DNA of 61,567 nt, the filler included. It is 10 parts of 10 records of this genome, joined end to end, with 100 filler letters (N's around TTAATTAATTAA, not from the genome) between each part and the next. Parts side by side here need not be neighbours in the genome. Positions count along the whole stretch, not along the records: positions 52,933 to 58,446 come from SRR7504441_542; 9 more parts are not named here. One strand, 5' to 3'. The position numbers and the translations under genes are program-made. Under the pieces are notes generated by a model. That model had not been told where the DNA came from. It did not search any database and saw nothing but the letters and a program-made list of their open reading frames with translations. Positions 1 to 61,567 of this stretch are shown here, in pieces. Numbering within the stretch: the stretch's first letter is position 1; the number at the start of each line of letters is the position of its first letter.

Positions 1-275
1 TGTGTGTTGAATTGACATGCGCGCGACATATACATGCATTCTACGTACGGCGTACATGATTTTCTACGTAGTACGTACGGTGTACGTACATACGTACATA
101 ATATAATATAATATTATTATATTACAAAGTCTCAATATATACTCGATGTACCCAATAGCTAGTCGAGCTCGCGAGTCTCTCAAAGCTCGATGTACCCAAT
201 AGTCTCAAAGCTCGAGCTCGAGCTTTTCAATGTCACTGAGTCTCATGCTCAAGCTCGAGCTTTTCACCAAGTCTC
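1..275. repeat. Low-complexity intergenic tract: TACGTA-rich, then CTCGAG/TCTCAAAG-rich with a 17-nt direct repeat
   Basis: Repeated tacgta in 42-100; ctcgatgtacccaatag at 142 and 186; several gctcgagc. Confidence 0.7.
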
Positions 276-554
276 AAACCCCATTTCCGAGCTTTGGCCC
301 CTGAAACCGGGTGTGGATCGCAGTCACGTTGCAAGGCGCGCGGGCGCGCAAGGCGCAGATTAGGCCGCGGTTGGTTATGCTCTAGTTATACTCTAGTTAT
401 ATGCTCGCCGCTGCAGGTCTCGAGCAGCTCGCCGCGACCCGGAATCCGGTCTCGGCCAGTCGTTGGCGCGTCCGGGTGCCCTCAACACCACGGCAGTACA
501 GTACATCGAGTTCCGTTGTTGAAGCAGCTCTTGCCTCTTTGGGCGACGCAGAGC

Positions 555-1616
555 ATGCTCCAGGCGGGCGTGCTGCTGGCGCTGGCCACGCTGTCCGGGG
601 CCAAGGCGCAGGAGGTCCGGACCGGCCGTGTTGGCGTGCAGCGCTCTGACTGGACCGGGGGCAGGAGACTACTATCATCACCTACGGCAGCAACTGGGAG
701 CGCGTCAAGGTCCGAGAGCAGGTGCGCCCCCGCTCCCACACCCCCGCGAGCGAGGGCCGTGCCAGGTGGCCAAGCCGCCGTCGGAGAAGATGCGCTTCTG
801 CGCGCACTACTACGGCAAGGAGGGAGGGTGACGGATCACGTGATACCTCCGTTCACGAGGTGGGCGGCAGGAAAGCGGGCTGGGCAAACTGGGAGGAGTC
901 CAACTGTACCAACCCTTTCAACGACGTGTGCATGATGGTGCCGCATCGGCGTCGCGTACCAGACTGCGGCTGGCAGGTTAAGGGGGAGGCCGAGCTGCAG
1001 CCGCTCGTGTTTGAGACTCGGTTCCTTCGGTCGTGCTACAACCGCTGCCCGTGCAACGAGAGCATCCCCTGGGAGCTCTACGGGTGTGTCAGGCTGTTTG
1101 CTAGAGGATATGATACTGAGTTTGCTGACCGAATGCTGAGTGGGTTTGGGGGTGCAGCAAGACGGCCACTACTAACCTGACGTGGAACAAAAAGTCCGTC
1201 TTATCTGGGGTCCAGGCTCACAAATAGCGGGGTCAGGTGTACGATGAAGCCTCCGACAGACTACAGGCTGTCATCGCGGAACTATCTATGGCCATCGTAC
1301 AAGACCGTAGATGTGTACTGCTGCAGAAAGTGCGTCAACTCGCCTAGATTCCTGTCTGCAACGGCGTGAACTTGTGGTAGGTACAACTATCCGAGCATCG
1401 AGCCGGATGGTAGATGGATGTATGCAGATCGAGGTGCCTGATGCAGTTCTAATATCGCTGTTGCTCCACCCACAGACGTGTTGATGGCGCGCTGACAACA
1501 GTGTGGCAGGCGAGGCGTGCAACAATTGGGAAATCGACGGTGCAATGCGCAGTGCGGCCAGTTTACTGGTGCCTTTGCTAGCACTGCTTTTCGGTCCGAT
1601 GCTTTATCACATGTAG
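555..1616 (+). CDS. Secreted, GPI-anchored Cys-rich protein, Ly6/uPAR (three-finger)-like; about 8 short introns
   Basis: Manual splicing gives signal peptide MLQAGVLLALATLSGAKA, 10 Cys in the order FC..NC..VC..RSC..RC-PC..KC..CC..CN, several N-glycosylation sequons, and a hydrophobic tail (SAASLLVPLLALLFGPMLYHM*). All inferred introns are GT-AG. Confidence 0.65.
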
Positions 1617-1860
1617 CAATAGAGACTTGTTGGTATTCACCCAGATTTGTGAAACCATCATGACTCAATTTAATAACATGTAACTTATCAATTTAGTCAA
1701 TACTTACGTACCGCACACTATCTTATACGTATCTTACCGACACCTATCGTACGCGGGTGCTAGTTTCAAGATGTCTGAGCAACTCAGCAGTCTCAGCTAC
1801 AGCTCGGCTCTATTGGGAACAAACCCAAGGGCGAGCGAGATGTATAGTCGAGCTTCTCAC

Positions 1861-4048
1861 TCAGGCATTCCGGCAGATCGCACAGCCGAGGCAGAATTCT
1901 GTCCCGGCCTTGGGATGCTCCACCTTGAGCGGACACACGTGAGCACCTTGACAGATCGGAAAGTCCGAAAGCTTCTTCTTTGTCATTGCTGCGGGCGTAC
2001 CTTGCTTTTTATGGCACTCGTCGCAAAAGTGCGTGTTGCCCCAGCAAAACCAGGAGGCTATCGTGCAGCAGAACTTGCACTTCCATTCTATAAACTCTGA
2101 GCCGTGGATAGGGCAGACCGACCCCGAACCGGCCATCGAGCACCGACTGCACACCAGCTCAGCTGGGTCAAACTGCCGCTCCTCCTCTACCGCCTCACAC
2201 GCCCGCTGGCCGCCAAAGTACGGCTCGGTGCACTTGTGGCACTTGTAGTACGCAAACTTCTTGAGCGCAAACTGGAGCCTATCCCCGTTGAAGTGGCTCT
2301 CGATTTGCGGATGGTCGCCGAGCTTTTCGAGTTCCAACCGCTGGACCGCCTTCTGGCTCACCAGCTTGTACAGCTTCATCCCTTCCACCATCACCGGCTC
2401 AAGGCTCGGATGCTGGATCAGCTTCTTGCAGAGCGGACAGCTCATGTGTCCAAAGGTAATCCTGGCCCCTGTGTACCCTTTCTGAATCTGGCCGCGCAGG
2501 CAGTCTGCGTGAAATATGTGTCCACACGCCAGCTTGATGCACGGCTCACTGCCTAGGTCTGCCACCCAGCATATGTTGCAAAAGTCGTCCCGGGAGTGCT
2601 CCTCCGATGAGTTGCAGCCCGGATGAAGGCACGGGAGGCACTCACGCTCGCCGACCACGCCGCCGCACAGATGGCCACACGGGAGCACCTTGAGGCAGCC
2701 CTGAGAGGCGCATTTCCTGCACTCAGACGAGTCGCACACATTTTCAATTATATGCTGGGCACGCTGGAGCATGTCGCGCTTACTCATTGCCCACTGCTCG
2801 GTCTGGAGCTCTAATTTGGAGAGCAGCGCCTTGGTCTGTTGCAGGTTCTGCTTGCCTGATGGTATCTGCGCCTTGTTCACCCAGACACCCTGGCAATAAA
2901 AGCACTTCTTTGCCGCGGTCCACTGTTCAAACCCCTCACAGCTGAACCCAATGTGATACGGCACCCGCCCACATTTGGAGCAAAACACCGTATCGCACTT
3001 GCGGCAACGGAACCGGTACCGAGCTGCGTGCTGCTGCGCCTCTTTGCTGACCAGCTGACCATCCAACCCGCGGGCAGTCGCTTGGGTGCTGCCAGTCGGG
3101 TCCGGCGACCCGATCACCAGCTCCACCACATTATGGCAGTGCGGGCACTCGATCAGGTCTGCCGCGCCCTGGATGGCCTGGGTGAGCGTGAGCGTCGCGT
3201 ATTTCTCAAACAACTCGCCCTCCACGCTCTGTCTAATCTCCGTCTGGCCTAACTGGTACGAGCACCCACCCACGGCCGGACAGCCCGGCGCCGGCCCCTC
3301 CGGGGCACTCACGAACCGCTCCACCGCCCCGGCCACGCAGACCCTGCATAGTCTGTGCTCGCACCCGGGGATCGTGAGCACTGAGGCTAAGTCTGGCATC
3401 ATCTGCTCACAGCAGCTGCACTTGAGCTCAGCCGCCCGGAGCGCCTCGAAGGCCGACTGCTCCTCGCTCGCCCGGGCCTGCTGAGCCTCCAGCGCGAACT
3501 CCTCCATCAGCTGCCGGGCGAGTTCCTCGTCCCGGGCCATGAGCGTCGCCGGCGACTGCGGGAGCTCCAGCCCTTGCTCGTGGGCCTGCCGGAGCTGCTG
3601 CACGTGCCGCTGCTGCTCCTCAAATACCCGGACCATCGCGTGCAGCTCGGCCAACTCCAGCTGATCTACCCTATCCAGCAGCCCAGCCATAGTGGCGTCC
3701 GTCCGCTCAATCCACCCCGCGCTCGGCAGTGGATCCTGTCCCCGCAGTCAGCCGACGGGAGGAGCGGGGCAGGGGGGGGGGCTGTGGGGTGCCGATGCAG
3801 CAGTCCACGTGCCGGATCAGCTCGTCCATCCCAATCAGGTTGATCCCGCATATTGGGCACCGGTGCACTTCCAGTGTGTCCCGCGGGTCGATGCACTGGT
3901 CGGGCGACGGCGGGCCAAGCTCCATCGGGGAGCCCGGCGTGCTGCTGGCCATCCTCGCCCCCGCGCACCTCCCACCAACTCCCCGGTCCGAGCTCTGTGG
4001 GAGCGGCGCACGCCGGTACAAGGCAACCAGCCGGGTCCGCGCCTCCAT
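1861..4048 (-). CDS. E3 ubiquitin ligase: (UBZ)-RING1-IBR fused to a MYCBP2/Highwire-type RING-Cys-relay C-terminus
   Basis: ORF 1861-3690 has RING1 (CSCC..CEHRLCRVC..CPAVGGC), IBR (CPHC..CRKCDTVFCSKC..YHIGFSC), then CGHLCGG..CLPCL, CNICW..CGHIFHADC..RITFGHMSCPLC, YYKCHKC..YFGGQRAC, KCKFCC..WFCWGNTHFCDECH and CPLKVEHP..EFCLGCAICRNA. Upstream ORF 3707-4048 has UBZ-like CPIC..IRHVDCC; its splice junction to the main ORF is unresolved. Confidence 0.9.
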
Positions 4049-4110
4049 AAAATAAAATAAAAATCAAGTCGAAGAAGCTGATCCAGAGTGCAGTGGGCTG
4101 GCGCAGCGGG

Positions 4111-5391
4111 ATGGCGGAGTTGGTCGCAGCGCGGGAGCGCGCGGTGCTGGATCGGGCGGCGGCGGACGCCAAGGTGAGCTCCCGCCGCCCCGGTCCGACT
4201 GGGCGGGCAGGCCGCGCTGGCCGCGACAACGCCGTCGAGCACAATCTCGGTGCGGCCGGGGGCCCCTCACCAGGCGCTGAGGGCCGGGCAGCTGCAGCGG
4301 TCGGCCGTGATGACTGAAGCGGCCACCCTGGCCGAGATGCGACAAGTGCGCGGCATGGGGGCAGTGCATTGATTGGGGCGCACAGGAAATGAACGCTACC
4401 TGGGCTGGGGCGCTCTCATCCACAATGAAGACAGCAAGCCAGGGAGGCAGCCGACGCCGCGGCCGGAGCTAAGCGGCTGCAGGAAACGAGTCGGCCACCC
4501 GGGTCTCGGCCATGCTGGGCGAATCGGTAAGTCTGCCAGGCCTGGAGCAGGCGGCCGACCGGTCCCAGGCCCGGCCGCTGCCTACTGCTCCTACTCCGCT
4601 CTCTGACGCCATCCGCGACCGCGAAAGAGTGGAACGGGTGGGCTGCTGTGGCTGCACTGCTTGACCTGCTGACCTACACAGGCGAGGGAAGACGCGGCTA
4701 GGATCATGGCGGTAGCATCGCCACCGGGACTGATTGGCAGCCCGTCGGCTGGCGTGAGTCCGACGGCCCTGACACCGCCGCGTACCAAGAAGAGCTACAG
4801 ATTCGGACACTTGAAGCAGAGACTGAACGAGATGTGCTCCAAGAGACCAATGACCACTTGCAGGCCGCCCTCGACGCCGCTGGGGTGAGCGACGGGCAGC
4901 GGGACTTGGCGATCCAAATCAAAGAGCTTGAGGCTCAAATCAAGCGCACAGAGCAGTTGCATACTGCAGAGGTGGCGCAGCTCCACGAAGCTTGGGCAGC
5001 TGAAATGACGCGAGCGGATGATGCCGACAAAGGCTGCTCAGCTTTAAATGAAGCAAGCCAGACAGCATTATGCGAAGCAAAGAACCAACTGCCACCGAGT
5101 TCATCAGCTGAATTGCAAGCCATCTTGATAGAAGACCGCGCCAGCTCTCTGGGGCGCATGTTGGAGATGATTCAAGCCGTTAACTTGGCTCAGAAGATGC
5201 TATCGGAGGAGAAGAGGCTAGCACACGATCAGGTGAAGGAACTGACCACCAAGCTTGAAGCTGAACGAAAGCGACACGTTAAACAGCTGAAGCTTTTGGT
5301 AAAAGGCAAGGGGGACGAACGATTAGAGGCAATCGTCGAGTCATTGCAGCAAGAGCTCGAGGAGCTACAAAAAGAGAGAGCATTTGACTAA
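4111..5391 (+). CDS. Coiled-coil protein of unknown function, multi-exon
   Basis: ATG 4111 is followed by ~40-nt GT-AG introns; the last exon (ORF 4834-5391) is E/K/L/Q-rich and heptad-like. Middle exons are not fully resolved. Confidence 0.6.
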
Positions 5392-5669
5392 TCTTGTTGC
5401 AATTAAACGTACGAGTACGTGGCTATAAATTTTTAAATTGCGTGTACTCGTACGTACTTGTACGAGCCAGTACGAGCATTACTAGAGCATTACGGTATTG
5501 ATATTTGTTCCCCACCGGGTAGTTGGGGAAGGAAACACGAAATTAGTATTCACTACCTGGTCGGGGGATAAAACACTAAATAAGTCCAGGTGGAATGGGT
5601 GGCCCGATAGCTGGAGGGTAGTACTCAGGCTTGGAGCCGTGCTGACTCGTCACCTCGGACACCTGCGAT

Positions 5670-6567
5670 CTATGTAAATCGGCCAGCCGTGCCTGACGGC
5701 ACCTTCACATCAATAGGCACTAGTTCGACCCGCAGCTCCGGCGGCTTGGGCTCACAAGTCGGCTTGAACCGTCGGAACTTGGACGCCTGCACACAGATGG
5801 CGCAGTCGCGTCGAAACACCTGGGCACCAGCTGGGTTGCCGCACCGGGCGGCTGCACTCACGCCATGGTTGCACAGGCTATTCATCACGGCGAGACACAG
5901 CGAGCACCCGGACCTGTCTAATGTCAGCCGGGTCTATTCGCCCCTCACCGCCTCCGTCCGTGCTCACAGATACTGGCGCCTCCGCATTCCTTACACACAG
6001 ACCGGATACGGTTGTGCTGGCAGATGCTCGCCCCGCCACACTGCTTGCATTGGGTCTTCTGCCGGCCATGGGTGCACAGCGATGCTCCCCCGCACTCCGG
6101 GCACCGGCAGGGCCGGCGGCCGTGCTTGCACTTTGCCTTGACTCGCTTCCGCTTACCCGTGTGCGCCTGGCCCGGCTTGCGCGGGGCGCGAAGGGCATGC
6201 TAACCGGGAAAGTAGTTATGGGCGGCACATCTAATGGAATCAAAGAGAACTGCTGAGCCTCTGCTGCCCCCCGACCTTACCCAAACCACTCTGGTGTCTT
6301 CCGCGGTCTCACCAGTTTCCGAGGATGCCGGCTCCGGGTCCATAGCGCCGTCCGCCCCGAGTAGCGCCGGGGCTGCTGGTGCCAGATACTCCAACTCGGG
6401 CGGCCGGGGCACTGCCACCTCGTGCACTTTCGGCATCCGGCGGACCTGCGGTCCGATCGGTGCGCGGCGTGGGGGGCACTGCGCACCGGAGGGACTATCA
6501 CTTGCTGGATGGGGGTCGGTGCGAGGAGCCCGGGTGATAGCGAGGTGGATGCCGCTAGGGCCTCCAT
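5670..6567 (-). CDS. Tandem CxHxRxxxxCxxCGG zinc-finger-like repeat protein, 5 introns
   Basis: Spliced product reads ..GKRKRVKAKCKHGRRPCRCPECGGASLCTHGRQKTQCKQCGGASICQHNRIRSVCKECGGASICEHGRRRSGCSLC..CNHGVFRRDCAIC. Introns of 41, 40, 38, 35 and 42 nt, all GT-AG. The core exon is missing from the ORF track. Confidence 0.8.
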
Positions 6568-7078
6568 CACCACGCCTCAACAACACTCAAGCACAGGCTC
6601 TGTGCGCACTCATGCCCCCGCTTGTGAAACCTTGGAACACGGAGTCAGCAGGGTGATCAATCCATCACATGAAAGTTTCTTGATCTTGTCAGCGATGTAA
6701 TGCAGCATGCATGCGTAGTCTATACCGGGCGTCGAGTCTACAAAGGCCCTTGGATCCCGATTACACGTAGCACGGTTTAGTTGAAAAAGGACTACATGTA
6801 TACGTCGGTCATCTCATCGCGCGATTAGCACGTCCTCAACTGGTGGGATAATTATCGCGCTATGACAATATTATGAACGCGAGCTCGGATGTGGGTGAGC
6901 CCTCCGTCAGAACATTTGATTAACATTTGATGAGCAGCTCATCAATCACTTATTTACTTGTAGTGAATACCTCCCTAGTGCATCCTGCCGTGTACCTGCA
7001 TCCATAAAGCCCAGTCACCATTACACCATCAGTCAAACGGTCAAGAACCGACTAATCAATCCGTTAACAAATCTCAAG

Positions 7079-10000
7079 TCAAGCAAGGCTCACCGGATTG
7101 CTCCCTGCCATGGTATGCCTGCGAGAAGCACCCGGTAGACCATGGAATTCAGGCACACCTGCCAGCAGAGCTTCACATTCGAGCAAACACACGCGAGCTA
7201 CCTGCTAGCGCTCGAACATGCGATAAGATAGAGCCCTCCAGGCCAGAAGAGGAGGCGGCTGGATAGCCTGCACCCAGCAGTGAGTCTTACGCCACGGCAA
7301 GCAGGCACCTCCTTCTAGCACAGATACGACCCGGCCTTCGCAGAACCGGTCCGCCACTGCACACAATTCGCATGTAGCCCACTCAAAGTCCTGCCCGCAC
7401 ACAGGTTAGTGGTTGGGTTGCCATGTAGGTAGGCCGACCGCCTCGGTAAGCAGTGTGCCGCCCAGCTTGTCGCCTGCAGAGCTTAGTCAGGTCAGCTGCA
7501 GCTTCTTGCGCACCTCGGTGGGCGTCGAAACCTGCCGAGATAAACAGCATCTGTGGCTGGAATAGCTCAAGTGCTGGGAGCAACTGGCGTGAGAAGACAC
7601 TCCTGAGGTCAACCACAGATTATTCTCAAGACACTAAAAGAGTCACCGGAATGCCGAGCCATCAAATCCCTTTGATAGCGGGATGTTGTGAAGGTTCATT
7701 GAAGGATGAAGCGGAGCCGCGCCTGCATTGGCCGGGAAGAACCCCTGCCCATGACGATGCACCGAGGCGAAGAAGGTGTTCAGGTCCCCGGCCACGATCT
7801 CCTCGGTGCCGTTACCATGGTGCACATCGAAGTCGACCACAGCCAGCCGTGTCAACCAGGGCGCCTGAAGTCGGGCGTGCACCATGCCTATAGCTACATT
7901 ATTCAAAAGGCAGAACCCCTGCGACGCCTCCCCCAACGCCAGCCCGTCCCGTCCGGCGTGATGGCCAGGGGGTCGCACACAACAGAACGCGTTCCGGGCT
8001 TCTCCTGCAATCACCATCGAAACCGCCTGGCACACGGCGCCGCTTCCGTGCAGTGCTGCATTGTATGAGTCGGCAGATACCACAGTGTCCAAGTCGCCGG
8101 ACTCAGGATTCAATGGGAGCAAACATCCCTGGGCCCCAGCCGCGGCGCATAGGCTCTGCAGCTGCGACAGATACAGAGCTGTGTGGACACACCGAATAGA
8201 GATCGGGCTGATGGCTTTGGCTTCGCTCTGCAAAACTATGACCTCATCTGGCATCTCGGAGCCGATGGTCTCATTGATCAGCTGCATTGCCTTGGACTGG
8301 CGCGCGGGCTGCTCCATATGCTGACTGGGTACCCTGTGCCCTAGGCACTGGCTGCTGTACACAACCGCAGTGTATGTTGAGCCCACTGGGCGCGGCGGTG
8401 GGGTGAGTTGATGCAGGCTGCGAGTGCACAGTAGCGTCAGCCGCTCTAAATTCTGTCCAATCGCCGTCTGTAGCGGCACTGGCTTGCAGAGCCAACGGAT
8501 GAGTTTGATCTTCTCCAGTGCTCGCGCCGCTGCATAGTCGTCAGCCAGTGCCATGGCTCCTTCGCGGAACATCTGGGCCGAAATCTGTCGGAGCCAGATT
8601 GCAGACATTTCGGCGACCTGCAAGAGCAGCTGTAGTGCGCTACGGGCCTGCAGTTCTTGAATGAACTGCTTTTGGACATCGATCTGATGAGAGATCTGAT
8701 CCAAGTTCTGCTGGGCCGCAACTCTGGCACCCTCGAGACGCTGCAGGTGATCCACAGCGAAATGTAGCTCATTAGCAGACAAGCTGTTTACTTGAAGCTG
8801 CTGAGTGCTGAGTTGCATTAAGGGCGTCTCCATGCCCTCCGGCTTGGGCGTGAAATCAGTTGGGTCCGACTGTCTGGGCCTAAACTCCGACTGCACCAGG
8901 CGCTTCCTTTTGGCAACGTCCGCGTCCAGGTTGCGGCACGCCCGCTGCAGCTCCCACGCCAGAAGAGATATGTCTAAGGTGGCATCAAGCAGCCCATCCT
9001 GTGCCACCTCGCCCCCGGCACAGTGCCATTTGCCCCAGTTCTCAGCGGCGTGGTCGAGCCTCACATCCGGTATTGGGAAGGGCAGGCTGAACCGAGGCTC
9101 GTGTGAGAGCGCGTGCAGCAACTCCGGGCTTGGTTGGTCCCTTGTCGGGTCCGGCAGCCGCTTGCACAGCAGCTTGCATATGGTGAGCAGTGCGTTGACC
9201 TGCTGCTCTTTATCTACTGGCGCCTGCTGCTGCACCACAGGCTCCGGCTGGATTTCTGGTTCAAACTCTTCTAAGGGAATCAGACGGGGCCGTTTGGCTG
9301 CTACCACATCCGCATCTTCACCAGGCCGTTTGACTCTGGACTTGTAGGAGGAAGCCAGGTGGCATTGGCAGTCTGGCTTATGGTTGTAACGGCCACACCC
9401 AGAGCCTGGGGGGCCTCTGGCTACCTTGGGTTTGGGCTCACCCCTTTCGTGGGAAGGCGGCACCTTGCGCATCAGAGGTCTCTGCTTAACCACCGATGAT
9501 TTGCTGATCTTGGGGTTGATGTGACATTGGCAGTCGGGCTTGTGCTGGAATCGGCCACAGCTCGCAGCTGTGCCTTTCCATTTGATGGACGCCTTCAATG
9601 CAGCTGCTCGTGAGCTCGAGTCGGCTTGAGCTGTGACTTGCGTGGTTCCATTGTCCTTCTTGACAGGCGGTGGCGGGGCCAGCAGCTGCTTTTTGGCTTG
9701 CTTGCCCCGAGGCTGCTGCTTGGGGATCGTAACGAGAGTCGAGATCGCCTTTGGCAGTTCGGTTGGCACGCGGCAGCCTGGCCCGTTTGACAGAACAGCC
9801 TTGATTTGTTGAAGGATAACGCTGGGCTGGGTCTCCTCTGAGGAGAGCGCGCAGCTGATCACCGACATGAGCTCGCAGCACGACCACAACGTCTCCAGGC
9901 GCAGCACCGAGTGCCGAAGCATCTGCGACAGACAGAAATCAGTCAGGTGGTCAGTTGGCAGCTGGGCGCAGGTACCTGTCGCATGACTCCAAAGGCGGTC

Positions 10001-11792
10001 TGGGCGATGGCAGTCCTTGGCACCTGGTCGGAGGGCTGCATCAGGTCCCGCCATGGTTTGCTCGCCAGTTGAGCGTCGATATCAAGCGAGCTGTCTTCCT
10101 GAGATCCGTCTGCAGCGCTCGTATGCTGCATGTACCAGCTGCAGCACTGGTCAGGCGTGGCTAAGTAGCTCAGCTTCGGGAAGGTCTCAGTGGCCAGCTT
10201 GGCGGCCTCAGTCGCCATCGCGTAGTGGCACCGGACCGCTCCATTCCGAGTGGCCTGACTCTCCCTCGCAGTAAAAGCGAGGTGCGCTGACAGCCCTTCT
10301 GCGATGGCAATGTCCACCAAGTGGCAAGCAGAGAGTTGCTTCTCCTGCTCGCCGAGGAGAACATCAGTCATCTGCTGAGGCTTGACTCGAAGCGACCCAA
10401 AGTACTGCGCACTGTCCCGCAGCTTGGTCACCATCCTGTCGAAATGACTCGCGTTTCCGCCAGGTGCGCTGAACTCACAAAACGGCTGGGTCTGTTCGCC
10501 AGTGATCTGTATCGAGCCCAGATTGGCGCACAGCTGGACCATCACTTCCTGGTCAGCGTGTGGCTTGTCCCGATCTCCGAAATCGTAAGGTGAAAGCACG
10601 ATTGCTGGCCACCAGAGCGGCGGCTTGCCGGGCTTACATTCCCACTCGGCCCACACCACGCTCTGCTCCATCAACACATCATTGGCCGTGGCCTCGGTCA
10701 CGTGCAACGCCTCCCGCTGGCCGTCATCGTAGCTGAGCGTGATCCTGTGGTTCGCAGTGGCTCTCAAGATGCAGCCCTGATACCACGCGTTGTCTTGTGA
10801 CCAGAACACCCTCACCCTCACGGTGCCCCACGCCGTGCATCGGAGGCACCGGTCGCAGACCCCGATCTTGAAGTGGCGCGCGCCAGTGCCTTGCCCCTGG
10901 AGCGAAAAAGTCGCACAGAGGCAGCTGTCCTCGAGCTTTTGCTGGTAGGTGCCATCAGCGACCGACTGGATCGCCAGCTCTCTCGCGGCGTCGACCGGGT
11001 TGCTGAACATGTTGCCCTGCCCACCGACCTGGCTCCAGCGCTGCCCGCCCCCGGCCCCTCCCGCGTGCCGTTGAATGTACATGAAACCAGAGGCCGACGT
11101 GGCCTGGCACCGAAGGTCAGCACCGAGCCGAGTGTTAATCAGCCACAGACTTAGCCCCGCTAGTTAATCAGCAGTGGCCGTCAGGCGGGGCGCTGCTTAC
11201 TGCGCGCAGCAGCCTCCAGTCGTCGATGCTGTCTTCGGTGCCGCCATCGTCCGCCTGCTGTCCTCCTCAGCAAGCAAGCCAACACGTGCACGAGACCGGC
11301 GCGTCATCCTGTTGCTGATCCAGCCAGTCCGAGCACAGGTCGTACATCGCCTGGTAGTTCCTGCGCACCGCCAGCTCGCCCGCTCCCCAACGGGCAACCG
11401 ACCATTCGTCCTCCGCGCTGTCCTGTTTGAGCTCTCCCGATATAAATTTGGTCAAGGCGAACGAAGGGCAGCCTGCACCAGGCTCAGAACATGGCCGTGG
11501 CCAGACCCGACGCGGCGGAGCGAATCCAACGGGGTGCACCCCCCGGACTGGTTGGATCCAGGTCCGGGCCAGCCTAATTGCGTCGGCGGTCGGCACGCCA
11601 GGGGCCAGCCGGCACGACTATGGGCTCGGGACTGGCCGTGGCCCAGGCGGCCGGCCGTAGGGGGGGCTGGGCCGACGGCTTGGGTTTGAGACGGGCAGGG
11701 CTTGGGTTGGCGCCCGGGGGCGGGTGGGGCGGTCCAGGCGAGCCCGGGGCACGTCCCCACGGGGCCTGGGCGGCTCTTCCGCTTGCAAACAT
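7079..11792 (-). CDS. Class II-type histone deacetylase with N-terminal Tudor-like and PWWP-like domains
   Basis: Deacetylase motifs RPPGHHA, GFCLLNNVAIG, VDFDVHHGNGT, ISAGFDAH and (after splicing) SVLEGGY. Tudor-like VRVFWSQDNAWYQG..LSYDDG and PWWP-like VVWAEW..LWWPAIV lie in ORF 9943-11082, joined by a 53-nt GT-AG intron. Start and extreme 3' end are uncertain. Confidence 0.85.
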
Positions 11793-12187
11793 GCTAGCAG
11801 GGCTTGAGGATCAGCCGCGCGTCGAGAGGAATGGCTTATAGTAGACCCACGGCCCGATTCCGAACCCTGGCCGCTTGATCCGTCGGCCCAGTGGGGGCCA
11901 GACCAAGCCGGGGGCACCTGGGCGGCTAACGCGACCAATCGCCCCAGCCGGACTGGGCGGGCGACGCGACTGGGCGAGTGGTACCTGCTGCCTGGGCCAC
12001 TGCGTGCCAGCGGTCGGAGCCGTAGTTGGCGGTGACCTCCCGCAGTCGCTGGACCAGTTGCTCGTGTGATGTAGCCATCGGGCGAGTCTCACGGTTCCAG
12101 CATCGCGAAAGCCGTTGAATCCACGGCAACGGCACGAAGCTGCTTTTTCGACTCATCAAGCCGGGGCTGGGTGTGTGGGTTGTCGTC

Positions 12188-13024
12188 ATGGACAGCGGGA
12201 TGGACGACTCGGAGCTGTGGGGCCTGAGCGTGGAGCAGCTGTTCAAGCTGGCGGTCCACGCCCAGCGTGCGGCCCAAGCCGGCTCGCCCCTCAACTCGCC
12301 CCGGCCGCCGGGCACCCCGGCCGACATGGACGGCCTGCGCAGGCAAGTCGCCGAGCTCCGGAGCCAACTGCAGCAGGCCCAAGGGGAGAGCGCCGGGCGC
12401 CGGGCGCTCGGGCAAGCGATTGAGGAGGCGGCTCGCCTGCAGGCCGATAAGGACCGACTGGAAGCCAGGCTGAGCCAGACGGAGGAGGACAACAAGCTGT
12501 GGCAGGCTCAGATAGACCAAAAGATCGCGGCCACTGTAAACGCGATCCAGCTGGAGACTCAAGAGCTGGAGGCCCAGAACTTGGAGCTGAGAGACAAGCT
12601 GGAGGTGGCGGAGCAGGCTGGGTTGGCTGCAGAGGGTGAGCTTGTGGATCTGAGGCGGAGGGTCGTCCATCTCGAGTCGCAGCTGGAGGCCGGTCAGCAA
12701 ACACAGGGCGGGGTCGGGGCGCTCGAGGCGATGGGCTCCTCACCAGCCCAGCTCAAGGAGGCGGTTGCGACTCTTGAAGCTCAACTTGAGAGGGTTAGGG
12801 CTGAACTGCTTGGGCACGAAGCCGAGCACCTTGCACTGGAGAGGAGCGAGCTAGAGCACAAGGTGGCGCGGGCCGATGGTGTTAAGTGCCAGCTGCAGGC
12901 CAGCGAGGGCGCAGTGGGCGCGATCAGGGCCCAGGCCGAGCAGGGGATTGCGATGGCGGGGCGGGGCGGTGAGAAGCTCAAGAAATCAATTGCTGACCTG
13001 GAGCTGCTGCTTGACCGGGCTTGA
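12188..13024 (+). CDS. Coiled-coil protein
   Basis: Open frame with E/L/Q/A heptad composition; may continue via further exons. Confidence 0.65.
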   Translation: MDSGMDDSELWGLSVEQLFKLAVHAQRAAQAGSPLNSPRPPGTPADMDGLRRQVAELRSQLQQAQGESAGRRALGQAIEEAARLQADKDRLEARLSQTEEDNKLWQAQIDQKIAATVNAIQLETQELEAQNLELRDKLEVAEQAGLAAEGELVDLRRRVVHLESQLEAGQQTQGGVGALEAMGSSPAQLKEAVATLEAQLERVRAELLGHEAEHLALERSELEHKVARADGVKCQLQASEGAVGAIRAQAEQGIAMAGRGGEKLKKSIADLELLLDRA

Positions 13025-13316
13025 GCAACCGGCACAGCGTTGGCCACCGACAGGGCCAAGAACAACGGTCCCAGTCTTGCAGATAGGCCAAGGAAGACAG
13101 GTGCCAGTCAGGGAGTTTGTGCCTTCACTCGACTCACCGGGCACCGCTGATACTTGTGTGCTCGTTGCAAGCAGGAGTGCCTGCTGCGTGGCTGCTCTGT
13201 GGCGGCACTGCGCCTTGGGTGGGGAGTGGGGACTGCTCCGATGTGACCAGGAGCGTGTAACTACACGGAATCACGTATCGCCGAACCGGGCCCCGGCTAG
13301 CCCACGATATCTAGGC

Positions 13317-13416
13317 NNNNNNNNNNNNNNNNNNNNNNNNNNNNNNNNNNNNNNNNNNNNTTAATTAATTAANNNNNNNNNNNNNNNNNNNNNNNNNNNN
13401 NNNNNNNNNNNNNNNN
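13317..13416. other. Artificial contig-joining spacer
   Basis: N-run, TTAATTAATTAA (stops in all six frames), N-run; 100 nt. Confidence 0.98.
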
Positions 13417-13590
13417 GCCACGGCCGGCCAGCAGCAGCATCGAGCCGGCCACGAACCCGGACCCGAGTAGGCTCATCAGACATCAGCGCTCGAGCGCACC
13501 TGTCCTTACTCATGTTCATGATCATTGATGATTTGCCGTTGTTTTCGAATGGTGGAGGAGCACTTTTGAAGTGAGACGACAAGAGAGAGC

Positions 13591-16232
13591 ATGCCAGGCT
13601 TCGCCAACAGCGGGGCTGAGCTGGAGCGGTCGTTCAACCAGGCGGCGATGGAGCGTTCCCCGCCCGGGGCCACCAAGGACCCGGGCGGCATGAGCCTCGA
13701 GTACATGACCAAGGAGCAGCTCGATGAGTTCATATCGCGCAACCCAGACCTCGGGCTGTCCGAGCAAGAGGTCTCCTACCTGTACATCCGGCGGCGGCGG
13801 CTCTCGGTGGACCGCGCCCAGCAGCACGGCCTGCCGGTCAGTCTGGACGCCGGGGAAGCCGGCCCAAGCGCCCAGGTGCTCCCACCGGGCGAGGCCATCC
13901 CGTTTAAAATCACAGTGCTGGGGGACGAGCGCTGCTCGGGGCACGTCGATATGATCAACCTGTTCCAGACCGGCGCCCAGCAGACCTCCGCGCTTCCGCT
14001 GAGCATCATCCGGAAAACCATCCTGATGAGCGACGAGAGCGAGGCCGGCGAGGTGGCGGTGCTCGAGATCTGGACCCCGCCGTGCGAGCAGGAGTACCGG
14101 ACCCTCCGGCCGCTGCACTACGCCGCCACCGATCTGTTCGTGCTGGTGTTCAGTGTGACTGAGCCGGACTCGCTGCAGTACGTGCATGAGCTGCTCGACG
14201 CAGAAGTCAAGGCCTACCAGAAGACCGTACCACACAGGACCATCCCTGTCGTGCTGGTCGGCAACTACGCCGAGAAGCGCGTGGAGGGCAGCGGGGCTGG
14301 TTCGGGGAACCTGGTGTCTGCTCAGTCGGCGATCCACACGGCGCAGCAGTGTGGGTTTCTCAAATATATCGAAGTCCACTCGTACAATGTGTCGCACATC
14401 AACGAGGTCTTCCGGCAGTGCGTGCGGGCGATCGGGACTTCTCGCAGCAGCAACGTGCAGATGGGCCACCAGGAGTACGACAGGGAGTACCTCAAGGAGC
14501 ACCAGGTGCCGGGCTGGGTCTGCGAGAGTGTGAGCTGGCCGCAGGTGCTCTCTAGCCATGTCACCCAGGCGGCCCCATCAGGGCACTTCGACCCCCTCAC
14601 CGGCACCTTCAGCTTCGATGTGCCCCCGGGCGTGGCGGTGCTCTACACGCTGGACGACTCTGGTCTGCGTGCGTGCTGTGCTGGGTTGACTGGGTTTGCA
14701 GAGCCGAGCCGAGCGAGCATGAGGTACACAGAACCGCTCCAGCTGACAAAGCCATACCCGCGGTGCATCCGCGCTATCGCACTCTGCCGTGGTCGAGCCA
14801 TTTCGCTGATTGCCACTATTGAGCTGAGCACCGAAACTGTGAGCCGGCAGGCTGCCCGGCAGAGTCTGATCGTTGTGTGCCAGGCTGGTCACCAGGCACA
14901 CTTTGACGTGATTAACCGACGATTTGTGATCGACGGCGCTGGAGACGCGCAGTACTTTTACACGCTCGACGGCACTGCGCCTGACCCAATCACAGCACTG
15001 CCTTACTCGGGTCCAGTCGAGGTGCATGCACCGGCCTTAAGTCGGCGTGCTTACTTGTGGCTGGTCAGATGCCGCTCAACGAGCACCCGCAGCATGGCGA
15101 CCGGCTTCGACTGCTGGCCCAGCGCGGCTCCGGGCTGCAGGCCTCCGCGTTCGACGTCCCCATGTGGCTGCCGCCGCCCCAGGTATCGCTGGACGATGGG
15201 ATGCTCCGGATCTCGCCCACGGTGCCGTCGACTATGCAGGACATGGTGCAATATCGATACACCACGGACGGCTCCACGCCCACGATCCACTCTGAGCTCT
15301 ACACCCAGCCGGTGGTGTTCACTCAGCCACTGCCCCAACAGGTGACTGTGGTGGCATTCCCGCTGCTCATGTTTCCTTCGACCCCAGTGGAGGTGCAGTG
15401 GGGCGAGGCCATCGGATCCTATGGGGCCGGCGCTTCGCGTCTGGCAAACTCGCCACCAGGGGCACAGCAGGGCCCTACACAAGCCCAGGCAGCCCAGATG
15501 GCCGCTGCCGAGGCATTGGCAGCACACCAGGCTGCGGAGGCCGAGCGGGAGCAGCTTGAGGCAGCCCAGGCGGCAGAGGCTGCAGGGGCCGGGGCGTACC
15601 CGGTTACAACGCAGCAGCAGAGTCCTCAAGAGCCTCTGGAGCAGAGGTGGGAGGCAGGGCCACAGCCAGGGCAGTGGCAGCCGAGCGCTGGCCCACCTCA
15701 GGAGAATGTCTGGCAGCCTGTTGATCGGACCGGAGCAGACAAGCTGTTTGACCAGATCGATACCAACCACGACGGCGTGATTGACCGGAGTGAGTTCGTT
15801 CAAGGGATGCCACAGCCGCTCTCCGCTCGGAGTGAGCACCCGATCCAGTGGTCATCCACGGCTGCACGAGAGGGCCGCTCGGCCTCGCTCGAGTACATGG
15901 CCAAGACATTCACTGACGGGAACACAGTCACGTTCACGTTCGAGGCGCCCGTGTGCATAGAGCGGCTCACGATCACCACGCCTGGCAACGGGCAGGGCCC
16001 GGCTGCGTACTCCTGTGCTGTAACTCAGACGGTGAGGGGCTCGAACGGTCAGCTGGAGCACAGGGCTGCACATTTGTGCGACGGCGCGCTCCAGGACGTG
16101 GAGGGCGAGCAAGATCTGGAGGTGGCCGAGGTGGGCGACTCGAGCTGTATCAGCCTGCAGTGCGAATTCTTTCCGATGGCGGGCACCTCCACGTTCAAGG
16201 TATTGCAATTCCACATCTTCGGCTCGTATTGA
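13591..16232 (+). CDS. Rho-like pseudo-GTPase domain + three Fn3-associated (CHB_HEX_C-like) repeats + EF-hand
   Basis: Rho-like FKITVLGD..LEIWTPPCEQEYRTLRPLHYAATDLFVLVFSV..PVVLVGN; repeats YTLDDSEP, YTLDGTAP, YTTDGSTP; EF-hand DTNHDGVIDRSE. Introns 14506-14544, 14663-14701, 14839-14883, 15022-15068. Confidence 0.8.
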
Positions 16233-16430
16233 CCGAGGGCCTGCGAGTTGTCGGACTTGTGCACATGGCTACTGTATTGCATGGCGGCCCCATGCCGACA
16301 CAGTGCTTGATTCAAGAGCTCTCAGTACTCGTAAATTTAATCCAGCTAATTAAAAGACCCAATAAAGCTATACAGTGAACTAATAGATGGATGCGCCGCA
16401 CATTTGATGGAAGTGAACCATAATCCAAGA

Positions 16431-16530
16431 NNNNNNNNNNNNNNNNNNNNNNNNNNNNNNNNNNNNNNNNNNNNTTAATTAATTAANNNNNNNNNNNNNN
16501 NNNNNNNNNNNNNNNNNNNNNNNNNNNNNN
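16431..16530. other. Artificial contig-joining spacer
   Basis: N/TTAATTAATTAA/N, 100 nt. Confidence 0.98.
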
Positions 16531-16532
16531 AG

Positions 16533-17557
16533 TTTGCCCAGTCGCTGGGGCTGGCTGGTAGGAAGGAGTGGCGTGAATGGTGCAAGAGCGGTTTACGGCC
16601 AGCCGACATTCCGTCCCATCCCGACAGAGTGTACGCAGGACAGGGCTGGCAGGGCTGGAAGCACTGGTTGGGCAATACACGCAACAAGTGCAAGTGCTGC
16701 GGGGCGGTGGGGTTTACAATGTCGACCTGCGGCCGAGGCGAGCACATATGCCTAGTCGGGAAGCACGGCCTCGGCCTGGGATACCCTCCTCCCCAGAAGC
16801 CGCACAAGCCGACAGGAAAGCCTCGCAAGCGTACCAAGCCCAAGACAGGAAAGCCTCCCACAATGATATTCCCCCAAACGACAGGAAAAGGTAAGAAGGA
16901 ATTCTGCTCGTACTGCACGAAGCGCTGGGCGAAGTGCAACGGCTGCGATGGCAAGGGGAACCGTGTGAGCAGGTCACACACTTACCTCAAGGGGGGTAAC
17001 ATGTATTACTTACCGCGCAGCGACGGGACTTGGGAAACGCACAGTTACTTCGTGCTATTCAAGCACATGTGGAGCAGACTGCATAATAAAAAGCATCAGG
17101 GCGGATTGCATGGCTTCCCGCCGATGAATGGCAATCCCCCGGGCGGCATCAGACAGCTCATACTGGAAGCTTGGGAGGAATCTTGGATGAATCCACTGTG
17201 AGCTGCCCTGCTAGCTGTGCTGAACTGCGTGCCAGGTGCGACAAGTTTAATCAAAAACGAGCCGTCGAGCTGCTGCAAAAGTGGAGAAAGGAAGAACCTG
17301 ATCTGTTGGCGATTGAACCGCCGCGCAAGAGGAAGAGGCCCGTTTGCGAGGCCGTGCCAGCGGATGAGCCGGATGATGTCGTGTTTCGGTTGGAGGTACG
17401 GGACATCTTGAAGCGTCTAGGCCTCCGGAGGAACGAGGTGACGTACAAGCAAATGAGGCAACGGGTGGAGGATCGGCTCAAGAGGCAGATTACAGGCGAT
17501 GCCAAGCAAGTTCTCAAGGACATTATACGTGAGGAGTTCTTGTCCATAGCAACATGA
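16533..17557 (+). CDS. 5'-truncated protein with a phage-integrase-repeat-like unit, CxxC pairs and a DEK_C-like C-terminal domain
   Basis: FAQSLGLAGRKEWREWCKSGLRPADIPSHPDRVYAGQGWQGWKHWLG at the contig start; one 38-nt GT-AG intron near 17198; C-terminal EVRDILKR..VTYKQMRQRVEDRL..KQVLKDIIREEF. Confidence 0.7.
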
Positions 17558-17735
17558 TGTTTTCAATTTACATGACGAGTACTAATCCGCTTACATACGA
17601 GTACGAGTACCAATACAACGTAATTATGCGAGTAATTAACCGGTCGATGAAGAACAATGATAATGATAGGAATGTATAGATTAGTTTACAGCGCTCCCTA
17701 GCCGCTGCTCTCTACAGAGCGGCTCACAGCACTAC

Positions 17736-18554
17736 TTACAGAGTTCCAGCCACCATATTTGCGGTTCCTCCAACCTCGCCGGAGGCGCCTCCAATCCCGT
17801 GCAGCCCTGTAGTCCTGTAGAAAGTCTTTCGTATCAGCGGCTTGATCGCGTACTTGGAAATCTCCTTAAACTTGGTCACCTCCAGGTGCCCCCAGCCCAC
17901 TTTGAGCGAGGACAGGTGGGTCCTAGACGGCCCTAGCATCTTCATCTCCTCTACCGGTCGCCCCGTGTAGAACCGATCCCTGTGCTGCGCGAACGAAAAC
18001 TCCGTGTTGGCGTTTCGGCCGATATCAAACAGCTTGTCTGGCCCGGCCTTCACGTCCTCGCTGTCCGTCTCCAGCTTGCCCTCCATAAACTTGCGAGAGC
18101 GGTCGGGCATCAGCGCCTGGGTGACATCGTAAGTGGACGGCTTGGCCTGCTTCATGATGTTCTGCTCAGTGTCGATCTGCCCCTTGTACTGGATGCACCG
18201 AATATGGTTGGTGAATTCGCCCCGCCGGTTCGCGTCGCTCGACATGAACGCGATCCGGCCCCGCTTGTCGTCTCGGGTCTGGTTGAGTGCGATCTTCTTG
18301 GGCAGCGCGTCGCCGTACTTTTCGCCCTTGGCCAACCACGGGTGCTCTTGGACGAAGTAGACAGAATTTGGCCCGGCTGGGTAGTTCCCCAGCTTTGACG
18401 GGTTGGTGCTGAAGCTTTTGCCGACCATCCGGCTCCATTGCTTGAGCGGCTTGACGTACGAGTCGCCTATCGTGGTGAAGCTCGGGGCCGAGAAGACGCC
18501 CTTGTGGATCTCGACCCCGCGGTTGGATTGCAGGCCCTTGCTGATGACCACCAT
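17736..18554 (-). CDS. CFAP96/C4orf47-like ciliary protein
   Basis: Intronless 272-aa ORF; N-terminal GVFSAPSFTTIGDSY..YF..GEKY resembles the CFAP96 family N-terminus as I recall it. Confidence 0.55.
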   Translation of the reverse strand: MVVISKGLQSNRGVEIHKGVFSAPSFTTIGDSYVKPLKQWSRMVGKSFSTNPSKLGNYPAGPNSVYFVQEHPWLAKGEKYGDALPKKIALNQTRDDKRGRIAFMSSDANRRGEFTNHIRCIQYKGQIDTEQNIMKQAKPSTYDVTQALMPDRSRKFMEGKLETDSEDVKAGPDKLFDIGRNANTEFSFAQHRDRFYTGRPVEEMKMLGPSRTHLSSLKVGWGHLEVTKFKEISKYAIKPLIRKTFYRTTGLHGIGGASGEVGGTANMVAGTL

Positions 18555-18678
18555 CCCGGACGCTCCAGCAACCCGGCCCGCCTCCCAGACGACGCCCTAG
18601 CCCGCGCCACAACGCTGTGGCCCGCCTATTGATAGCTTTTCAGTTCCGTTTTCAGACCGTTATTTTCTATCTCGTGTC

Positions 18679-19851
18679 ATGGAAGAAGGCCTCGGGCGGC
18701 TGAAGGAACACTTGCTGCGTAAGTGCCTCTGCGAGCTCGGGCCGTGCGGGCTGAACCGGCCGGCGCTCTGTTGCCACGGCTGGCGCGAGCAGATTTGGAG
18801 CATCCCCCGGCAGCTGATCAGGATGGGGGCCGAGCAATTGGCCCGGGCCGAGGCCACCGTGGCGAGCGGCGCGTTGTTGCTCTTCAAGGGGTCAAACGCC
18901 ATCACCTTCAGGGCGGTCGGAGCGGGCAGACTGGCGGCGCTGCTCCCGGGCTCGGGGGTCGCCGAGCTGCGATTGTACCACTGCGGACTCAGGATTGAAG
19001 GGGTTGAATTACTGGCGGCGGCCATCCCGCACTGCACGGGCCTGATGGTGCTCGATCTCGGCGGCAACTTCATTGGAGCTCAGGGCGCGGTCGCGCTGTC
19101 AGCCGCCCTGCCCAGCTGTCCCGACCTCATTGAGCTTCTGGTTAGTAATAACAGCATTCAGGATGGCGGTATTAAAGCATTGGCGGCTGTTTTGCCGGAC
19201 GTGGGGCTGAGAAAACTCGACCTCAGTGGCAACAGCATCGGTCCAGAGGGCGCGAGGCAGCTGGCGGCGGCCCTGCGCAGCTGCGTTGGCCTCGGCGTCC
19301 TCACCCTCAACAACAACAAGCTGCGTGCAGAGGGCGCGGTCACGCTGGCAGCCGCTCTGCCGAGCTGTGCAGCCCTCACTGAGCTTCGTCTGAGCGCCAA
19401 TGACATCGGCACCGAAGGGACGGTGGCATTAGCAGCGGTTCTGCCGAGCTGTCCCGCCTTGAGAGAGCTTCACCTCCGCGCCAATGGTATTGCCGACGGG
19501 GCAGCGCTGGCAGCGGTTATGCCAAGTTGCGTGGGTCTCACTGTTCTGAGTCTTGGCGCAAACAACATCGGCGCCACCAACATCGCGGCCGCTCTGCCGA
19601 GTTGTGCTGCCCTCACTGAGCTTCGCCTAAGCTCTAATAACATCGGTGCAGAGGGCGCTGTTGCACTGGCAGCTGCTCTGCCGGACTGTGCCGCCCTCAC
19701 TCTCCTTGACCTCAGTAAGAACGATATGGGCGACAAAGGAGCTACGGCATTGGTGGCAGCCCTACCGAGCTGCGTTGCCCTCACTGAGCTCCACCTGTAC
19801 GGCAATGGCATCTCTCAAAGGCTTCAACGTCACGATTTGATTCGGGCGTGA
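18679..19851 (+). CDS. Ribonuclease-inhibitor-type LRR protein (NLRC3-like repeats)
   Basis: About ten ~28-aa repeats LxxLxLxxNxIGxxGAxALAAAL in an intronless 390-aa ORF. Confidence 0.9.
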   Translation: MEEGLGRLKEHLLRKCLCELGPCGLNRPALCCHGWREQIWSIPRQLIRMGAEQLARAEATVASGALLLFKGSNAITFRAVGAGRLAALLPGSGVAELRLYHCGLRIEGVELLAAAIPHCTGLMVLDLGGNFIGAQGAVALSAALPSCPDLIELLVSNNSIQDGGIKALAAVLPDVGLRKLDLSGNSIGPEGARQLAAALRSCVGLGVLTLNNNKLRAEGAVTLAAALPSCAALTELRLSANDIGTEGTVALAAVLPSCPALRELHLRANGIADGAALAAVMPSCVGLTVLSLGANNIGATNIAAALPSCAALTELRLSSNNIGAEGAVALAAALPDCAALTLLDLSKNDMGDKGATALVAALPSCVALTELHLYGNGISQRLQRHDLIRA

Positions 19852-20018
19852 TTGTTGGAAGATGTGACCGGATCTCGATCCAAAGTTACGACTTCAAGCA
19901 AATGATTATTTGTTTGATTAAAAACGATTCATCACCAATGAAGCCGAGGGCTCATGACACTTTTTTACCTTAGTAATTAGTTCATTTTGATTCTGCCGTG
20001 CTAAGCTTGTACGAAGAA

Positions 20019-20354
20019 TCAATTATTAGTGTTGAGCAGTGCATCTACCTGGCGTCGTGCCCGCTGCTCATTCATTCGGCTTTTTTTGAGCTTACTAGAC
20101 AGATCGGAGGCCGGTGGGGACAGTGGCGTCGTCCTTCTCCTTTCAGTAATGCGTTGCGGGGACGTCTCTTGCTTGTTGGCTTGGCGGAGCTCAGGGAGTG
20201 GAGCAACAGCTTCGTGCTCTGCCTGAGCAGATTGAAGACCACTCCGTTCATATCGCTGGTAGTGCGCGTAACCCGCCTGTGAGAACAGATGAGCGAGTGC
20301 CTAGCGCTAGGCCGCACCTTAAGTCGCCGCCAATGCTGAAGCGTGGCAAGCAGC
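20019..20354 (-). CDS. 3' end of a gene truncated by the contig edge
   Basis: Open minus frame ..ERSGLQSAQAEHEAVAPLPELRQ..LKKSRMNEQRARRQVDALLNTNN* ending at an AT-rich spacer. Confidence 0.4.
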
Positions 20355-20454
20355 NNNNNNNNNNNNNNNNNNNNNNNNNNNNNNNNNNNNNNNNNNNNTT
20401 AATTAATTAANNNNNNNNNNNNNNNNNNNNNNNNNNNNNNNNNNNNNNNNNNNN
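20355..20454. other. Artificial contig-joining spacer
   Basis: N/TTAATTAATTAA/N, 100 nt. Confidence 0.98.
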
Positions 20455-21317
20455 GAGTCTGTGGGAGCGGCCGGCAGGTGATTGGAGGCCACTCTCACAG
20501 GAGGGCGGCGAGCCGGCTGGACTGGCGGGCACACGTATTCGAGCCGGGCAACTACCTGAACACGATCGGACTGGTCTCCTTCAACTTGCCCACCGACCGG
20601 AACAGCACTGTGCAATTCAAGGCTGTCGAGCTCGACAGCAACACAGCCGAGCTAGCCGGGGCGCTCGGGCTGCCTCCGGCCGGGCTGGCCACCCGGGCCG
20701 GGGCTGGGCTGGATCGGGAGGTGCTGGCGGCGCGCCGGTCGCTCGGACTGACTCAGGAGCTGGGCTGGCTAAACCGAACGTACGTGGGGGACCAATTGCT
20801 CTGGCTCTACACGCAGCGTATGGTGCCAGAGCAGCTGTTTGGACAGAATCGGTCGCGCTGGCTGATCCAGTCCACCGGTGCCTTCCGTTACGGGCTGTAT
20901 CGGGGCAACCTCACTGTGGATGACGTGTTCAAAATGCTCCCGTTCCAGGATCGGTTCTTCACTGTGCCCCGACTGACCGGTCAACCACTGGCCGCAGGGC
21001 CTGGCTAATGCTCCGGGGCAGGCGCGGTGCTAGCGGCGCTATATGTACACTTAAACAAGCAGCCGCCGCCGCTTGCCCGGTCCGGGGTGCCTACCTCCGA
21101 GCCGTACTTTGCCGCCACGGACGCGGCCCCGGCCCCACGCGGACTGTTCGACTTGGTCGGGGTCTCGTTCGACCAACCACTGGTGCTGGCCGGGCTGGCC
21201 ACTGTACTGAACGGCACGAGACCTGCCGAGCAGTTCGCGCCTGGACTGACCGACACGCTGATGGTGCAGCAGTGGGCGCGCCGCTTCCTGCCCCAGTCCG
21301 CCGGTCCGCACTTATAA
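20455..21317 (+). CDS. 5'-nucleotidase/metallophosphoesterase family, C-terminal part (5'-truncated)
   Basis: IGGHSH metal-ligand motif and STGAFRYGLYRGNLTVDDVFKMLPFQD (5'-NT C-domain); a 42-nt GT-AG intron joins the two ORFs. Confidence 0.75.
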
Positions 21318-21417
21318 CCGAAACATACATCACTCATCTAGGTTATGTGGTTCCGTATGCATTCATTCGGGAGATCGAGCTTGCTAAGGCCACCTAACCT
21401 TTCATTGATAAGAACTC

Positions 21418-22206
21418 CTATGAACTTGTCTTGTACGTAATACTCGTAGCCCCAGTACACATTTGATATTGCTCCCAGGAAGCGGGCAATTCCGACAGCT
21501 CCAAGTGCTCGGCTACCGTTGCCCCGACTGTTGGCTCGACAGCAAGATACTCCATGTTGTCGGGTCTACTTCGGTAGCCCCGCGAGTCCTTGCCTCGTAG
21601 CACGCCCCCGTGCGCAAAGTCTATATTGCAATACAATGCCCCAAAAGCCCCACGAATACACTCTATCAGCGGCTGCGGCGGATCGACCGTCATGTTTGCA
21701 CCGGCACACGCGTGCAGCCTGACGTGACTACGCGTCACGAGTTGCCGCGCAAGCAGGCAGCACAGCGGTGCATTGAACGCTGCCCTCGCCTGCACTGCCA
21801 GCACCGTTTCTTCCACCAGCGCGCGCTCGGCACACAAGGCCTCGCAATCGAGCGGTGGGGCCGGCAGCGTCAGGCACCACACCCAGCTCGCGTCCGGCGG
21901 CGGCAACTGCGAGCCCAACCGCCGTTGGTTCAGTTGCTGCAAGCCGCGCCACGCCTCGCTCTCGCTCAGCGCCAGGCTCCATGCCCGGCAGATGCCGCAG
22001 CACGCCTGGGCGCGGCGCGGCTCCAGCCAGCGCACGATGTCCTCCACCAGCCCCGCCGGCAGCAACGGGGGCGAGAACCCAGCCCCCCCGAAGCCGCCGA
22101 TCCGGACTCGGCGCCCTGGGGCCCTCGCTTGGCCTGCCGACGCGCCTCGGCCGCCCTCAGGCCCCGCCCCAGCGCACCGGCTCCTCCGACGGCTCCGCCG
22201 GCCCAT
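21418..22206 (-). CDS. F-box protein
   Basis: LLPAGLVEDIVRWLE..ACCGICRAWSLALSESEAW F-box pattern. Confidence 0.65.
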   Translation of the reverse strand: MGRRSRRRSRCAGAGPEGGRGASAGQARAPGRRVRIGGFGGAGFSPPLLPAGLVEDIVRWLEPRRAQACCGICRAWSLALSESEAWRGLQQLNQRRLGSQLPPPDASWVWCLTLPAPPLDCEALCAERALVEETVLAVQARAAFNAPLCCLLARQLVTRSHVRLHACAGANMTVDPPQPLIECIRGAFGALYCNIDFAHGGVLRGKDSRGYRSRPDNMEYLAVEPTVGATVAEHLELSELPASWEQYQMCTGATSITYKTSS

Positions 22207-22277
22207 CGTTTTTGTGTGAGATCGTTGTGCGGCCGAAATCGGAGCTGATCCTCAACAAGGGGGATTGGTATCTCGCG

Positions 22278-22680
22278 ATGCGGGCGGGGCTGCTGTGGGC
22301 GTCGGTGATCCCGGTGCTGGCGGCCGGGCTGGCGGCGGTGGACCTGTCGGAGCCGGCGGAGCTCGGGGCGGCTGGGGCGGGCGGGCGGCAGTTCGGGACT
22401 GTAGAGCAAGCCTGCGCCTGCTGCGTGGTGTTCGAGAAGCAGGCCGCCGAGTGCTACTGGGTGCCCCGCCAGCCCGGGCCGGCTGAGTAGCCGGGGGCAG
22501 CTCGGGTGCACCAGCGGGGTGCAGCAATACTGCTTCAGCGCCAAGCAAAAGCCGGGCGCCACCGCATGCTCGGCCGACCAGAAGAAGGCCCGGTGCATGC
22601 TGCCCTGCCTCAACAACAACACCTGCTCCCGACTCGGGAACGCGCCCACCAGCTCGCTCGCGCCCACCCCAGGCCCGTGA
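22278..22680 (+). CDS. Small secreted Cys-rich protein
   Basis: Signal peptide MRAGLLWASVIPVLAAGLAA; CACC..CYW|LGC..YC..C..C..C..C across a 40-nt GT-AG intron; 3' end uncertain. Confidence 0.55.
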
Positions 22681-22870
22681 GCCGCGGTCTGGCCGGCCGC
22701 ATGGGTCGGACGAGGGTCGGACGGGCTTCGGAGGCGCGATCAGGGCATACAAAATGATATTGGAGCGGGCGGCGAGGGCCTGTGTGATGCATTCATTAGA
22801 AAAGGTGGCTAGATCATAGTCCCATGGTTATAGCGTCCTATTTATACAGTAATTCTACAGCCCAGTGGTA

Positions 22871-24472
22871 TTATTTGAGGGCGCGGTTGATTGAGCTGCG
22901 GCGCTTGGTGCTAGTGGTGGTGGCCAACACTTTGGTCGGAGGCCCCTTCTTGGCTCGGCCACTCTCCCTGGCCGCCAGCTGGGCCTTCACGCTCTCGTTC
23001 GGCTGTTTGATCGGTGGCCTCTTGCCGGAGTGCCGGAGTGCATCGGCCGCCTCCTGCCCAGCCGGCCTCCTGCCCACAATACTAGGCTTGCTCGCAATAC
23101 TAGGCTTGCTCGGGGTGGGCTGCTCCGGCTTGAGGTCCATCTCCAGCCCGTCTATCCCCCGGGCCCGCTGCACCAGCGCCACCCGCTTCACCGCCCTCAG
23201 CTCGGCCGCGCTCTCCTCCAAATCCGATTCCAACTCCCTGTTCTGCGACTCTAGCCGCCGCACCTGCCCATCGCTCACTGCCCGCCATGCGGCGGCCCGC
23301 CTTGGCTCGCAGCGCGTCTGCCGAGGCGTTGGCTTCCTCCAGGGCTAGCGAGAGCTCCTGCGCCATCGGTGAGCCGGCGGGATGCATGGCGGGTGCCTGG
23401 ACGGCTTGGCTGCGCATGGTGTGGTCTGCGCGGAATCGCTCCACCTGGACCGCGGCTGGCACCGGAGGAGCCGGGGCCGGGGCGCCTGCAAGCTGAGCTC
23501 GGACTGCTGGCGCTCCTGGACGGCCTGCTGCTGGTGTGCCTGGGCCGCCTGCTGCTGGTTCGCCTCTGCGGCCCGGAGCATTTCGGCCTGCGCCTCGCGC
23601 ATCTGGCGCTGCTCGACCAACAGCTTGTCCACCAGCGCCTGTTTGTCGGCCAGCTGCTGCTCCAGTCCCAGCCGCTGCCCGGCCGCCGCGTGCTCCTTGG
23701 CCGCAGCCTGGCTGTGCGCTGCCTTTAGTTCGTCCTCCAGCTGTCCGTTGATTCGCTCAAGCCGATTCCGGTCCATCCCGGCGATCTCGACTGTCTTGTG
23801 CTTCACCCCCGGGGTGCCGGCCTGCACCAGCGTCAGCTTGTGCTCGAGTGCCCGTAGCTCTGCCTCGGCCGCGTCCCTTTGGTATTGGAGTTCCTCGATC
23901 CGCGACTCGGCCTGCAGCCTTCTGTCCAGCTCAGCCTCCTTCTCGTGCCGGGCGGCCATCTCTTGCTGCTCGGCCGTCCGCCGGTCGGCTCGCTCGGTCC
24001 GGAGCTGGTCCTCGAGCTCGTCGGTCTTGTCCTCGAGCTCCTGGCAGCGCCGGCGCTGGTCTTCCAGCCGTCGCTCCTCCTGCTGCTTGTGCTGCTCGGC
24101 GGCCTGCTTGTCCCGCTCTAGCTCGTCCTTCCGCTGCTCCTGCTGCTGCTGGATCCACTTGGCCAGCTCAAGTTCGGCCCTCTGCTGCACGCTCGAGGCG
24201 TCGCCCGCGCGGAGCCGCTCCTCCAGCTTGCGCAGCTGCTCCTCGGCGATGGCCCGCCGCTCCTGCTCGTACTCCAGGTCCTTGGCCATCGCGATCCTGC
24301 CGGTCTCGGCCACATGCCGCGCCTCCTTCTCCACCTCCAGCTGGGCCTCCAGGTGCGCCTTGGTCTTGTCGGCCAGCCGCCTAGCCTCCGCGTCGGCCTT
24401 GAGTCGGGACACACCTTCCACAATCCGGTCCAGCTCCTCCGGCGACTCCTCCATCCCCGTAGCGTACGCCAT
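22871..24472 (-). CDS. Long coiled-coil protein with 2-3 GC-AG introns
   Basis: Starts MAYATGMEESPEELDR and is E/Q/R/A-rich; the frame is restored by GC-AG introns 23445-23485 and 23264-23300, with 23358-23396 a further in-frame candidate. Confidence 0.75.
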
Positions 24473-24556
24473 CCCGGCTCGGCCACGCGCTACCCCGCCT
24501 GGGCCCCCGGCAGAGCCCCTGGCTCCAATCTGGGAGGGTGACCGTTGAGACCCTTG

Positions 24557-26866
24557 ATGCTGAGCGAGGCGGCTCCGGGGGAGGCGGTGGACGAGCTGGG
24601 GTTCGTGGTGGGCCGGAGCTGGGCCGAGTGGGAGGCGATCCAGCCGACCAGCCCGACCAGCCGCCGATGGGCCGACGACGGAGATCTGGCGGTGCTCGAG
24701 GGCGGACTGCCTGCCCAGATGCGCCAGGAGATCTGGCTGGTGACCTCGGGCGCCAGCGAGGCCCGGCAGGCCCGCGGGGGGGCTGATTACTACCGCGGGC
24801 TGGTGGAGCGGGCGGGGGAGGTCAGGGAGGAGACGGCGCGGCAGGTGGAGCTGGATCTGGGCCGGACGTTCTCGGAGGATAAGACCCACATCTCCACCCG
24901 GCAGGGCCAGGACAAGCTCCGCCGGGTGCTGCTGGCGTACGCGCTGCACGACCAGCTGGTCGGGTACTGCCAGTCGCTCAACTTTCTGGCCGGGCTGCTG
25001 CTCTGCGTGCTCGAGGAGGAGGCGGCCTTCTGGCTGCTCAGCTGCCTCTGCCGCAAGTGCTTCTACGGGTACCACGTGCCTTCGATGATCGGGATACGGG
25101 CCGACATGGCCGTCATGGACGAGCTGGTCGCGGCCCAACTGCCGGGGGTGGCCGAGCGGCTTGAGCGGCTGGACGTGCCGCTGCCGCTGATCGTGGCCCA
25201 GAACTTTATGCAGCTGTACATCACACTGCTCCCTTCGCACACGGTGCTCTGCCTGATGGACGCCATCTTCCTCAACCTTTCGCTGGTGGACGCCAAGGCC
25301 GACAGCAGCCCGGTGGCGCTCGGAATGCTCTCCGCCGTCACGCTGGCTCTGCTCCGGAGCATGCCAGAGCAGCTGTGGGGCAGGGACGCCTCCGATTTTA
25401 AGAATGGGTTCTCGCAACACATGGCCGACTTTCACGACAGCGACCGGCTGCTCCGGCTGGCCTCGGCCGAGCGGGCTCAGCTGGCCGGCGGGCTCAGCTG
25501 GGAGGAGCGGCTGGCGGAGATGAAGCGGCGGCATTGGGTCCAGCTGAGCGAGCAGGCTGAGAAGGAGCTGATGCTTTCAGAGCTTGGAGCCGTCCTGCTG
25601 CTAGAGCGCAAAATCGGGGGGCAGTCGGCCCTGTCGGCCAGCGCGCTGCACGCCCAGTTCATGGCGGCCAAGTCCGAGCTGGAGCTGCCCGACTGCTGGG
25701 CGCTCCCTCGGCAAAGGTTTGAAGCGATGCTCCAGTCCGTGGCGCCCGGCGAGCTCGACCCGGGGCTGGCAGACTCGCTGTTCGAGGTCTGCTCGACTGA
25801 CGGCCAGAGGGCAGATTTCAGGATGGTGGTGGCCACGCTGGGCTGCCTCGGGTCGGAGGGCACCCTGGACGAAAGGTTGCTGCTGCTGTTCCGGCTGTTC
25901 GACTTGGACGGGAACGGGGTGATCGATATGGGCGAGTTCACGTGCATTGTGGAGGTGCTGCACAGGCTGCAAAGGATCCCGGCCAACAAAGCCTGGATCG
26001 AGTTCCACGCCCAGGTGGCCTTCTCGCAGTTTGGGGCCGATCAGACCAGCGAGCTATCTTTCGAACACTTTAAGTCGGTGCTAGAAGCGATGCCGCTCGC
26101 CCGCCAGTTCCTAAAGATCCAGCCCAACCCACCAGGCAACGATGCTAGCCGCGGATGGCTCGACCGGGCCAAGCACAAGATTGCCGGGGCCTTCCCCTCA
26201 ATCTTCTCAAAGTGCAGCCCTCCGAGCTCGCCCAACGCCAAGGAGCTCAGTATCCGATCGTGCCGGTCGAGCACCGAGGTAGGATCGGCCCCGATGCCCG
26301 AGTTTGTGCTCAATCGCGACTGCTCGCTAGCCTTGGAGGCCCAGCGGAAGAAGGAGTTGATGGAGCGGGTCATCGGCAAGTGGCAGGCGACTTTGGAGAG
26401 CTGCTCACAGGAGCTGAGCGCCGGCTGGCGGAGGCTGAGGGAGCGGACTAGCCTCAGGGGCCAGCTCAAGCGGTTTGTGCGGATGAAGGCCGAGTTCGAG
26501 ACCAGGTGGCTCGAGCATCTTGCCGCCAACGGCCCTCTGGACATAACCCACTCGGTCGAGGTGGGTACGGTGCTTACTGGCATTGTGCTGCATCCTAGCA
26601 CCCTGTGCAGCAAGCTCGAACTCGCCAATTGCCTAGGAGTGCGGCAACATAGCGGGCACCTCCACCTGGAAGAGCTAGCGGCGTATTTCGCGCTCTGTGG
26701 CCATTCTTCCACAAACTCGAGATTCCCGCACGGCTTTACTCGCAATCGGCGCTTGATTGGGCTACTCGGCACCGGGCAGGTCGAGCATTTGTTTACTAAC
26801 GTGCCCGAACCCAAAGAGTGGATCACGATACCGTACAAGGGCCGCAAGAGCTTACGTCAAGAATAA
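24557..26866 (+). CDS. TBC-domain Rab GTPase-activating protein with EF-hands
   Basis: LPAQMRQEIW, VELDLGRTF (Arg finger), GYCQSLNFLAG (Gln finger), EEEAAFWLL; EF-hand DLDGNGVIDMGE; intronless. Confidence 0.92.
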   Translation: MLSEAAPGEAVDELGFVVGRSWAEWEAIQPTSPTSRRWADDGDLAVLEGGLPAQMRQEIWLVTSGASEARQARGGADYYRGLVERAGEVREETARQVELDLGRTFSEDKTHISTRQGQDKLRRVLLAYALHDQLVGYCQSLNFLAGLLLCVLEEEAAFWLLSCLCRKCFYGYHVPSMIGIRADMAVMDELVAAQLPGVAERLERLDVPLPLIVAQNFMQLYITLLPSHTVLCLMDAIFLNLSLVDAKADSSPVALGMLSAVTLALLRSMPEQLWGRDASDFKNGFSQHMADFHDSDRLLRLASAERAQLAGGLSWEERLAEMKRRHWVQLSEQAEKELMLSELGAVLLLERKIGGQSALSASALHAQFMAAKSELELPDCWALPRQRFEAMLQSVAPGELDPGLADSLFEVCSTDGQRADFRMVVATLGCLGSEGTLDERLLLLFRLFDLDGNGVIDMGEFTCIVEVLHRLQRIPANKAWIEFHAQVAFSQFGADQTSELSFEHFKSVLEAMPLARQFLKIQPNPPGNDASRGWLDRAKHKIAGAFPSIFSKCSPPSSPNAKELSIRSCRSSTEVGSAPMPEFVLNRDCSLALEAQRKKELMERVIGKWQATLESCSQELSAGWRRLRERTSLRGQLKRFVRMKAEFETRWLEHLAANGPLDITHSVEVGTVLTGIVLHPSTLCSKLELANCLGVRQHSGHLHLEELAAYFALCGHSSTNSRFPHGFTRNRRLIGLLGTGQVEHLFTNVPEPKEWITIPYKGRKSLRQE

Positions 26867-26990
26867 AAGGATTAATCGAATTTAGTAAAAAAAAAAATTT
26901 AGTCACGCAACACGGAATTTTAGCTCGGGAACGGCTTTAATTAACATGAATTAAGACTGAGTAGGTTATGTGAGCCTTAGGGCCCCGACT

Positions 26991-27090
26991 NNNNNNNNNN
27001 NNNNNNNNNNNNNNNNNNNNNNNNNNNNNNNNNNTTAATTAATTAANNNNNNNNNNNNNNNNNNNNNNNNNNNNNNNNNNNNNNNNNNNN
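26991..27090. other. Artificial contig-joining spacer
   Basis: N/TTAATTAATTAA/N, 100 nt. Confidence 0.98.
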
Positions 27091-27200
27091 TAACCGACAC
27101 TCGGAGTTCCCAGTCGGGGCGCGACGCGCTGAGTTGCGTTGATCCCTACTTCGGGAAGAGAAAGCAAAGTTCTTTTGACATTGGCTGTGCGGATCTGAAC

Positions 27201-28511
27201 ATGCCAGTGGAGGAGCTCGACGAGGCCTTCCCGCTCACTGCGGCGGCCAGCTCCGGGTATGGGACGGCGGGCCAGCCGGCGGGCGAGCTGCTGGCGAACG
27301 AGAGGCCAGGGCTGGGGCTGAGCCGGTCCGAGGCGGCAGTTGCGGTGCTCAAAGGGGTGGTGGGCCCGGCGGTGCTCTACCTGCCGCACGGGTTCGCGGA
27401 GGGCGGCTGGGGGTTCGCGGTCCCGATGCTCTGGGCCAGCTGGGGCATGTTCGCCTGGGGCGGGCTCCGGCTGCTCGAAGTCTGGTCAATCCAGCCGCTG
27501 TCGTACCCGCTGCTGATGGAGAAGGCGCTCGGGAAGAACGCCGGCCAAATGGTACGGCTGTTCATCACGCTGCAGCAGCTGGCGCTGTGCACCAGCTACT
27601 TGGTGTTCATATCGCGCAACATGGGTCGTCTGCTCGGGCTCGACCCGTCCTTCGTCTGTTTGCTCCAGCTGGTGCTGCTGGTGCCGCTCGGCTGGGTTCG
27701 CGAGATCCGGCAGCTTCGGCACACAAACCTGCTCGCCGCCGGGCTGATCGGGCAGTGCCTGCTGCTCTTCGCGGTGGCGGCGGGGCTCAGCCTGGTCCGT
27801 CGGTTTGATCCGCCGGCCGTGTTCAACCAGTCTGCGTTCTACCAATTCATTGGCACCTCGGCGTTCGCATGGGAAGGCATGGCTGCACTCTCGATCCCGC
27901 TGCAAGGCGCGGTCAAGCCGGCGATTCAGCACGAGTTCCCCAGGCTGTTCCTGTGCACCACGGCCGGGATAGCGCTCGGGTATTCTCTGTTCGGGCTGCT
28001 CAATGTGATGGCGTACGGCCGGGATGCGCAGATGATCCTGGCGGACAACCTGCAGCCCGGCCCCGGGCGCGGGATGGTCGAGCTGTGCTTCAGCCTGGCG
28101 GTGGCGCTCACCTTCCCGCTCCAGCTCTGCCCTGCGATCGGGATGCTCAAGGAGCTGGCGGAGCAGCAGCTGCCGCCCAACAGCCTCAAAATGCACGAGA
28201 CCAGCCCGATCATCTGCGGCCAGAGCTGGATCCAACTGCTCGGACTGTCGCTCCGATCGGCCATGGTGGTCACCTTGGCTGCAGCGGCGATTTTGTTCAA
28301 CGATAGTCTGCCCCAGCTGGTGGCGGTGGTGGGCTCTTGCTTGGGAGTGCCTTTGTCGTTCATCTTCCCGTCGCTCATTCACTTGATGCTGGTCAAATCG
28401 AGCCTCCGGATGATGCTCGCGAATCTGATGGTCTCGATCTGTGGCTGCGTGCTGTGCGTGGTCACCACGGCTGTAACAATCATCAAGTGGAACGAAGCCG
28501 ATATTAAATAG
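27201..28511 (+). CDS. AAAP/SLC36-like amino-acid transporter
   Basis: LKGVVGPAVLYLPHGFAEGG, FIGTSAFAWEG, TFPLQLCPA, LSFIFPSLIH; about 10-11 hydrophobic helices; intronless. Confidence 0.92.
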   Translation: MPVEELDEAFPLTAAASSGYGTAGQPAGELLANERPGLGLSRSEAAVAVLKGVVGPAVLYLPHGFAEGGWGFAVPMLWASWGMFAWGGLRLLEVWSIQPLSYPLLMEKALGKNAGQMVRLFITLQQLALCTSYLVFISRNMGRLLGLDPSFVCLLQLVLLVPLGWVREIRQLRHTNLLAAGLIGQCLLLFAVAAGLSLVRRFDPPAVFNQSAFYQFIGTSAFAWEGMAALSIPLQGAVKPAIQHEFPRLFLCTTAGIALGYSLFGLLNVMAYGRDAQMILADNLQPGPGRGMVELCFSLAVALTFPLQLCPAIGMLKELAEQQLPPNSLKMHETSPIICGQSWIQLLGLSLRSAMVVTLAAAAILFNDSLPQLVAVVGSCLGVPLSFIFPSLIHLMLVKSSLRMMLANLMVSICGCVLCVVTTAVTIIKWNEADIK

Positions 28512-28717
28512 TTTCCCTCACGCAATAATCATATAGTTATATATCGATCTAGACGGATCTACAAGCAATGTAGCGTGGCAGGGTCGACCATACCGGAGAG
28601 CTCAGCGCTTCATCTCGTCGTCGTCGTCGTACGTACTTTCTGACTGTAGTCTGCAGTTTAGACGCCTGCGTTTGCACGTAACAGGAGGGTAACCACCAAG
28701 GCCTCACGTTTGGCAAG

Positions 28718-31700
28718 ATGGCAGCCTGGCTGGGGGGCGCGGTGGTGATGGGTTTCCTGGCCGTGGCGGCTGGTGGGCCGGTGCCGGATAGCGATCAGTA
28801 CATCATTAGCTCCACAAAGGAGCTCAGCTACTCCAGCCTGTCCCTGGTGCCTGGTCTTGCCTCGGGCCCTCCCTGAGCCATCACGCGGCAGGAAATCAAG
28901 GGCAAGGGCATGCAGTGCGGGAGCCCTATGCTGGGCGACTGCCTCAAGGCCGTGTTTGATCCCCCGCTGGCTCAGGCGGCCGCCGGGCGGGAGCTGCTGC
29001 CAGCCGGGGCCAGGGCCCTGACTACAGCTTGGGCCAAGGGCTGTTGGCCCCATCGCCAACGGGGTTCACTCTGGTGCTCAATATCGCCAACGGGGCCCAG
29101 TGCGCCGCCCGCCACCCCGCGGTCGAGCCCGGGCAGGTGGCGCGAATCCCCGGGGCCGCTCTACCTGACCGCGCTGGCCGACGACTACCCGGTGGTCCCT
29201 CCTGTGCAAGTGGCCACCATCGTCCCCGACCCCGAGGCCGCCTGGCCGCCCGCTCCCGGCCGAGCCGGCTCCAGGTGATCGCGGTGAGCAGCGTCCCGCC
29301 GTACAGCCGCACACTCGAGCTCAAGATCGGCCCGACGGGGCTGACAAGCCAGACAATCAGCCAGCGAACTGGGGACTGGCTCAGGCTGGTGCCTCCGGTG
29401 CCGATCCGGGCCGGGCGGGCTGAGGGCGGGGCAGCCGGAGTGCGCGTACCAGGTGTCGGTGGGCTCGAGCGACTCGGTGCTGGTGCTCAGCCGGACCGAC
29501 GACCAGCCGTGGAGCAGCACAGGCGAGAGCACAAGCATCATGATCGAGCAGATAGACACCGGCACCGGGCTGGTGAGACTCGAGCCGGGCGCACTGAGCC
29601 TCGGGCCAGGTTAACTTCGCCCAGGACACGCTGATAGCGGTGATCGAGCCGCCCGGTCGGATCACTGTGCTGGCGGCGCCAGGGCTGGCGGTGCCGAGGA
29701 ACCAGCCACGGATCACAATCGGCGGCACCGGGTTCGGGACGAGCTCGGCCGAGATCAGGTTCAGCTTCAACCTGCCGCTGGTGCTCGGAGAGGACTACAA
29801 CGTGCTATCGATATCTGAGCTGCAGACCGAGGCCACGCTCGAGCTCCGGCCGGGCAAGACCTGGGGCAAGGCGGCCAGGGTGCCGCTGCAGGTGACGTCG
29901 GTCCAAGTCGGTCCGAGCGCAAAGCCAGCCAGCGTGCTGTTCAGCCCTGCTCTGACTGTTGGGTTCATCATCGAGGCCAATGCGAGCGTTGGGCTCAGTG
30001 TGTTCAGCAGCCCAGCCGTGCCCCTTCTGGCAGCAAATGCCGACACTCTGCAGGTGCACGGCAACGGATTCGGGGACGACGAGACAACGCTGACAGTGCA
30101 ACTTGGGCCGGATCTGGTGCTTGGTGAGGACTTCAGAGTGGATTCAGTTAGCGAACAGATGCTGGTGCTCCGTCGAGTCACAGGCAAGACGTGGGGCCCT
30201 GCAGCCACCACAATCCGACTCGCCCAAGTGGACGGTTGCCCTGTTGGCTGTCCGGCCCCGATCGGGATCAAGCTTGCCTCGGTGCTGCCTGCGGTGACGG
30301 TCACTGCCAGCGAGAGCAGCCGATCGCGCTTCAACCCGGAGCTGCTGATCTACGGCTCCGGATTCGGGCCAGACCCGACCCAAACCAGCCTGCAGTTCAA
30401 GCCTGAGATGGCTGCCGGTAGTTACACCATCATGGCTGTCTCAGACACCCAAATCAAGTGTACCATTATGTCAGGCCAGCAGTGGCCTGAAGGCAAGCTC
30501 GAAGTGGTGGCGGTCAATCCGTCTGGTTACGGCACAGTGACCTTCGATGCACCGATCTCGGTGGCAACAAACGTCGACCCAACAAACGTCGACCCACAAC
30601 AAGATGCTGCTGGGATCACAGAGAGCTCACGAGAGCTCTCAGTTGATTCTGAGTGGCTTTCCATCACAGGATACGGGTTCGGCGAAAATCTGGCCGTTGT
30701 GAGCATTACATTCGAGCCCGACATCTCATCACAACTGTACTACATCCGGGTAGCTAGCCCGTATCTTCTCCAGCTTCAACGAAACTTCACGTCTGGAAAC
30801 GAACCTTGGCCGAACGGCGAGCTGGCCATTAAAACGATCGAGATAAATGGGATTATAACAGACTTTGACCCTGTAGTGAAGGTTGCAACACTGGTGAGCA
30901 AGAAGCTTGAAATAGCTGGCTCCACTTACAAGGTAGCGGCCGATGTACCCGTTCTCAATCTCCAAGGAGCTAACATATGTCCTGATGGCCTCAGTCTCAA
31001 ATTTTCACCGCCACTTTATGAAGGCTCCGACTACACATTCGGCCGCATCACGAATGAATCAGTCGAGCTGCATTTGGTAGATGGCCACTTCTGGATCGAA
31101 GAGCAAAAAACGGCGCCGCCGGGAGGTATTGATCCATACAAGCGGCCGATGCTGCCTCTCGCAGTTACCCGAATCAGTTGCAAAGAGGCGCTTGGAGTGT
31201 CCAGCCTGTCTACAACGGTGTTTGATATCTCGGCTGGCGGGACAATTGGTATTGTGCCGAATCCTACCAATGCGGTCTACACAAATGAGGCAACGCTCAC
31301 CATATTTGGTGCGAGGTCTGTATTGTGTGCTTGGACTTGCTTGAGGCTGACTGTGCGATTGGCAGTTTTGGGAATGCTCCTGAATCGGTCAACATCAAGC
31401 TTTCAACTGTGGCTCCATATGTAGTTAGCGCATGCACTCCCACGAAGCTGGAGCTGACTTTGGTTCATTCCTCCGACACTTGGCACGGGCCAAATGGCAA
31501 CCGGACAGTCTATGTCACCGACTTGAGCGTGGACGAAGTTGGCACCGTCAACTCTCAACACCCGATTATTGCTACGCTTTCTGACCCGCCTGTTGTCCGC
31601 GAATCCCACAAGACTTTGGCGATGCATGCTAGATCCTTGGTGATAGAAGGTATTGCAACATCTAGCCTCTCGTGTGCAACGTGGGTTGAGAAATTGTGTT

Positions 31701-34700
31701 GTAGGTGAAGGCTTTGATGCTGATCTCGCGCTCAAATTCAAACCTGAGTTAATCTTGGGCTTCGATTACGAAGTGGCATCACTGAACAGCACATACATTG
31801 AGCTATCGCTCATCAATCAACGGGCGTGGCGCAGTGATGGCTACGCCGGTGTTCTGATAGTCTCTCAGATCGAACAGGGCTCATTTGCAAGAGTTGAGCG
31901 CACAGTCGCTCGGATTGTTCCTAGTCCACAAATCATTACATCAACAACACGACTTGTATCGACGGGGCCTGTGCTTCAGATCCATGGACTAGGACTGGGT
32001 TCTGATGTTCGCGATGTCAGGCTGGCGTTCTCGCCTCCTTTGAATGCTGGTGACTACACGATTTCGGCCCTAGATGCTGGGAACGACGCAGCTGGGGTGT
32101 TTTCCATTATGACATTGGAGCTTGCTGCTGGCAAGGAGTGGCGTTCGGACCCTGGTCCTCTCATATTGACAGAAGTCGAGATCGGAGCTCTTGGAACTGT
32201 TTCAATGAGTACTCAGATCGTCGCAGTTGTAGGATCTTCAGAGTTTTATGTCAATGAGAACTTTGCCGAGGTCAATCCAAATGCAGCGACAATTACAATC
32301 ACAGGCTCTGGCTTGGCGGCGGGATCAGAGGGGTCACTTCGACTTCAGTTTGATGCAGAAGAACCTGCTTGGGGTCTTGGGGACACCTATACTATTCTTG
32401 CGCGAAATGATACTTATATCACCCTTCAGCTGCAGGCCGAACAGAAGTGGTATGCCCCCACAGGAGCCGGGAATCCTGCTGATTGGTCAATGGTCGTACG
32501 ACTGCAGAACATCTCATTCGACTCAGGTGAAACTATGATAGATGCAAGAAATGTGGCTATTGCAACGCTGAGAGCTCAGGTTGTCGAGGTCCAGGGCGCC
32601 GAAGCTGAGGTCCCAAGCACGTTTCCTTACCTGTTTGTGACAATCAAGCCACGTACATTCACTGCATGCTTAGATCCCGCACTAGTCGATTTGACTTTCG
32701 CAAATGGGAAGCGGGGGGGCGGCGAGGACCCGGATTACAAGATAATAGACATTTCTGACCCGCCAGGTCAAAGTGTGGGAGGCATCAAGGTCCTGACTCT
32801 CAGACTTCAACCTGACAAGAGCTGGGGTAACCCAACTGAGACGCTCGAAGTTACGGAGATTGCTTGCAAGGGTGCAGGCAGGGTGCCTGCAACTAAATCA
32901 GGCCGTATTGCAGTTGCCAAGATTGTTGGTCCCGAAGTGTGGTCATTGAGTGAATCAGCCACGATTGCTGAACGAAAGCGCACCATTGGAACCAATGGAG
33001 GCCAGCTCAGTGTAACTGCGAGGGAGCTGCACATTGTTGGGAGTGGATTCGGAACCAATCCCGCGGCTATTACTGCCATGGGCATCAAGATCGAGGATTA
33101 TCTGGCATTCGAAACCGATTATCAAGTCAAGGCCGTCGAAAATAATATACTCACGCTTGAGCTGTTATCTAGCGACAAGGCCTGGGATCCATCGTGGTGG
33201 GATTCATCCACTGGGCAACAGAAGTATCGCTCTGTACCTCTCCTGATAGACTCGGTCAAGATAAGTGGAACGGAACAGATGGGAACCGAGGTCAAGATTG
33301 CTGAACTGATGCAGGGTGTCATTGTGACTCCCAGTACGCTAAAAGTTAGTCTCACAGCTCCGATCATAACCCTTGTGGGTTACAACTTGGGTGCATTTGC
33401 AACTGGTAGCCTCAAGTTCGAATTCTCATCTGGTGCTCAACAAGGACAAGATTTTACCATTGCCGAATGTCATGGCTGCACCCAGTGCGACCCAGCGTTG
33501 GAATGCCCAGCGGGGACACTGGTACTGGCTCTGGTCAAAGGTCAGCAGTGGGCAACAGATGTCTCGTCCCACCTCGTCATCAATGGGACCAGTGGCCTGT
33601 ATGGGCTTAGTGCTCATCAGGTTTCAGTGGGTGACTTGGTATCGTCATCAACAGTGTATGCTACCCCAGCGGCGTCCAATCCTGTTTTCCAAAGTGCGGC
33701 TGACCTGATAATTGATGGAAACGGATTCGGGCACGACCTAGGGGAAGTGACCGTCAGTTTGGAAGGTCTGTCGGGCTATGTTGTGACTGCAGTGACTCAC
33801 AACCGGATCATAATCAGCCGTGGGTCCCTGTCAAGCTGGGGCACAGTGGGTGCTGTGTTGACTATCACGAAAATTACAATCTCTTCGACTGTCACCTCTA
33901 TGAACACACTGGTAGGTATTGTCACAACTGACCCTGTTGTGGCCCCATCAAGCACTCGCACGTTCATGGGATCATCCAGTCTCCAAATACAAATCAGCGG
34001 CCTCTGTAGCACCGATGCGACCTGCGCAGTTGTGGCCACCTCGCCTTCGATGGGGCTGTTCCTGGAATTCGACCCACCTCTTGTGCAAGGCGCTGATTAC
34101 TACATCTCAACTGTGAGCACCAGTCAAGTCACGCTAGGCCTCTTCAGACAAGCTAGGTGGTGGTCTGAGGTTGAGCTCGATCACGCAGTGGCTTCATTTG
34201 CACTTACAGTCAAGCGCGCTGGCTTGGTTACAAGCTCTGTTCAAAATAGCGTGCAAGTGGCAGTCCTCTCACACGATGGGCTGAAAGCGCAAGCATGCCT
34301 GAATCCTCTGGGCAAGTTTGCTTCGACGCTGGACATTCGAGGCAGCTTCGATCTCCCTCAGTGGGACGTCACTAAAGGCTCCTCCTCGGGTCTAACTCTT
34401 CAATTCGAGCCAGACCTCGTCGAGGGAGAAGACTACGAGCTCCAGGCGGTGCAATCAGATGTCATGCGGCTCGCTCTACTGTCCACAAAAGCGTGGAATA
34501 TGCAAAGCATGGAACCAGATACCACGCCTGGGTCATTCAAAGCGTTAACTCTTGTGTCGCTGACATCAAGCGAAGGTCAGCTCATGCAGAATCAACCGGT
34601 GGCCAGTGTGGTGTCTCCAAACACATTTTACATCCAGCCACGGGCCTTGTTCAAAGAGTACTTGAATGTACGCTCTTCGAATTCAATTGAGATCATAGGA

Positions 34701-37700
34701 AACGGGCTATGTGGCGAAGCCTATTCCTCGACATATGAATGCACCGGCTCCTTGGAGTTTGCATTTTCTTCTGGACTAGTTGAGAATACCGACTACAAAC
34801 TACAGGCTGGATTCAGCAACACTCGGGTGGTCTTGCTTCTACAAGACAGCTTTTGGTTGCCTTCTGGGGAGACCGGCTTCTTATTCCTTGATGCAGTAAA
34901 ACTCATAGGGTTAGCAGATATCAATGCCGGCTGGGCAACAACAAATGCCACAGTGGCATCGATAGTAGATGACCCCGTCTTCCAGGCGAGCAATGCCGGA
35001 CTGTTTTCCAAGGCAACGTCGCTCACAATCTCAGCCACAGGACTCACGACATCCTCCAAGCAGCTGTCCCCCCTTTTCGAAGAAATGTCTTCACTCGTTC
35101 TCACCTTTGATACTGACTCGAGCGTAGTGCTTGAGGTTGGTACGGACTACATCATCCAAACTCCAACAGAGAGCGGCGTCACCCTGTCTCTCGTGGCAGG
35201 CAGAAAATGGTCATTTCCACGCAAGACCCTCAAGCTGACCAGTATAAACCTGCACGGCATGGGGGTAATGACGCGCTTCGGTACACAGGCAGGTGCCCTG
35301 CCTGTCGCCTCGATTGTGGAAGACGCTACTGTGACAACATCCCGAGCCGAGCTTGCTTCAAATGCCGACCAGCTGGTTCTTAGGGGGAGAAACCTTGCGA
35401 ATTCGCTTCAGCTTACGTTTGTTCCCAGCTTGACAAAAGGTAAGGAATATGAGTATGATCGACAAGCAAGTACAGATTCAAAACTGGTACTCACGCTTCA
35501 GGCTGGCTACGAGTGGGTTAGTAGTCCCTACGGGAGCCTGGTCATCGCAGAAATCTCGAGCGATGCAGGGACTCTCCTGGCAACCACCACAGTAAGCAAT
35601 GTGGTCGAAGGGCCCAGCGTTGATGCCAATGACAACGATCTTGGTGCTGAGTTTCCTTATGTGTATATTTACGGTAGCGGCTTTGGATATAAGGCAGGTC
35701 AATTTCAAGTGACAAAACTAACTTTCGACCCAGTCCTTGTTCGTGATGTAGACTACAACATCACTGACCTTTTTGACAGCAGAATCACCCTGAGTCTCAA
35801 ACCTGGCAGGAAGTGGTTTGGCAATGACAACAATCAATTAGTTCTTGTTGACATGGAGATCGCCGGAACCGGTTCTACGGAGGCTAAACAGCTTGGGACC
35901 GGCACCGTCACGATAAATAAGCCGCTGGGAACACTTGTAGATCCTCTAAAGGTATACATCCTGGAGAACGATGTCCCTGTGTCTGCACTCGTAGCGAAAA
36001 TTATTGTGTACGGCAATGGCTTCAGGCCATCTGGAGCGGACCTCGCTGCTGCCACGTGTGAGGAGTATCTTGAGACTCCATTGCTTCAGACGTGACTTGC
36101 TAGCTCAGATTTGATGTCTGAGAATTGCTGTGCTGCAGGTCGCCTCCTCTCGAGCAGGGATCCAACGACCATCCAGGAGACTTCGTCCTCAACGTTCTGA
36201 GTAACAATGAAATGGAATTAATCCTGCAGCCAGGAAAGACCTGGAGGGAGGGAAGCGGTGAACTGCGCGCCGCATCTATACAGGTCTGCCAGGACGGAGG
36301 AACCTATCAAATAGATGCGACACTGGCGTATATCTCTACCCCTTGTATGGGCTCGGCCTGTACCTTGCTCCAGGATAGAGTGCCACACCGAGATTTTGTT
36401 GGAGCAGGCGAGACACAGATATATAACTACACCGTGTGCAGCCGGACCTCGTCCGTGCTCACCCTGACCGCCACTCCCCTGGCTGGATTCTTCACTGTCT
36501 ATGTATCCAGGCTGGGTCTACCAAATCCTAATACCGCAGACAACTCAATGAACTCAAATGAACTCAATGGGCAACCATTGGTGTTTGATATCTCTTTCCC
36601 GGAGAACATGCTTGGACAACAAATGTATATCGCTGTGGTAGGAAGCCAGGATGCCGATTCAGAGTACATCCTCACCATGGCATCACAAGAGTTTCAGCTT
36701 GTGCCTACATCGGAGCCGTTCGAGTTCACGCTTGGTCCCTCCAAAGCCGAGCCGCCTTGTTCAAGCACGTTTTTCTTCGATCTTGCAACCCCAGCAAATC
36801 TCCTGTATGTCAATACTGAGCTTGAGGTGTACCGTGTAAACGGTATCCCAATGGAAAGTACAACGCCATATCTGAACCTGGAGATGCCATCGAATAGCAC
36901 GCTACGAGGTCAGGGGAATCTTGAGACCTCTTCTGGTGAGGGGCCTCTGAGGTCTGGGCGATACAAGTTGGTGATCGATGCAGTCGACACGGTGAAGCTA
37001 AAGATTTTTGTCTCGCCTGTCCAAGTCGTGGAGTACAACACACAAACAGAATCATTTGTTTATTCGAGCGCATATCCTACAGTGCTCCGTATAGATCCTC
37101 CGTGTGGCTTCAGCGGCACCCTCAACATCACCTTTGACATCTCGGTAGCAGCATCAGAGGATGAGGCTGGTGTTGATTTCTACCTTTCACGCAGTCCGAA
37201 ATTGACAGACCTCATCATGCGTACTGAGGAAATGTGGGACCTGGGATTCTCGACACCTCCCACCGCATTAGAGCCCGGCCTCAATTTGGCAACAGCTGGA
37301 GTCGTGAACCGCACTGCCCGAATCGACTACTATGAACTTGGGAAAGGTCCAGAGTACTATATAATGGCAGGATTCCGCAGCACAGCTTCGCAGCCCACCT
37401 GCGATCGTGCATACCCTTTCTCCCTTAGAATTCATACGCATGATGCATTTTTATGTCATCTAGAGCCATTGGAGGGCCCCGATGAAGGTGGTACGCAAGT
37501 GTTGCTCGAAGGTCGCAACTTTGTGCATGGCCAAACCAGCTGCAGATTTGGACGCCGTGTCACAAAAAGGACATTTGCGCCCGGGCACAACGAAGTACTA
37601 AATCCGCTCTGGGGGACTGACGACGATGTGGAATTCGGCAGCGTAGAGGCGACCGTCTTGAACAGCACCCATGCCATCTGCATCTCGCCATACGCGTGCC

Positions 37701-39648
37701 TGAATGGTACTGCTAAGAACTATAACGCCGAGACCGGTGAATGCAGCGAGCCACCTCCGGCTGGGTGGAAACGCAACCTCGATGTGGCCATTTCGAATCA
37801 CCCAGGAGCAGCCCGTATGCCACTCACTGAGTTTGTTGACCGTACCTACTCGAATGTGCTCCCATTCCAGTACTTTTCGAATCCAGAGTTCGTAAGTGTG
37901 GTGCCCACTGCGGGTCCTATGTCCGGTGGGACTAGACTGCAACTTTTCATCAAGGGTGCATCTGAGAATGTACAGAACTTCAGCTCAATCGGATGCATCT
38001 TTGGTTCGCAATATGTTGAAGCAGCTCTCATCAATCTAGAAACAATTGTCTGCACTAGCCCACAAGTTGACCGGGAGACAATCGTGCCCCTGCGGCTTTC
38101 CATAAATGGTCAGATCGCAGCACAAGGCAGCGGCGGGCTTACCTTCTACTGGTTCGACGACAGCTTCCTGGGGACAATAACTTCCATTTTCCCCCAGGGT
38201 GTCGATGGCAGTGGTGGCACACTTATCACTGTTATTGGGCACAATTTTCGCCAGTACGAACCAAACTTGGTTCAATGCCTGTTCGGGACTAATCAGATCG
38301 TAGCCGAAGATGCTACTGAGAACGCGGTGGTCTGTCGGCTACCACCCATCGCTTTAAGCCAACTCTCGGCATCGGCACAACTTCCAGTACGCGTGCAGAT
38401 AAATGGCCAGGACCTATCGCGCACATCAGCCCATCTAACTGTGTATAATGCTGGTACCATCTCACAGTTTGATTATATCACTCCCACCTTCGGACCTATC
38501 ACAGGTGGTACAGCAGTGACTCTGGTAGGGTCTTCATTTCCCAATGTTGGGGGGATGCTCTGTCGACTCAGGTACAAGGACCAGTTGTGGGGAACAATAA
38601 ATGATACCGGGATCACCATGTCGGCATCTTACATTAGCAGCTCAAAGCTTGAATGCACAACCCCAGCAATGCCAGAGCTGAGCATCAGCAAGCGAGAATA
38701 CACAATTGGTCTCAGCCTAAATGGAGGGTACGATTGGTTTGTCGAGATGGTACCGGAGATGGAGGGTACCAAAGGTTTCCCGCTTCTCTCGCCAAACCTG
38801 ACATTCTTTTACAAACAAGACATAGCTATCACCGAGACCCCATTCCCAAACTCGGGTCCAATCGCCGGAGGCGTTTTGGTCCGTCCCCTTTATCCCTGCA
38901 TGCCTTATACTGAGTATGGCTTGCCACAGGTAACGATCACTGGCTCCGGATTCGGGGTGCCCGACAAAGCTGGCGTCTTGGGGCCTGGAGGGACTCCACT
39001 GTGTCGATTTGGTTCGTCAGTGGTTGAAGCGGTCTCCACTATCGAGGTCAACAAAACAGCCGGCAGTCCAAACGAGGTCGTTTCGGAGCGGATGACATGC
39101 AGATCGCCTGCTGGACAGGCTGGGAAAGTGTCACTAGAAGTTGCTGTGAACGCACAACACTTTTCAGCATCGGGCTATCAATTTGAGTATGCCAAGCCTG
39201 TGGGATACTCTCGCGCGATTATCAATGCCAGCGCGACATTTGACACACTGCGGCCGACTGATTTTGACACTCTCCTGATGGATGTGTTCCTAGAGTCCAT
39301 GTTGCGAGCAGTTCCAAGCCTGCCACGTGATGCTGTCAGCCCGTCGGCTGTCAGCCAGAGTACAGCTCAGAGTGTACCTACTGGTAACACCAAGCCAGAC
39401 CTCACACAGTATGACTATACTGCCAGTCAACGGCGCGTTCCCGAAGCAGCCGGGGCAACTGTCTGGTTCCAGATCAATTACTTCGGCATGCCATCCGACC
39501 AGGTAATAGAGATATTATATGCTGCTTTCAACGGCACTGATGGCTTCAGCTCCACATTCAAGCAGGAGGCCATTCGTCAAGGCAAACTCGGACTCATCGT
39601 GAATAGCCCGATCGATCTGGTCCAACTCGAGATCGCTTTGGTAGCTGG
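28718..39648 (+). CDS. Giant secreted/surface protein (>3,400 aa, 3'-truncated): many ~100-aa TIG-like repeats followed by five canonical IPT/TIG domains
   Basis: Signal peptide MAAWLGGAVVMGFLAVAAG; recurring IxGxG[FL]G..FxPxLxxGxDY..LxLxxGKxW; IPT motifs PLEGPDEGGT, PTAGPMSGGT, PQGVDGSGGT, PTFGPITGGT, PNSGPIAGG; consecutive ORFs joined by short introns. Confidence 0.85.
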
Positions 39649-39748
39649 NNNNNNNNNNNNNNNNNNNNNNNNNNNNNNNNNNNNNNNNNNNNTTAATTAA
39701 TTAANNNNNNNNNNNNNNNNNNNNNNNNNNNNNNNNNNNNNNNNNNNN
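39649..39748. other. Artificial contig-joining spacer
   Basis: N/TTAATTAATTAA/N, 100 nt. Confidence 0.98.
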
Positions 39749-40288
39749 GCGGTGCAGTGCGCGTACATTGAGTGCCACACGGAGCTGCGTGAGGGCGCTG
39801 TGCCACTTTCAGTGGACCTCTCCAGGCTGCAAGTGCACCGACCGCCGGAGCTTTGCGTGCGGCTGTGTGAACACAACTGGGTGGCGCTGTCGGCGCCAAT
39901 CCGGATGGCGGCGGCGGTGCCTTGTGGGGAAGTGGGAAGATTCCAGCAGCAGCTTCCGTGCCAGGTGCAGGGGGTGTTGCACTGCATAGTGGTGTGGTTC
40001 GTGGAGCTGTGGGGCGGCCGCAGCGTCGACTTTGGGCCGAGCTGCGAGGAGTCTCACGCCTGTCAGCTGGCCTTCATGCCGCCCAGCTTTGAGCGCATCC
40101 AGGCGGGCGATCAGCTGCTGTTGGAGTGTGCTACCGACGACGAGCTCGTCATTGCTTCGGTCCGGCGTGTGGAGGCCTCAGATCCGGCGGCGCAACTTCC
40201 AGTGCACCAGCAGGCGGAATGTTGTGCCGACCGCGGCACAGGTGACGGTACGACGGCTAAGCGCACCAAACGTGCCGAGGATTCATGA
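39749..40288 (+). CDS. C-terminal fragment of a protein arginine methyltransferase-like (PRMT7/9-type beta-barrel) protein
   Basis: GVLHCIVVWF..GPSCEESHACQLAF resembles the PRMT barrel/THW-loop region; 5'-truncated. Confidence 0.5.
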   Translation, partial: AVQCAYIECHTELREGAVPLSVDLSRLQVHRPPELCVRLCEHNWVALSAPIRMAAAVPCGEVGRFQQQLPCQVQGVLHCIVVWFVELWGGRSVDFGPSCEESHACQLAFMPPSFERIQAGDQLLLECATDDELVIASVRRVEASDPAAQLPVHQQAECCADRGTGDGTTAKRTKRAEDS

Positions 40289-40667
40289 CCTAGGCGCATG
40301 CTAGGCGCATGCACCACTATGATCGTAGCCGTACGTAATAAAAGTAAAAATACATGCCGCGCGCCAAGCGGTTGCGTCTATGTTTGGACTGGAGCCAACT
40401 GGGCTTTCCCTCCAGGTATATTATCGGAGTGTGAGCTTGCTCTCACACGGTATCTGGTTAGTGGCTTAGTGGGACTGGATACAACATAAAGCTACTCAAA
40501 TGATGGTTAGCTCTTCCACCCTCTTCCTCACAAGACGTAAATATCTCTAGATCGGTACAATTTGTTTTTTCATTTTTTCACACAGTGTATATGTTAATTT
40601 TTGCACAATCTCATACTCAAGCTAAAAAGAGCTCTTTTTTATTTACTTGCATGCAATGCATGGTTAA

Positions 40668-41846
40668 TTAAACAATTAGGAAACCCGCTGGGGCGTTATC
40701 ATCAGGACACCCCGTTGTCCACTTCAACTTCATACAATGGGCGTGCTTGGTGTGAGCATCCACGCCTGCCATAGGTGTAAAGCATTTGTTCCCATCCACG
40801 GGTTGTCCCTCTGCCGTGAAGCAGTTAAACATCCGTTTCAACGTGATATAGTTGCTGCCATCTGCGGTGCCGATGGCCTTTACAAAGGTTGAGATTTGAG
40901 TCTTGGTGCTGTGACGGTCAGGTCGGTAAGGTACCCAGCCAAACTTGACGTAGGCCGCCTCATGCTCCTTCGGATCGGTTTCCCAATCTTTGAACATACA
41001 TTCACCTTTTGGACCACAGGTTGTTCGTATAGGGGCGTGTTCGGGCATGTTCTGAATGCTCTGTATTGGAACATACCGAGAGATAGACTTTTGCTTCGCC
41101 ACCCGGGACACCATGGCCTTGCAAAGTCGTCTGGTAGACCCTGGCTGCATCGTACAACTTTCCCAGTCATTCTTGTCATAATAGCGACTCTCTTGGAAAG
41201 CGCAATCCCCCGCCAGGGAGCAATATTGATCCGTGAGTTTGGACGGTTTCTGGGGTGCCCGCCATGTGTGCGCATCTGTCTTCATAAAGGTATCCTCCCC
41301 GGCGGAAGCGCACTCCGCTGGGTTATGTGCTCGTCCCTCCTGCCTGCCATGGAGCTCCCAATGATTCTTGCATTTGGCAGCTACCTCCCCGGTCTGGCAG
41401 CACCTTCCTCCACAGAACGCCTGCATCAGGTCGTCGTGCTTGTTGCAGTAATTGTTATAGCAAGCGGCTGCAGAGCCACCGCTGGAATCGCATTTACCAA
41501 CAAGGCACTGCTCTGGATCAGGGCCTCTACCCTCTTTCTTACCTGATTGTTCCCAATGGAGTTTGCAGTGTGCAGCGGTCACTACGGTGTTGCACTCTGC
41601 CCCGCCACAAAAAGCGTTCTTAAGATCGGCGTGCCCGTTGCAGTACGTGTTGTAGCATCCCGCGCTGATCTCAGAGGGAGATGCGGTGGAGTAAGTCTGG
41701 TGAGAAGTGTGTTGAACGGCCCCTGCAGCCGCAGCGTTGGATACCAAGAAGGCGACAATGACGAACAGGGTGCGTGCCCCCCGAACGACCCCACTCTGTT
41801 GCATTGGCAGCATTGTGTCACGCCAAGGTGTGCCTTGGCGATCCAA
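40668..41846 (-). CDS. Secreted Cys-rich protein with two Y..H.DL..AF..HW..G..EGR repeats
   Basis: Hydrophobic leader TLFVIVAFLVSNAAAAGA; two ~50-aa repeats with 6 aligned Cys; intronless 392-aa ORF. Confidence 0.8.
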   Translation of the reverse strand: MDRQGTPWRDTMLPMQQSGVVRGARTLFVIVAFLVSNAAAAGAVQHTSHQTYSTASPSEISAGCYNTYCNGHADLKNAFCGGAECNTVVTAAHCKLHWEQSGKKEGRGPDPEQCLVGKCDSSGGSAAACYNNYCNKHDDLMQAFCGGRCCQTGEVAAKCKNHWELHGRQEGRAHNPAECASAGEDTFMKTDAHTWRAPQKPSKLTDQYCSLAGDCAFQESRYYDKNDWESCTMQPGSTRRLCKAMVSRVAKQKSISRYVPIQSIQNMPEHAPIRTTCGPKGECMFKDWETDPKEHEAAYVKFGWVPYRPDRHSTKTQISTFVKAIGTADGSNYITLKRMFNCFTAEGQPVDGNKCFTPMAGVDAHTKHAHCMKLKWTTGCPDDNAPAGFLIV

Positions 41847-41884
41847 TGCCTGATGAATGTGTCCGTTATTTTAAAGGCTGGATC

Positions 41885-42316
41885 ATGCTCGAGGTGGCCG
41901 AGCTGGACAGCTTGGACCCGCCCGCGCGGGAGGAGATCGTGCGGCAGGCGGCCGCGCTCGAGACGCACATTTTCGGCTCGGCGCACACCGAGTGCGGCTT
42001 CCGCCAGGCGCTGGCCCAGCCGCGGGCTCGGCTGGTGGTGGCGGTGCCGGGGTGCGCGGGGTACTGCCTGTACAGCTCCGGCAGCTTGGCCGGTCGGGTC
42101 GTCAAGCTGGCGGTGGCCGAGGAGCACAGGGGGGCGGGGCTGGGCGCCCGGCTGCTGGGGGCGGCGCTGGACGCGCTGCGGCGGCAGGGCAAGTCGTGCG
42201 TGACACTGGCGGTGGAGCAGGACAGGGCGGCGGCGGTGCGGCTGTATCGCCGGGCCGGGTTCACGGTAGACGCGGACGACGGCGACGAGTACAGGATGGT
42301 GCTGGAGTGGGGCTAG
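41885..42316 (+). CDS. GNAT N-acetyltransferase (RimI-like)
   Basis: KLAVAEEHRGAGLGARLL (acetyl-CoA motif A) and AAVRLYRRAGF. Confidence 0.9.
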   Translation: MLEVAELDSLDPPAREEIVRQAAALETHIFGSAHTECGFRQALAQPRARLVVAVPGCAGYCLYSSGSLAGRVVKLAVAEEHRGAGLGARLLGAALDALRRQGKSCVTLAVEQDRAAAVRLYRRAGFTVDADDGDEYRMVLEWG

Positions 42317-42365
42317 CAGCTGGCGTGGCCTCGTGCATAAAAGCTATTTATGAATCATTTATTTA

Positions 42366-43153
42366 TCATAGGTTTGATGCCGGATCCTGTTGCTTCTTTT
42401 TTAGCTTTTTCTTCACCTTCTTCAGCAGCGCCCGCGGGCCCGCACTATCCCGCTCAGCCGGCGTCGCCGCCGCCTTGTCCTTCTTCTTCGCCTTCTTCAG
42501 CTTCTTCTTTGGTTGCGTCCCCGATTCTTCGCTTTCCTTATCCCGTTTCTTCCCCTTGCCTGGTTTGGCCCGCTTGCTCTCCCCGCCCGCCTGCTGCTCC
42601 TCCGCCACCTTCCGAGCCACGGCCGCCTGCTTCTGCGAGGTCGGCGCGCCCTGCTCATGAGAGAACTTGCAGCCAGCTCCCCGAGTGCAGCTACCATTCA
42701 GAAACGCGTAGCACGCCGGCCGGGGCAGCGCCGCGACGTGCCGTTGGCGGGCGGCTGCGATCCGGGAGAGCTCGGTCGGGGGCACGGTGGGTCGCACGTT
42801 GATGGTCCGTCCGTTGAAGCTCGACCGGTGCAGGCTGAGCCCCTTTTCGACCGATTCGCTGTCGACCAGGTCCACGAACGCCACTCCGGTGAACTTGCCG
42901 GCCTTGAGCACGATGCGGCAGCTGGCCACCGCGCAGCCGGCCTGCTCGAACATCCCGCGGATGTCGTCCTTGGTGCACCCGAACGGGAGTTGATTCACTG
43001 GCCCCACCGTCGGACGCCCGCGGGCTCGGGCTGGCGCGCACCGTGCAGCGAGGGCGTCTGCGGCCCGGTCGGGGCGGGCGCGGGCGGAGGTGGTGCCTTG
43101 GCCGTGCTGTCGTAGTGCGCCAGGATCTCCGCCAGCGACAACGTCTCCGGCAT
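42366..43153 (-). CDS. RRM + CCCH zinc-finger protein with Lys-rich tail
   Basis: Spliced SLHVNQLPF (RNP2, across a 44-nt GT-AG intron), TGVAFVDL (RNP1), CYAFLNGSCTRGAGCKFSH. Confidence 0.88.
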
Positions 43154-43297
43154 CCTGCCCGCGCTGCAGGAGCCAAACACCCTCCCCCTTCGTGCGGTTC
43201 TTCCGTTGGGAAAACTCACCTGTAACCGCCAAGCTTCCCGCCCCGACACCACACGCAAGCGGTCGAGCCGAGCAAAGCCGTCTGACTCGGGGTCAGG

Positions 43298-44377
43298 ATG
43301 GCTTACCACCCCGCTGCGTACCCCCGCTCGACGTCGCCGTATGCCCGTGGGCCGGACCCCCACTTCCCCTACGCTGTCACCAGGAGCCACGTACCCGCCC
43401 CCAATGGGTACCCGCCCCGCCCGCCCGCCCCCACCCGGCACCAGGCTCACCTGGGGAAAGCCCGAGGCGGCCCTGGCTGCCAAGCCCGAGGCGGCCAAGA
43501 AGCCCCCATCTTGGGTGACCGGCCGGCCGCTGGACCGCTGAGCCGCCGGCAGTTCGGCGGGGCGAAGGTCTACGAGTGCAAGGTGGAGGCGCCCGGTGTT
43601 GCCTACCGCAACTCCCCCGACTTCGCAGACAAGGCGCCGGCCGGGCCGGGCTGGGCTGACCGTTGGGACAGAACGCCGACGTGCAAGGGCCATACTCGCC
43701 GCAGGTGATCATCTCGGATGGCTACAAGTCCGGTGCGAGCTCGCCTTGATCTGGGGCCGAGCCCCGCCGACAGAGGGTAAGCTGGTGTTCCTCAAGTGCA
43801 TGTCTGGCTGCGGCTGGCTGCCCACAACCGACGCAAAGGTGGGCCGGGCCAGCGGGCTGCTCTGATTCGTGCACAGGGCAAGAAGGTCCTTTTCAAATAT
43901 CTGGGCAAGAAGGACGACCTGGACCTGTCCAAATACTCGCTCTGCTGCCCGGCGGTCGAGATCAACCCGGGCGACCACGCCATGTGCGACATCCACGACA
44001 GGTGGTGCGCCCCGCGCGGCTGCCCCGAGCGGTGGGCGAAGGCTGGACGAGCTGGAAAGGACCCGTTACCGGCCGCCATCGCCCCAGCGGGAGATCTACG
44101 AGCGCCAGCTGTACAGCAAGGACGAGGTCGAGCCGATACAGGTCCAACTCTCAAAGGAGATTGTGCGGCGCGCGCCGGCTGGCCGTCACTGTGTGGGCTA
44201 GGCGGCAAAGGAGGCGGCGGAGAAGGAGGCCACCCTGTGGAAGAACAAGTGCGCCATGATGGAAGCGCAGCTGGCGACGGCCAACAAGGAGAAGGACATG
44301 TGGATGTCTCGGGCGCTCAAGGACGCAGAGGCGTTGAAGCTGATGCACATGGCGCTCATGTCACAGCAGGATCTGAC
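43298..44377 (+). CDS. Multi-exon protein with an SH3b-like beta domain and coiled coil (3'-truncated)
   Basis: Seven 37-41-nt introns (one GC-AG, 43634-43671) give YECKVEAPGVAYRNSPDFADKNADVQGP..FLKCMSGCGWLP; a helical region follows. Confidence 0.6.
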
Positions 44378-44477
44378 NNNNNNNNNNNNNNNNNNNNNNN
44401 NNNNNNNNNNNNNNNNNNNNNTTAATTAATTAANNNNNNNNNNNNNNNNNNNNNNNNNNNNNNNNNNNNNNNNNNNN
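44378..44477. other. Artificial contig-joining spacer
   Basis: N/TTAATTAATTAA/N, 100 nt. Confidence 0.98.
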
Positions 44478-44759
44478 TCCTAGGCCAGGTGCGTCCCTCG
44501 TCCCCCCACCCCCCCCCCGCCCCTCTCCGCCCGCACCCTTCCCCGTCATGGTCACCACAGCGCCGGGGCACAGCGGGGGCCGGCGGTCTGCAAAGCTGGC
44601 GCTTGGCCCCTCATCGGGCCGGCCAGCAGCGGCACGCCTGTCTGCCTGGAGGCTGTTTCCCCTCGATGTCGACCCGCCCTTTCCCTCCCGCTCTGATAGT
44701 GTGGCCACTCCTCCCCGCCCCGCACTGCGGCGGCTGGGCCGTAGGCTGACTCCCCGATC

Positions 44760-46191
44760 ATGGCAGGACTATGCGCTGGCCGATGGATCGCTGCACGACG
44801 ACGGCTGGGCCAGTCGGCGGGCCGACATCATGGAGCGCGCCTCAGCGTAACTTCCCATCTGCCTGATTCTGGCCCTAATGCACTGCTAGCTGCCCGCGCA
44901 CCTGTCGTTGTCGTATCGCCTGCGAGGTGTGGCGACGTTGACGGCAGCGGACAGGAACGCCCAACTGCGCGACTCCGAGAAGGTGGAGCGCCGGCTGAAG
45001 TGTCAGCAGGAAGAATTCCTGGTGAGTTAGAGTAAACTGTATTCGACTGCGAGTGGCGAGTGAGGCTAGAGAGAGGCTCACAGCGTTGCCTTATTAACTG
45101 TGGCGGTGCAGGGCTGCCTGAAGCAGCACGAGGACGACAAATTGACGCTAGGCAAGTACCTGCAGGAGCTCGAAGCCAAGAACGCCAAGCTGGAGGCTGA
45201 GAAGGCTGAGATGCAACAGCAGCTGGATGAGGCAGGCTATCGTGCAGAGAACTTCCAACTGGCAATCGACGAGTTTAGAGAGGAGAGGGAGTCGCTGCTC
45301 AAGTACTGGAAGCAGGACCAGAAGAAGCTGGCCAAGCTTGTGGGCCCGGACTATGATCAGATGGACGTGAAAGATGTAAAGCTGATTGACATCTATGCAA
45401 GCGAGATAGTACAGGAGCAGCCGGGCGGTGGCGCAGAGGCGGGTGGAGAGCTTTCCACGTTCCAGAAGCGTATGCAGGCCCGAACCAGGGACCTGCACAG
45501 CTCGTTGACTAACGAGAAGTCTGTCCAGTTCAGGCTGAACCCCGATGGCACGCTCTCAAAAGCGCCCGAGCCAGCCTCGCGGGGCGAGCAGGCCGACCCT
45601 GACCAGACCCAGTGCTACTACTCGCCACTCGATGGCTGCTTCCACATCCTGGGCGAGGAGGAGAAGAAGCTTGCCGCTAAGGCCGGCGCTACCCTCAACA
45701 CGGCAGTCCTCGGGCAAGAGTCGGAGGAGGTGCGAAAACTCTCGCGTAGAGTGGCCGAATTAGAGTTCTCCGCCACGCTCTCCGGGTCCTCTCTCGAGGA
45801 GCTCCAGGCGCTCCAGGAGCAGCTGGCTGCTGCGCAGAGCGAGGCCAGTCGGGCCAAGCAGCGTGCAGAGGCGGCCGAAACACTCTCAGCCCGGACCCGG
45901 TTAGAACTGGAAGGGGTCAAAAGCTCAGCTGGCCGGCCATCTGATGGGATGTCGGCCTCGCTGCAAAATCAAGTACAGGAGCTGAGCTCGAAGCTCCAGG
46001 CAAGCAATGAGGAGAAGGATAAACTCAAGATGCAGCATGCTAAGGAGAAGGACATGTTTATGTCGATTGCAGATGGTCTCGGCAAGGAGGTCACTGAGAC
46101 GCAGCGGGCGCTGGCGGCTGTCTTTGAATCTTACCCGCACCTTAAGGATATGGTACAGCAATCAATGGTAGCTGGGCATCCAGCAAGTTGA
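44760..46191 (+). CDS. Coiled-coil protein; 5' exons unresolved
   Basis: 363-aa terminal ORF 45100-46191 with heptad composition; short-intron signals upstream. Confidence 0.65.
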
Positions 46192-46550
46192 GCTCGATTC
46201 AAGCTGGGTTGAACAATTTAGCACAATCAAACTAGAAACATGTAGAAAGGTTGTTGCGGACTAGTAAAAACCAAGGTACATTCATACTTGCGAGTTCTTG
46301 TAGTGGCTCAATATTTTATCAACATTTCACTGCCACTCAGTACATGAATAAGTAAATGGAATCTTTGGTACCGTAACGATCCCAAACAGCTAAGCTTACA
46401 ATCATGAAAGATTACGTAGCTCGCCTGACGCCAACTTCGCACCTCATGAGCTAGCTTCAGTAGCCTTCAGAAGCTACCTCAGAGCTGTCCACCTAGAGCC
46501 GGAAGACGTCATTCCACTCAGAATGAGAGCAACCCCATCAAAATATATCA

Positions 46551-48168
46551 TCAGAATAGGTTATTCCACCCGGTCTTGAAATCGTTCCACACCTCTCCAA
46601 AGTAGCCTACGACAACACCGAGAGTTGTGTCAAGCCAATTCTTGACTCCTTCGAGCTTTGCCTTGAGCTTGGTGCGCAGTTCAGTCATCGTCTTCTTGGC
46701 AGCCTCAAGTGTATTCTGGATGATTTGCTCCTGCTCGACCCATGCTTTGCCCTTGTTGTATGCTTGCTGAGCATTCTTTAGAGTCCTAGCTGCTCGCGTC
46801 TTGATCTTGTCCCGAGCTGCCGCTGCTTTGGCCTTGGCGTTTTCCAGCTGCTGCTTTGCCGCTGCTTTGGTTTCCTCGGACACCTGTACAAGGGGCTCGC
46901 CCGGACCCAGGGCACGCACACCTTTTTAGCCTTGGTCACTGCCTTGCCATATACGACTTCAGCCTTGGCCACAGCCTTGTCATATACGACTTCAGCCTTG
47001 GCCAGAGCCGCATCAAACGCAGCCTGAGCGTTTTGCCAGGCCTGCAGTGGGCTTAGTGGACCATTACCAGCCCGCGGCCTCACCTGCTGATACTTCTTGA
47101 CCTTCGTGTGTGTGGCGTTGTAAAGCTGCGCCATTCTCTGGAGACCCGCGTAGACAGCCGTGTAAGAGGTTTTGAATTCATCAAGTGAATCTTCCAACTC
47201 AGTACACTGCGGCCAGAGGCAATAATCCTTCCCATCGGCATTCTTGTCAGCGGCCCAGCTCTCCCTCTGTGTAACATCGTATCCATCGAAATTTGCAACA
47301 GTGCCACAGGGTGGGTCGCAAGGCCCGCATTCATAAGTTGTCGTGCCAGGGCTATTTGTCTGTATAGCCCAGTCCGTCTGCAGCAGCAACCGGTCAGCTC
47401 TTTTAGTAGTCCGCAGCTGTAACTTACTGGGCAAGTGGCCGTTTCCGCCGTCGACACACCGCAGGATGGCCAAGAGACGCCGCACGACGATGCCCATTCG
47501 CAGGTATCCTGGGTGTAATAAAACATGCTTTTGCCAGTCGTGCTTCTTCTTCGGCTAGGTGTGGGGGGGGGCGCCGCCAGCGCATCCTGTGTCTGCCAAT
47601 AAACGGCGGCTGTCAGGAAAACCACGGGCGGCCGGCCTTACCACAATTCTTGGCGATGCAGCACGGGTAGTTCACCCCTGCTGCCTTGCAGGCGCCGCCT
47701 AGGTCCTGATCCTTTGTCTGGGCGTAGTTGTAGTTTTCGGGGCAGGTTGCGCACCCATAGGCGTCGTCGAGCACCTGCACCCGAGGCTAAAGCTCCCGGC
47801 CGGCCGAGCGGCCGACCTTCTTTCCGTCGGTCATGAGCTGCTGCACGTTCTCCTCGAATTGTTGAACCTCTTCTCGGACCTTCGTGTTCTTGAGCTCCGC
47901 AGTCGAGCTCGCCGATTGTTTGCCACGCAGGGTGCCGCTTGCCGCCATCTGGACGAACCAGTCGTTCAGCTTGTTGCTGCCCTCTTCGGCTGCGCTCTTC
48001 GGATAGAGCTGCGTGTACGTGCGCAGGGCGTCGTCGTCGATGGCCTCGGGCACTACGGCATCGACAGGGCTCTCGGTCAGCCCGGTCTGCAGCAAGAGAC
48101 CTCGGTCGGGGGCGGGCGGCGGGGCGCACCGACAGACAGGCGAGGGCGCACGCAATCAAGAGCATCAT
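46551..48168 (-). CDS. Secreted multi-exon protein with a Cys-rich middle and an amphipathic A/K-rich helical C-terminus
   Basis: Signal-like MMLLIACALACLS followed by a 43-nt GT-AG intron; CGPCDPPCG and YCLWPQC motifs; 11-aa repeat AKAEVVY(D/G)KAV. Confidence 0.6.
46931..47002. repeat. 33-nt coding tandem repeat, about 2 copies (11-aa unit)
   Basis: catatacgacttcagccttggcca repeated at a 33-nt period. Confidence 0.75.
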
Positions 48169-48354
48169 CTTGCTCTTCGGGGTCCGGCGGCTTGGGAGGG
48201 TGGACATGTTGCTACTTACTTCGAGGCGAGCAAGTGCGAGCTCCGTTCGTCTCGACCACTCTATTCGAGGTGACGTCCCAACGGACTGTTCTTACGTTGA
48301 TATAACGGTGCCAGAGTGGGTCGTGAGCGGTGCGCCGGCCGGGCCGATGAAGAG

Positions 48355-48454
48355 NNNNNNNNNNNNNNNNNNNNNNNNNNNNNNNNNNNNNNNNNNNNTT
48401 AATTAATTAANNNNNNNNNNNNNNNNNNNNNNNNNNNNNNNNNNNNNNNNNNNN
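48355..48454. other. Artificial contig-joining spacer
   Basis: N/TTAATTAATTAA/N, 100 nt. Confidence 0.98.
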
Positions 48455-48508
48455 CGACTTTCTAATAAATGTACTTATATATAAGCGCATAAAAATCTCG
48501 GGCGCTCA

Positions 48509-49012
48509 ATGGAGAACAGTAGTCTCATCGAGGGGTTCGGCCAGGGCCGGGCGTATGACTCCAAGTCGGAGGCGTGGCTGGAGGACTGGGGCGATTGTCT
48601 GTGGGAGCGACGGTACCTGGTCGCTGGGCTCGGGCTGCTCGCCCTGGTTGGGCTGCTCGTCTGGCTCTCGGGCTCGGCGGCCCCCGGCCCGAACCCGGCG
48701 GCGCCGGCCCCCGGCCCGGAGATGAGCAACGGCTGGGGCGGTCGGCCGGCTATGAACCTGCCCCAGACGCACCACTATAGTGCCGCCCTCCCGCCTGCTG
48801 CTCGCTCACTGGTGGGCAGTGCCCGATGGCTCAGTGATGCCGAATTTCCGGCACGATGAATCGGAAATGGGCCCGATGCCGAGCTCTTCTAGCGGTGGGT
48901 AGCCTCAAGGATGAGCAAAGGTCCCCGACACTGAGACGCCACCACAGTGGTGGCCTCAGTCGGGGTCGGTGTGGGTTGGGACAGAGTGAGACGTACTGGC
49001 GAATTACTGTAG
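48509..49012 (+). CDS. Small single-pass membrane protein with a His/Met-rich HxMPDGxxM motif
   Basis: TM YLVAGLGLLALVGLLVWL; removing intron 48780-48819 gives THHYMPDGSVMPNFRHDESEMGPMP; 3' end uncertain. Confidence 0.55.
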
Positions 49013-49014
49013 CT

Positions 49015-49242
49015 CGAACTGTACGAGTACCGGTACCCGCGCACGTAGGTGACGAGCGTGAGGCTCACCAAACCATGCGCCGAACAAGCCCAAGTCGATA
49101 ATTGACGGAACCAATTGACCGAATAAACTAAATCGAATACCGTATCCATTCAATTTATACATAGTACGGTACGAATACCGGTAGAGTACGTACGAGTACG
49201 ACGCGCTCACGCGAGTACTCATACTCGTACGTACGAGTACTT
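49015..49242. repeat. Dense intergenic cluster of TACGAGTAC/GTACTCGTA motifs
   Basis: tacgagtacc (49022), gagtacgtacgagtacg (~49184), cgagtactcatactcgtacgtacgagtact (~49212); similar clusters at 5408-5478, 17574-17612 and 52560-52602. Confidence 0.8.
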
Positions 49243-49334
49243 TATAATTATCATTGACACAATTGGTGCTGCTTATCTTTAGAAGCGGCGAGGGAATCTA
49301 TTGGGCACACATGCTGTTCTAAGTACGGGTCGCT

Positions 49335-51199
<1,865 letters not shown>

Positions 51200-51408
51200 T
51201 TAAGCGTGTCGTTGAGATCAGTGTAAAAATCAAATCCCCTGCTGAGCTTGCGTTCACGTGCGTTTCGCCGAACGCGAGAAAAAGAAAAGGGCAGGAGGTG
51301 GTGCCGCGGGCTGGCTGCAGCTCGGTGAGCTGCGGCGTGTGCAGGTCAAACTGGCTGAATTCATGATCAAATTAAAAATGAAATACAATACTAATGATTC
51401 AGTGTGAC

Positions 51409-52546
51409 TCACTTTAATTTGATTGGAATGAGTTCGTTCCGGAATTCTAGTGTGTCGAGTAATGGGATCAACACATTGATGTTGGCGTACGGTCCCTCCT
51501 TGCCTTGATCATCCACCAAGCCTTGTGTTGCCTGTCCGGGCAAACCAGATCGGAACCCGCCAGCTGTGGCGTAAAGCACCTCGCAAAGCGCAGGCCAGCG
51601 CTTCTCCATATACTTTACTTCCCGGGTGCAGCTCTGCTCACCAAACACATGAAAGTATCGCTGCACCGGCATAAGACCAGCGCGCCCTGCTTCCGGCGAG
51701 CACCGTGTCATGCACCCTTACAAGCGCATTGTCCACACGAAGGAACAGCCTGAGCAACACAAACCAGCAGCTGGGCATCACACGCTGCCAGCCTAGTGAG
51801 AGAAAGGAGAAGCCCCGCCCACCATCCGGACAGACAGTGTCGATGTGCCGTTGTCGTGCAGCTCATCCTCGTACAAGATCAGCTGGGCTGGCCCGGTCAG
51901 ACGGCACTATGCTGGTGGTGCCTCTTCATGGAACAGGATCTTCTCAGGCTGTCGGAGCATGTCGTAGTCAATTCCTGGGCCGTCCGCGCTCGCCACCAGC
52001 GCGGCACCGTCCTCCCGACCGCTCAGTCGCGACCATGCCCTCGGAGCACCTGATCGAGCACTTGGCCGAGGTAGTCGGTGCAAAAGGTCCAGTCGAAGTT
52101 GCTCTCGGCCTGCTTGACAGCGCCGGTGCTCCAGCCGTAACTCTCCAGGTCTATCGAACTGCCGCCCGATTAGCCCGGCTCGGCTGGTCGCGCGACTAGC
52201 TGTCCTTCCACTTGTCGGAGTAGGGGAGCTCGGTCGGGGCTGCCACGCCCCGGCAGCGCTCGAGGGCCTCGCGGGCCCGGAACTGGATGGTGAGTCCCTG
52301 CAGCCCAGTCGACCCAGCTGCCCGGCGCTGCCTCACCGACGCGGGCTGGGTGAGCCGCAGCTGGTTGTCGCCGAAGACCATCTCCGGCAGGGTGAATAGC
52401 TCCGACTCCCAGCTGCCGCACCGATTCCCAGCCTGCGGGCCGAGCCGGCACCGCTCAAAGTCCTCCGTGTTCAGGATCGGTCCCCGGGCCGCGCTGAACT
52501 CCCAGCCGCCGAACGCAAACTCCTGTTGCTCGGTGCTCGCCGCCAT
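51409..52546 (-). CDS. TIPRL: TIP41-like PP2A regulator, 7 introns
   Basis: LPEMVFGDN, FDWTFCTDYLG, ILFHEE|LILYEDELHDNG, RVMPSCWFVLLRLFLRVDN; one intron is GC-AG (51883-51921). Confidence 0.93.
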
Positions 52547-52832
52547 GTCCCGGCAGTGGAGTACAAGTACAGACTACGTAAGCGAGTACGGTACTCGTAC
52601 GTTCTACAGCGCTTGCTTGTTGTTGTCTATGAATTCTGGTAAAAAGTATTTCGCCACTGCCACCGCCACCGCCACTGTCCGTTGTGAGCCAAATCGCATT
52701 CAAATGCACGAGACTGCGGGTCGTGCAGGCCACTCCGGCTCGGGCATATGGACGCACCATTGGACTGCCCCGACCTCTTTCTGGAGAAAGGCTGAGGCGC
52801 CTAGGCGCCGGCTCCAAGCGCGCTCACCCTCC

Positions 52833-52932
52833 NNNNNNNNNNNNNNNNNNNNNNNNNNNNNNNNNNNNNNNNNNNNTTAATTAATTAANNNNNNNNNNNN
52901 NNNNNNNNNNNNNNNNNNNNNNNNNNNNNNNN
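52833..52932. other. Artificial contig-joining spacer
   Basis: N/TTAATTAATTAA/N, 100 nt. Confidence 0.98.
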
Positions 52933-53247
52933 GGGGCAGCATCTGTCCCCACGGCCGGGGGCACAGAGCACAAGAGAAGGTCCCACCGATCAATAACAGC
53001 ATTTTCAGAAAATCGAGCTAAATGCTGCCAGGAAATCGAGGGAAAACAAGTACGTGCACTATACGTGCACAACGACTACACAACGGCAACATGTACGAGT
53101 ACCTAGCAAGAGAGAAAAGTGCGCAGTCAACAACGCCAATGCTATTATACTGAATTACAATTGTGTATACCTAGTACACATGATTGATTGAACAGTACTT
53201 CTAGGAATTTAACAAGAGATTTAACAATTGATCATAAAAATTTTTGT

Positions 53248-54891
53248 TTAGTGAGTCGGTCGCTTTTTCCACTCGTTCCACTCTTCTAACGACAAGTGCC
53301 CGTCTTGGTTGCGGTCGATTGCGTCAAAAGCTCGCTCGTCTCCGTTAGTCCGCTGCTTCCACTCTTCACGCGAGAGTCTGCCATCGCCGTCTTGGTCAAA
53401 GTCAATAAACTCTGCTCTCCACTTGCGAAACCAAAAGCTCTCCACCACACATCGAGGCAACAGCCACAGCAGCAACACGTGAAACCCACCACCTACTTGA
53501 AGCTGGCGAGCCTCCAAACTGTGCCCCCATTTTCTCTGTACCCAAGTGCCCTCCTGGAGCAGCTTTTGCCGTCTGTTGGTGACCTGCAAAAGCCCCCAAT
53601 GCGAGTAAACCCACACAACCAGCAGCAGCCAGCCGACGTAGGTATCAACCGTAGCCTGGGCCAGGAAATAAGCAGCCTGCGCAGCCTGGAGATGCCTGAT
53701 AATGACTTGGACAGTGCGCCACCAGACCAGCTTCAGATATGAACAGGACTGCAAAGAAATTAGCACACATCAAATACACGTCCAGGAAGGTGAGGTAGCT
53801 GCCCCACCGGTGAGCTCTCTCAGGCCGCCAGTCACGGGAGCACGGGCAAGCGCTCGGACACAGAATATTTAATCCCAACCAACGCCAGCAGCACTCCAGC
53901 CGCGTACGAGGTGCGACCGCTCACGTCTTCGATAGGCGTGCTGAACTGCAACACGGCCCAGTCAGCCGAGGTGGCTGCTATGGGCTGTGCCTGTACAAAC
54001 AGGGTGCTGGTGATGAGGCAGGCCAGCACCAGGACGTTCCACAGCCAGTAAGCCGGCTCCCGGGCCACAAACAGTCGAAACACTATCATATTATACTCCT
54101 TGCCCTCTCCGGACTCTCGCGGGTCTGTGCTGGAGAAGTCTACATCGAGCACTGGGACACCGTGCAGGTAGAATGGCCGCCAGTGGACGATGGTGCTGGT
54201 GTCCATGCTGAGCTTGCCTATGGGCTTGCCTTGCTCTACCAGGACCCGCTTGCCTCTAAATCGGAGCTTGCAAGTCTCATCCGAAACTAGTATCACGTGT
54301 AGCTTTTGATCATCCAACGGAAAATTCTCCAGCTGCCCCGAGCTCGGCCTCGAGCCCCGTGGCAGCGCACCTCAAATTTCTCGGCGAAGGTGGCGTCGAA
54401 AGTCTGCTGCCACTGGACTGTGTCCCCTTTGCGGATTTGGGCTGGTTTGATGGTCGATCCGAGGGACTGGATCCCGATCTGGTTTCGCCACTCCAGGAAC
54501 GGTCGCCATGGGTCGTTATCTTCGGCGGCCTGCCAGAGGAGCTGCAGGAAGAACACCATCTGCCCTCCGATCATTCGGCCGGAGCCCAGCAATGCACCTC
54601 GAAGTGTTGGTCCGCGCTGACGATCGACCTCAGATGCGTCACTGTCATGGCCAGCTCGACCTCCCGGGCGGCCGCAGCCGGCTGGGGGCGTGCTATCGCA
54701 GCCGACTGGGGGCGTGCTATCGCAGCCGGCTGCCTGGGCACGCCCAGTCGCGCCGGGCTGCCTCGTGGTTGCACTGCCGAGCTGCGACGCTCGGGCGGGG
54801 GCGGGCTGGGTTGCTGTGCCGCCCGGCGTGGCCGCTTCGGACTGCCGGACTCGGCATCCGGATCCCCCGCAACCCGCTTCCTGAGCCGCAT
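53248..54891 (-). CDS. Cys-less (Pro-loop) pentameric ligand-gated ion channel with a C-terminal EF-hand pair, 5 introns
   Basis: Spliced WRPFLEWRN, FELENFPLDDQKL (Pro-loop), pre-M1 VAREPAYWLWN, M2 GRTSYAAGVLLALVGIK, LPVLPYLTFLDVY (M2-M3), M4 YVGWLLLVVWVY, and EF-hands DQDGDGRLSREE and DRNQDGHLSLEE. Confidence 0.88.
54681..54732. repeat. 24-nt coding tandem repeat (8-aa unit AAIARPQx) in the channel N-terminus
   Basis: ctggggcgtgctatcgcagccg occurs twice at a 24-nt period. Confidence 0.8.
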
Positions 54892-54939
54892 CGCGAGTGC
54901 CGTTAGACTGCGCCGGGCCCCGGGTAGGAGGGTCGCAAA

Positions 54940-56689
54940 ATGGCCCGAGTGCGGCCGCTGCTGCTGCTGCTGCTGTGCTTATTTGGGGCGCCCTGTGCCG
55001 GGCTGCCCACGCCATCGGGAGCAAAGAATGTGCTGCTGGTCGTCGTGGACGATCTGCGGCCGACCGACGCCTTGGGTCACACCCCGAGCATCGATCGGCT
55101 GGCGGCCAGTGGGCTCTCCTTCGACCGGGCCTACTGCAACTACGCCTTCTGCAGCCCGTCGCGCTCGTCGTTCATGAGCGGCCGGCGGCCTGACACCACC
55201 CGGGCCTGGGAGTTCAAGGACTCGTTCCGAGAGGCCGGCCCGCGTTGGACGGCGCTGCCTGAGTACTTTAAACGATTCGGGTACATCACGCTCGGGTCGG
55301 GCAAACTCTACCACCCGTCCGGGTACGGCGGAGACAACAAGGGCCTGCCCCCCAACGATTACCCGGTGCCAGACCGGCTGGCTACGCCTCACCCCGGGGC
55401 AGCGCTCGTGGAGTCCGGAGTGGCCTTACTTTGGTAACCCCGGCGGACCTGGCGGGTGCCAGCAAGGCCCGTTCGAGCCCTACGCATGCCGCAACCCAGA
55501 CGGGCTGCCCGGGCGTAGTGGGCACTCGGCGAACTGCAGCTTCGGCTCCCAGATCTGCGAGGTGGCAGTGGATAAGGATGCCGCGGTTCTTGAGGATCAA
55601 CTTATCAGAGACAGCTGCATCCGGCAACTCAGACTAGCTGCGGTGGAGACTGGGCGCCGAGCGAGCAAATACTATAACAAACCGTTCTTTGTGGGCTGCG
55701 GGCTGCATAAGCCGCATGTTCCCTGGCATGCCCCTGCCGAGTTTTTCGATTTAATGCCCGACCCTTCAGTCCTCCCGCTGCCGAGGAAAGCGCTCCAGCA
55801 GGCGCCGATTGGGATGCCCAAAGTCGCCTGGCACCCGCCAATTAACGTGGAGCCCTCCAAGTTCACGGCGGCATTCAACGCAACCAACAGCAGCTGCCTA
55901 CAGGACTCGACCGCCCAGCAGTACCGCCGGGCGTACTACGCTTCTGTCGCGTATCAGGACTACAATATCGGCCGGGTGCTGGCCGAGCTGGATGCACTCA
56001 ACCAGACCGAACGTACTGTGGTGGTCTTGTTTGGGGATCACGGATGGCATCTCGGTGAGCAGGACATCTGGGCCAAAATGACAAACTTTGAACTCGGCCT
56101 TCGAGTGCCGCTCATAATTCGAGCCCCTTGGAAGCCCGGCGCGGCCGGCAAGCGCTCCAGCGAGCTAGCCGAACTGGTGGACGTTTATCCGACGCTGGTA
56201 GAGCTCGCTGGGCTGCCACCGCCGGTCTCTGTAGGAGAGCAGCTGAATGGAACCTCTCTGGCTCCGCTGTTTGATGCGCCGAGCGAGTGCAGCGCTCCTA
56301 AGCGGCCGTGCCGTGAAGGCTACATGAGGAGCCAGCCGGCACTCAAGCCGGCAGCGTTTGCCCAGTTTGCCAAGACGTGTGACGGTTATGCCTCGGCGTG
56401 TGCGGTTGAGGATATCACTTTTGTTGGGGATCAGTTTGAACGCAACCAGACCAAGCTGATGGGATATAGCGTCAGAGTGGACCTGTGGCGCTACACGGCA
56501 TGGTTTGGGTTTGACGGCCGAAATGTCAAAGTGCAGACCGATCGGGTTATTGGACGAGAATTGTATGAACACACAGCAGGTGTTTCGAGCGAGCCTCGAG
56601 AAGAGGAGGTGAACCTGGTTGGCGAGCCGGGCCTGGCCGGTGTGGTGGAGCAGCTTCATGCGAAAGTGCTAGATTACATTCGATTGTAG
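54940..56689 (+). CDS. Secreted sulfatase, iduronate-2-sulfatase-like
   Basis: Signal peptide; NVLLVVVDDLRP, CSPSR (formylglycine motif), GKLYHP, GLHKPHVPW, GDHGWHLGE..WAKMTNFE; one 37-nt intron. Confidence 0.92.
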
Positions 56690-56767
56690 ACTTGCCGAGC
56701 CTGTTTTCGTTACGACTGTACAGCAAGGTAAAAGTCCGTTATAACAGTGATTGACCTGCAAGGAAGA

Positions 56768-58240
56768 ATGCGGCGGCTCAGCAGGGCGTCGCCGTCGGTC
56801 CGGCGGCTAGGGTCGGTCCAATGCCGGCTGTCGTCGTACTCGGCAGTGACCGCCGCGGACCGGGAGTTCTTCCGATCGGCGCTGGACCCGGCCGACGTGA
56901 TCGAGGCCCCGGGCGAGCTGGGCAAGTACAACGAGGACTGGATGGGCAAGTACCACGGCCGGTCCACCCTGGCGCTCCGGCCGCGGAGCACCGAGCAGGT
57001 GGCGGCGGTGCTGGCGCACTGCCACGCGCGCAGGCTGCCGGTGGTCCCGCAGGGAGGGAACACCGGGCTGGTGGGCGGGAGCGTGCCGGTGGGCGAGGAG
57101 ATCGTGCTCACGCTTTCCGGGATGAACCAGATACTCGAGTTTGACGAGTTCGGCGGGTCGGTGAGCTGTCAGGCCGGCACAGTGCTCCAGACGCTGCAGG
57201 AGTCGGCCTGGGAGCGAGGGTTTACCATGCCTCTCGATCTCGGGGCCAAGGGTTCGTGCCAAATTGGGGGGAACGTGGCCACAAACGCCGGCGGGCTGAG
57301 GTACCTGAGGTACGGGTCGCTGCACGGGTCAGTGCTTGGCCTGGAGGTAGTGCTTGCCGATGGCACTGTGCTGGACACAATGTCCACTCTGCGGAAGGAC
57401 AACACTGGATATGACCTCAAGCAGTTGTTTATAGGCTCGGAGGGCACACTCGGCGTGATCACCGGGGTGTCCATTGCGCTGCCGGTGGCTCCGGAGTCGG
57501 TCCAACTGGCTTGCTTGGCTCTGGAGAGCTACGAGGACGTGCTCCGCGTGTTCCGGGCGGCCAACAGGCAGCTGGGGGAGGTATTGAGTGCTGTCGAGTT
57601 CTGGGACCAGCCAGCGCTCGCACTCACGCTCGGGCAGCTGGAGGTGCGCAATCCGCTCTCGTCGACTGAATCGCCGTTCTACATGCTGATAGAGACGTCG
57701 GGCTCGAACAGCGATCATGACGCTGAGAAGCTGTCGCAGTTCCTCGAGACGATGATGGAAGAAGGCCAAGTGCAGGACGGCACGCTGGCGCAGGACGGCA
57801 CTCAGATGGCTGGGCTCTGGCGCGTGCGAGAGGGCATCACCGAGGCGCTCGGCAAGGCGGGCGCGGTGTATAAGTACGACATTTCGCTCCCGTTGCCACA
57901 GCTGTATGAGCTTGTCGAGGAGACCCGCGCAAGGCTGGCACCACTAGGGGCGACTACAGTAGCGTTTGGGCACATCGGCGACGGTAACGTGCACTTGAAC
58001 GTCTCAACTCCGAAGCCGTCCCCTGAGGTGTTGGCTGCACTGGAGCCCTGGGTGTTTGAATGGACGCAACAGCACCGGGGCTCGATCTCAGCTGAGCACG
58101 GTGTGGGCGTCATGAAGCCAAAATATCTTCACCTCGTCAAGTCGCCAGCCGCGCTAACGCTTATGCGCAAACTTAAGACGACGCTCGATCCTCACGCCAT
58201 CCTCAACCCTCACAAGGTGCTCGAGCCTCTTGGCGCATGA
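56768..58240 (+). CDS. D2HGDH: D-2-hydroxyglutarate dehydrogenase (FAD-linked, probably mitochondrial)
   Basis: PQGGNTGLVGGSVP, PLDLGAKGSCQIGGNVATNAGG, RKDNTGYDLKQLFIGSEGTLG, GHIGDGNVHLN, GSISAEHGVG; Arg/Ser-rich presequence. Confidence 0.95.
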   Translation: MRRLSRASPSVRRLGSVQCRLSSYSAVTAADREFFRSALDPADVIEAPGELGKYNEDWMGKYHGRSTLALRPRSTEQVAAVLAHCHARRLPVVPQGGNTGLVGGSVPVGEEIVLTLSGMNQILEFDEFGGSVSCQAGTVLQTLQESAWERGFTMPLDLGAKGSCQIGGNVATNAGGLRYLRYGSLHGSVLGLEVVLADGTVLDTMSTLRKDNTGYDLKQLFIGSEGTLGVITGVSIALPVAPESVQLACLALESYEDVLRVFRAANRQLGEVLSAVEFWDQPALALTLGQLEVRNPLSSTESPFYMLIETSGSNSDHDAEKLSQFLETMMEEGQVQDGTLAQDGTQMAGLWRVREGITEALGKAGAVYKYDISLPLPQLYELVEETRARLAPLGATTVAFGHIGDGNVHLNVSTPKPSPEVLAALEPWVFEWTQQHRGSISAEHGVGVMKPKYLHLVKSPAALTLMRKLKTTLDPHAILNPHKVLEPLGA

Positions 58241-58446
58241 AAGGTCGCATCAGATTGGGAGGATTTGACGTGCACGCCGATCACCATGCGTTCCACAATA
58301 AGAGCTTTGGCAGCGAGTACCAGGTTGCTCTTGAAGTATTTATGAAGACGTCCACCAGCAGCTCTTGCAAATGGTTCAACCATACCGTGACTCGGAATGA
58401 GTCACCCGCCCACACAGTGACCCTCGACATCACGCCGTGTGACAAG

Positions 58447-58546
58447 NNNNNNNNNNNNNNNNNNNNNNNNNNNNNNNNNNNNNNNNNNNNTTAATTAATT
58501 AANNNNNNNNNNNNNNNNNNNNNNNNNNNNNNNNNNNNNNNNNNNN
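58447..58546. other. Artificial contig-joining spacer
   Basis: N/TTAATTAATTAA/N, 100 nt. Confidence 0.98.
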
Positions 58547-58887
58547 GTTTGTCGGATAAATTCTTGAGCCATCCTGCAGCTGGCTAAAACAATTTTTATT
58601 GAACTTTGCCTTCTCTCTGCACCACGGCCGTAACCACGGCCGTGTGAGGCAACACCTGATCTAGACTCTCATGTACAGCTACGTAGCTGTACCAGGACCT
58701 GTGTACCTACGACACCTACGAGTAGGTATGTGGGGAAACCTGCACATAATATGCACATAACCTGCACACCTTAACATGTCATACCATGGTTTGTATCAAT
58801 TGTACGCAGTAAAGAGATTAGACTATATTCGATACTCTACTCTATATACGAAACATTTGCGCAGGATTTAGTGACGATTGACACAAT

Positions 58888-61485
58888 CTAATCGCTCGTC
58901 CTAGATTGGAGCGTCTCTATTTCAGTCCGGAGCCCATTTAGTTCTCTTCTCAACCGGCTACATTCGTCGGATTTGGCACTCAGCTGACTCATGAGCCCAC
59001 GCTTGTGTCCATCCAGACTGCGCACCTCTGCCTTCAACCGGGACATCTCGTCGCCATCAGAGCCCTGCTGGAGCGCATCTGCTCCATGCGAGGCGTGATG
59101 GGTCACACTAGAAAATGATTCCATCTCCGCCTTCATCATTGCGAGCTCCTTGTTGAAGTCATCACACCGAGCCGAACCTTCATCCAGCTCGGAAACCAGA
59201 TCGGTATCTGCATGCAGTGAATCGAGCGCATCGTGGACTGTCATCAAATCGTCCGGGCTGGATCCAAACTGTCCAGAATCCAGCCCGAAAGCCAGGCCAT
59301 GCTTCTCGTTCTCCAGCTGATCAAGCTGTGATGCCAGCGAAGCGATCCGCTCATTCAGCTGTCCATTTTCGACGCTGAGCTGCTCCTTCTCAGCACGGAC
59401 TGCTTCGAGCTGTTCTTTGATTCGCGTATTATCTATTGAGACATTCTCATGGTCCTTCGCTAGCTCTGTTGCCAATTTGGCCTCTAGCCCGTCTTTCTCT
59501 GTGCTCATGGCTTGCTCTTGTTCTTGCAACTCCTCTATGCGCGCTTGCAGTTGGACGCACTCAGCGGTACGAGCGCGGACCTCCTCGGCAGTCTTATCGT
59601 TATGCTCTCGCAGCATCTCTTGAGCTGCTTTGAGCTGCTTGTTCTCGGCACTGCAGCTACTCAGTTCCTCTTCTAACTCCTTCCGCGTTTGCTCGCCATC
59701 TTGATTCGCAGTGTGACAGGCATTGCTCATCGACCGCAACTGAGAGCTCAGCTCGTCGTTGGCTGCTGCATTGCGCTCTAATTCCTTCTGAGCGACGTCT
59801 GCTTGCGAAAGCAGGGTCTCTCGTTCAGCCCGCAGTTCCCTGATTAAATCTTGAGAGCGTTCGTGTTCTGATTTTAAGAGCTGATACTCCGCATCTTTAG
59901 CTTCTAGTTCTGCATTCAGACCCTGCTGCTCGGCCTGGCCCGCGTAGGCTTCAGTCTTAAGTGACCTCAGCTCGCTAGACAGCTGTTGTCGCTGCTGAAC
60001 AGTCTCGGACAGCTCTTCTGATAAGCTGTTTCTCTGCTCCTGTAGAGACTCGTGCCTTGCCGTGATCTCCCTCAGCTCGGCCTCAAGTGCTGTGTGCCGC
60101 GATCCCATCGTGGCGCACTGCTCCTTCAACCCCTCGTTGTCCTGGCTTAATTGACTACACAGGCGTGACGAATTGGCCAGTTCCTCTATCAGCGTTGCGT
60201 GCTCTGTCCTTGCATCACACAGCTCCTGCTCGCTCTGCTGATTCTCTGCGTTCTGGCTCGCTTTCAGCCCATCGCGCTCCGTCCGCGCAGACTCAAGCTC
60301 CGCATTTGAAGCTGACAGCTGGTCCTCCAACGCCTCACACGCTCCGGCCCTCGTTTCGAGCTCGGCCTTCAATCCACCAACCTCTACATCCCTCTGCTCT
60401 AGCTCCACCGCCACCGCCGCCCGCCCGCTTCTTGCCTGCGCTAAGTCCGCCTTGGCCTGGTTAAGCTCCCCAAGCAGCTTGGTTATATCTGCCTCGAGGC
60501 CCTCTACCCGCGCCCTACCTGCTGTTAGCCTGTCCGCTGCCACCAGCTCTGACGCAGCACTCCTCTTGCTTTCAGCTCGTAGCTGCTCGCACTCTGCCGT
60601 TGCCCTTGCCTCCGCCGACTCAGCCGCTGTGCACCTCGCCTCCAAAGCATCAAACTGCTCGCGCTCCCCCAGCTTGGCCTCACTGCACGTATCGGTAGGT
60701 TGTAGTGCGACCTGTTGTGTGCGCACTGCTTGCTGGAGCTGGCCGATCTCCTGCAGCAGCCCACTCTCCCGCCGCTTCCAGGCCTCGCTGGCCTCCTCGG
60801 CCTCAGCTCTCATCAGCACCTCCTGTGCGCGCTTGAACTTTTCAAACTTCTCGGTTACGTGATCTCGCTCCCTGCGAGCGAGGTCTAGATCTTCTCGCAG
60901 CCGCCCCACCTCCGCCCGACTGGCCCCAGCCGGCGACCGAGGCGACTGCTCCCACTGCGTGCGGCCGGCGGCGTCCGCTTGGATCTGCTGTGCCATTCTC
61001 TGTGCCACCGTCAGCTCGCTGGCTTCCTGCTCGGCCTGCTCTTTGACCTTAGCCTTGGCCCGGGCCTCGCGCTCGGCCCATCGCGCCTCGTCCTGCGCCG
61101 AGCTCGTCACCCGGGCCAGCTCGCGCTCCCGCTGCTTCCGTTGCGCCAGCGACCTGGCCCGGTCCTCGCGCTCCTTCCATCTGGCGTCAGGCCCTCCCAC
61201 CGCCGCGAGTCCCGCGCCGGTGGGCATCACTGGATCATCGGCATGGGTCTCACTCTCACCCGTGACGCCTGAGGCCTGGCTGGCCTCGCACTGCTGCTCG
61301 TGGTACGGTCTGCGGGCAAACTCGTCCATTTCAGCCCACTGCTTGCCAATCAGGGTGGCGAGCTGGCCGAACGATAGATCTGGGTGAGCCGCTTCGAGCT
61401 GCGGCCGCACCGCCTGGCTGTACGAGAGGTAGGCCGATTGATCCGACTGGCCCTCCTGACGCTGACACTCGTCCGGCGCCTCCAT
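58888..61485 (-). CDS. HMG-box + long coiled-coil protein
   Basis: SAYLSYSQAVRPQLEAAHPDLSFGQLATLIGKQWAEMDEFARRPY HMG box followed by several hundred residues of heptad sequence; intronless 865 aa. Confidence 0.85.
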   Translation of the reverse strand: MEAPDECQRQEGQSDQSAYLSYSQAVRPQLEAAHPDLSFGQLATLIGKQWAEMDEFARRPYHEQQCEASQASGVTGESETHADDPVMPTGAGLAAVGGPDARWKEREDRARSLAQRKQRERELARVTSSAQDEARWAEREARAKAKVKEQAEQEASELTVAQRMAQQIQADAAGRTQWEQSPRSPAGASRAEVGRLREDLDLARRERDHVTEKFEKFKRAQEVLMRAEAEEASEAWKRRESGLLQEIGQLQQAVRTQQVALQPTDTCSEAKLGEREQFDALEARCTAAESAEARATAECEQLRAESKRSAASELVAADRLTAGRARVEGLEADITKLLGELNQAKADLAQARSGRAAVAVELEQRDVEVGGLKAELETRAGACEALEDQLSASNAELESARTERDGLKASQNAENQQSEQELCDARTEHATLIEELANSSRLCSQLSQDNEGLKEQCATMGSRHTALEAELREITARHESLQEQRNSLSEELSETVQQRQQLSSELRSLKTEAYAGQAEQQGLNAELEAKDAEYQLLKSEHERSQDLIRELRAERETLLSQADVAQKELERNAAANDELSSQLRSMSNACHTANQDGEQTRKELEEELSSCSAENKQLKAAQEMLREHNDKTAEEVRARTAECVQLQARIEELQEQEQAMSTEKDGLEAKLATELAKDHENVSIDNTRIKEQLEAVRAEKEQLSVENGQLNERIASLASQLDQLENEKHGLAFGLDSGQFGSSPDDLMTVHDALDSLHADTDLVSELDEGSARCDDFNKELAMMKAEMESFSSVTHHASHGADALQQGSDGDEMSRLKAEVRSLDGHKRGLMSQLSAKSDECSRLRRELNGLRTEIETLQSRTSD

Positions 61486-61567
61486 CTGACCTTGTCAGTG
61501 AGTCCGGTAAAAGTCCGGTACAGGTAGTATATTTACAAGTAGTAGCCTATTCAGGTTGCTTTGGGCA

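Follow-up and report, generated by a model that had tools for sequence, protein, structure and literature searches.

The locus analysed here raises the question of whether one compact protist protein can join the RING1-IBR half of an RBR ubiquitin ligase to the ubiquitin relay unit of MYCBP2 and, if it does, which of its two RINGs would receive the charged E2. The window, that is, the whole stretch of DNA that was analysed, originates from a marine protist and comprises 61,567 nt in 10 joined parts, of which positions 1-13,316, including the locus, correspond to SRR7504441_510.

Gene Model and Order of the Domains

The original prediction had placed on this DNA a single uninterrupted frame of 609 amino acids with a hybrid RBR/RCR architecture. 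The frame was recovered on the minus strand, starting from the ATG at 3690, and is part of a stop-to-stop frame of 628 codons (1861-3747, minus strand); main-frame homology with related proteins extends about 10 codons 5' of that ATG.

1864..3690, minus strand: main uninterrupted coding frame, 609 amino acids (ATG at 3690; stop TGA at 1861-1863)
3430..3690, minus strand: N-terminal helical region, residues 1-87 (long helices 13-38 and 47-89)

Along the chain, the helical N-terminus (residues 1-87), which is the least conserved of all parts, is followed by an RBR-type RING1, an IBR, a Cys-rich zinc module and a MYCBP2-type RCR unit. This RING1-IBR plus RCR architecture is close to certain, and the hybrid is backed by sequence, profile and predicted structure, at E-values that chance does not explain, as a statement on architecture only that implies no direction of evolution. 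The AF2 model of the full-length protein had a mean pLDDT of 82.7. Pfam returned IBR and RING models only for the 628-amino-acid frame, in agreement with the predicted absence of RCC1, PHR and filamin domains, whereas P0175, a MYCBP2-like relative of 3951 amino acids, contains RCC1-like, PHR, SPRY and ZZ domains. The giant-protein N-terminal domains of the PHR/MYCBP2 orthologue group were thus not found by Pfam in the window protein. A search of the whole window with Rfam gave no match.

Read mapping detected the window in marine and aquatic runs, in small shares only, and the short contigs derived from the mapped reads leave uncovered the intervals 2330-2650 and 2813-3412 and all positions above 3769. 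Short contigs from poly-A libraries over 1835-2160 are a hint that the locus is transcribed. Five substitutions are listed for a second strain, four of them synonymous with respect to the main frame; this strain has no indel across 3589-3769.

A UBZ-like finger had also been proposed just upstream. It is indeed present, but its reading frame differs from that of the main ORF, a point that had gone unremarked.

3797..3859, minus strand: UBZ-like C2HC finger (CPxC...HxxxC), in an upstream ORF with ATG at 3952 and stop at 3707-3709, in another frame than the main ORF
3710..3780, minus strand: junction of the UBZ and main frames; 3n+1 bases must be lost for the two to be joined

The finger was assigned to the gene because homologues bear the same kind of C2HC finger at their N-terminus; since its frame is not that of the main ORF, the finger may lie outside the protein altogether. 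Pfam matches were sub-threshold both for the finger itself (E 0.24) and for zf-C2HC_2 on the homologue P0015 (E 0.022), and a UBZ-like motif was found in 19 of 149 family representatives. The finger fits the spacing CPxC-x(9-14)-H-x(2-4)-C, which we take to be that of UBZ4 (Rad18-type) domains, and on the basis of this motif spacing it may bind ubiquitin. The intron search of the junction revealed no fitting GT-AG intron that joins the two frames; the candidates were GC-AG introns only, of 22-61 nt, and are speculative. The junction contains a run of 10 C, which is 6 nt shorter in the second strain. A one-base error in this run was considered as the cause of the frameshift and rejected, as a main-frame TGA (3748-3750) lies downstream of the run and the second strain shows no indel across the 3589-3769 interval.

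An RBR-Type Arm That Ends before the Rcat

The first half of the protein contains the RING1 and IBR that had been predicted, connected by helices.

3253..3429, minus strand: RBR-type RING1, residues 88-146 (ligands C91, C94, C110, H112, C115, C118, C137, C143)
3157..3252, minus strand: RING1-IBR connecting helices, residues 147-178 (AF2 model and structural alignment)
2926..3156, minus strand: IBR domain, residues 179-255 (ligands C182, C185, C229, C232, C237, C240, H246, C251)

All eight RING1 ligands are present, each kept in 20-21 of 22 aligned sequences, and the last pair has the 'CP...C' spacing typical of RBR proteins. The IBR exceeded the Pfam cutoff (PF01485, 28.9 bits against 24.3) as a single matched stretch, and it has a 43-residue insert that separates its first two ligand pairs. 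Comparison of the family profile with RBR ligases gave matches to HOIL-1 (E 1.5e-10), ARIH2 (1.7e-9) and HOIP (4e-4). In accordance with these results, VIA over model residues 88-261 retrieved RNF216 (Z 11.3), ARIH2 (Z 9.9), HOIL-1 (Z 9.6) and parkin (Z about 8), and the RING1 aligned with that of HOIP (7v8g_C) over 78 residues with Z 9.3 and rmsd 2.0.

No RING2/Rcat was found after the IBR, as had been claimed. The sequence and structure alignments with RBR proteins end at about residue 261, the profile matches to RBRs reach no further than profile position 215-222, and residues 262-609 are wholly covered by homology to MYCBP2-like proteins, leaving no Rcat. The protein shares with the RBR ligases (closest HOIL-1/RBCK1 and ARIH2; also RNF216, HOIP and parkin) the RING1, the 'CP...C' pair, the connecting helix and a complete IBR; whereas those ligases continue into an Rcat with its catalytic Cys, the window protein has neither, and its MYCBP2-type block starts 11 residues past the last IBR ligand. 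One of these ligases, HOIL-1, is also described as ester-forming (PMC9016349, PMC9527308).

Conservation was counted by columns over 150 aligned sequences of the family. The IBR ligands are kept in 147-149 of the 150, and the mean top-residue frequency was 0.59 for the RING of the RCR unit, 0.45 for the IBR and 0.34 for RING1, which is the least conserved zinc module of the family. A strict RING1 pattern was failed by 33 of the 126 sequences having at least 110 residues before the IBR; by eye, about nine of these have two CxxC pairs only and three have no Cys pattern, while all retain the IBR and the RCR RING. The 'CP' of the last RING1 pair is kept in 95 of 111 sequences, and the first-loop position, hydrophobic in 76 of 110 non-gap members, is Cys in the window protein.

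A Relay Unit Homologous to the C-Terminus of MYCBP2

The block homologous to MYCBP2-like giants begins at residue 262 and exceeds the crystallised RCR.

2605..2907, minus strand: Cys-rich zinc module, residues 262-362 (CxxC pair, variable helical insert, nine conserved Cys/His)
2413..2589, minus strand: RING-H2 of the RCR unit, residues 368-426 (ligands C371, C374, C389, H391, H394, C397, C418, C421)
2251..2412, minus strand: linker helices from the RING to the tandem-cysteine domain, residues 427-480 (MYCBP2 alignment and models)
1864..2250, minus strand: tandem-cysteine (TC) domain, residues 481-609 (phmmer, Foldseek, VIA)
2197..2199, minus strand: codon of the upstream relay cysteine C498 (aligned with MYCBP2 C4520)
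2044..2046, minus strand: codon of the downstream relay cysteine C549 (aligned with MYCBP2 C4572)
2158..2160, minus strand: codon of E511, partner of C549 (aligned with the MYCBP2 Glu)
2011..2013, minus strand: codon of H560, partner of C549 (aligned with the MYCBP2 His)

Profile alignment revealed that the zinc module (262-362) is common to the MYCBP2-like giants. Modelled alone, it reached a mean pLDDT of 85.5, and the 255-368 model had no match to a solved fold in Foldseek (best E 3.3) or in the VIA-wide search (best Z 3.6). The idea that this module is a hidden Rcat was not supported, since the fold searches gave no Rcat match, though the lack of a match is not proof.

The RCR unit consists of the RING, the linker helices and the TC zinc domain, and is homologous to MYCBP2 4378-4640. 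The match was found by phmmer against the MYCBP2 chain 5o6c_A (E 1.1e-61, with both Cys, Glu and His aligned), by the family profile search (1e-102) and by Foldseek (E 5.4e-22, TM 0.72 on target). In addition, VIA superposed model residues 368-608 on residues 4387-4636 of 6t7f_A (Z 17.2, 234 aligned, rmsd 3.9), with a further match at Z 16.5. The RING ligands are kept in 146-150 of 150 sequences, and residues of E2-contact type are also retained (I373 in 135/150, P419 in 128/150).

The original prediction of a complete MYCBP2-like C-terminus with Cys at both relay positions was borne out by the alignment, in which C498 and C549 pair with C4520 and C4572. In the 5o6c_A chain, C498 falls on position 143, E511 on 157, C549 on 195 and H560 on 206; conversion to MYCBP2 numbering used the offset obtained from the 263-residue chain and the residue numbers of 6t7f_A, and the counterparts of C549, H560 and E511 are presumably residues 4572, 4583 and 4534. 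Across the family, the first cysteine is present in 149 of 150 sequences and the second in 139, the alignment having 10 gaps there; position 560 is His in 134 of 150, and an acidic residue (Glu or Asp) occupies position 511 in 127. By predicted fold and by the possession of both relay cysteines with their Glu/His partners, the protein appears to belong to the RCR class.

Two pocket positions differ from MYCBP2. F4573 and F4586, which we take to form the aromatic pocket that determines threonine preference in MYCBP2, correspond to W550 and Q563, and in the family these positions are most often Trp (103 of 150, with Phe in 23) and Gln (57, with Ala in 23 and Pro in 13), respectively. With Gln and Trp in place of the two Phe, the substrate chemistry may differ, and therefore the selectivity for threonine, or even for hydroxyls.

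With MYCBP2/PAM/Highwire/RPM-1 (5O6C, 6T7F), the founding RCR ligase, the window protein shares a homologous C-terminal block in residues 262-609; identity over the RCR part is about 40%, and the two relay cysteines are conserved together with the Glu/His partners of the second one. On the other hand, MYCBP2 has more than 4000 amino acids against 609 here, its RCC1-like, PHR, filamin and other giant-protein domains are absent from the window protein, and the window protein has RING1-IBR and the UBZ-like finger where MYCBP2 has the giant-protein domains. In MYCBP2, ubiquitin relay and a Cys/His/Glu triad are described in PMC9527308, and the C4520S variant is reported as inactive in PMC12664034.

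Distribution of the Architecture

With a threshold of E<=1e-30, the exhaustive profile search revealed 992 cluster representatives. Protists widely possess the complete relay unit, in proteins of about 600-800 amino acids in which an IBR almost invariably lies ahead of it and, in most cases, an RBR-type RING1 as well; the full RING1-IBR-RING-relay pattern was found in 101 of the 150 sequences examined, which come from independent assemblies and transcriptomes. The exact protein of the window is absent from the protein collection, where the best match is 57% identical, and a scan of metagenomes gave 19 loci, all 29-45% identical and none of them a close relative. A further word-index search, run with the alignment, yielded these proteins of the collection again. 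The sole member from a named genome is the hypothetical protein PROFUN_05691 (P0015) of the amoebozoan Planoprotostelium fungivorum, and in one Atlas cluster the few labelled members are ciliates.

The literature search retrieved no description of the RING1-IBR plus RCR design, although remarks on non-animal relatives in earlier RCR papers may have escaped it; the design was found only as unnamed or automatically named database proteins that are uncharacterised. The architecture is not special to this organism, being that of a large family in sequence databases. As Pfam has no tandem-cysteine model, surveys based on it would have filed the family as incomplete RBRs or plain RINGs.

Proposed Mechanism and Alternative Readings

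We lean towards the reading that the protein is an active transthiolating E3 of the RCR class with an RBR-derived targeting or regulatory arm, and that the RCR RING docks the E2. In this mechanism, a charged E2 would be docked by the RCR RING (368-426), ubiquitin would pass as a thioester to C498 in a mobile loop and then from C498 to C549, and H560 and E511 would aid its discharge onto a nucleophile of the substrate, probably Ser/Thr or another hydroxyl as in MYCBP2. Binding of ubiquitin, either free or in chains, would fall to the UBZ-like finger and to RING1-IBR, and these could serve for recruitment to already ubiquitinated material or for allosteric activation, as RING1-IBR activates allosterically in several RBR ligases. 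Both the separate roles of the two RINGs and the formation of esters are inferred. A constant role of the RCR RING in E2 docking is supported by the retention of I373 and P419, by its higher conservation (0.59 against 0.34 for RING1) and by its persistence in members whose RING1 fails the strict pattern. Between two E2 docks and a regulatory or ubiquitin-binding arm, the two roles that had been suggested for RING1-IBR, family conservation favours the latter.

A two-input relay is possible but on the unlikely side. Here the RING1-IBR would be a working RBR-style dock for a Cys-reactive E2~Ub of the UBE2L3 type and would load C498, the TC domain would replace the Rcat, and the RCR RING would be a parallel dock. 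The Rcat is missing precisely where the MYCBP2 block starts, RING1 has all its ligands in the window protein, and its fold aligns with E2-bound RBRs (RNF216/E2-Ub, Z 11.3; HOIL-1/E2-Ub, Z 9.6). The largely hydrophobic first loop (76/110), the retained 'CP' (95/111) and the near-invariant IBR (147-149/150) point the same way, the IBR being the element that supports donor ubiquitin in RBR ligases. Since the window RING1 is complete and its first loop is hydrophobic in most relatives, RING1 may still bind E2. However, no other zinc module is as poorly conserved as RING1, which some full-length members with all else intact lack or have only in degenerate form, and the first-loop residue of the window RING1 is Cys and not a large hydrophobic.

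It is distinctly unlikely that the RING1-IBR arm has no function in the ubiquitin system and is only a zinc scaffold that binds a substrate or partner or keeps the enzyme autoinhibited, with the RCR block working as in MYCBP2. Poor conservation of RING1 beyond its ligands would agree with such a scaffold, as would the N-terminal accessories, which differ among members and for that reason suggest that the N-terminal half is a targeting part. Nevertheless, conservation of the IBR nearly equals that of the catalytic parts (0.45; ligands in 147-149 of 150) and extends to an insert, and this indicates more constraint than a passive scaffold needs.

That the locus is a chimeric RBR/RCR assembly or a pseudogene is very improbable: although the UBZ-like finger is out of frame without repair by a GT-AG intron, the IBR/RCR boundary is bridged by no read or contig, and the exact protein is missing from the collection, the same collinear architecture occurs in those 101 sequences from independent assemblies and transcriptomes, one relative aligns without a break over 627 positions at 56% identity, and the 609-codon frame is open, with mostly synonymous substitutions and no indel in the second strain. 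The objection of a chimeric assembly is answered here by homologues, not by reads.

Origin of the Relay Unit

In the literature found, the RCR mechanism is treated as a property of one giant animal protein, and one review (PMC9120709) traces the conservation of MYCBP2 from C. elegans to mammals. The relay units of protists push the origin of the RCR class well beyond animals, and the RING1-IBR in front of them suggests that RBR and RCR ligases are connected in evolution and possibly in mechanism. A more specific scenario, which we consider rather doubtful, is that the RCR class is an old, non-animal offshoot of the RBR class in which the Rcat was replaced by the zinc module, RING and TC unit. 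Protists would keep the ancestral state, with RING1-IBR still loading a Cys-reactive E2~Ub on the relay loop (two E2 inputs, one relay), and animal MYCBP2 would be derived, through loss of RING1-IBR and acquisition of the giant N-terminus. A remnant of the IBR was sought in the giants: Pfam detected none in the 3951-amino-acid protein or in an insect fragment, and the hhalign alignment of the family profile with the former does not begin before the CxxC of residue 263.

The small hybrids are tractable and could be used for studying the relay, ester-forming ubiquitination and its control by a second RING and by ubiquitin-binding elements. Among them, the Planoprotostelium protein shows the same full architecture as the window protein, including the N-terminal C2HC finger (34% identity over 91% of the query), whereas some other family entries have C2, SAP, PH or ubiquitin-like domains at the N-terminus instead. 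The domain scan of six long members placed ubiquitin-like domains in P0127 and P0146, and SUN/discoidin was a further variant in the family. Ubiquitin-related accessories, namely the UBZ-like motif and ubiquitin-like domains, recur in the family.

Sequence and Structure of the RCR Unit

The main features of the ligase locus are as follows.

Features of the ligase locus
3747 to 1861, minus strand: main open frame, ending in the stop TGA at 1861-1863, with 609 residues from the ATG at 3690
3797-3859, minus strand: C2HC finger of UBZ-like spacing, in an ORF starting at 3952 and stopping at 3707-3709
Residues 262-362 of the product: zinc module, with C263 and C266, a variable helical insert and then nine Cys/His (C319, C324, C332, C338, H340, C342, C351, C354 and C359)

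Comparison with the sequences of solved structures revealed that residues 364-609 match the human MYCBP2 RING-Cys-relay (RCR) fragment (5o6c_A, E 1.1e-61; 6t7f_A, E 3.2e-61), and the match reached 1e-102 with a profile built from 22 family members. The AlphaFold2 model of the whole protein had a mean pLDDT of 82.7 and a pTM of 0.62; both MYCBP2 RCR structures took the top Foldseek ranks (E 5.4e-22, target TM 0.72-0.74), and VIA-align placed residues 368-608 of the model on 4387-4636 of 6t7f_A at Z 17.2, with Z 16.5 for 5o6c. According to Pfam, the RCR RING-H2 scored 26.9 bits, slightly below the cutoff of 27.3, and the last 180 residues had no match. The tandem-cysteine (TC) domain matches no Pfam-A model, whether in this protein, its relatives P0002 and P0015 or an insect fragment of MYCBP2; RCR units escape recognition in Pfam-architecture surveys.

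Cysteines had been predicted at both relay positions, and the alignment to human MYCBP2 confirmed both: C498 and C549 fall on positions 143 and 195 of the 263-residue 5O6C chain, which are C4520 and C4572 in the entry numbering. The MYCBP2 counterparts of H560 and E511 are a His and a Glu that we take to be H4583 and E4534, and W550 and Q563 stand where MYCBP2 has two phenylalanines, which presumably line the threonine pocket. Two reports describe MYCBP2 C4520S as catalytically inactive (PMC12664034) and the MYCBP2 relay as having, at its second site, a triad of Cys, His and Glu (PMC9527308). The kept triad makes ester formation by the window protein likely, although the lack of an aromatic residue at the second pocket position leaves it short of certain. 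Apart from the aromatic pocket, the tested features of sequence and fold of the RCR class were found in the protein, which is predicted to work like the RCR unit of MYCBP2.

The RBR-Type Arm

A single IBR was found by Pfam (28.9 bits, cutoff 24.3). With the 22-member profile, the N-terminal half matched the RBR ligases HOIL-1 (1.5e-10), ARIH2 (1.7e-9), HOIP (4e-4) and RNF144A (2e-3), and all these matches stop at profile position 215-222, where the IBR ends. A long series of RBR ligases, from E 4e-6, ranked below the MYCBP2 structures in Foldseek, and VIA-align on the model gave Z values of 11.3 (RNF216), 9.9 (ARIH2), 9.6 (HOIL-1) and about 8 (parkin), with coverage for every RBR ligase limited to model residues 88 to 249-261. 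Taken together, the Pfam, profile, Foldseek and VIA-align results showed that RING1 and IBR are of RBR type, without anything resembling Rcat (RING2) after them. Since Rcat is absent, the protein is not a complete RBR ligase, and since the domains of the PHR/MYCBP2 giants are absent, it is not an orthologue of these either.

A Protist Family of RING1-IBR-RCR Fusions

A word-index search returned 37 relatives, the best 57% identical, among them ORFs from transcriptomes that are collinear with the window protein, and a single named protein from a genome, the hypothetical protein PROFUN_05691 (P0015) of Planoprotostelium fungivorum. The first alignment held the window protein and 21 of the 37, the 16 partial or weaker ones being excluded. 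An exhaustive profile search of 1.84 billion cluster representatives gave 7739 matches at E<=1e-3, of which 2751 had E<=1e-10 and 992 had E<=1e-30. Columns were counted over the window protein and 149 of the 150 listed matches, with a 3951-aa giant excluded. The full pattern, of at least seven of eight ligands each in RING1, IBR and RCR RING plus both relay cysteines, was present in 101 of these 150 sequences, and IBR with both relay cysteines in 135, the remainder being mostly fragments. The protein belongs to a large, unnamed protist family in which an RBR-type RING1-IBR is fused to a full MYCBP2-type relay block, and the hybrid architecture originally predicted is borne out by the Pfam, profile and both structural comparisons together with the 101 sequences. 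A chimeric assembly as the origin of the hybrid is ruled out by the collinear order in the homologues; contigs from other runs are short, and none reaches into 2813-3412, where the IBR/RCR boundary lies.

Extra N- or C-terminal domains occur in other members and are of C2, SAP, PH, ubiquitin-like or SUN/discoidin type. In two of these members, P0127 and P0146, an N-terminal ubiquitin-like domain comes first, then C2 (and PH) domains, and after them a RING1 that is degenerate, the IBR and finally the relay block.

The block in common with MYCBP2 exceeds the crystallised RCR. Alignment starts at residue 315 for the insect MYCBP2 fragment (P0034), which its source names 'RCR-type E3 ubiquitin transferase'; for P0175, a 3951-aa protein with RCC1-like, PHR, SPRY, ZZ and RING domains, the hhalign match to the family profile (E 5.8e-81) begins with the CxxC at residue 263 and extends as far as the C-terminus. 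The Cys/His of the zinc module are invariant or almost so in the 150 aligned sequences. Modelled by itself, the module had a pLDDT of 85.5 and matched no solved structure (best Foldseek E 3.3, best VIA-wide Z 3.6). Neither search pointed to a hidden Rcat, though a missing match proves nothing.

No paper that came up in full-text searches reports a non-animal RCR or an IBR-RCR fusion, though an earlier remark may exist in the primary relay papers or their supplements; MYCBP2 is given as conserved from C. elegans to mammals in a review (PMC9120709). With this family the RCR class extends beyond animals, a link between this class and the RBR ligases is hinted at, and the ubiquitin field gains small, tractable relay enzymes. 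This is tempered by the visibility of the family to any database searcher and by a mechanism that we infer.

Conservation and Proposed Mechanism

The mean top-residue frequency was 0.59 in the RCR RING, 0.56 in the TC domain, 0.51 in the zinc module, 0.45 in the IBR and 0.34 in RING1, so that the strongest constraint is on the catalytic half. RING positions of the type of I373 and P419 usually contact E2, and in the RCR RING these residues are kept in 135 and 128 of the 150 sequences, respectively. The ligands of RING1 are retained in most, not all, members. At least 110 residues precede the IBR in 126 sequences, of which 33 failed a strict C3HC3 pattern; by eye, some of these have other spacings, about nine have just two CxxC pairs and three (P0030, P0098 and P0169) lack any cysteine pattern, and all 33 retain the IBR and the RCR RING.

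Because I373 and P419 are kept and RING1 is sometimes degenerate while the IBR and RCR RING stay, the favoured reading is that the RCR RING would be the constant E2 dock, with ubiquitin relayed via C498 and C549. RBR RING1-IBR regions hold allosteric ubiquitin sites, and by analogy the finger and RING1-IBR may form a ubiquitin-sensing, recruiting or allosteric arm. RING1 of the window protein is itself intact, and the first-loop RING1 position is hydrophobic in 76 of the 110 non-gap family sequences, as would suit an alternative that we consider rather unlikely, in which RING1-IBR still loads E2~Ub onto C498 and the TC domain replaces Rcat.

The Upstream Finger

The UBZ-like finger expected just upstream is present and kept in some relatives; it lies, however, in another reading frame than the main ORF, and joining the two requires the removal of 3n+1 bases. 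The closest relative, P0002 (56% identical over 627 aligned positions), has the same finger at its N-terminus, to which the window finger peptide aligns (E 4e-6), and main-frame homology to P0002 starts some ten codons ahead of the ATG at 3690. Since P0002 and other relatives carry the finger and homology reaches above the ATG, the finger is, as judged from these comparisons, part of the ligase gene in evolutionary terms. A simple pattern detected a UBZ-like finger before RING1 in 19 of 149 family representatives.

No GT-AG interval joins the finger and main frames, for which there are just GC-AG candidates of 22-61 nt. A second-strain DNA contig aligns over 3589-3769 without gaps but with seven mismatches, and beyond 3769 shows a C run six bases shorter, so that the second strain keeps the frame relation. 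Five substitutions were listed for this contig: four, including two upstream of the ATG, are silent in the main frame, and the remaining one is silent in the finger frame. The junction may represent an unconventional short intron, a translational frameshift or a finger uncoupled in this lineage. The 10-C run (3771-3781, minus strand) encodes a proline run after the finger, and its six-base shortening in the contig of the other run is an in-frame length polymorphism.

Genomic Context

The window is eukaryotic nuclear DNA, with G+C of about 50-69%. Neighbouring genes are ordinary eukaryotic ones (histone deacetylase, RabGAP-TBC/EF-hand protein, Ras-family GTPase, TIG-domain proteins, HMG-box protein, sulfatase and FAD oxidase).

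Other open frames in the window
4702-5391, plus strand: 229 codons, coiled-coil type, with abundant Glu, Leu, Lys and Gln
7643-10081, minus strand: 812 codons, histone deacetylase domain in the last 220 residues alone, running off the frame end
29598-31424: TIG-domain frame
31647-36095: very long frame, 1482 aa, without Pfam match at 1e-5
36122-39700: very long frame, 1192 aa, IPT/TIG domain

Pfam gives no match for the long N-terminal part of the 7643-10081 frame, whose histone deacetylase domain probably continues into a further exon; the same strand has an open frame at 9943-11163. The 4702-5391 frame lies upstream of the ligase gene in divergent orientation and has no Pfam match at 1e-5. 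The block between 30000 and 42000, in which the two very long frames lie, has a G+C of about 51%, against about 55-69% over the rest of the window.

Follow-up and report, generated by a model that had tools for sequence, protein, structure and literature searches.

The gene at positions 53248–54891 of the window (the whole 61,567-nucleotide stretch of DNA that was analysed) raises the question of which way round a pentameric ligand-gated channel can sit in its membrane. To our knowledge, every studied channel of this kind has its sensor domain outside the cell or in the periplasm. The protein encoded here starts without a hydrophobic leader and ends in a pair of EF-hands, and the original prediction was that its ligand-binding domain (LBD) and its EF-hands may both lie on the cytosolic side. 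We consider it probable that the product is a leaderless, Cys-less channel with a cytosolic LBD and a Ca2+-reading EF-hand tail. The gene model, the channel identity, the N-terminus, the charge distribution and the C-terminal tail each bear on this answer.

The gene lies on the minus strand, with its ATG at 54891 and its stop codon at 53248–53250, and its five exons join into a single open frame:

53248–54891, minus strand: whole channel coding region, five exons, 497 residues, or 482 residues without the optional intron
54598–54891, minus strand: exon 1
54560–54597, minus strand: intron 1, 38 nt, GTGCAT..GGGCAG, junction colinear with relative P0002
54371–54559, minus strand: exon 2, LBD strands β2–β6 (alignment with relatives)
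54333–54370, minus strand: intron 2, 38 nt, GTGCGC..GGGCAG, junction colinear with relatives P0012 and P0002
53836–54332, minus strand: exon 3, Pro-loop, remaining LBD, M1, M1–M2 loop and M2
53946–53990, minus strand: optional in-frame intron of 45 nt (GC..AG), or a lineage-specific insert of 15 residues in the M1–M2 loop
53799–53835, minus strand: intron 3, 37 nt, GTGACT..GGGCAG, junction colinear with relative P0001
53723–53798, minus strand: exon 4, end of the M2–M3 linker and M3
53686–53722, minus strand: intron 4, 37 nt, GTGGCG..CTCCAG, spacing colinear with relative P0031
53248–53685, minus strand: exon 5, 15-residue M3–M4 loop, M4, tail, EF-hands and stop

Introns 1–4 all begin with GTG and end with CAG, and their junctions are secured by gap-free colinearity of the translated exons with intron-free relatives in the alignment. 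Five introns within a gene at 53248–54891 had been proposed, and the model was reproduced with four sure introns and a doubtful fifth: the 15 residues encoded by 53990–53946 are missing from all seven aligned relatives, the size and donor of this 45-nt GC..AG segment are unlike those of the other introns, and it may instead be a genuine insert. A 51-nt GT..AG version of the fifth intron was rejected; it would remove two conserved residues, and the GC..AG form is the better fit to the relatives. The adjacent, divergent sulfatase gene also requires an intron like introns 1–4 (37 nt, GTGCCAGA..CGGGGCAG, 55366–55402), and ultra-short introns are thus usual in this genome rather than a product of the modelling. 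When the model protein was searched back against the window with tblastn, a single locus was found, at 53248–54891.

RNA libraries from three studies contain exact contigs that span 53246–53605 without a joint, from the second half of M4 through the tail, the hydrophobic stretch and the EF-hands to the stop codon. The mRNA is supported over the last exon; over 53606–54949, where the introns and the 5′ end of the gene lie, no RNA-library contig was found. Many 31-letter RNA pieces at 54950–54979 fall on a CTG repeat and are meaningless as RNA support. That half of M4 and the EF-hands lie on one RNA-library sequence argues against EF-hands carried by a separate transcript, one of the circumstances under which the original prediction would have failed. 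The locus could also be pictured as a decaying or untranslated copy of a channel gene, in view of the 15-residue insert in the M1–M2 loop, the loss of the M1 proline and a Gly at −1′ of the pore helix. However, the five exons keep an open frame with consistent splice signals, the M1 proline is also missing in P0001 and P0031, the −1′ Gly is also present in P0001 and the last exon is covered by exact RNA contigs, so that we regard decay as extremely unlikely. The locus is confirmed as a real, intron-bearing protist gene.

The channel features were located as follows:

54306–54323, minus strand: Pro-loop core F-P-L-D-D-Q without a flanking cysteine pair (reading and family alignment)
53994–54050, minus strand: M1 (hydropathy and alignment)
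53859–53912, minus strand: M2 pore helix with Arg at 0′, Leu at 9′, Asp at −4′ and Glu at 20′ (alignment)
53723–53785, minus strand: M3 (alignment)
53581–53640, minus strand: M4 (hydropathy and alignment)

The earlier reading of the product as a Cys-less pentameric channel with an F-P-L-D Pro-loop and helices M1–M4 agrees with this alignment. The Pro-loop between β6 and β7 matches the motif (F/Y)-P-x-D-x-Q, with F-P conserved in each of the 17 family rows spanning it, and the two positions that hold a cysteine pair 13 residues apart in Cys-loop receptors are Glu and Leu here. The β-sandwich is followed by the four helices, with the 0′ Arg, the 9′ Leu and an M2–M3 linker (L-P..P-Y) of the L-P..Y form. 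The pore is acidic at −4′ and 20′ and has no Pro at −2′, with Asp at −1′ in most relatives; by the usual selectivity rule it may, with low confidence, resemble the pores of cation-selective channels. The whole LBD contains one cysteine and no glycosylation sequon, counts that were too weak to be kept as evidence on orientation.

Against PDB sequences, exon 3 gave 13 weak matches, 12 of them to pentameric channels (acetylcholine-receptor or ELIC chains) that align on the pre-M1 segment and M1, the thirteenth being a chance match. No single exon of the gene matched the Pfam channel models, a result without weight, since the exon boundaries cut through the domains. The channel identification is based on motifs and relatives, from which the product is predicted to be a subunit of a Cys-less pentameric ligand-gated channel, with the pentamer presumed from family membership.

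With exon 3 as the query, HMMER was run exhaustively over 1.84 billion representatives and yielded 25 proteins at E ≤ 1e-3, of which the best are P0001 (61% identity, E = 3e-29), P0007 (56%) and P0002 (41%, E = 4.5e-14). Among the 20 relatives scanned, Neur_chan_memb (PF02932) scores above the Pfam cut-off in 14 and Neur_chan_LBD (PF02931) in three. The AlphaFold model of P0002 (pLDDT 76, pTM 0.70) consists of a β-sandwich followed by four helices and finds its best structural matches in GABA-A β3, GluCl and GlyR (E ∼1e-19, ∼338 aligned columns), with a target-normalised TM-score of up to 0.76 (9fg4_B, 0.75, E = 1.1e-19); this fold match is that of a relative 41% identical to exon 3, not of the window protein itself. 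Word-based homologue searches with exon 3 or the family profile returned either nothing or three proteins only, and a metagenome locus scan with alignment A3 gave no relative, the single protein P0026 being the sole query to yield a locus. The source name of P0003 is Telonema subtile. Judged by these relatives, the channel belongs to a rare, mostly marine protist clade without signal peptides.

The closest structural matches of P0002, GABA-A β3, GluCl and GlyR, have the M2–M3 L-P..Y linker and the 9′ Leu in common with the channel protein. They are made with a signal peptide and have a Cys-loop disulfide, a long cytosolic M3–M4 loop, a short extracellular C-terminus and a −2′ Pro/−1′ Ala filter, all of which the channel gene lacks. 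GLIC, ELIC and DeCLIC resemble it in having no cysteine pair, a very short M3–M4 loop and no helix before β1, and the 15-residue M3–M4 loop of the channel protein is as in these prokaryotic channels. GLIC, ELIC and DeCLIC are, however, exported by means of a leader and have a periplasmic sensor domain. DeCLIC is modulated by Ca2+, but carries its additional domains at the N-terminus, and none of these is an EF-hand. The nearest described eukaryotic parallels are the Cys-less protist channels termed 'Pro-loop receptors' (Jaiteh et al., 2016; PMC4795631), and Cys-less protist channels are also known from PMC11085791. As described in PMC4795631, Pro-loop receptors share with the channel the Pro-loop without a cysteine pair, the four helices and an occurrence in marine protists, including haptophytes. 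The terms 'signal peptide', 'EF-hand', 'calcium', 'N-terminal' and 'C-terminal' do not occur in the main text of that paper, which does not treat the topology or fused domains of the protist channels.

The region around the start of the gene is organized as follows:

54667–54891, minus strand: N-terminal leader of 75 residues, basic, rich in Pro, Ala and Arg, with no hydrophobic core (hydropathy scan)
54598–54666, minus strand: rest of exon 1, from the start of the LBD (β1 with its conserved R-E-V motif; alignment with relatives)
54892–54939, no strand: 48-nt spacer between the divergent ATGs of the channel (54891) and the sulfatase (54940)
54940–55002, plus strand: signal peptide of the sulfatase, an internal control for ordinary signal peptides in this genome

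A basic, Pro-rich N-terminus without a hydrophobic leader, only 48 nt from the sulfatase ATG, had been claimed, and both points were verified. The leader contains 16 Ala, 15 Pro and 13 Arg in its 75 residues, has a net charge of +11 and reaches a maximal 10-residue hydropathy of 0.58, compared with 3.15 in the sulfatase signal peptide; part of it is encoded by a tandem repeat (24 nt × 2.5, 54673–54732). By this hydropathy scan, the cleavable signal peptide of the canonical topology is missing from the channel protein. An in-frame stop precedes the channel ATG.

The same trait was found across the family. Fourteen aligned rows contain β1; P0002 (adapter-like start) and P0011 (5′-partial) were dropped, leaving 12 rows that start with Met and have no residues recognised as adapter-derived. 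None of these 12 relatives, which are kin and so not independent counts, has a hydrophobic leader in the hydropathy scan. Fewer than ten residues precede β1 in three of them, and the highest 10-residue hydropathy among the rest is 2.02. One of the 12 N-termini is verified on DNA and the other 11 come from called ORFs. In L001, a 2060-nt transcript contig with a poly(A) end, an in-frame TGA lies 12 nt 5′ of the ATG and the protein begins M-S, followed directly by β1 (LBD from residue 3). To judge from these sequences, the leaderless N-terminus is a family trait.

A basic leader of 75 residues might alternatively act as an organelle presequence, which would place the channel in a mitochondrial or plastid membrane, and its strong positive charge and richness in Arg, Ala and Ser are in keeping with this. 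Against it stand the 15 prolines, four acidic residues (three of them within the first 14), the tandem repeat inside the leader and the state of the relatives, since P0004 and P0008 have no leader at all and those of P0002 and P0011 are acidic. Plastid import of the haptophyte type itself needs a signal peptide, which would weigh against a plastid location if the lineage is haptophyte-like. We therefore regard a presequence as very unlikely.

A large, folded N-terminal domain that lacks a leader and is followed by basic residues before M1 is expected from the rules of membrane insertion to remain cytosolic, with the N-terminus of M1 inside. With M1 inserted in this way, the LBD, the M2–M3 linker and the post-M4 tail would all be cytosolic. 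The charges of the family follow the same pattern: pooled and expressed per 100 residues, the net charge amounts to +15.5 ahead of M1, −8.1 in the M1–M2 loop, +3.9 in the M2–M3 linker, −7.0 in the M3–M4 loop and +11.1 over the 30 residues that follow M4. The density of Lys and Arg is greater on the LBD side in 17 of the 18 members (kin, and thus not independent) that have M4 and a tail, four rows having been skipped because one of these is missing, and the pooled values are 0.167 and 0.087. Under the positive-inside rule the side rich in Lys and Arg is the cytosolic one, and this bias thus points to a cytosolic LBD side. In canonical channels it is the K/R-rich M3–M4 loop that marks the side opposite the LBD; arginines before M1 are present in these channels also. 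A cytosolic LBD is partly supported, at the level of the family, by the leaderless N-termini and the charge bias.

The position of the EF-hands depends on the segment after M4, where four features were identified:

53521–53544, minus strand: post-M4 motif W-x-x-R-K-W-G-H in a K/R-rich tail (alignment)
53455–53484, minus strand: hydrophobic stretch FHVLLLWLLP, candidate fifth span or interfacial helix
53362–53397, minus strand: Ca2+-binding loop of EF-hand 1, 12 residues, canonical (Pfam and reading)
53281–53316, minus strand: Ca2+-binding loop of EF-hand 2, 12 residues, canonical (Pfam and reading)

The post-M4 motif, conserved as W-x-x-R-x-W-G-H, is common to P0002, P0003, P0031, P0016 and P0011. 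The last exon scores above the cut-offs of four EF-hand families in Pfam: PF13202 (47.6 bits, E = 8e-13, cut-off 25.9), PF00036 (41.3 bits, cut-off 25.4), PF13405 (38.1 bits, cut-off 25) and PF13499 (31.3 bits, cut-off 30). In both loops, D or N occupies positions 1, 3 and 5, position 6 is G and position 12 is E, and a short β-bridge joins the two in the AlphaFold prediction for this protein. The two canonical EF-hands expected after M4 are thereby confirmed, and are predicted to bind Ca2+. A search of the ESM Atlas with the last exon gave no usable match. RNA-recognition motifs were suspected by eye in the C-terminal tails of P0014, P0015, P0018, P0020 and P0024; the best score in a Pfam scan of the tails was 13.3 bits for RRM_fung, in P0020 only, against a cut-off of 27, and such tails were dropped as evidence for a cytosolic tail because Pfam does not support them.

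EF-hands are not exclusively cytosolic, and the stretch FHVLLLWLLP separates those of this protein from M4. With its flanks it reaches a 19-residue hydropathy of 1.43, compared with 1.47 for M4, and AlphaFold places it as the first part of a continuous 31-residue helix that runs into the first EF loop. The original claim that the LBD and the EF-hands may both face the cytosol divides into two. Its LBD half is supported by the absence of leaders (12 of 12), the charge bias (17 of 18) and L001; its EF-hand half is less secure for this gene, since the stretch and its flanks are as hydrophobic as M4. If the stretch is a fifth span, the LBD would still be cytosolic and the EF-hands would be external or luminal, reading external or stored Ca2+, with a parallel in the luminal EF-hand of STIM1. 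A similar stretch (1.74) is kept in the closest relative, P0031, and the loop between M4 and the stretch is rich in Lys and Arg, as expected of a cytosolic loop. However, the uninterrupted hydrophobic core is followed by Pro-Arg after only ∼9 residues, the remainder of the helix looks like the one leading into EF-hand 1, and in P0002 and P0003 M4 is followed by an EF-hand without an intervening hydrophobic segment. We consider a fifth span of this kind unlikely; the stretch is more probably a helix that packs or lies at the membrane interface, which would leave the EF-hands cytosolic.

A fifth span is also part of the conventional arrangement, in which the LBD would lie outside the cell or in a lumen, carried there thanks to an overlooked 5′ exon or by translocation without a leader, and the EF-hands would be cytosolic. 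As far as is known, all members of the superfamily studied to date are arranged in this way; the hydropathy of the stretch is compatible with it, and the 5′ end of the gene lies outside the RNA-contig cover. It is difficult to reconcile with the sulfatase ATG only 48 nt upstream on the opposite strand, with the in-frame stop before the channel ATG and with a leader that is missing family-wide, as verified on one full transcript. The K/R-rich loop between M4 and the stretch would sit outside, contrary to the charge bias, and the EF-hand-bearing relatives have no fifth span. Since it would require not only an overlooked leader but also an external K/R-rich loop, the conventional topology is the least likely of the three, and we judge it improbable.

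With a cytosolic LBD and cytosolic EF-hands, the channel could work as follows. The LBD, a β-sandwich of ∼180 residues, would not be translocated and would stay in the cytosol, from which M1 would lead across the membrane to the far side. There, outside the cell or within the lumen of an organelle, the M1–M2 and M3–M4 loops, which are short and acidic, would be exposed, and the long K/R-rich post-M4 tail would return to the cytosol beside the interface between the LBD and the membrane. The paired EF-hands at the end of this tail would read a rise in cytosolic Ca2+, and the signal may be relayed through the W-G-H segment after M4 to the gating interface formed by the Pro-loop and the M2–M3 linker. 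The outcome would be the tuning or opening of an apparently cation-selective pore, with acidic rings at −4′ and 20′ and no −2′ Pro.

The wider proposition, that a whole clade of protist pentameric channels is inside-out, with the LBD in the cytosol and gating by an intracellular ligand or by Ca2+, has in our view an even chance of being correct. If so, its members could be cation or Ca2+ release channels of endomembranes, and those bearing EF-hands, this gene included, would close a Ca2+ feedback loop. With such a clade, the sensing range of the superfamily would take in metabolites, second messengers and Ca2+; the fold would be seen to withstand the reducing conditions of the cytosol, and protist signalling would gain a new kind of channel gated from within the cell. 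Plant TPC1 and polycystin-2 are channels tuned by their own cytosolic EF-hands, and resemble the proposed channel in having a Ca2+ sensor fused on the cytosolic side, although their folds and pore architectures are unrelated to it.

The pairing of channel and EF-hands is not unique to this gene. A search of protist proteomes for Neur_chan_LBD joined to EF-hands had been suggested from the start, and such an architecture was found in an ESM Atlas cluster of 83 eukaryotic members. These are ∼675 residues long, with Haptophyta the commonest phylum; 99% of them carry Neur_chan_LBD and 94–95% EF-hand families, and the cluster's feature score to P0002 is 0.89. The cluster has the same Pfam pairing as the channel and likewise comes from marine protists; it is known by automatic family annotation alone, and it lies outside the 25 matches of the exhaustive search, so that its members are at best distant relatives. 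Searches of the full-text literature turned up no paper in which a member of the superfamily has a cytosolic sensor domain or is fused to EF-hands. The statement that no characterised example is known agrees with these searches, while the pairing itself was already present in the automatic annotation of the ESM Atlas. The family proper, with 25 representatives, is small enough to be tractable. For a neighbouring D-2-hydroxyglutarate dehydrogenase gene, the best matches that carry a name come from Pavlovales haptophytes (66–68% identity), a possible lead towards a haptophyte-like lineage.

The channel gene, which encodes a Cys-less pentameric ligand-gated channel with two EF-hands, and the divergent sulfatase gene beside it are arranged head-to-head:

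54892–54939, spacer of 48 nt between the channel and sulfatase start codons
54560–54597, 54333–54370, 53799–53835, 53686–53722 and 55366–55402, introns of 37–38 nt in the two adjoining genes

With start codons only 48 nt apart, the promoters or 5′ UTRs of the two genes must either overlap or be extremely short. All five introns have GTG..CAG ends in addition to their common length of 37–38 nt, and the 3′ end reads GGGCAG in four of them; this size class is remarkably narrow for a GC-rich nuclear genome.

Within the coding sequence for the N-terminal leader of the channel, a 24-nt unit is present in 2.5 copies (54673–54732) and is translated into the repeated peptide P-Q-(P/S)-A-A-I-A-R. In the signal peptide of the sulfatase, the poly-Leu core is encoded by a CTG repeat (54950–54979), to which numerous unrelated 31-letter RNA contigs align at high depth. 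These contigs were rejected as evidence of expression, being unrelated pieces that collect on the repeat.

The 3′ flank of the channel gene (53000–53250) has a GC content of 36–44%, compared with about 55–75% in the gene. One contig from a poly(A) library stops at an A-run 2 nt past the stop codon; this could mean that the channel has a very short 3′ UTR, or simply that the contig breaks at the A-run. Further downstream, 315 nt from the stop codon, two runs of N enclose the letters ttaattaattaa at 52833–52932; the arrangement resembles an assembly gap into which a six-frame stop linker was placed.

The termini of some protein relatives of the channel call for caution. The starting residues of P0002 and P0003, both from transcriptomes, are presumably translated sequencing adapter, and such adapter-like residues make their 'complete ORF' labels unreliable. 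In P0031 and P0007, the closest relatives with a tail, the called proteins carry a Cys-rich polybasic end after the hydrophobic stretch in place of the EF-hands, which may reflect intron read-through in genomic contigs or a genuine alternative C-terminus.

Other open frames in the window include

24542–26863, plus strand, long ORF in which an EF-hand comes after a RabGAP-TBC domain (E = 2e-37)
56732–58237, plus strand, single-exon D-2-hydroxyglutarate dehydrogenase (FAD_binding_4 and FAD-oxidase_C)
31647–36095, plus strand, very long open frame (1482 aa)
36122–39700, plus strand, very long open frame (1192 aa)

With the RabGAP-TBC ORF the window has a second EF-hand fusion, one that has no relation to the channel. 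The best named relatives of the dehydrogenase, from Diacronema lutheri (66%) and Pavlovales sp. (68%), hint at a haptophyte-like lineage. The two adjacent very long frames possibly constitute a single giant gene.
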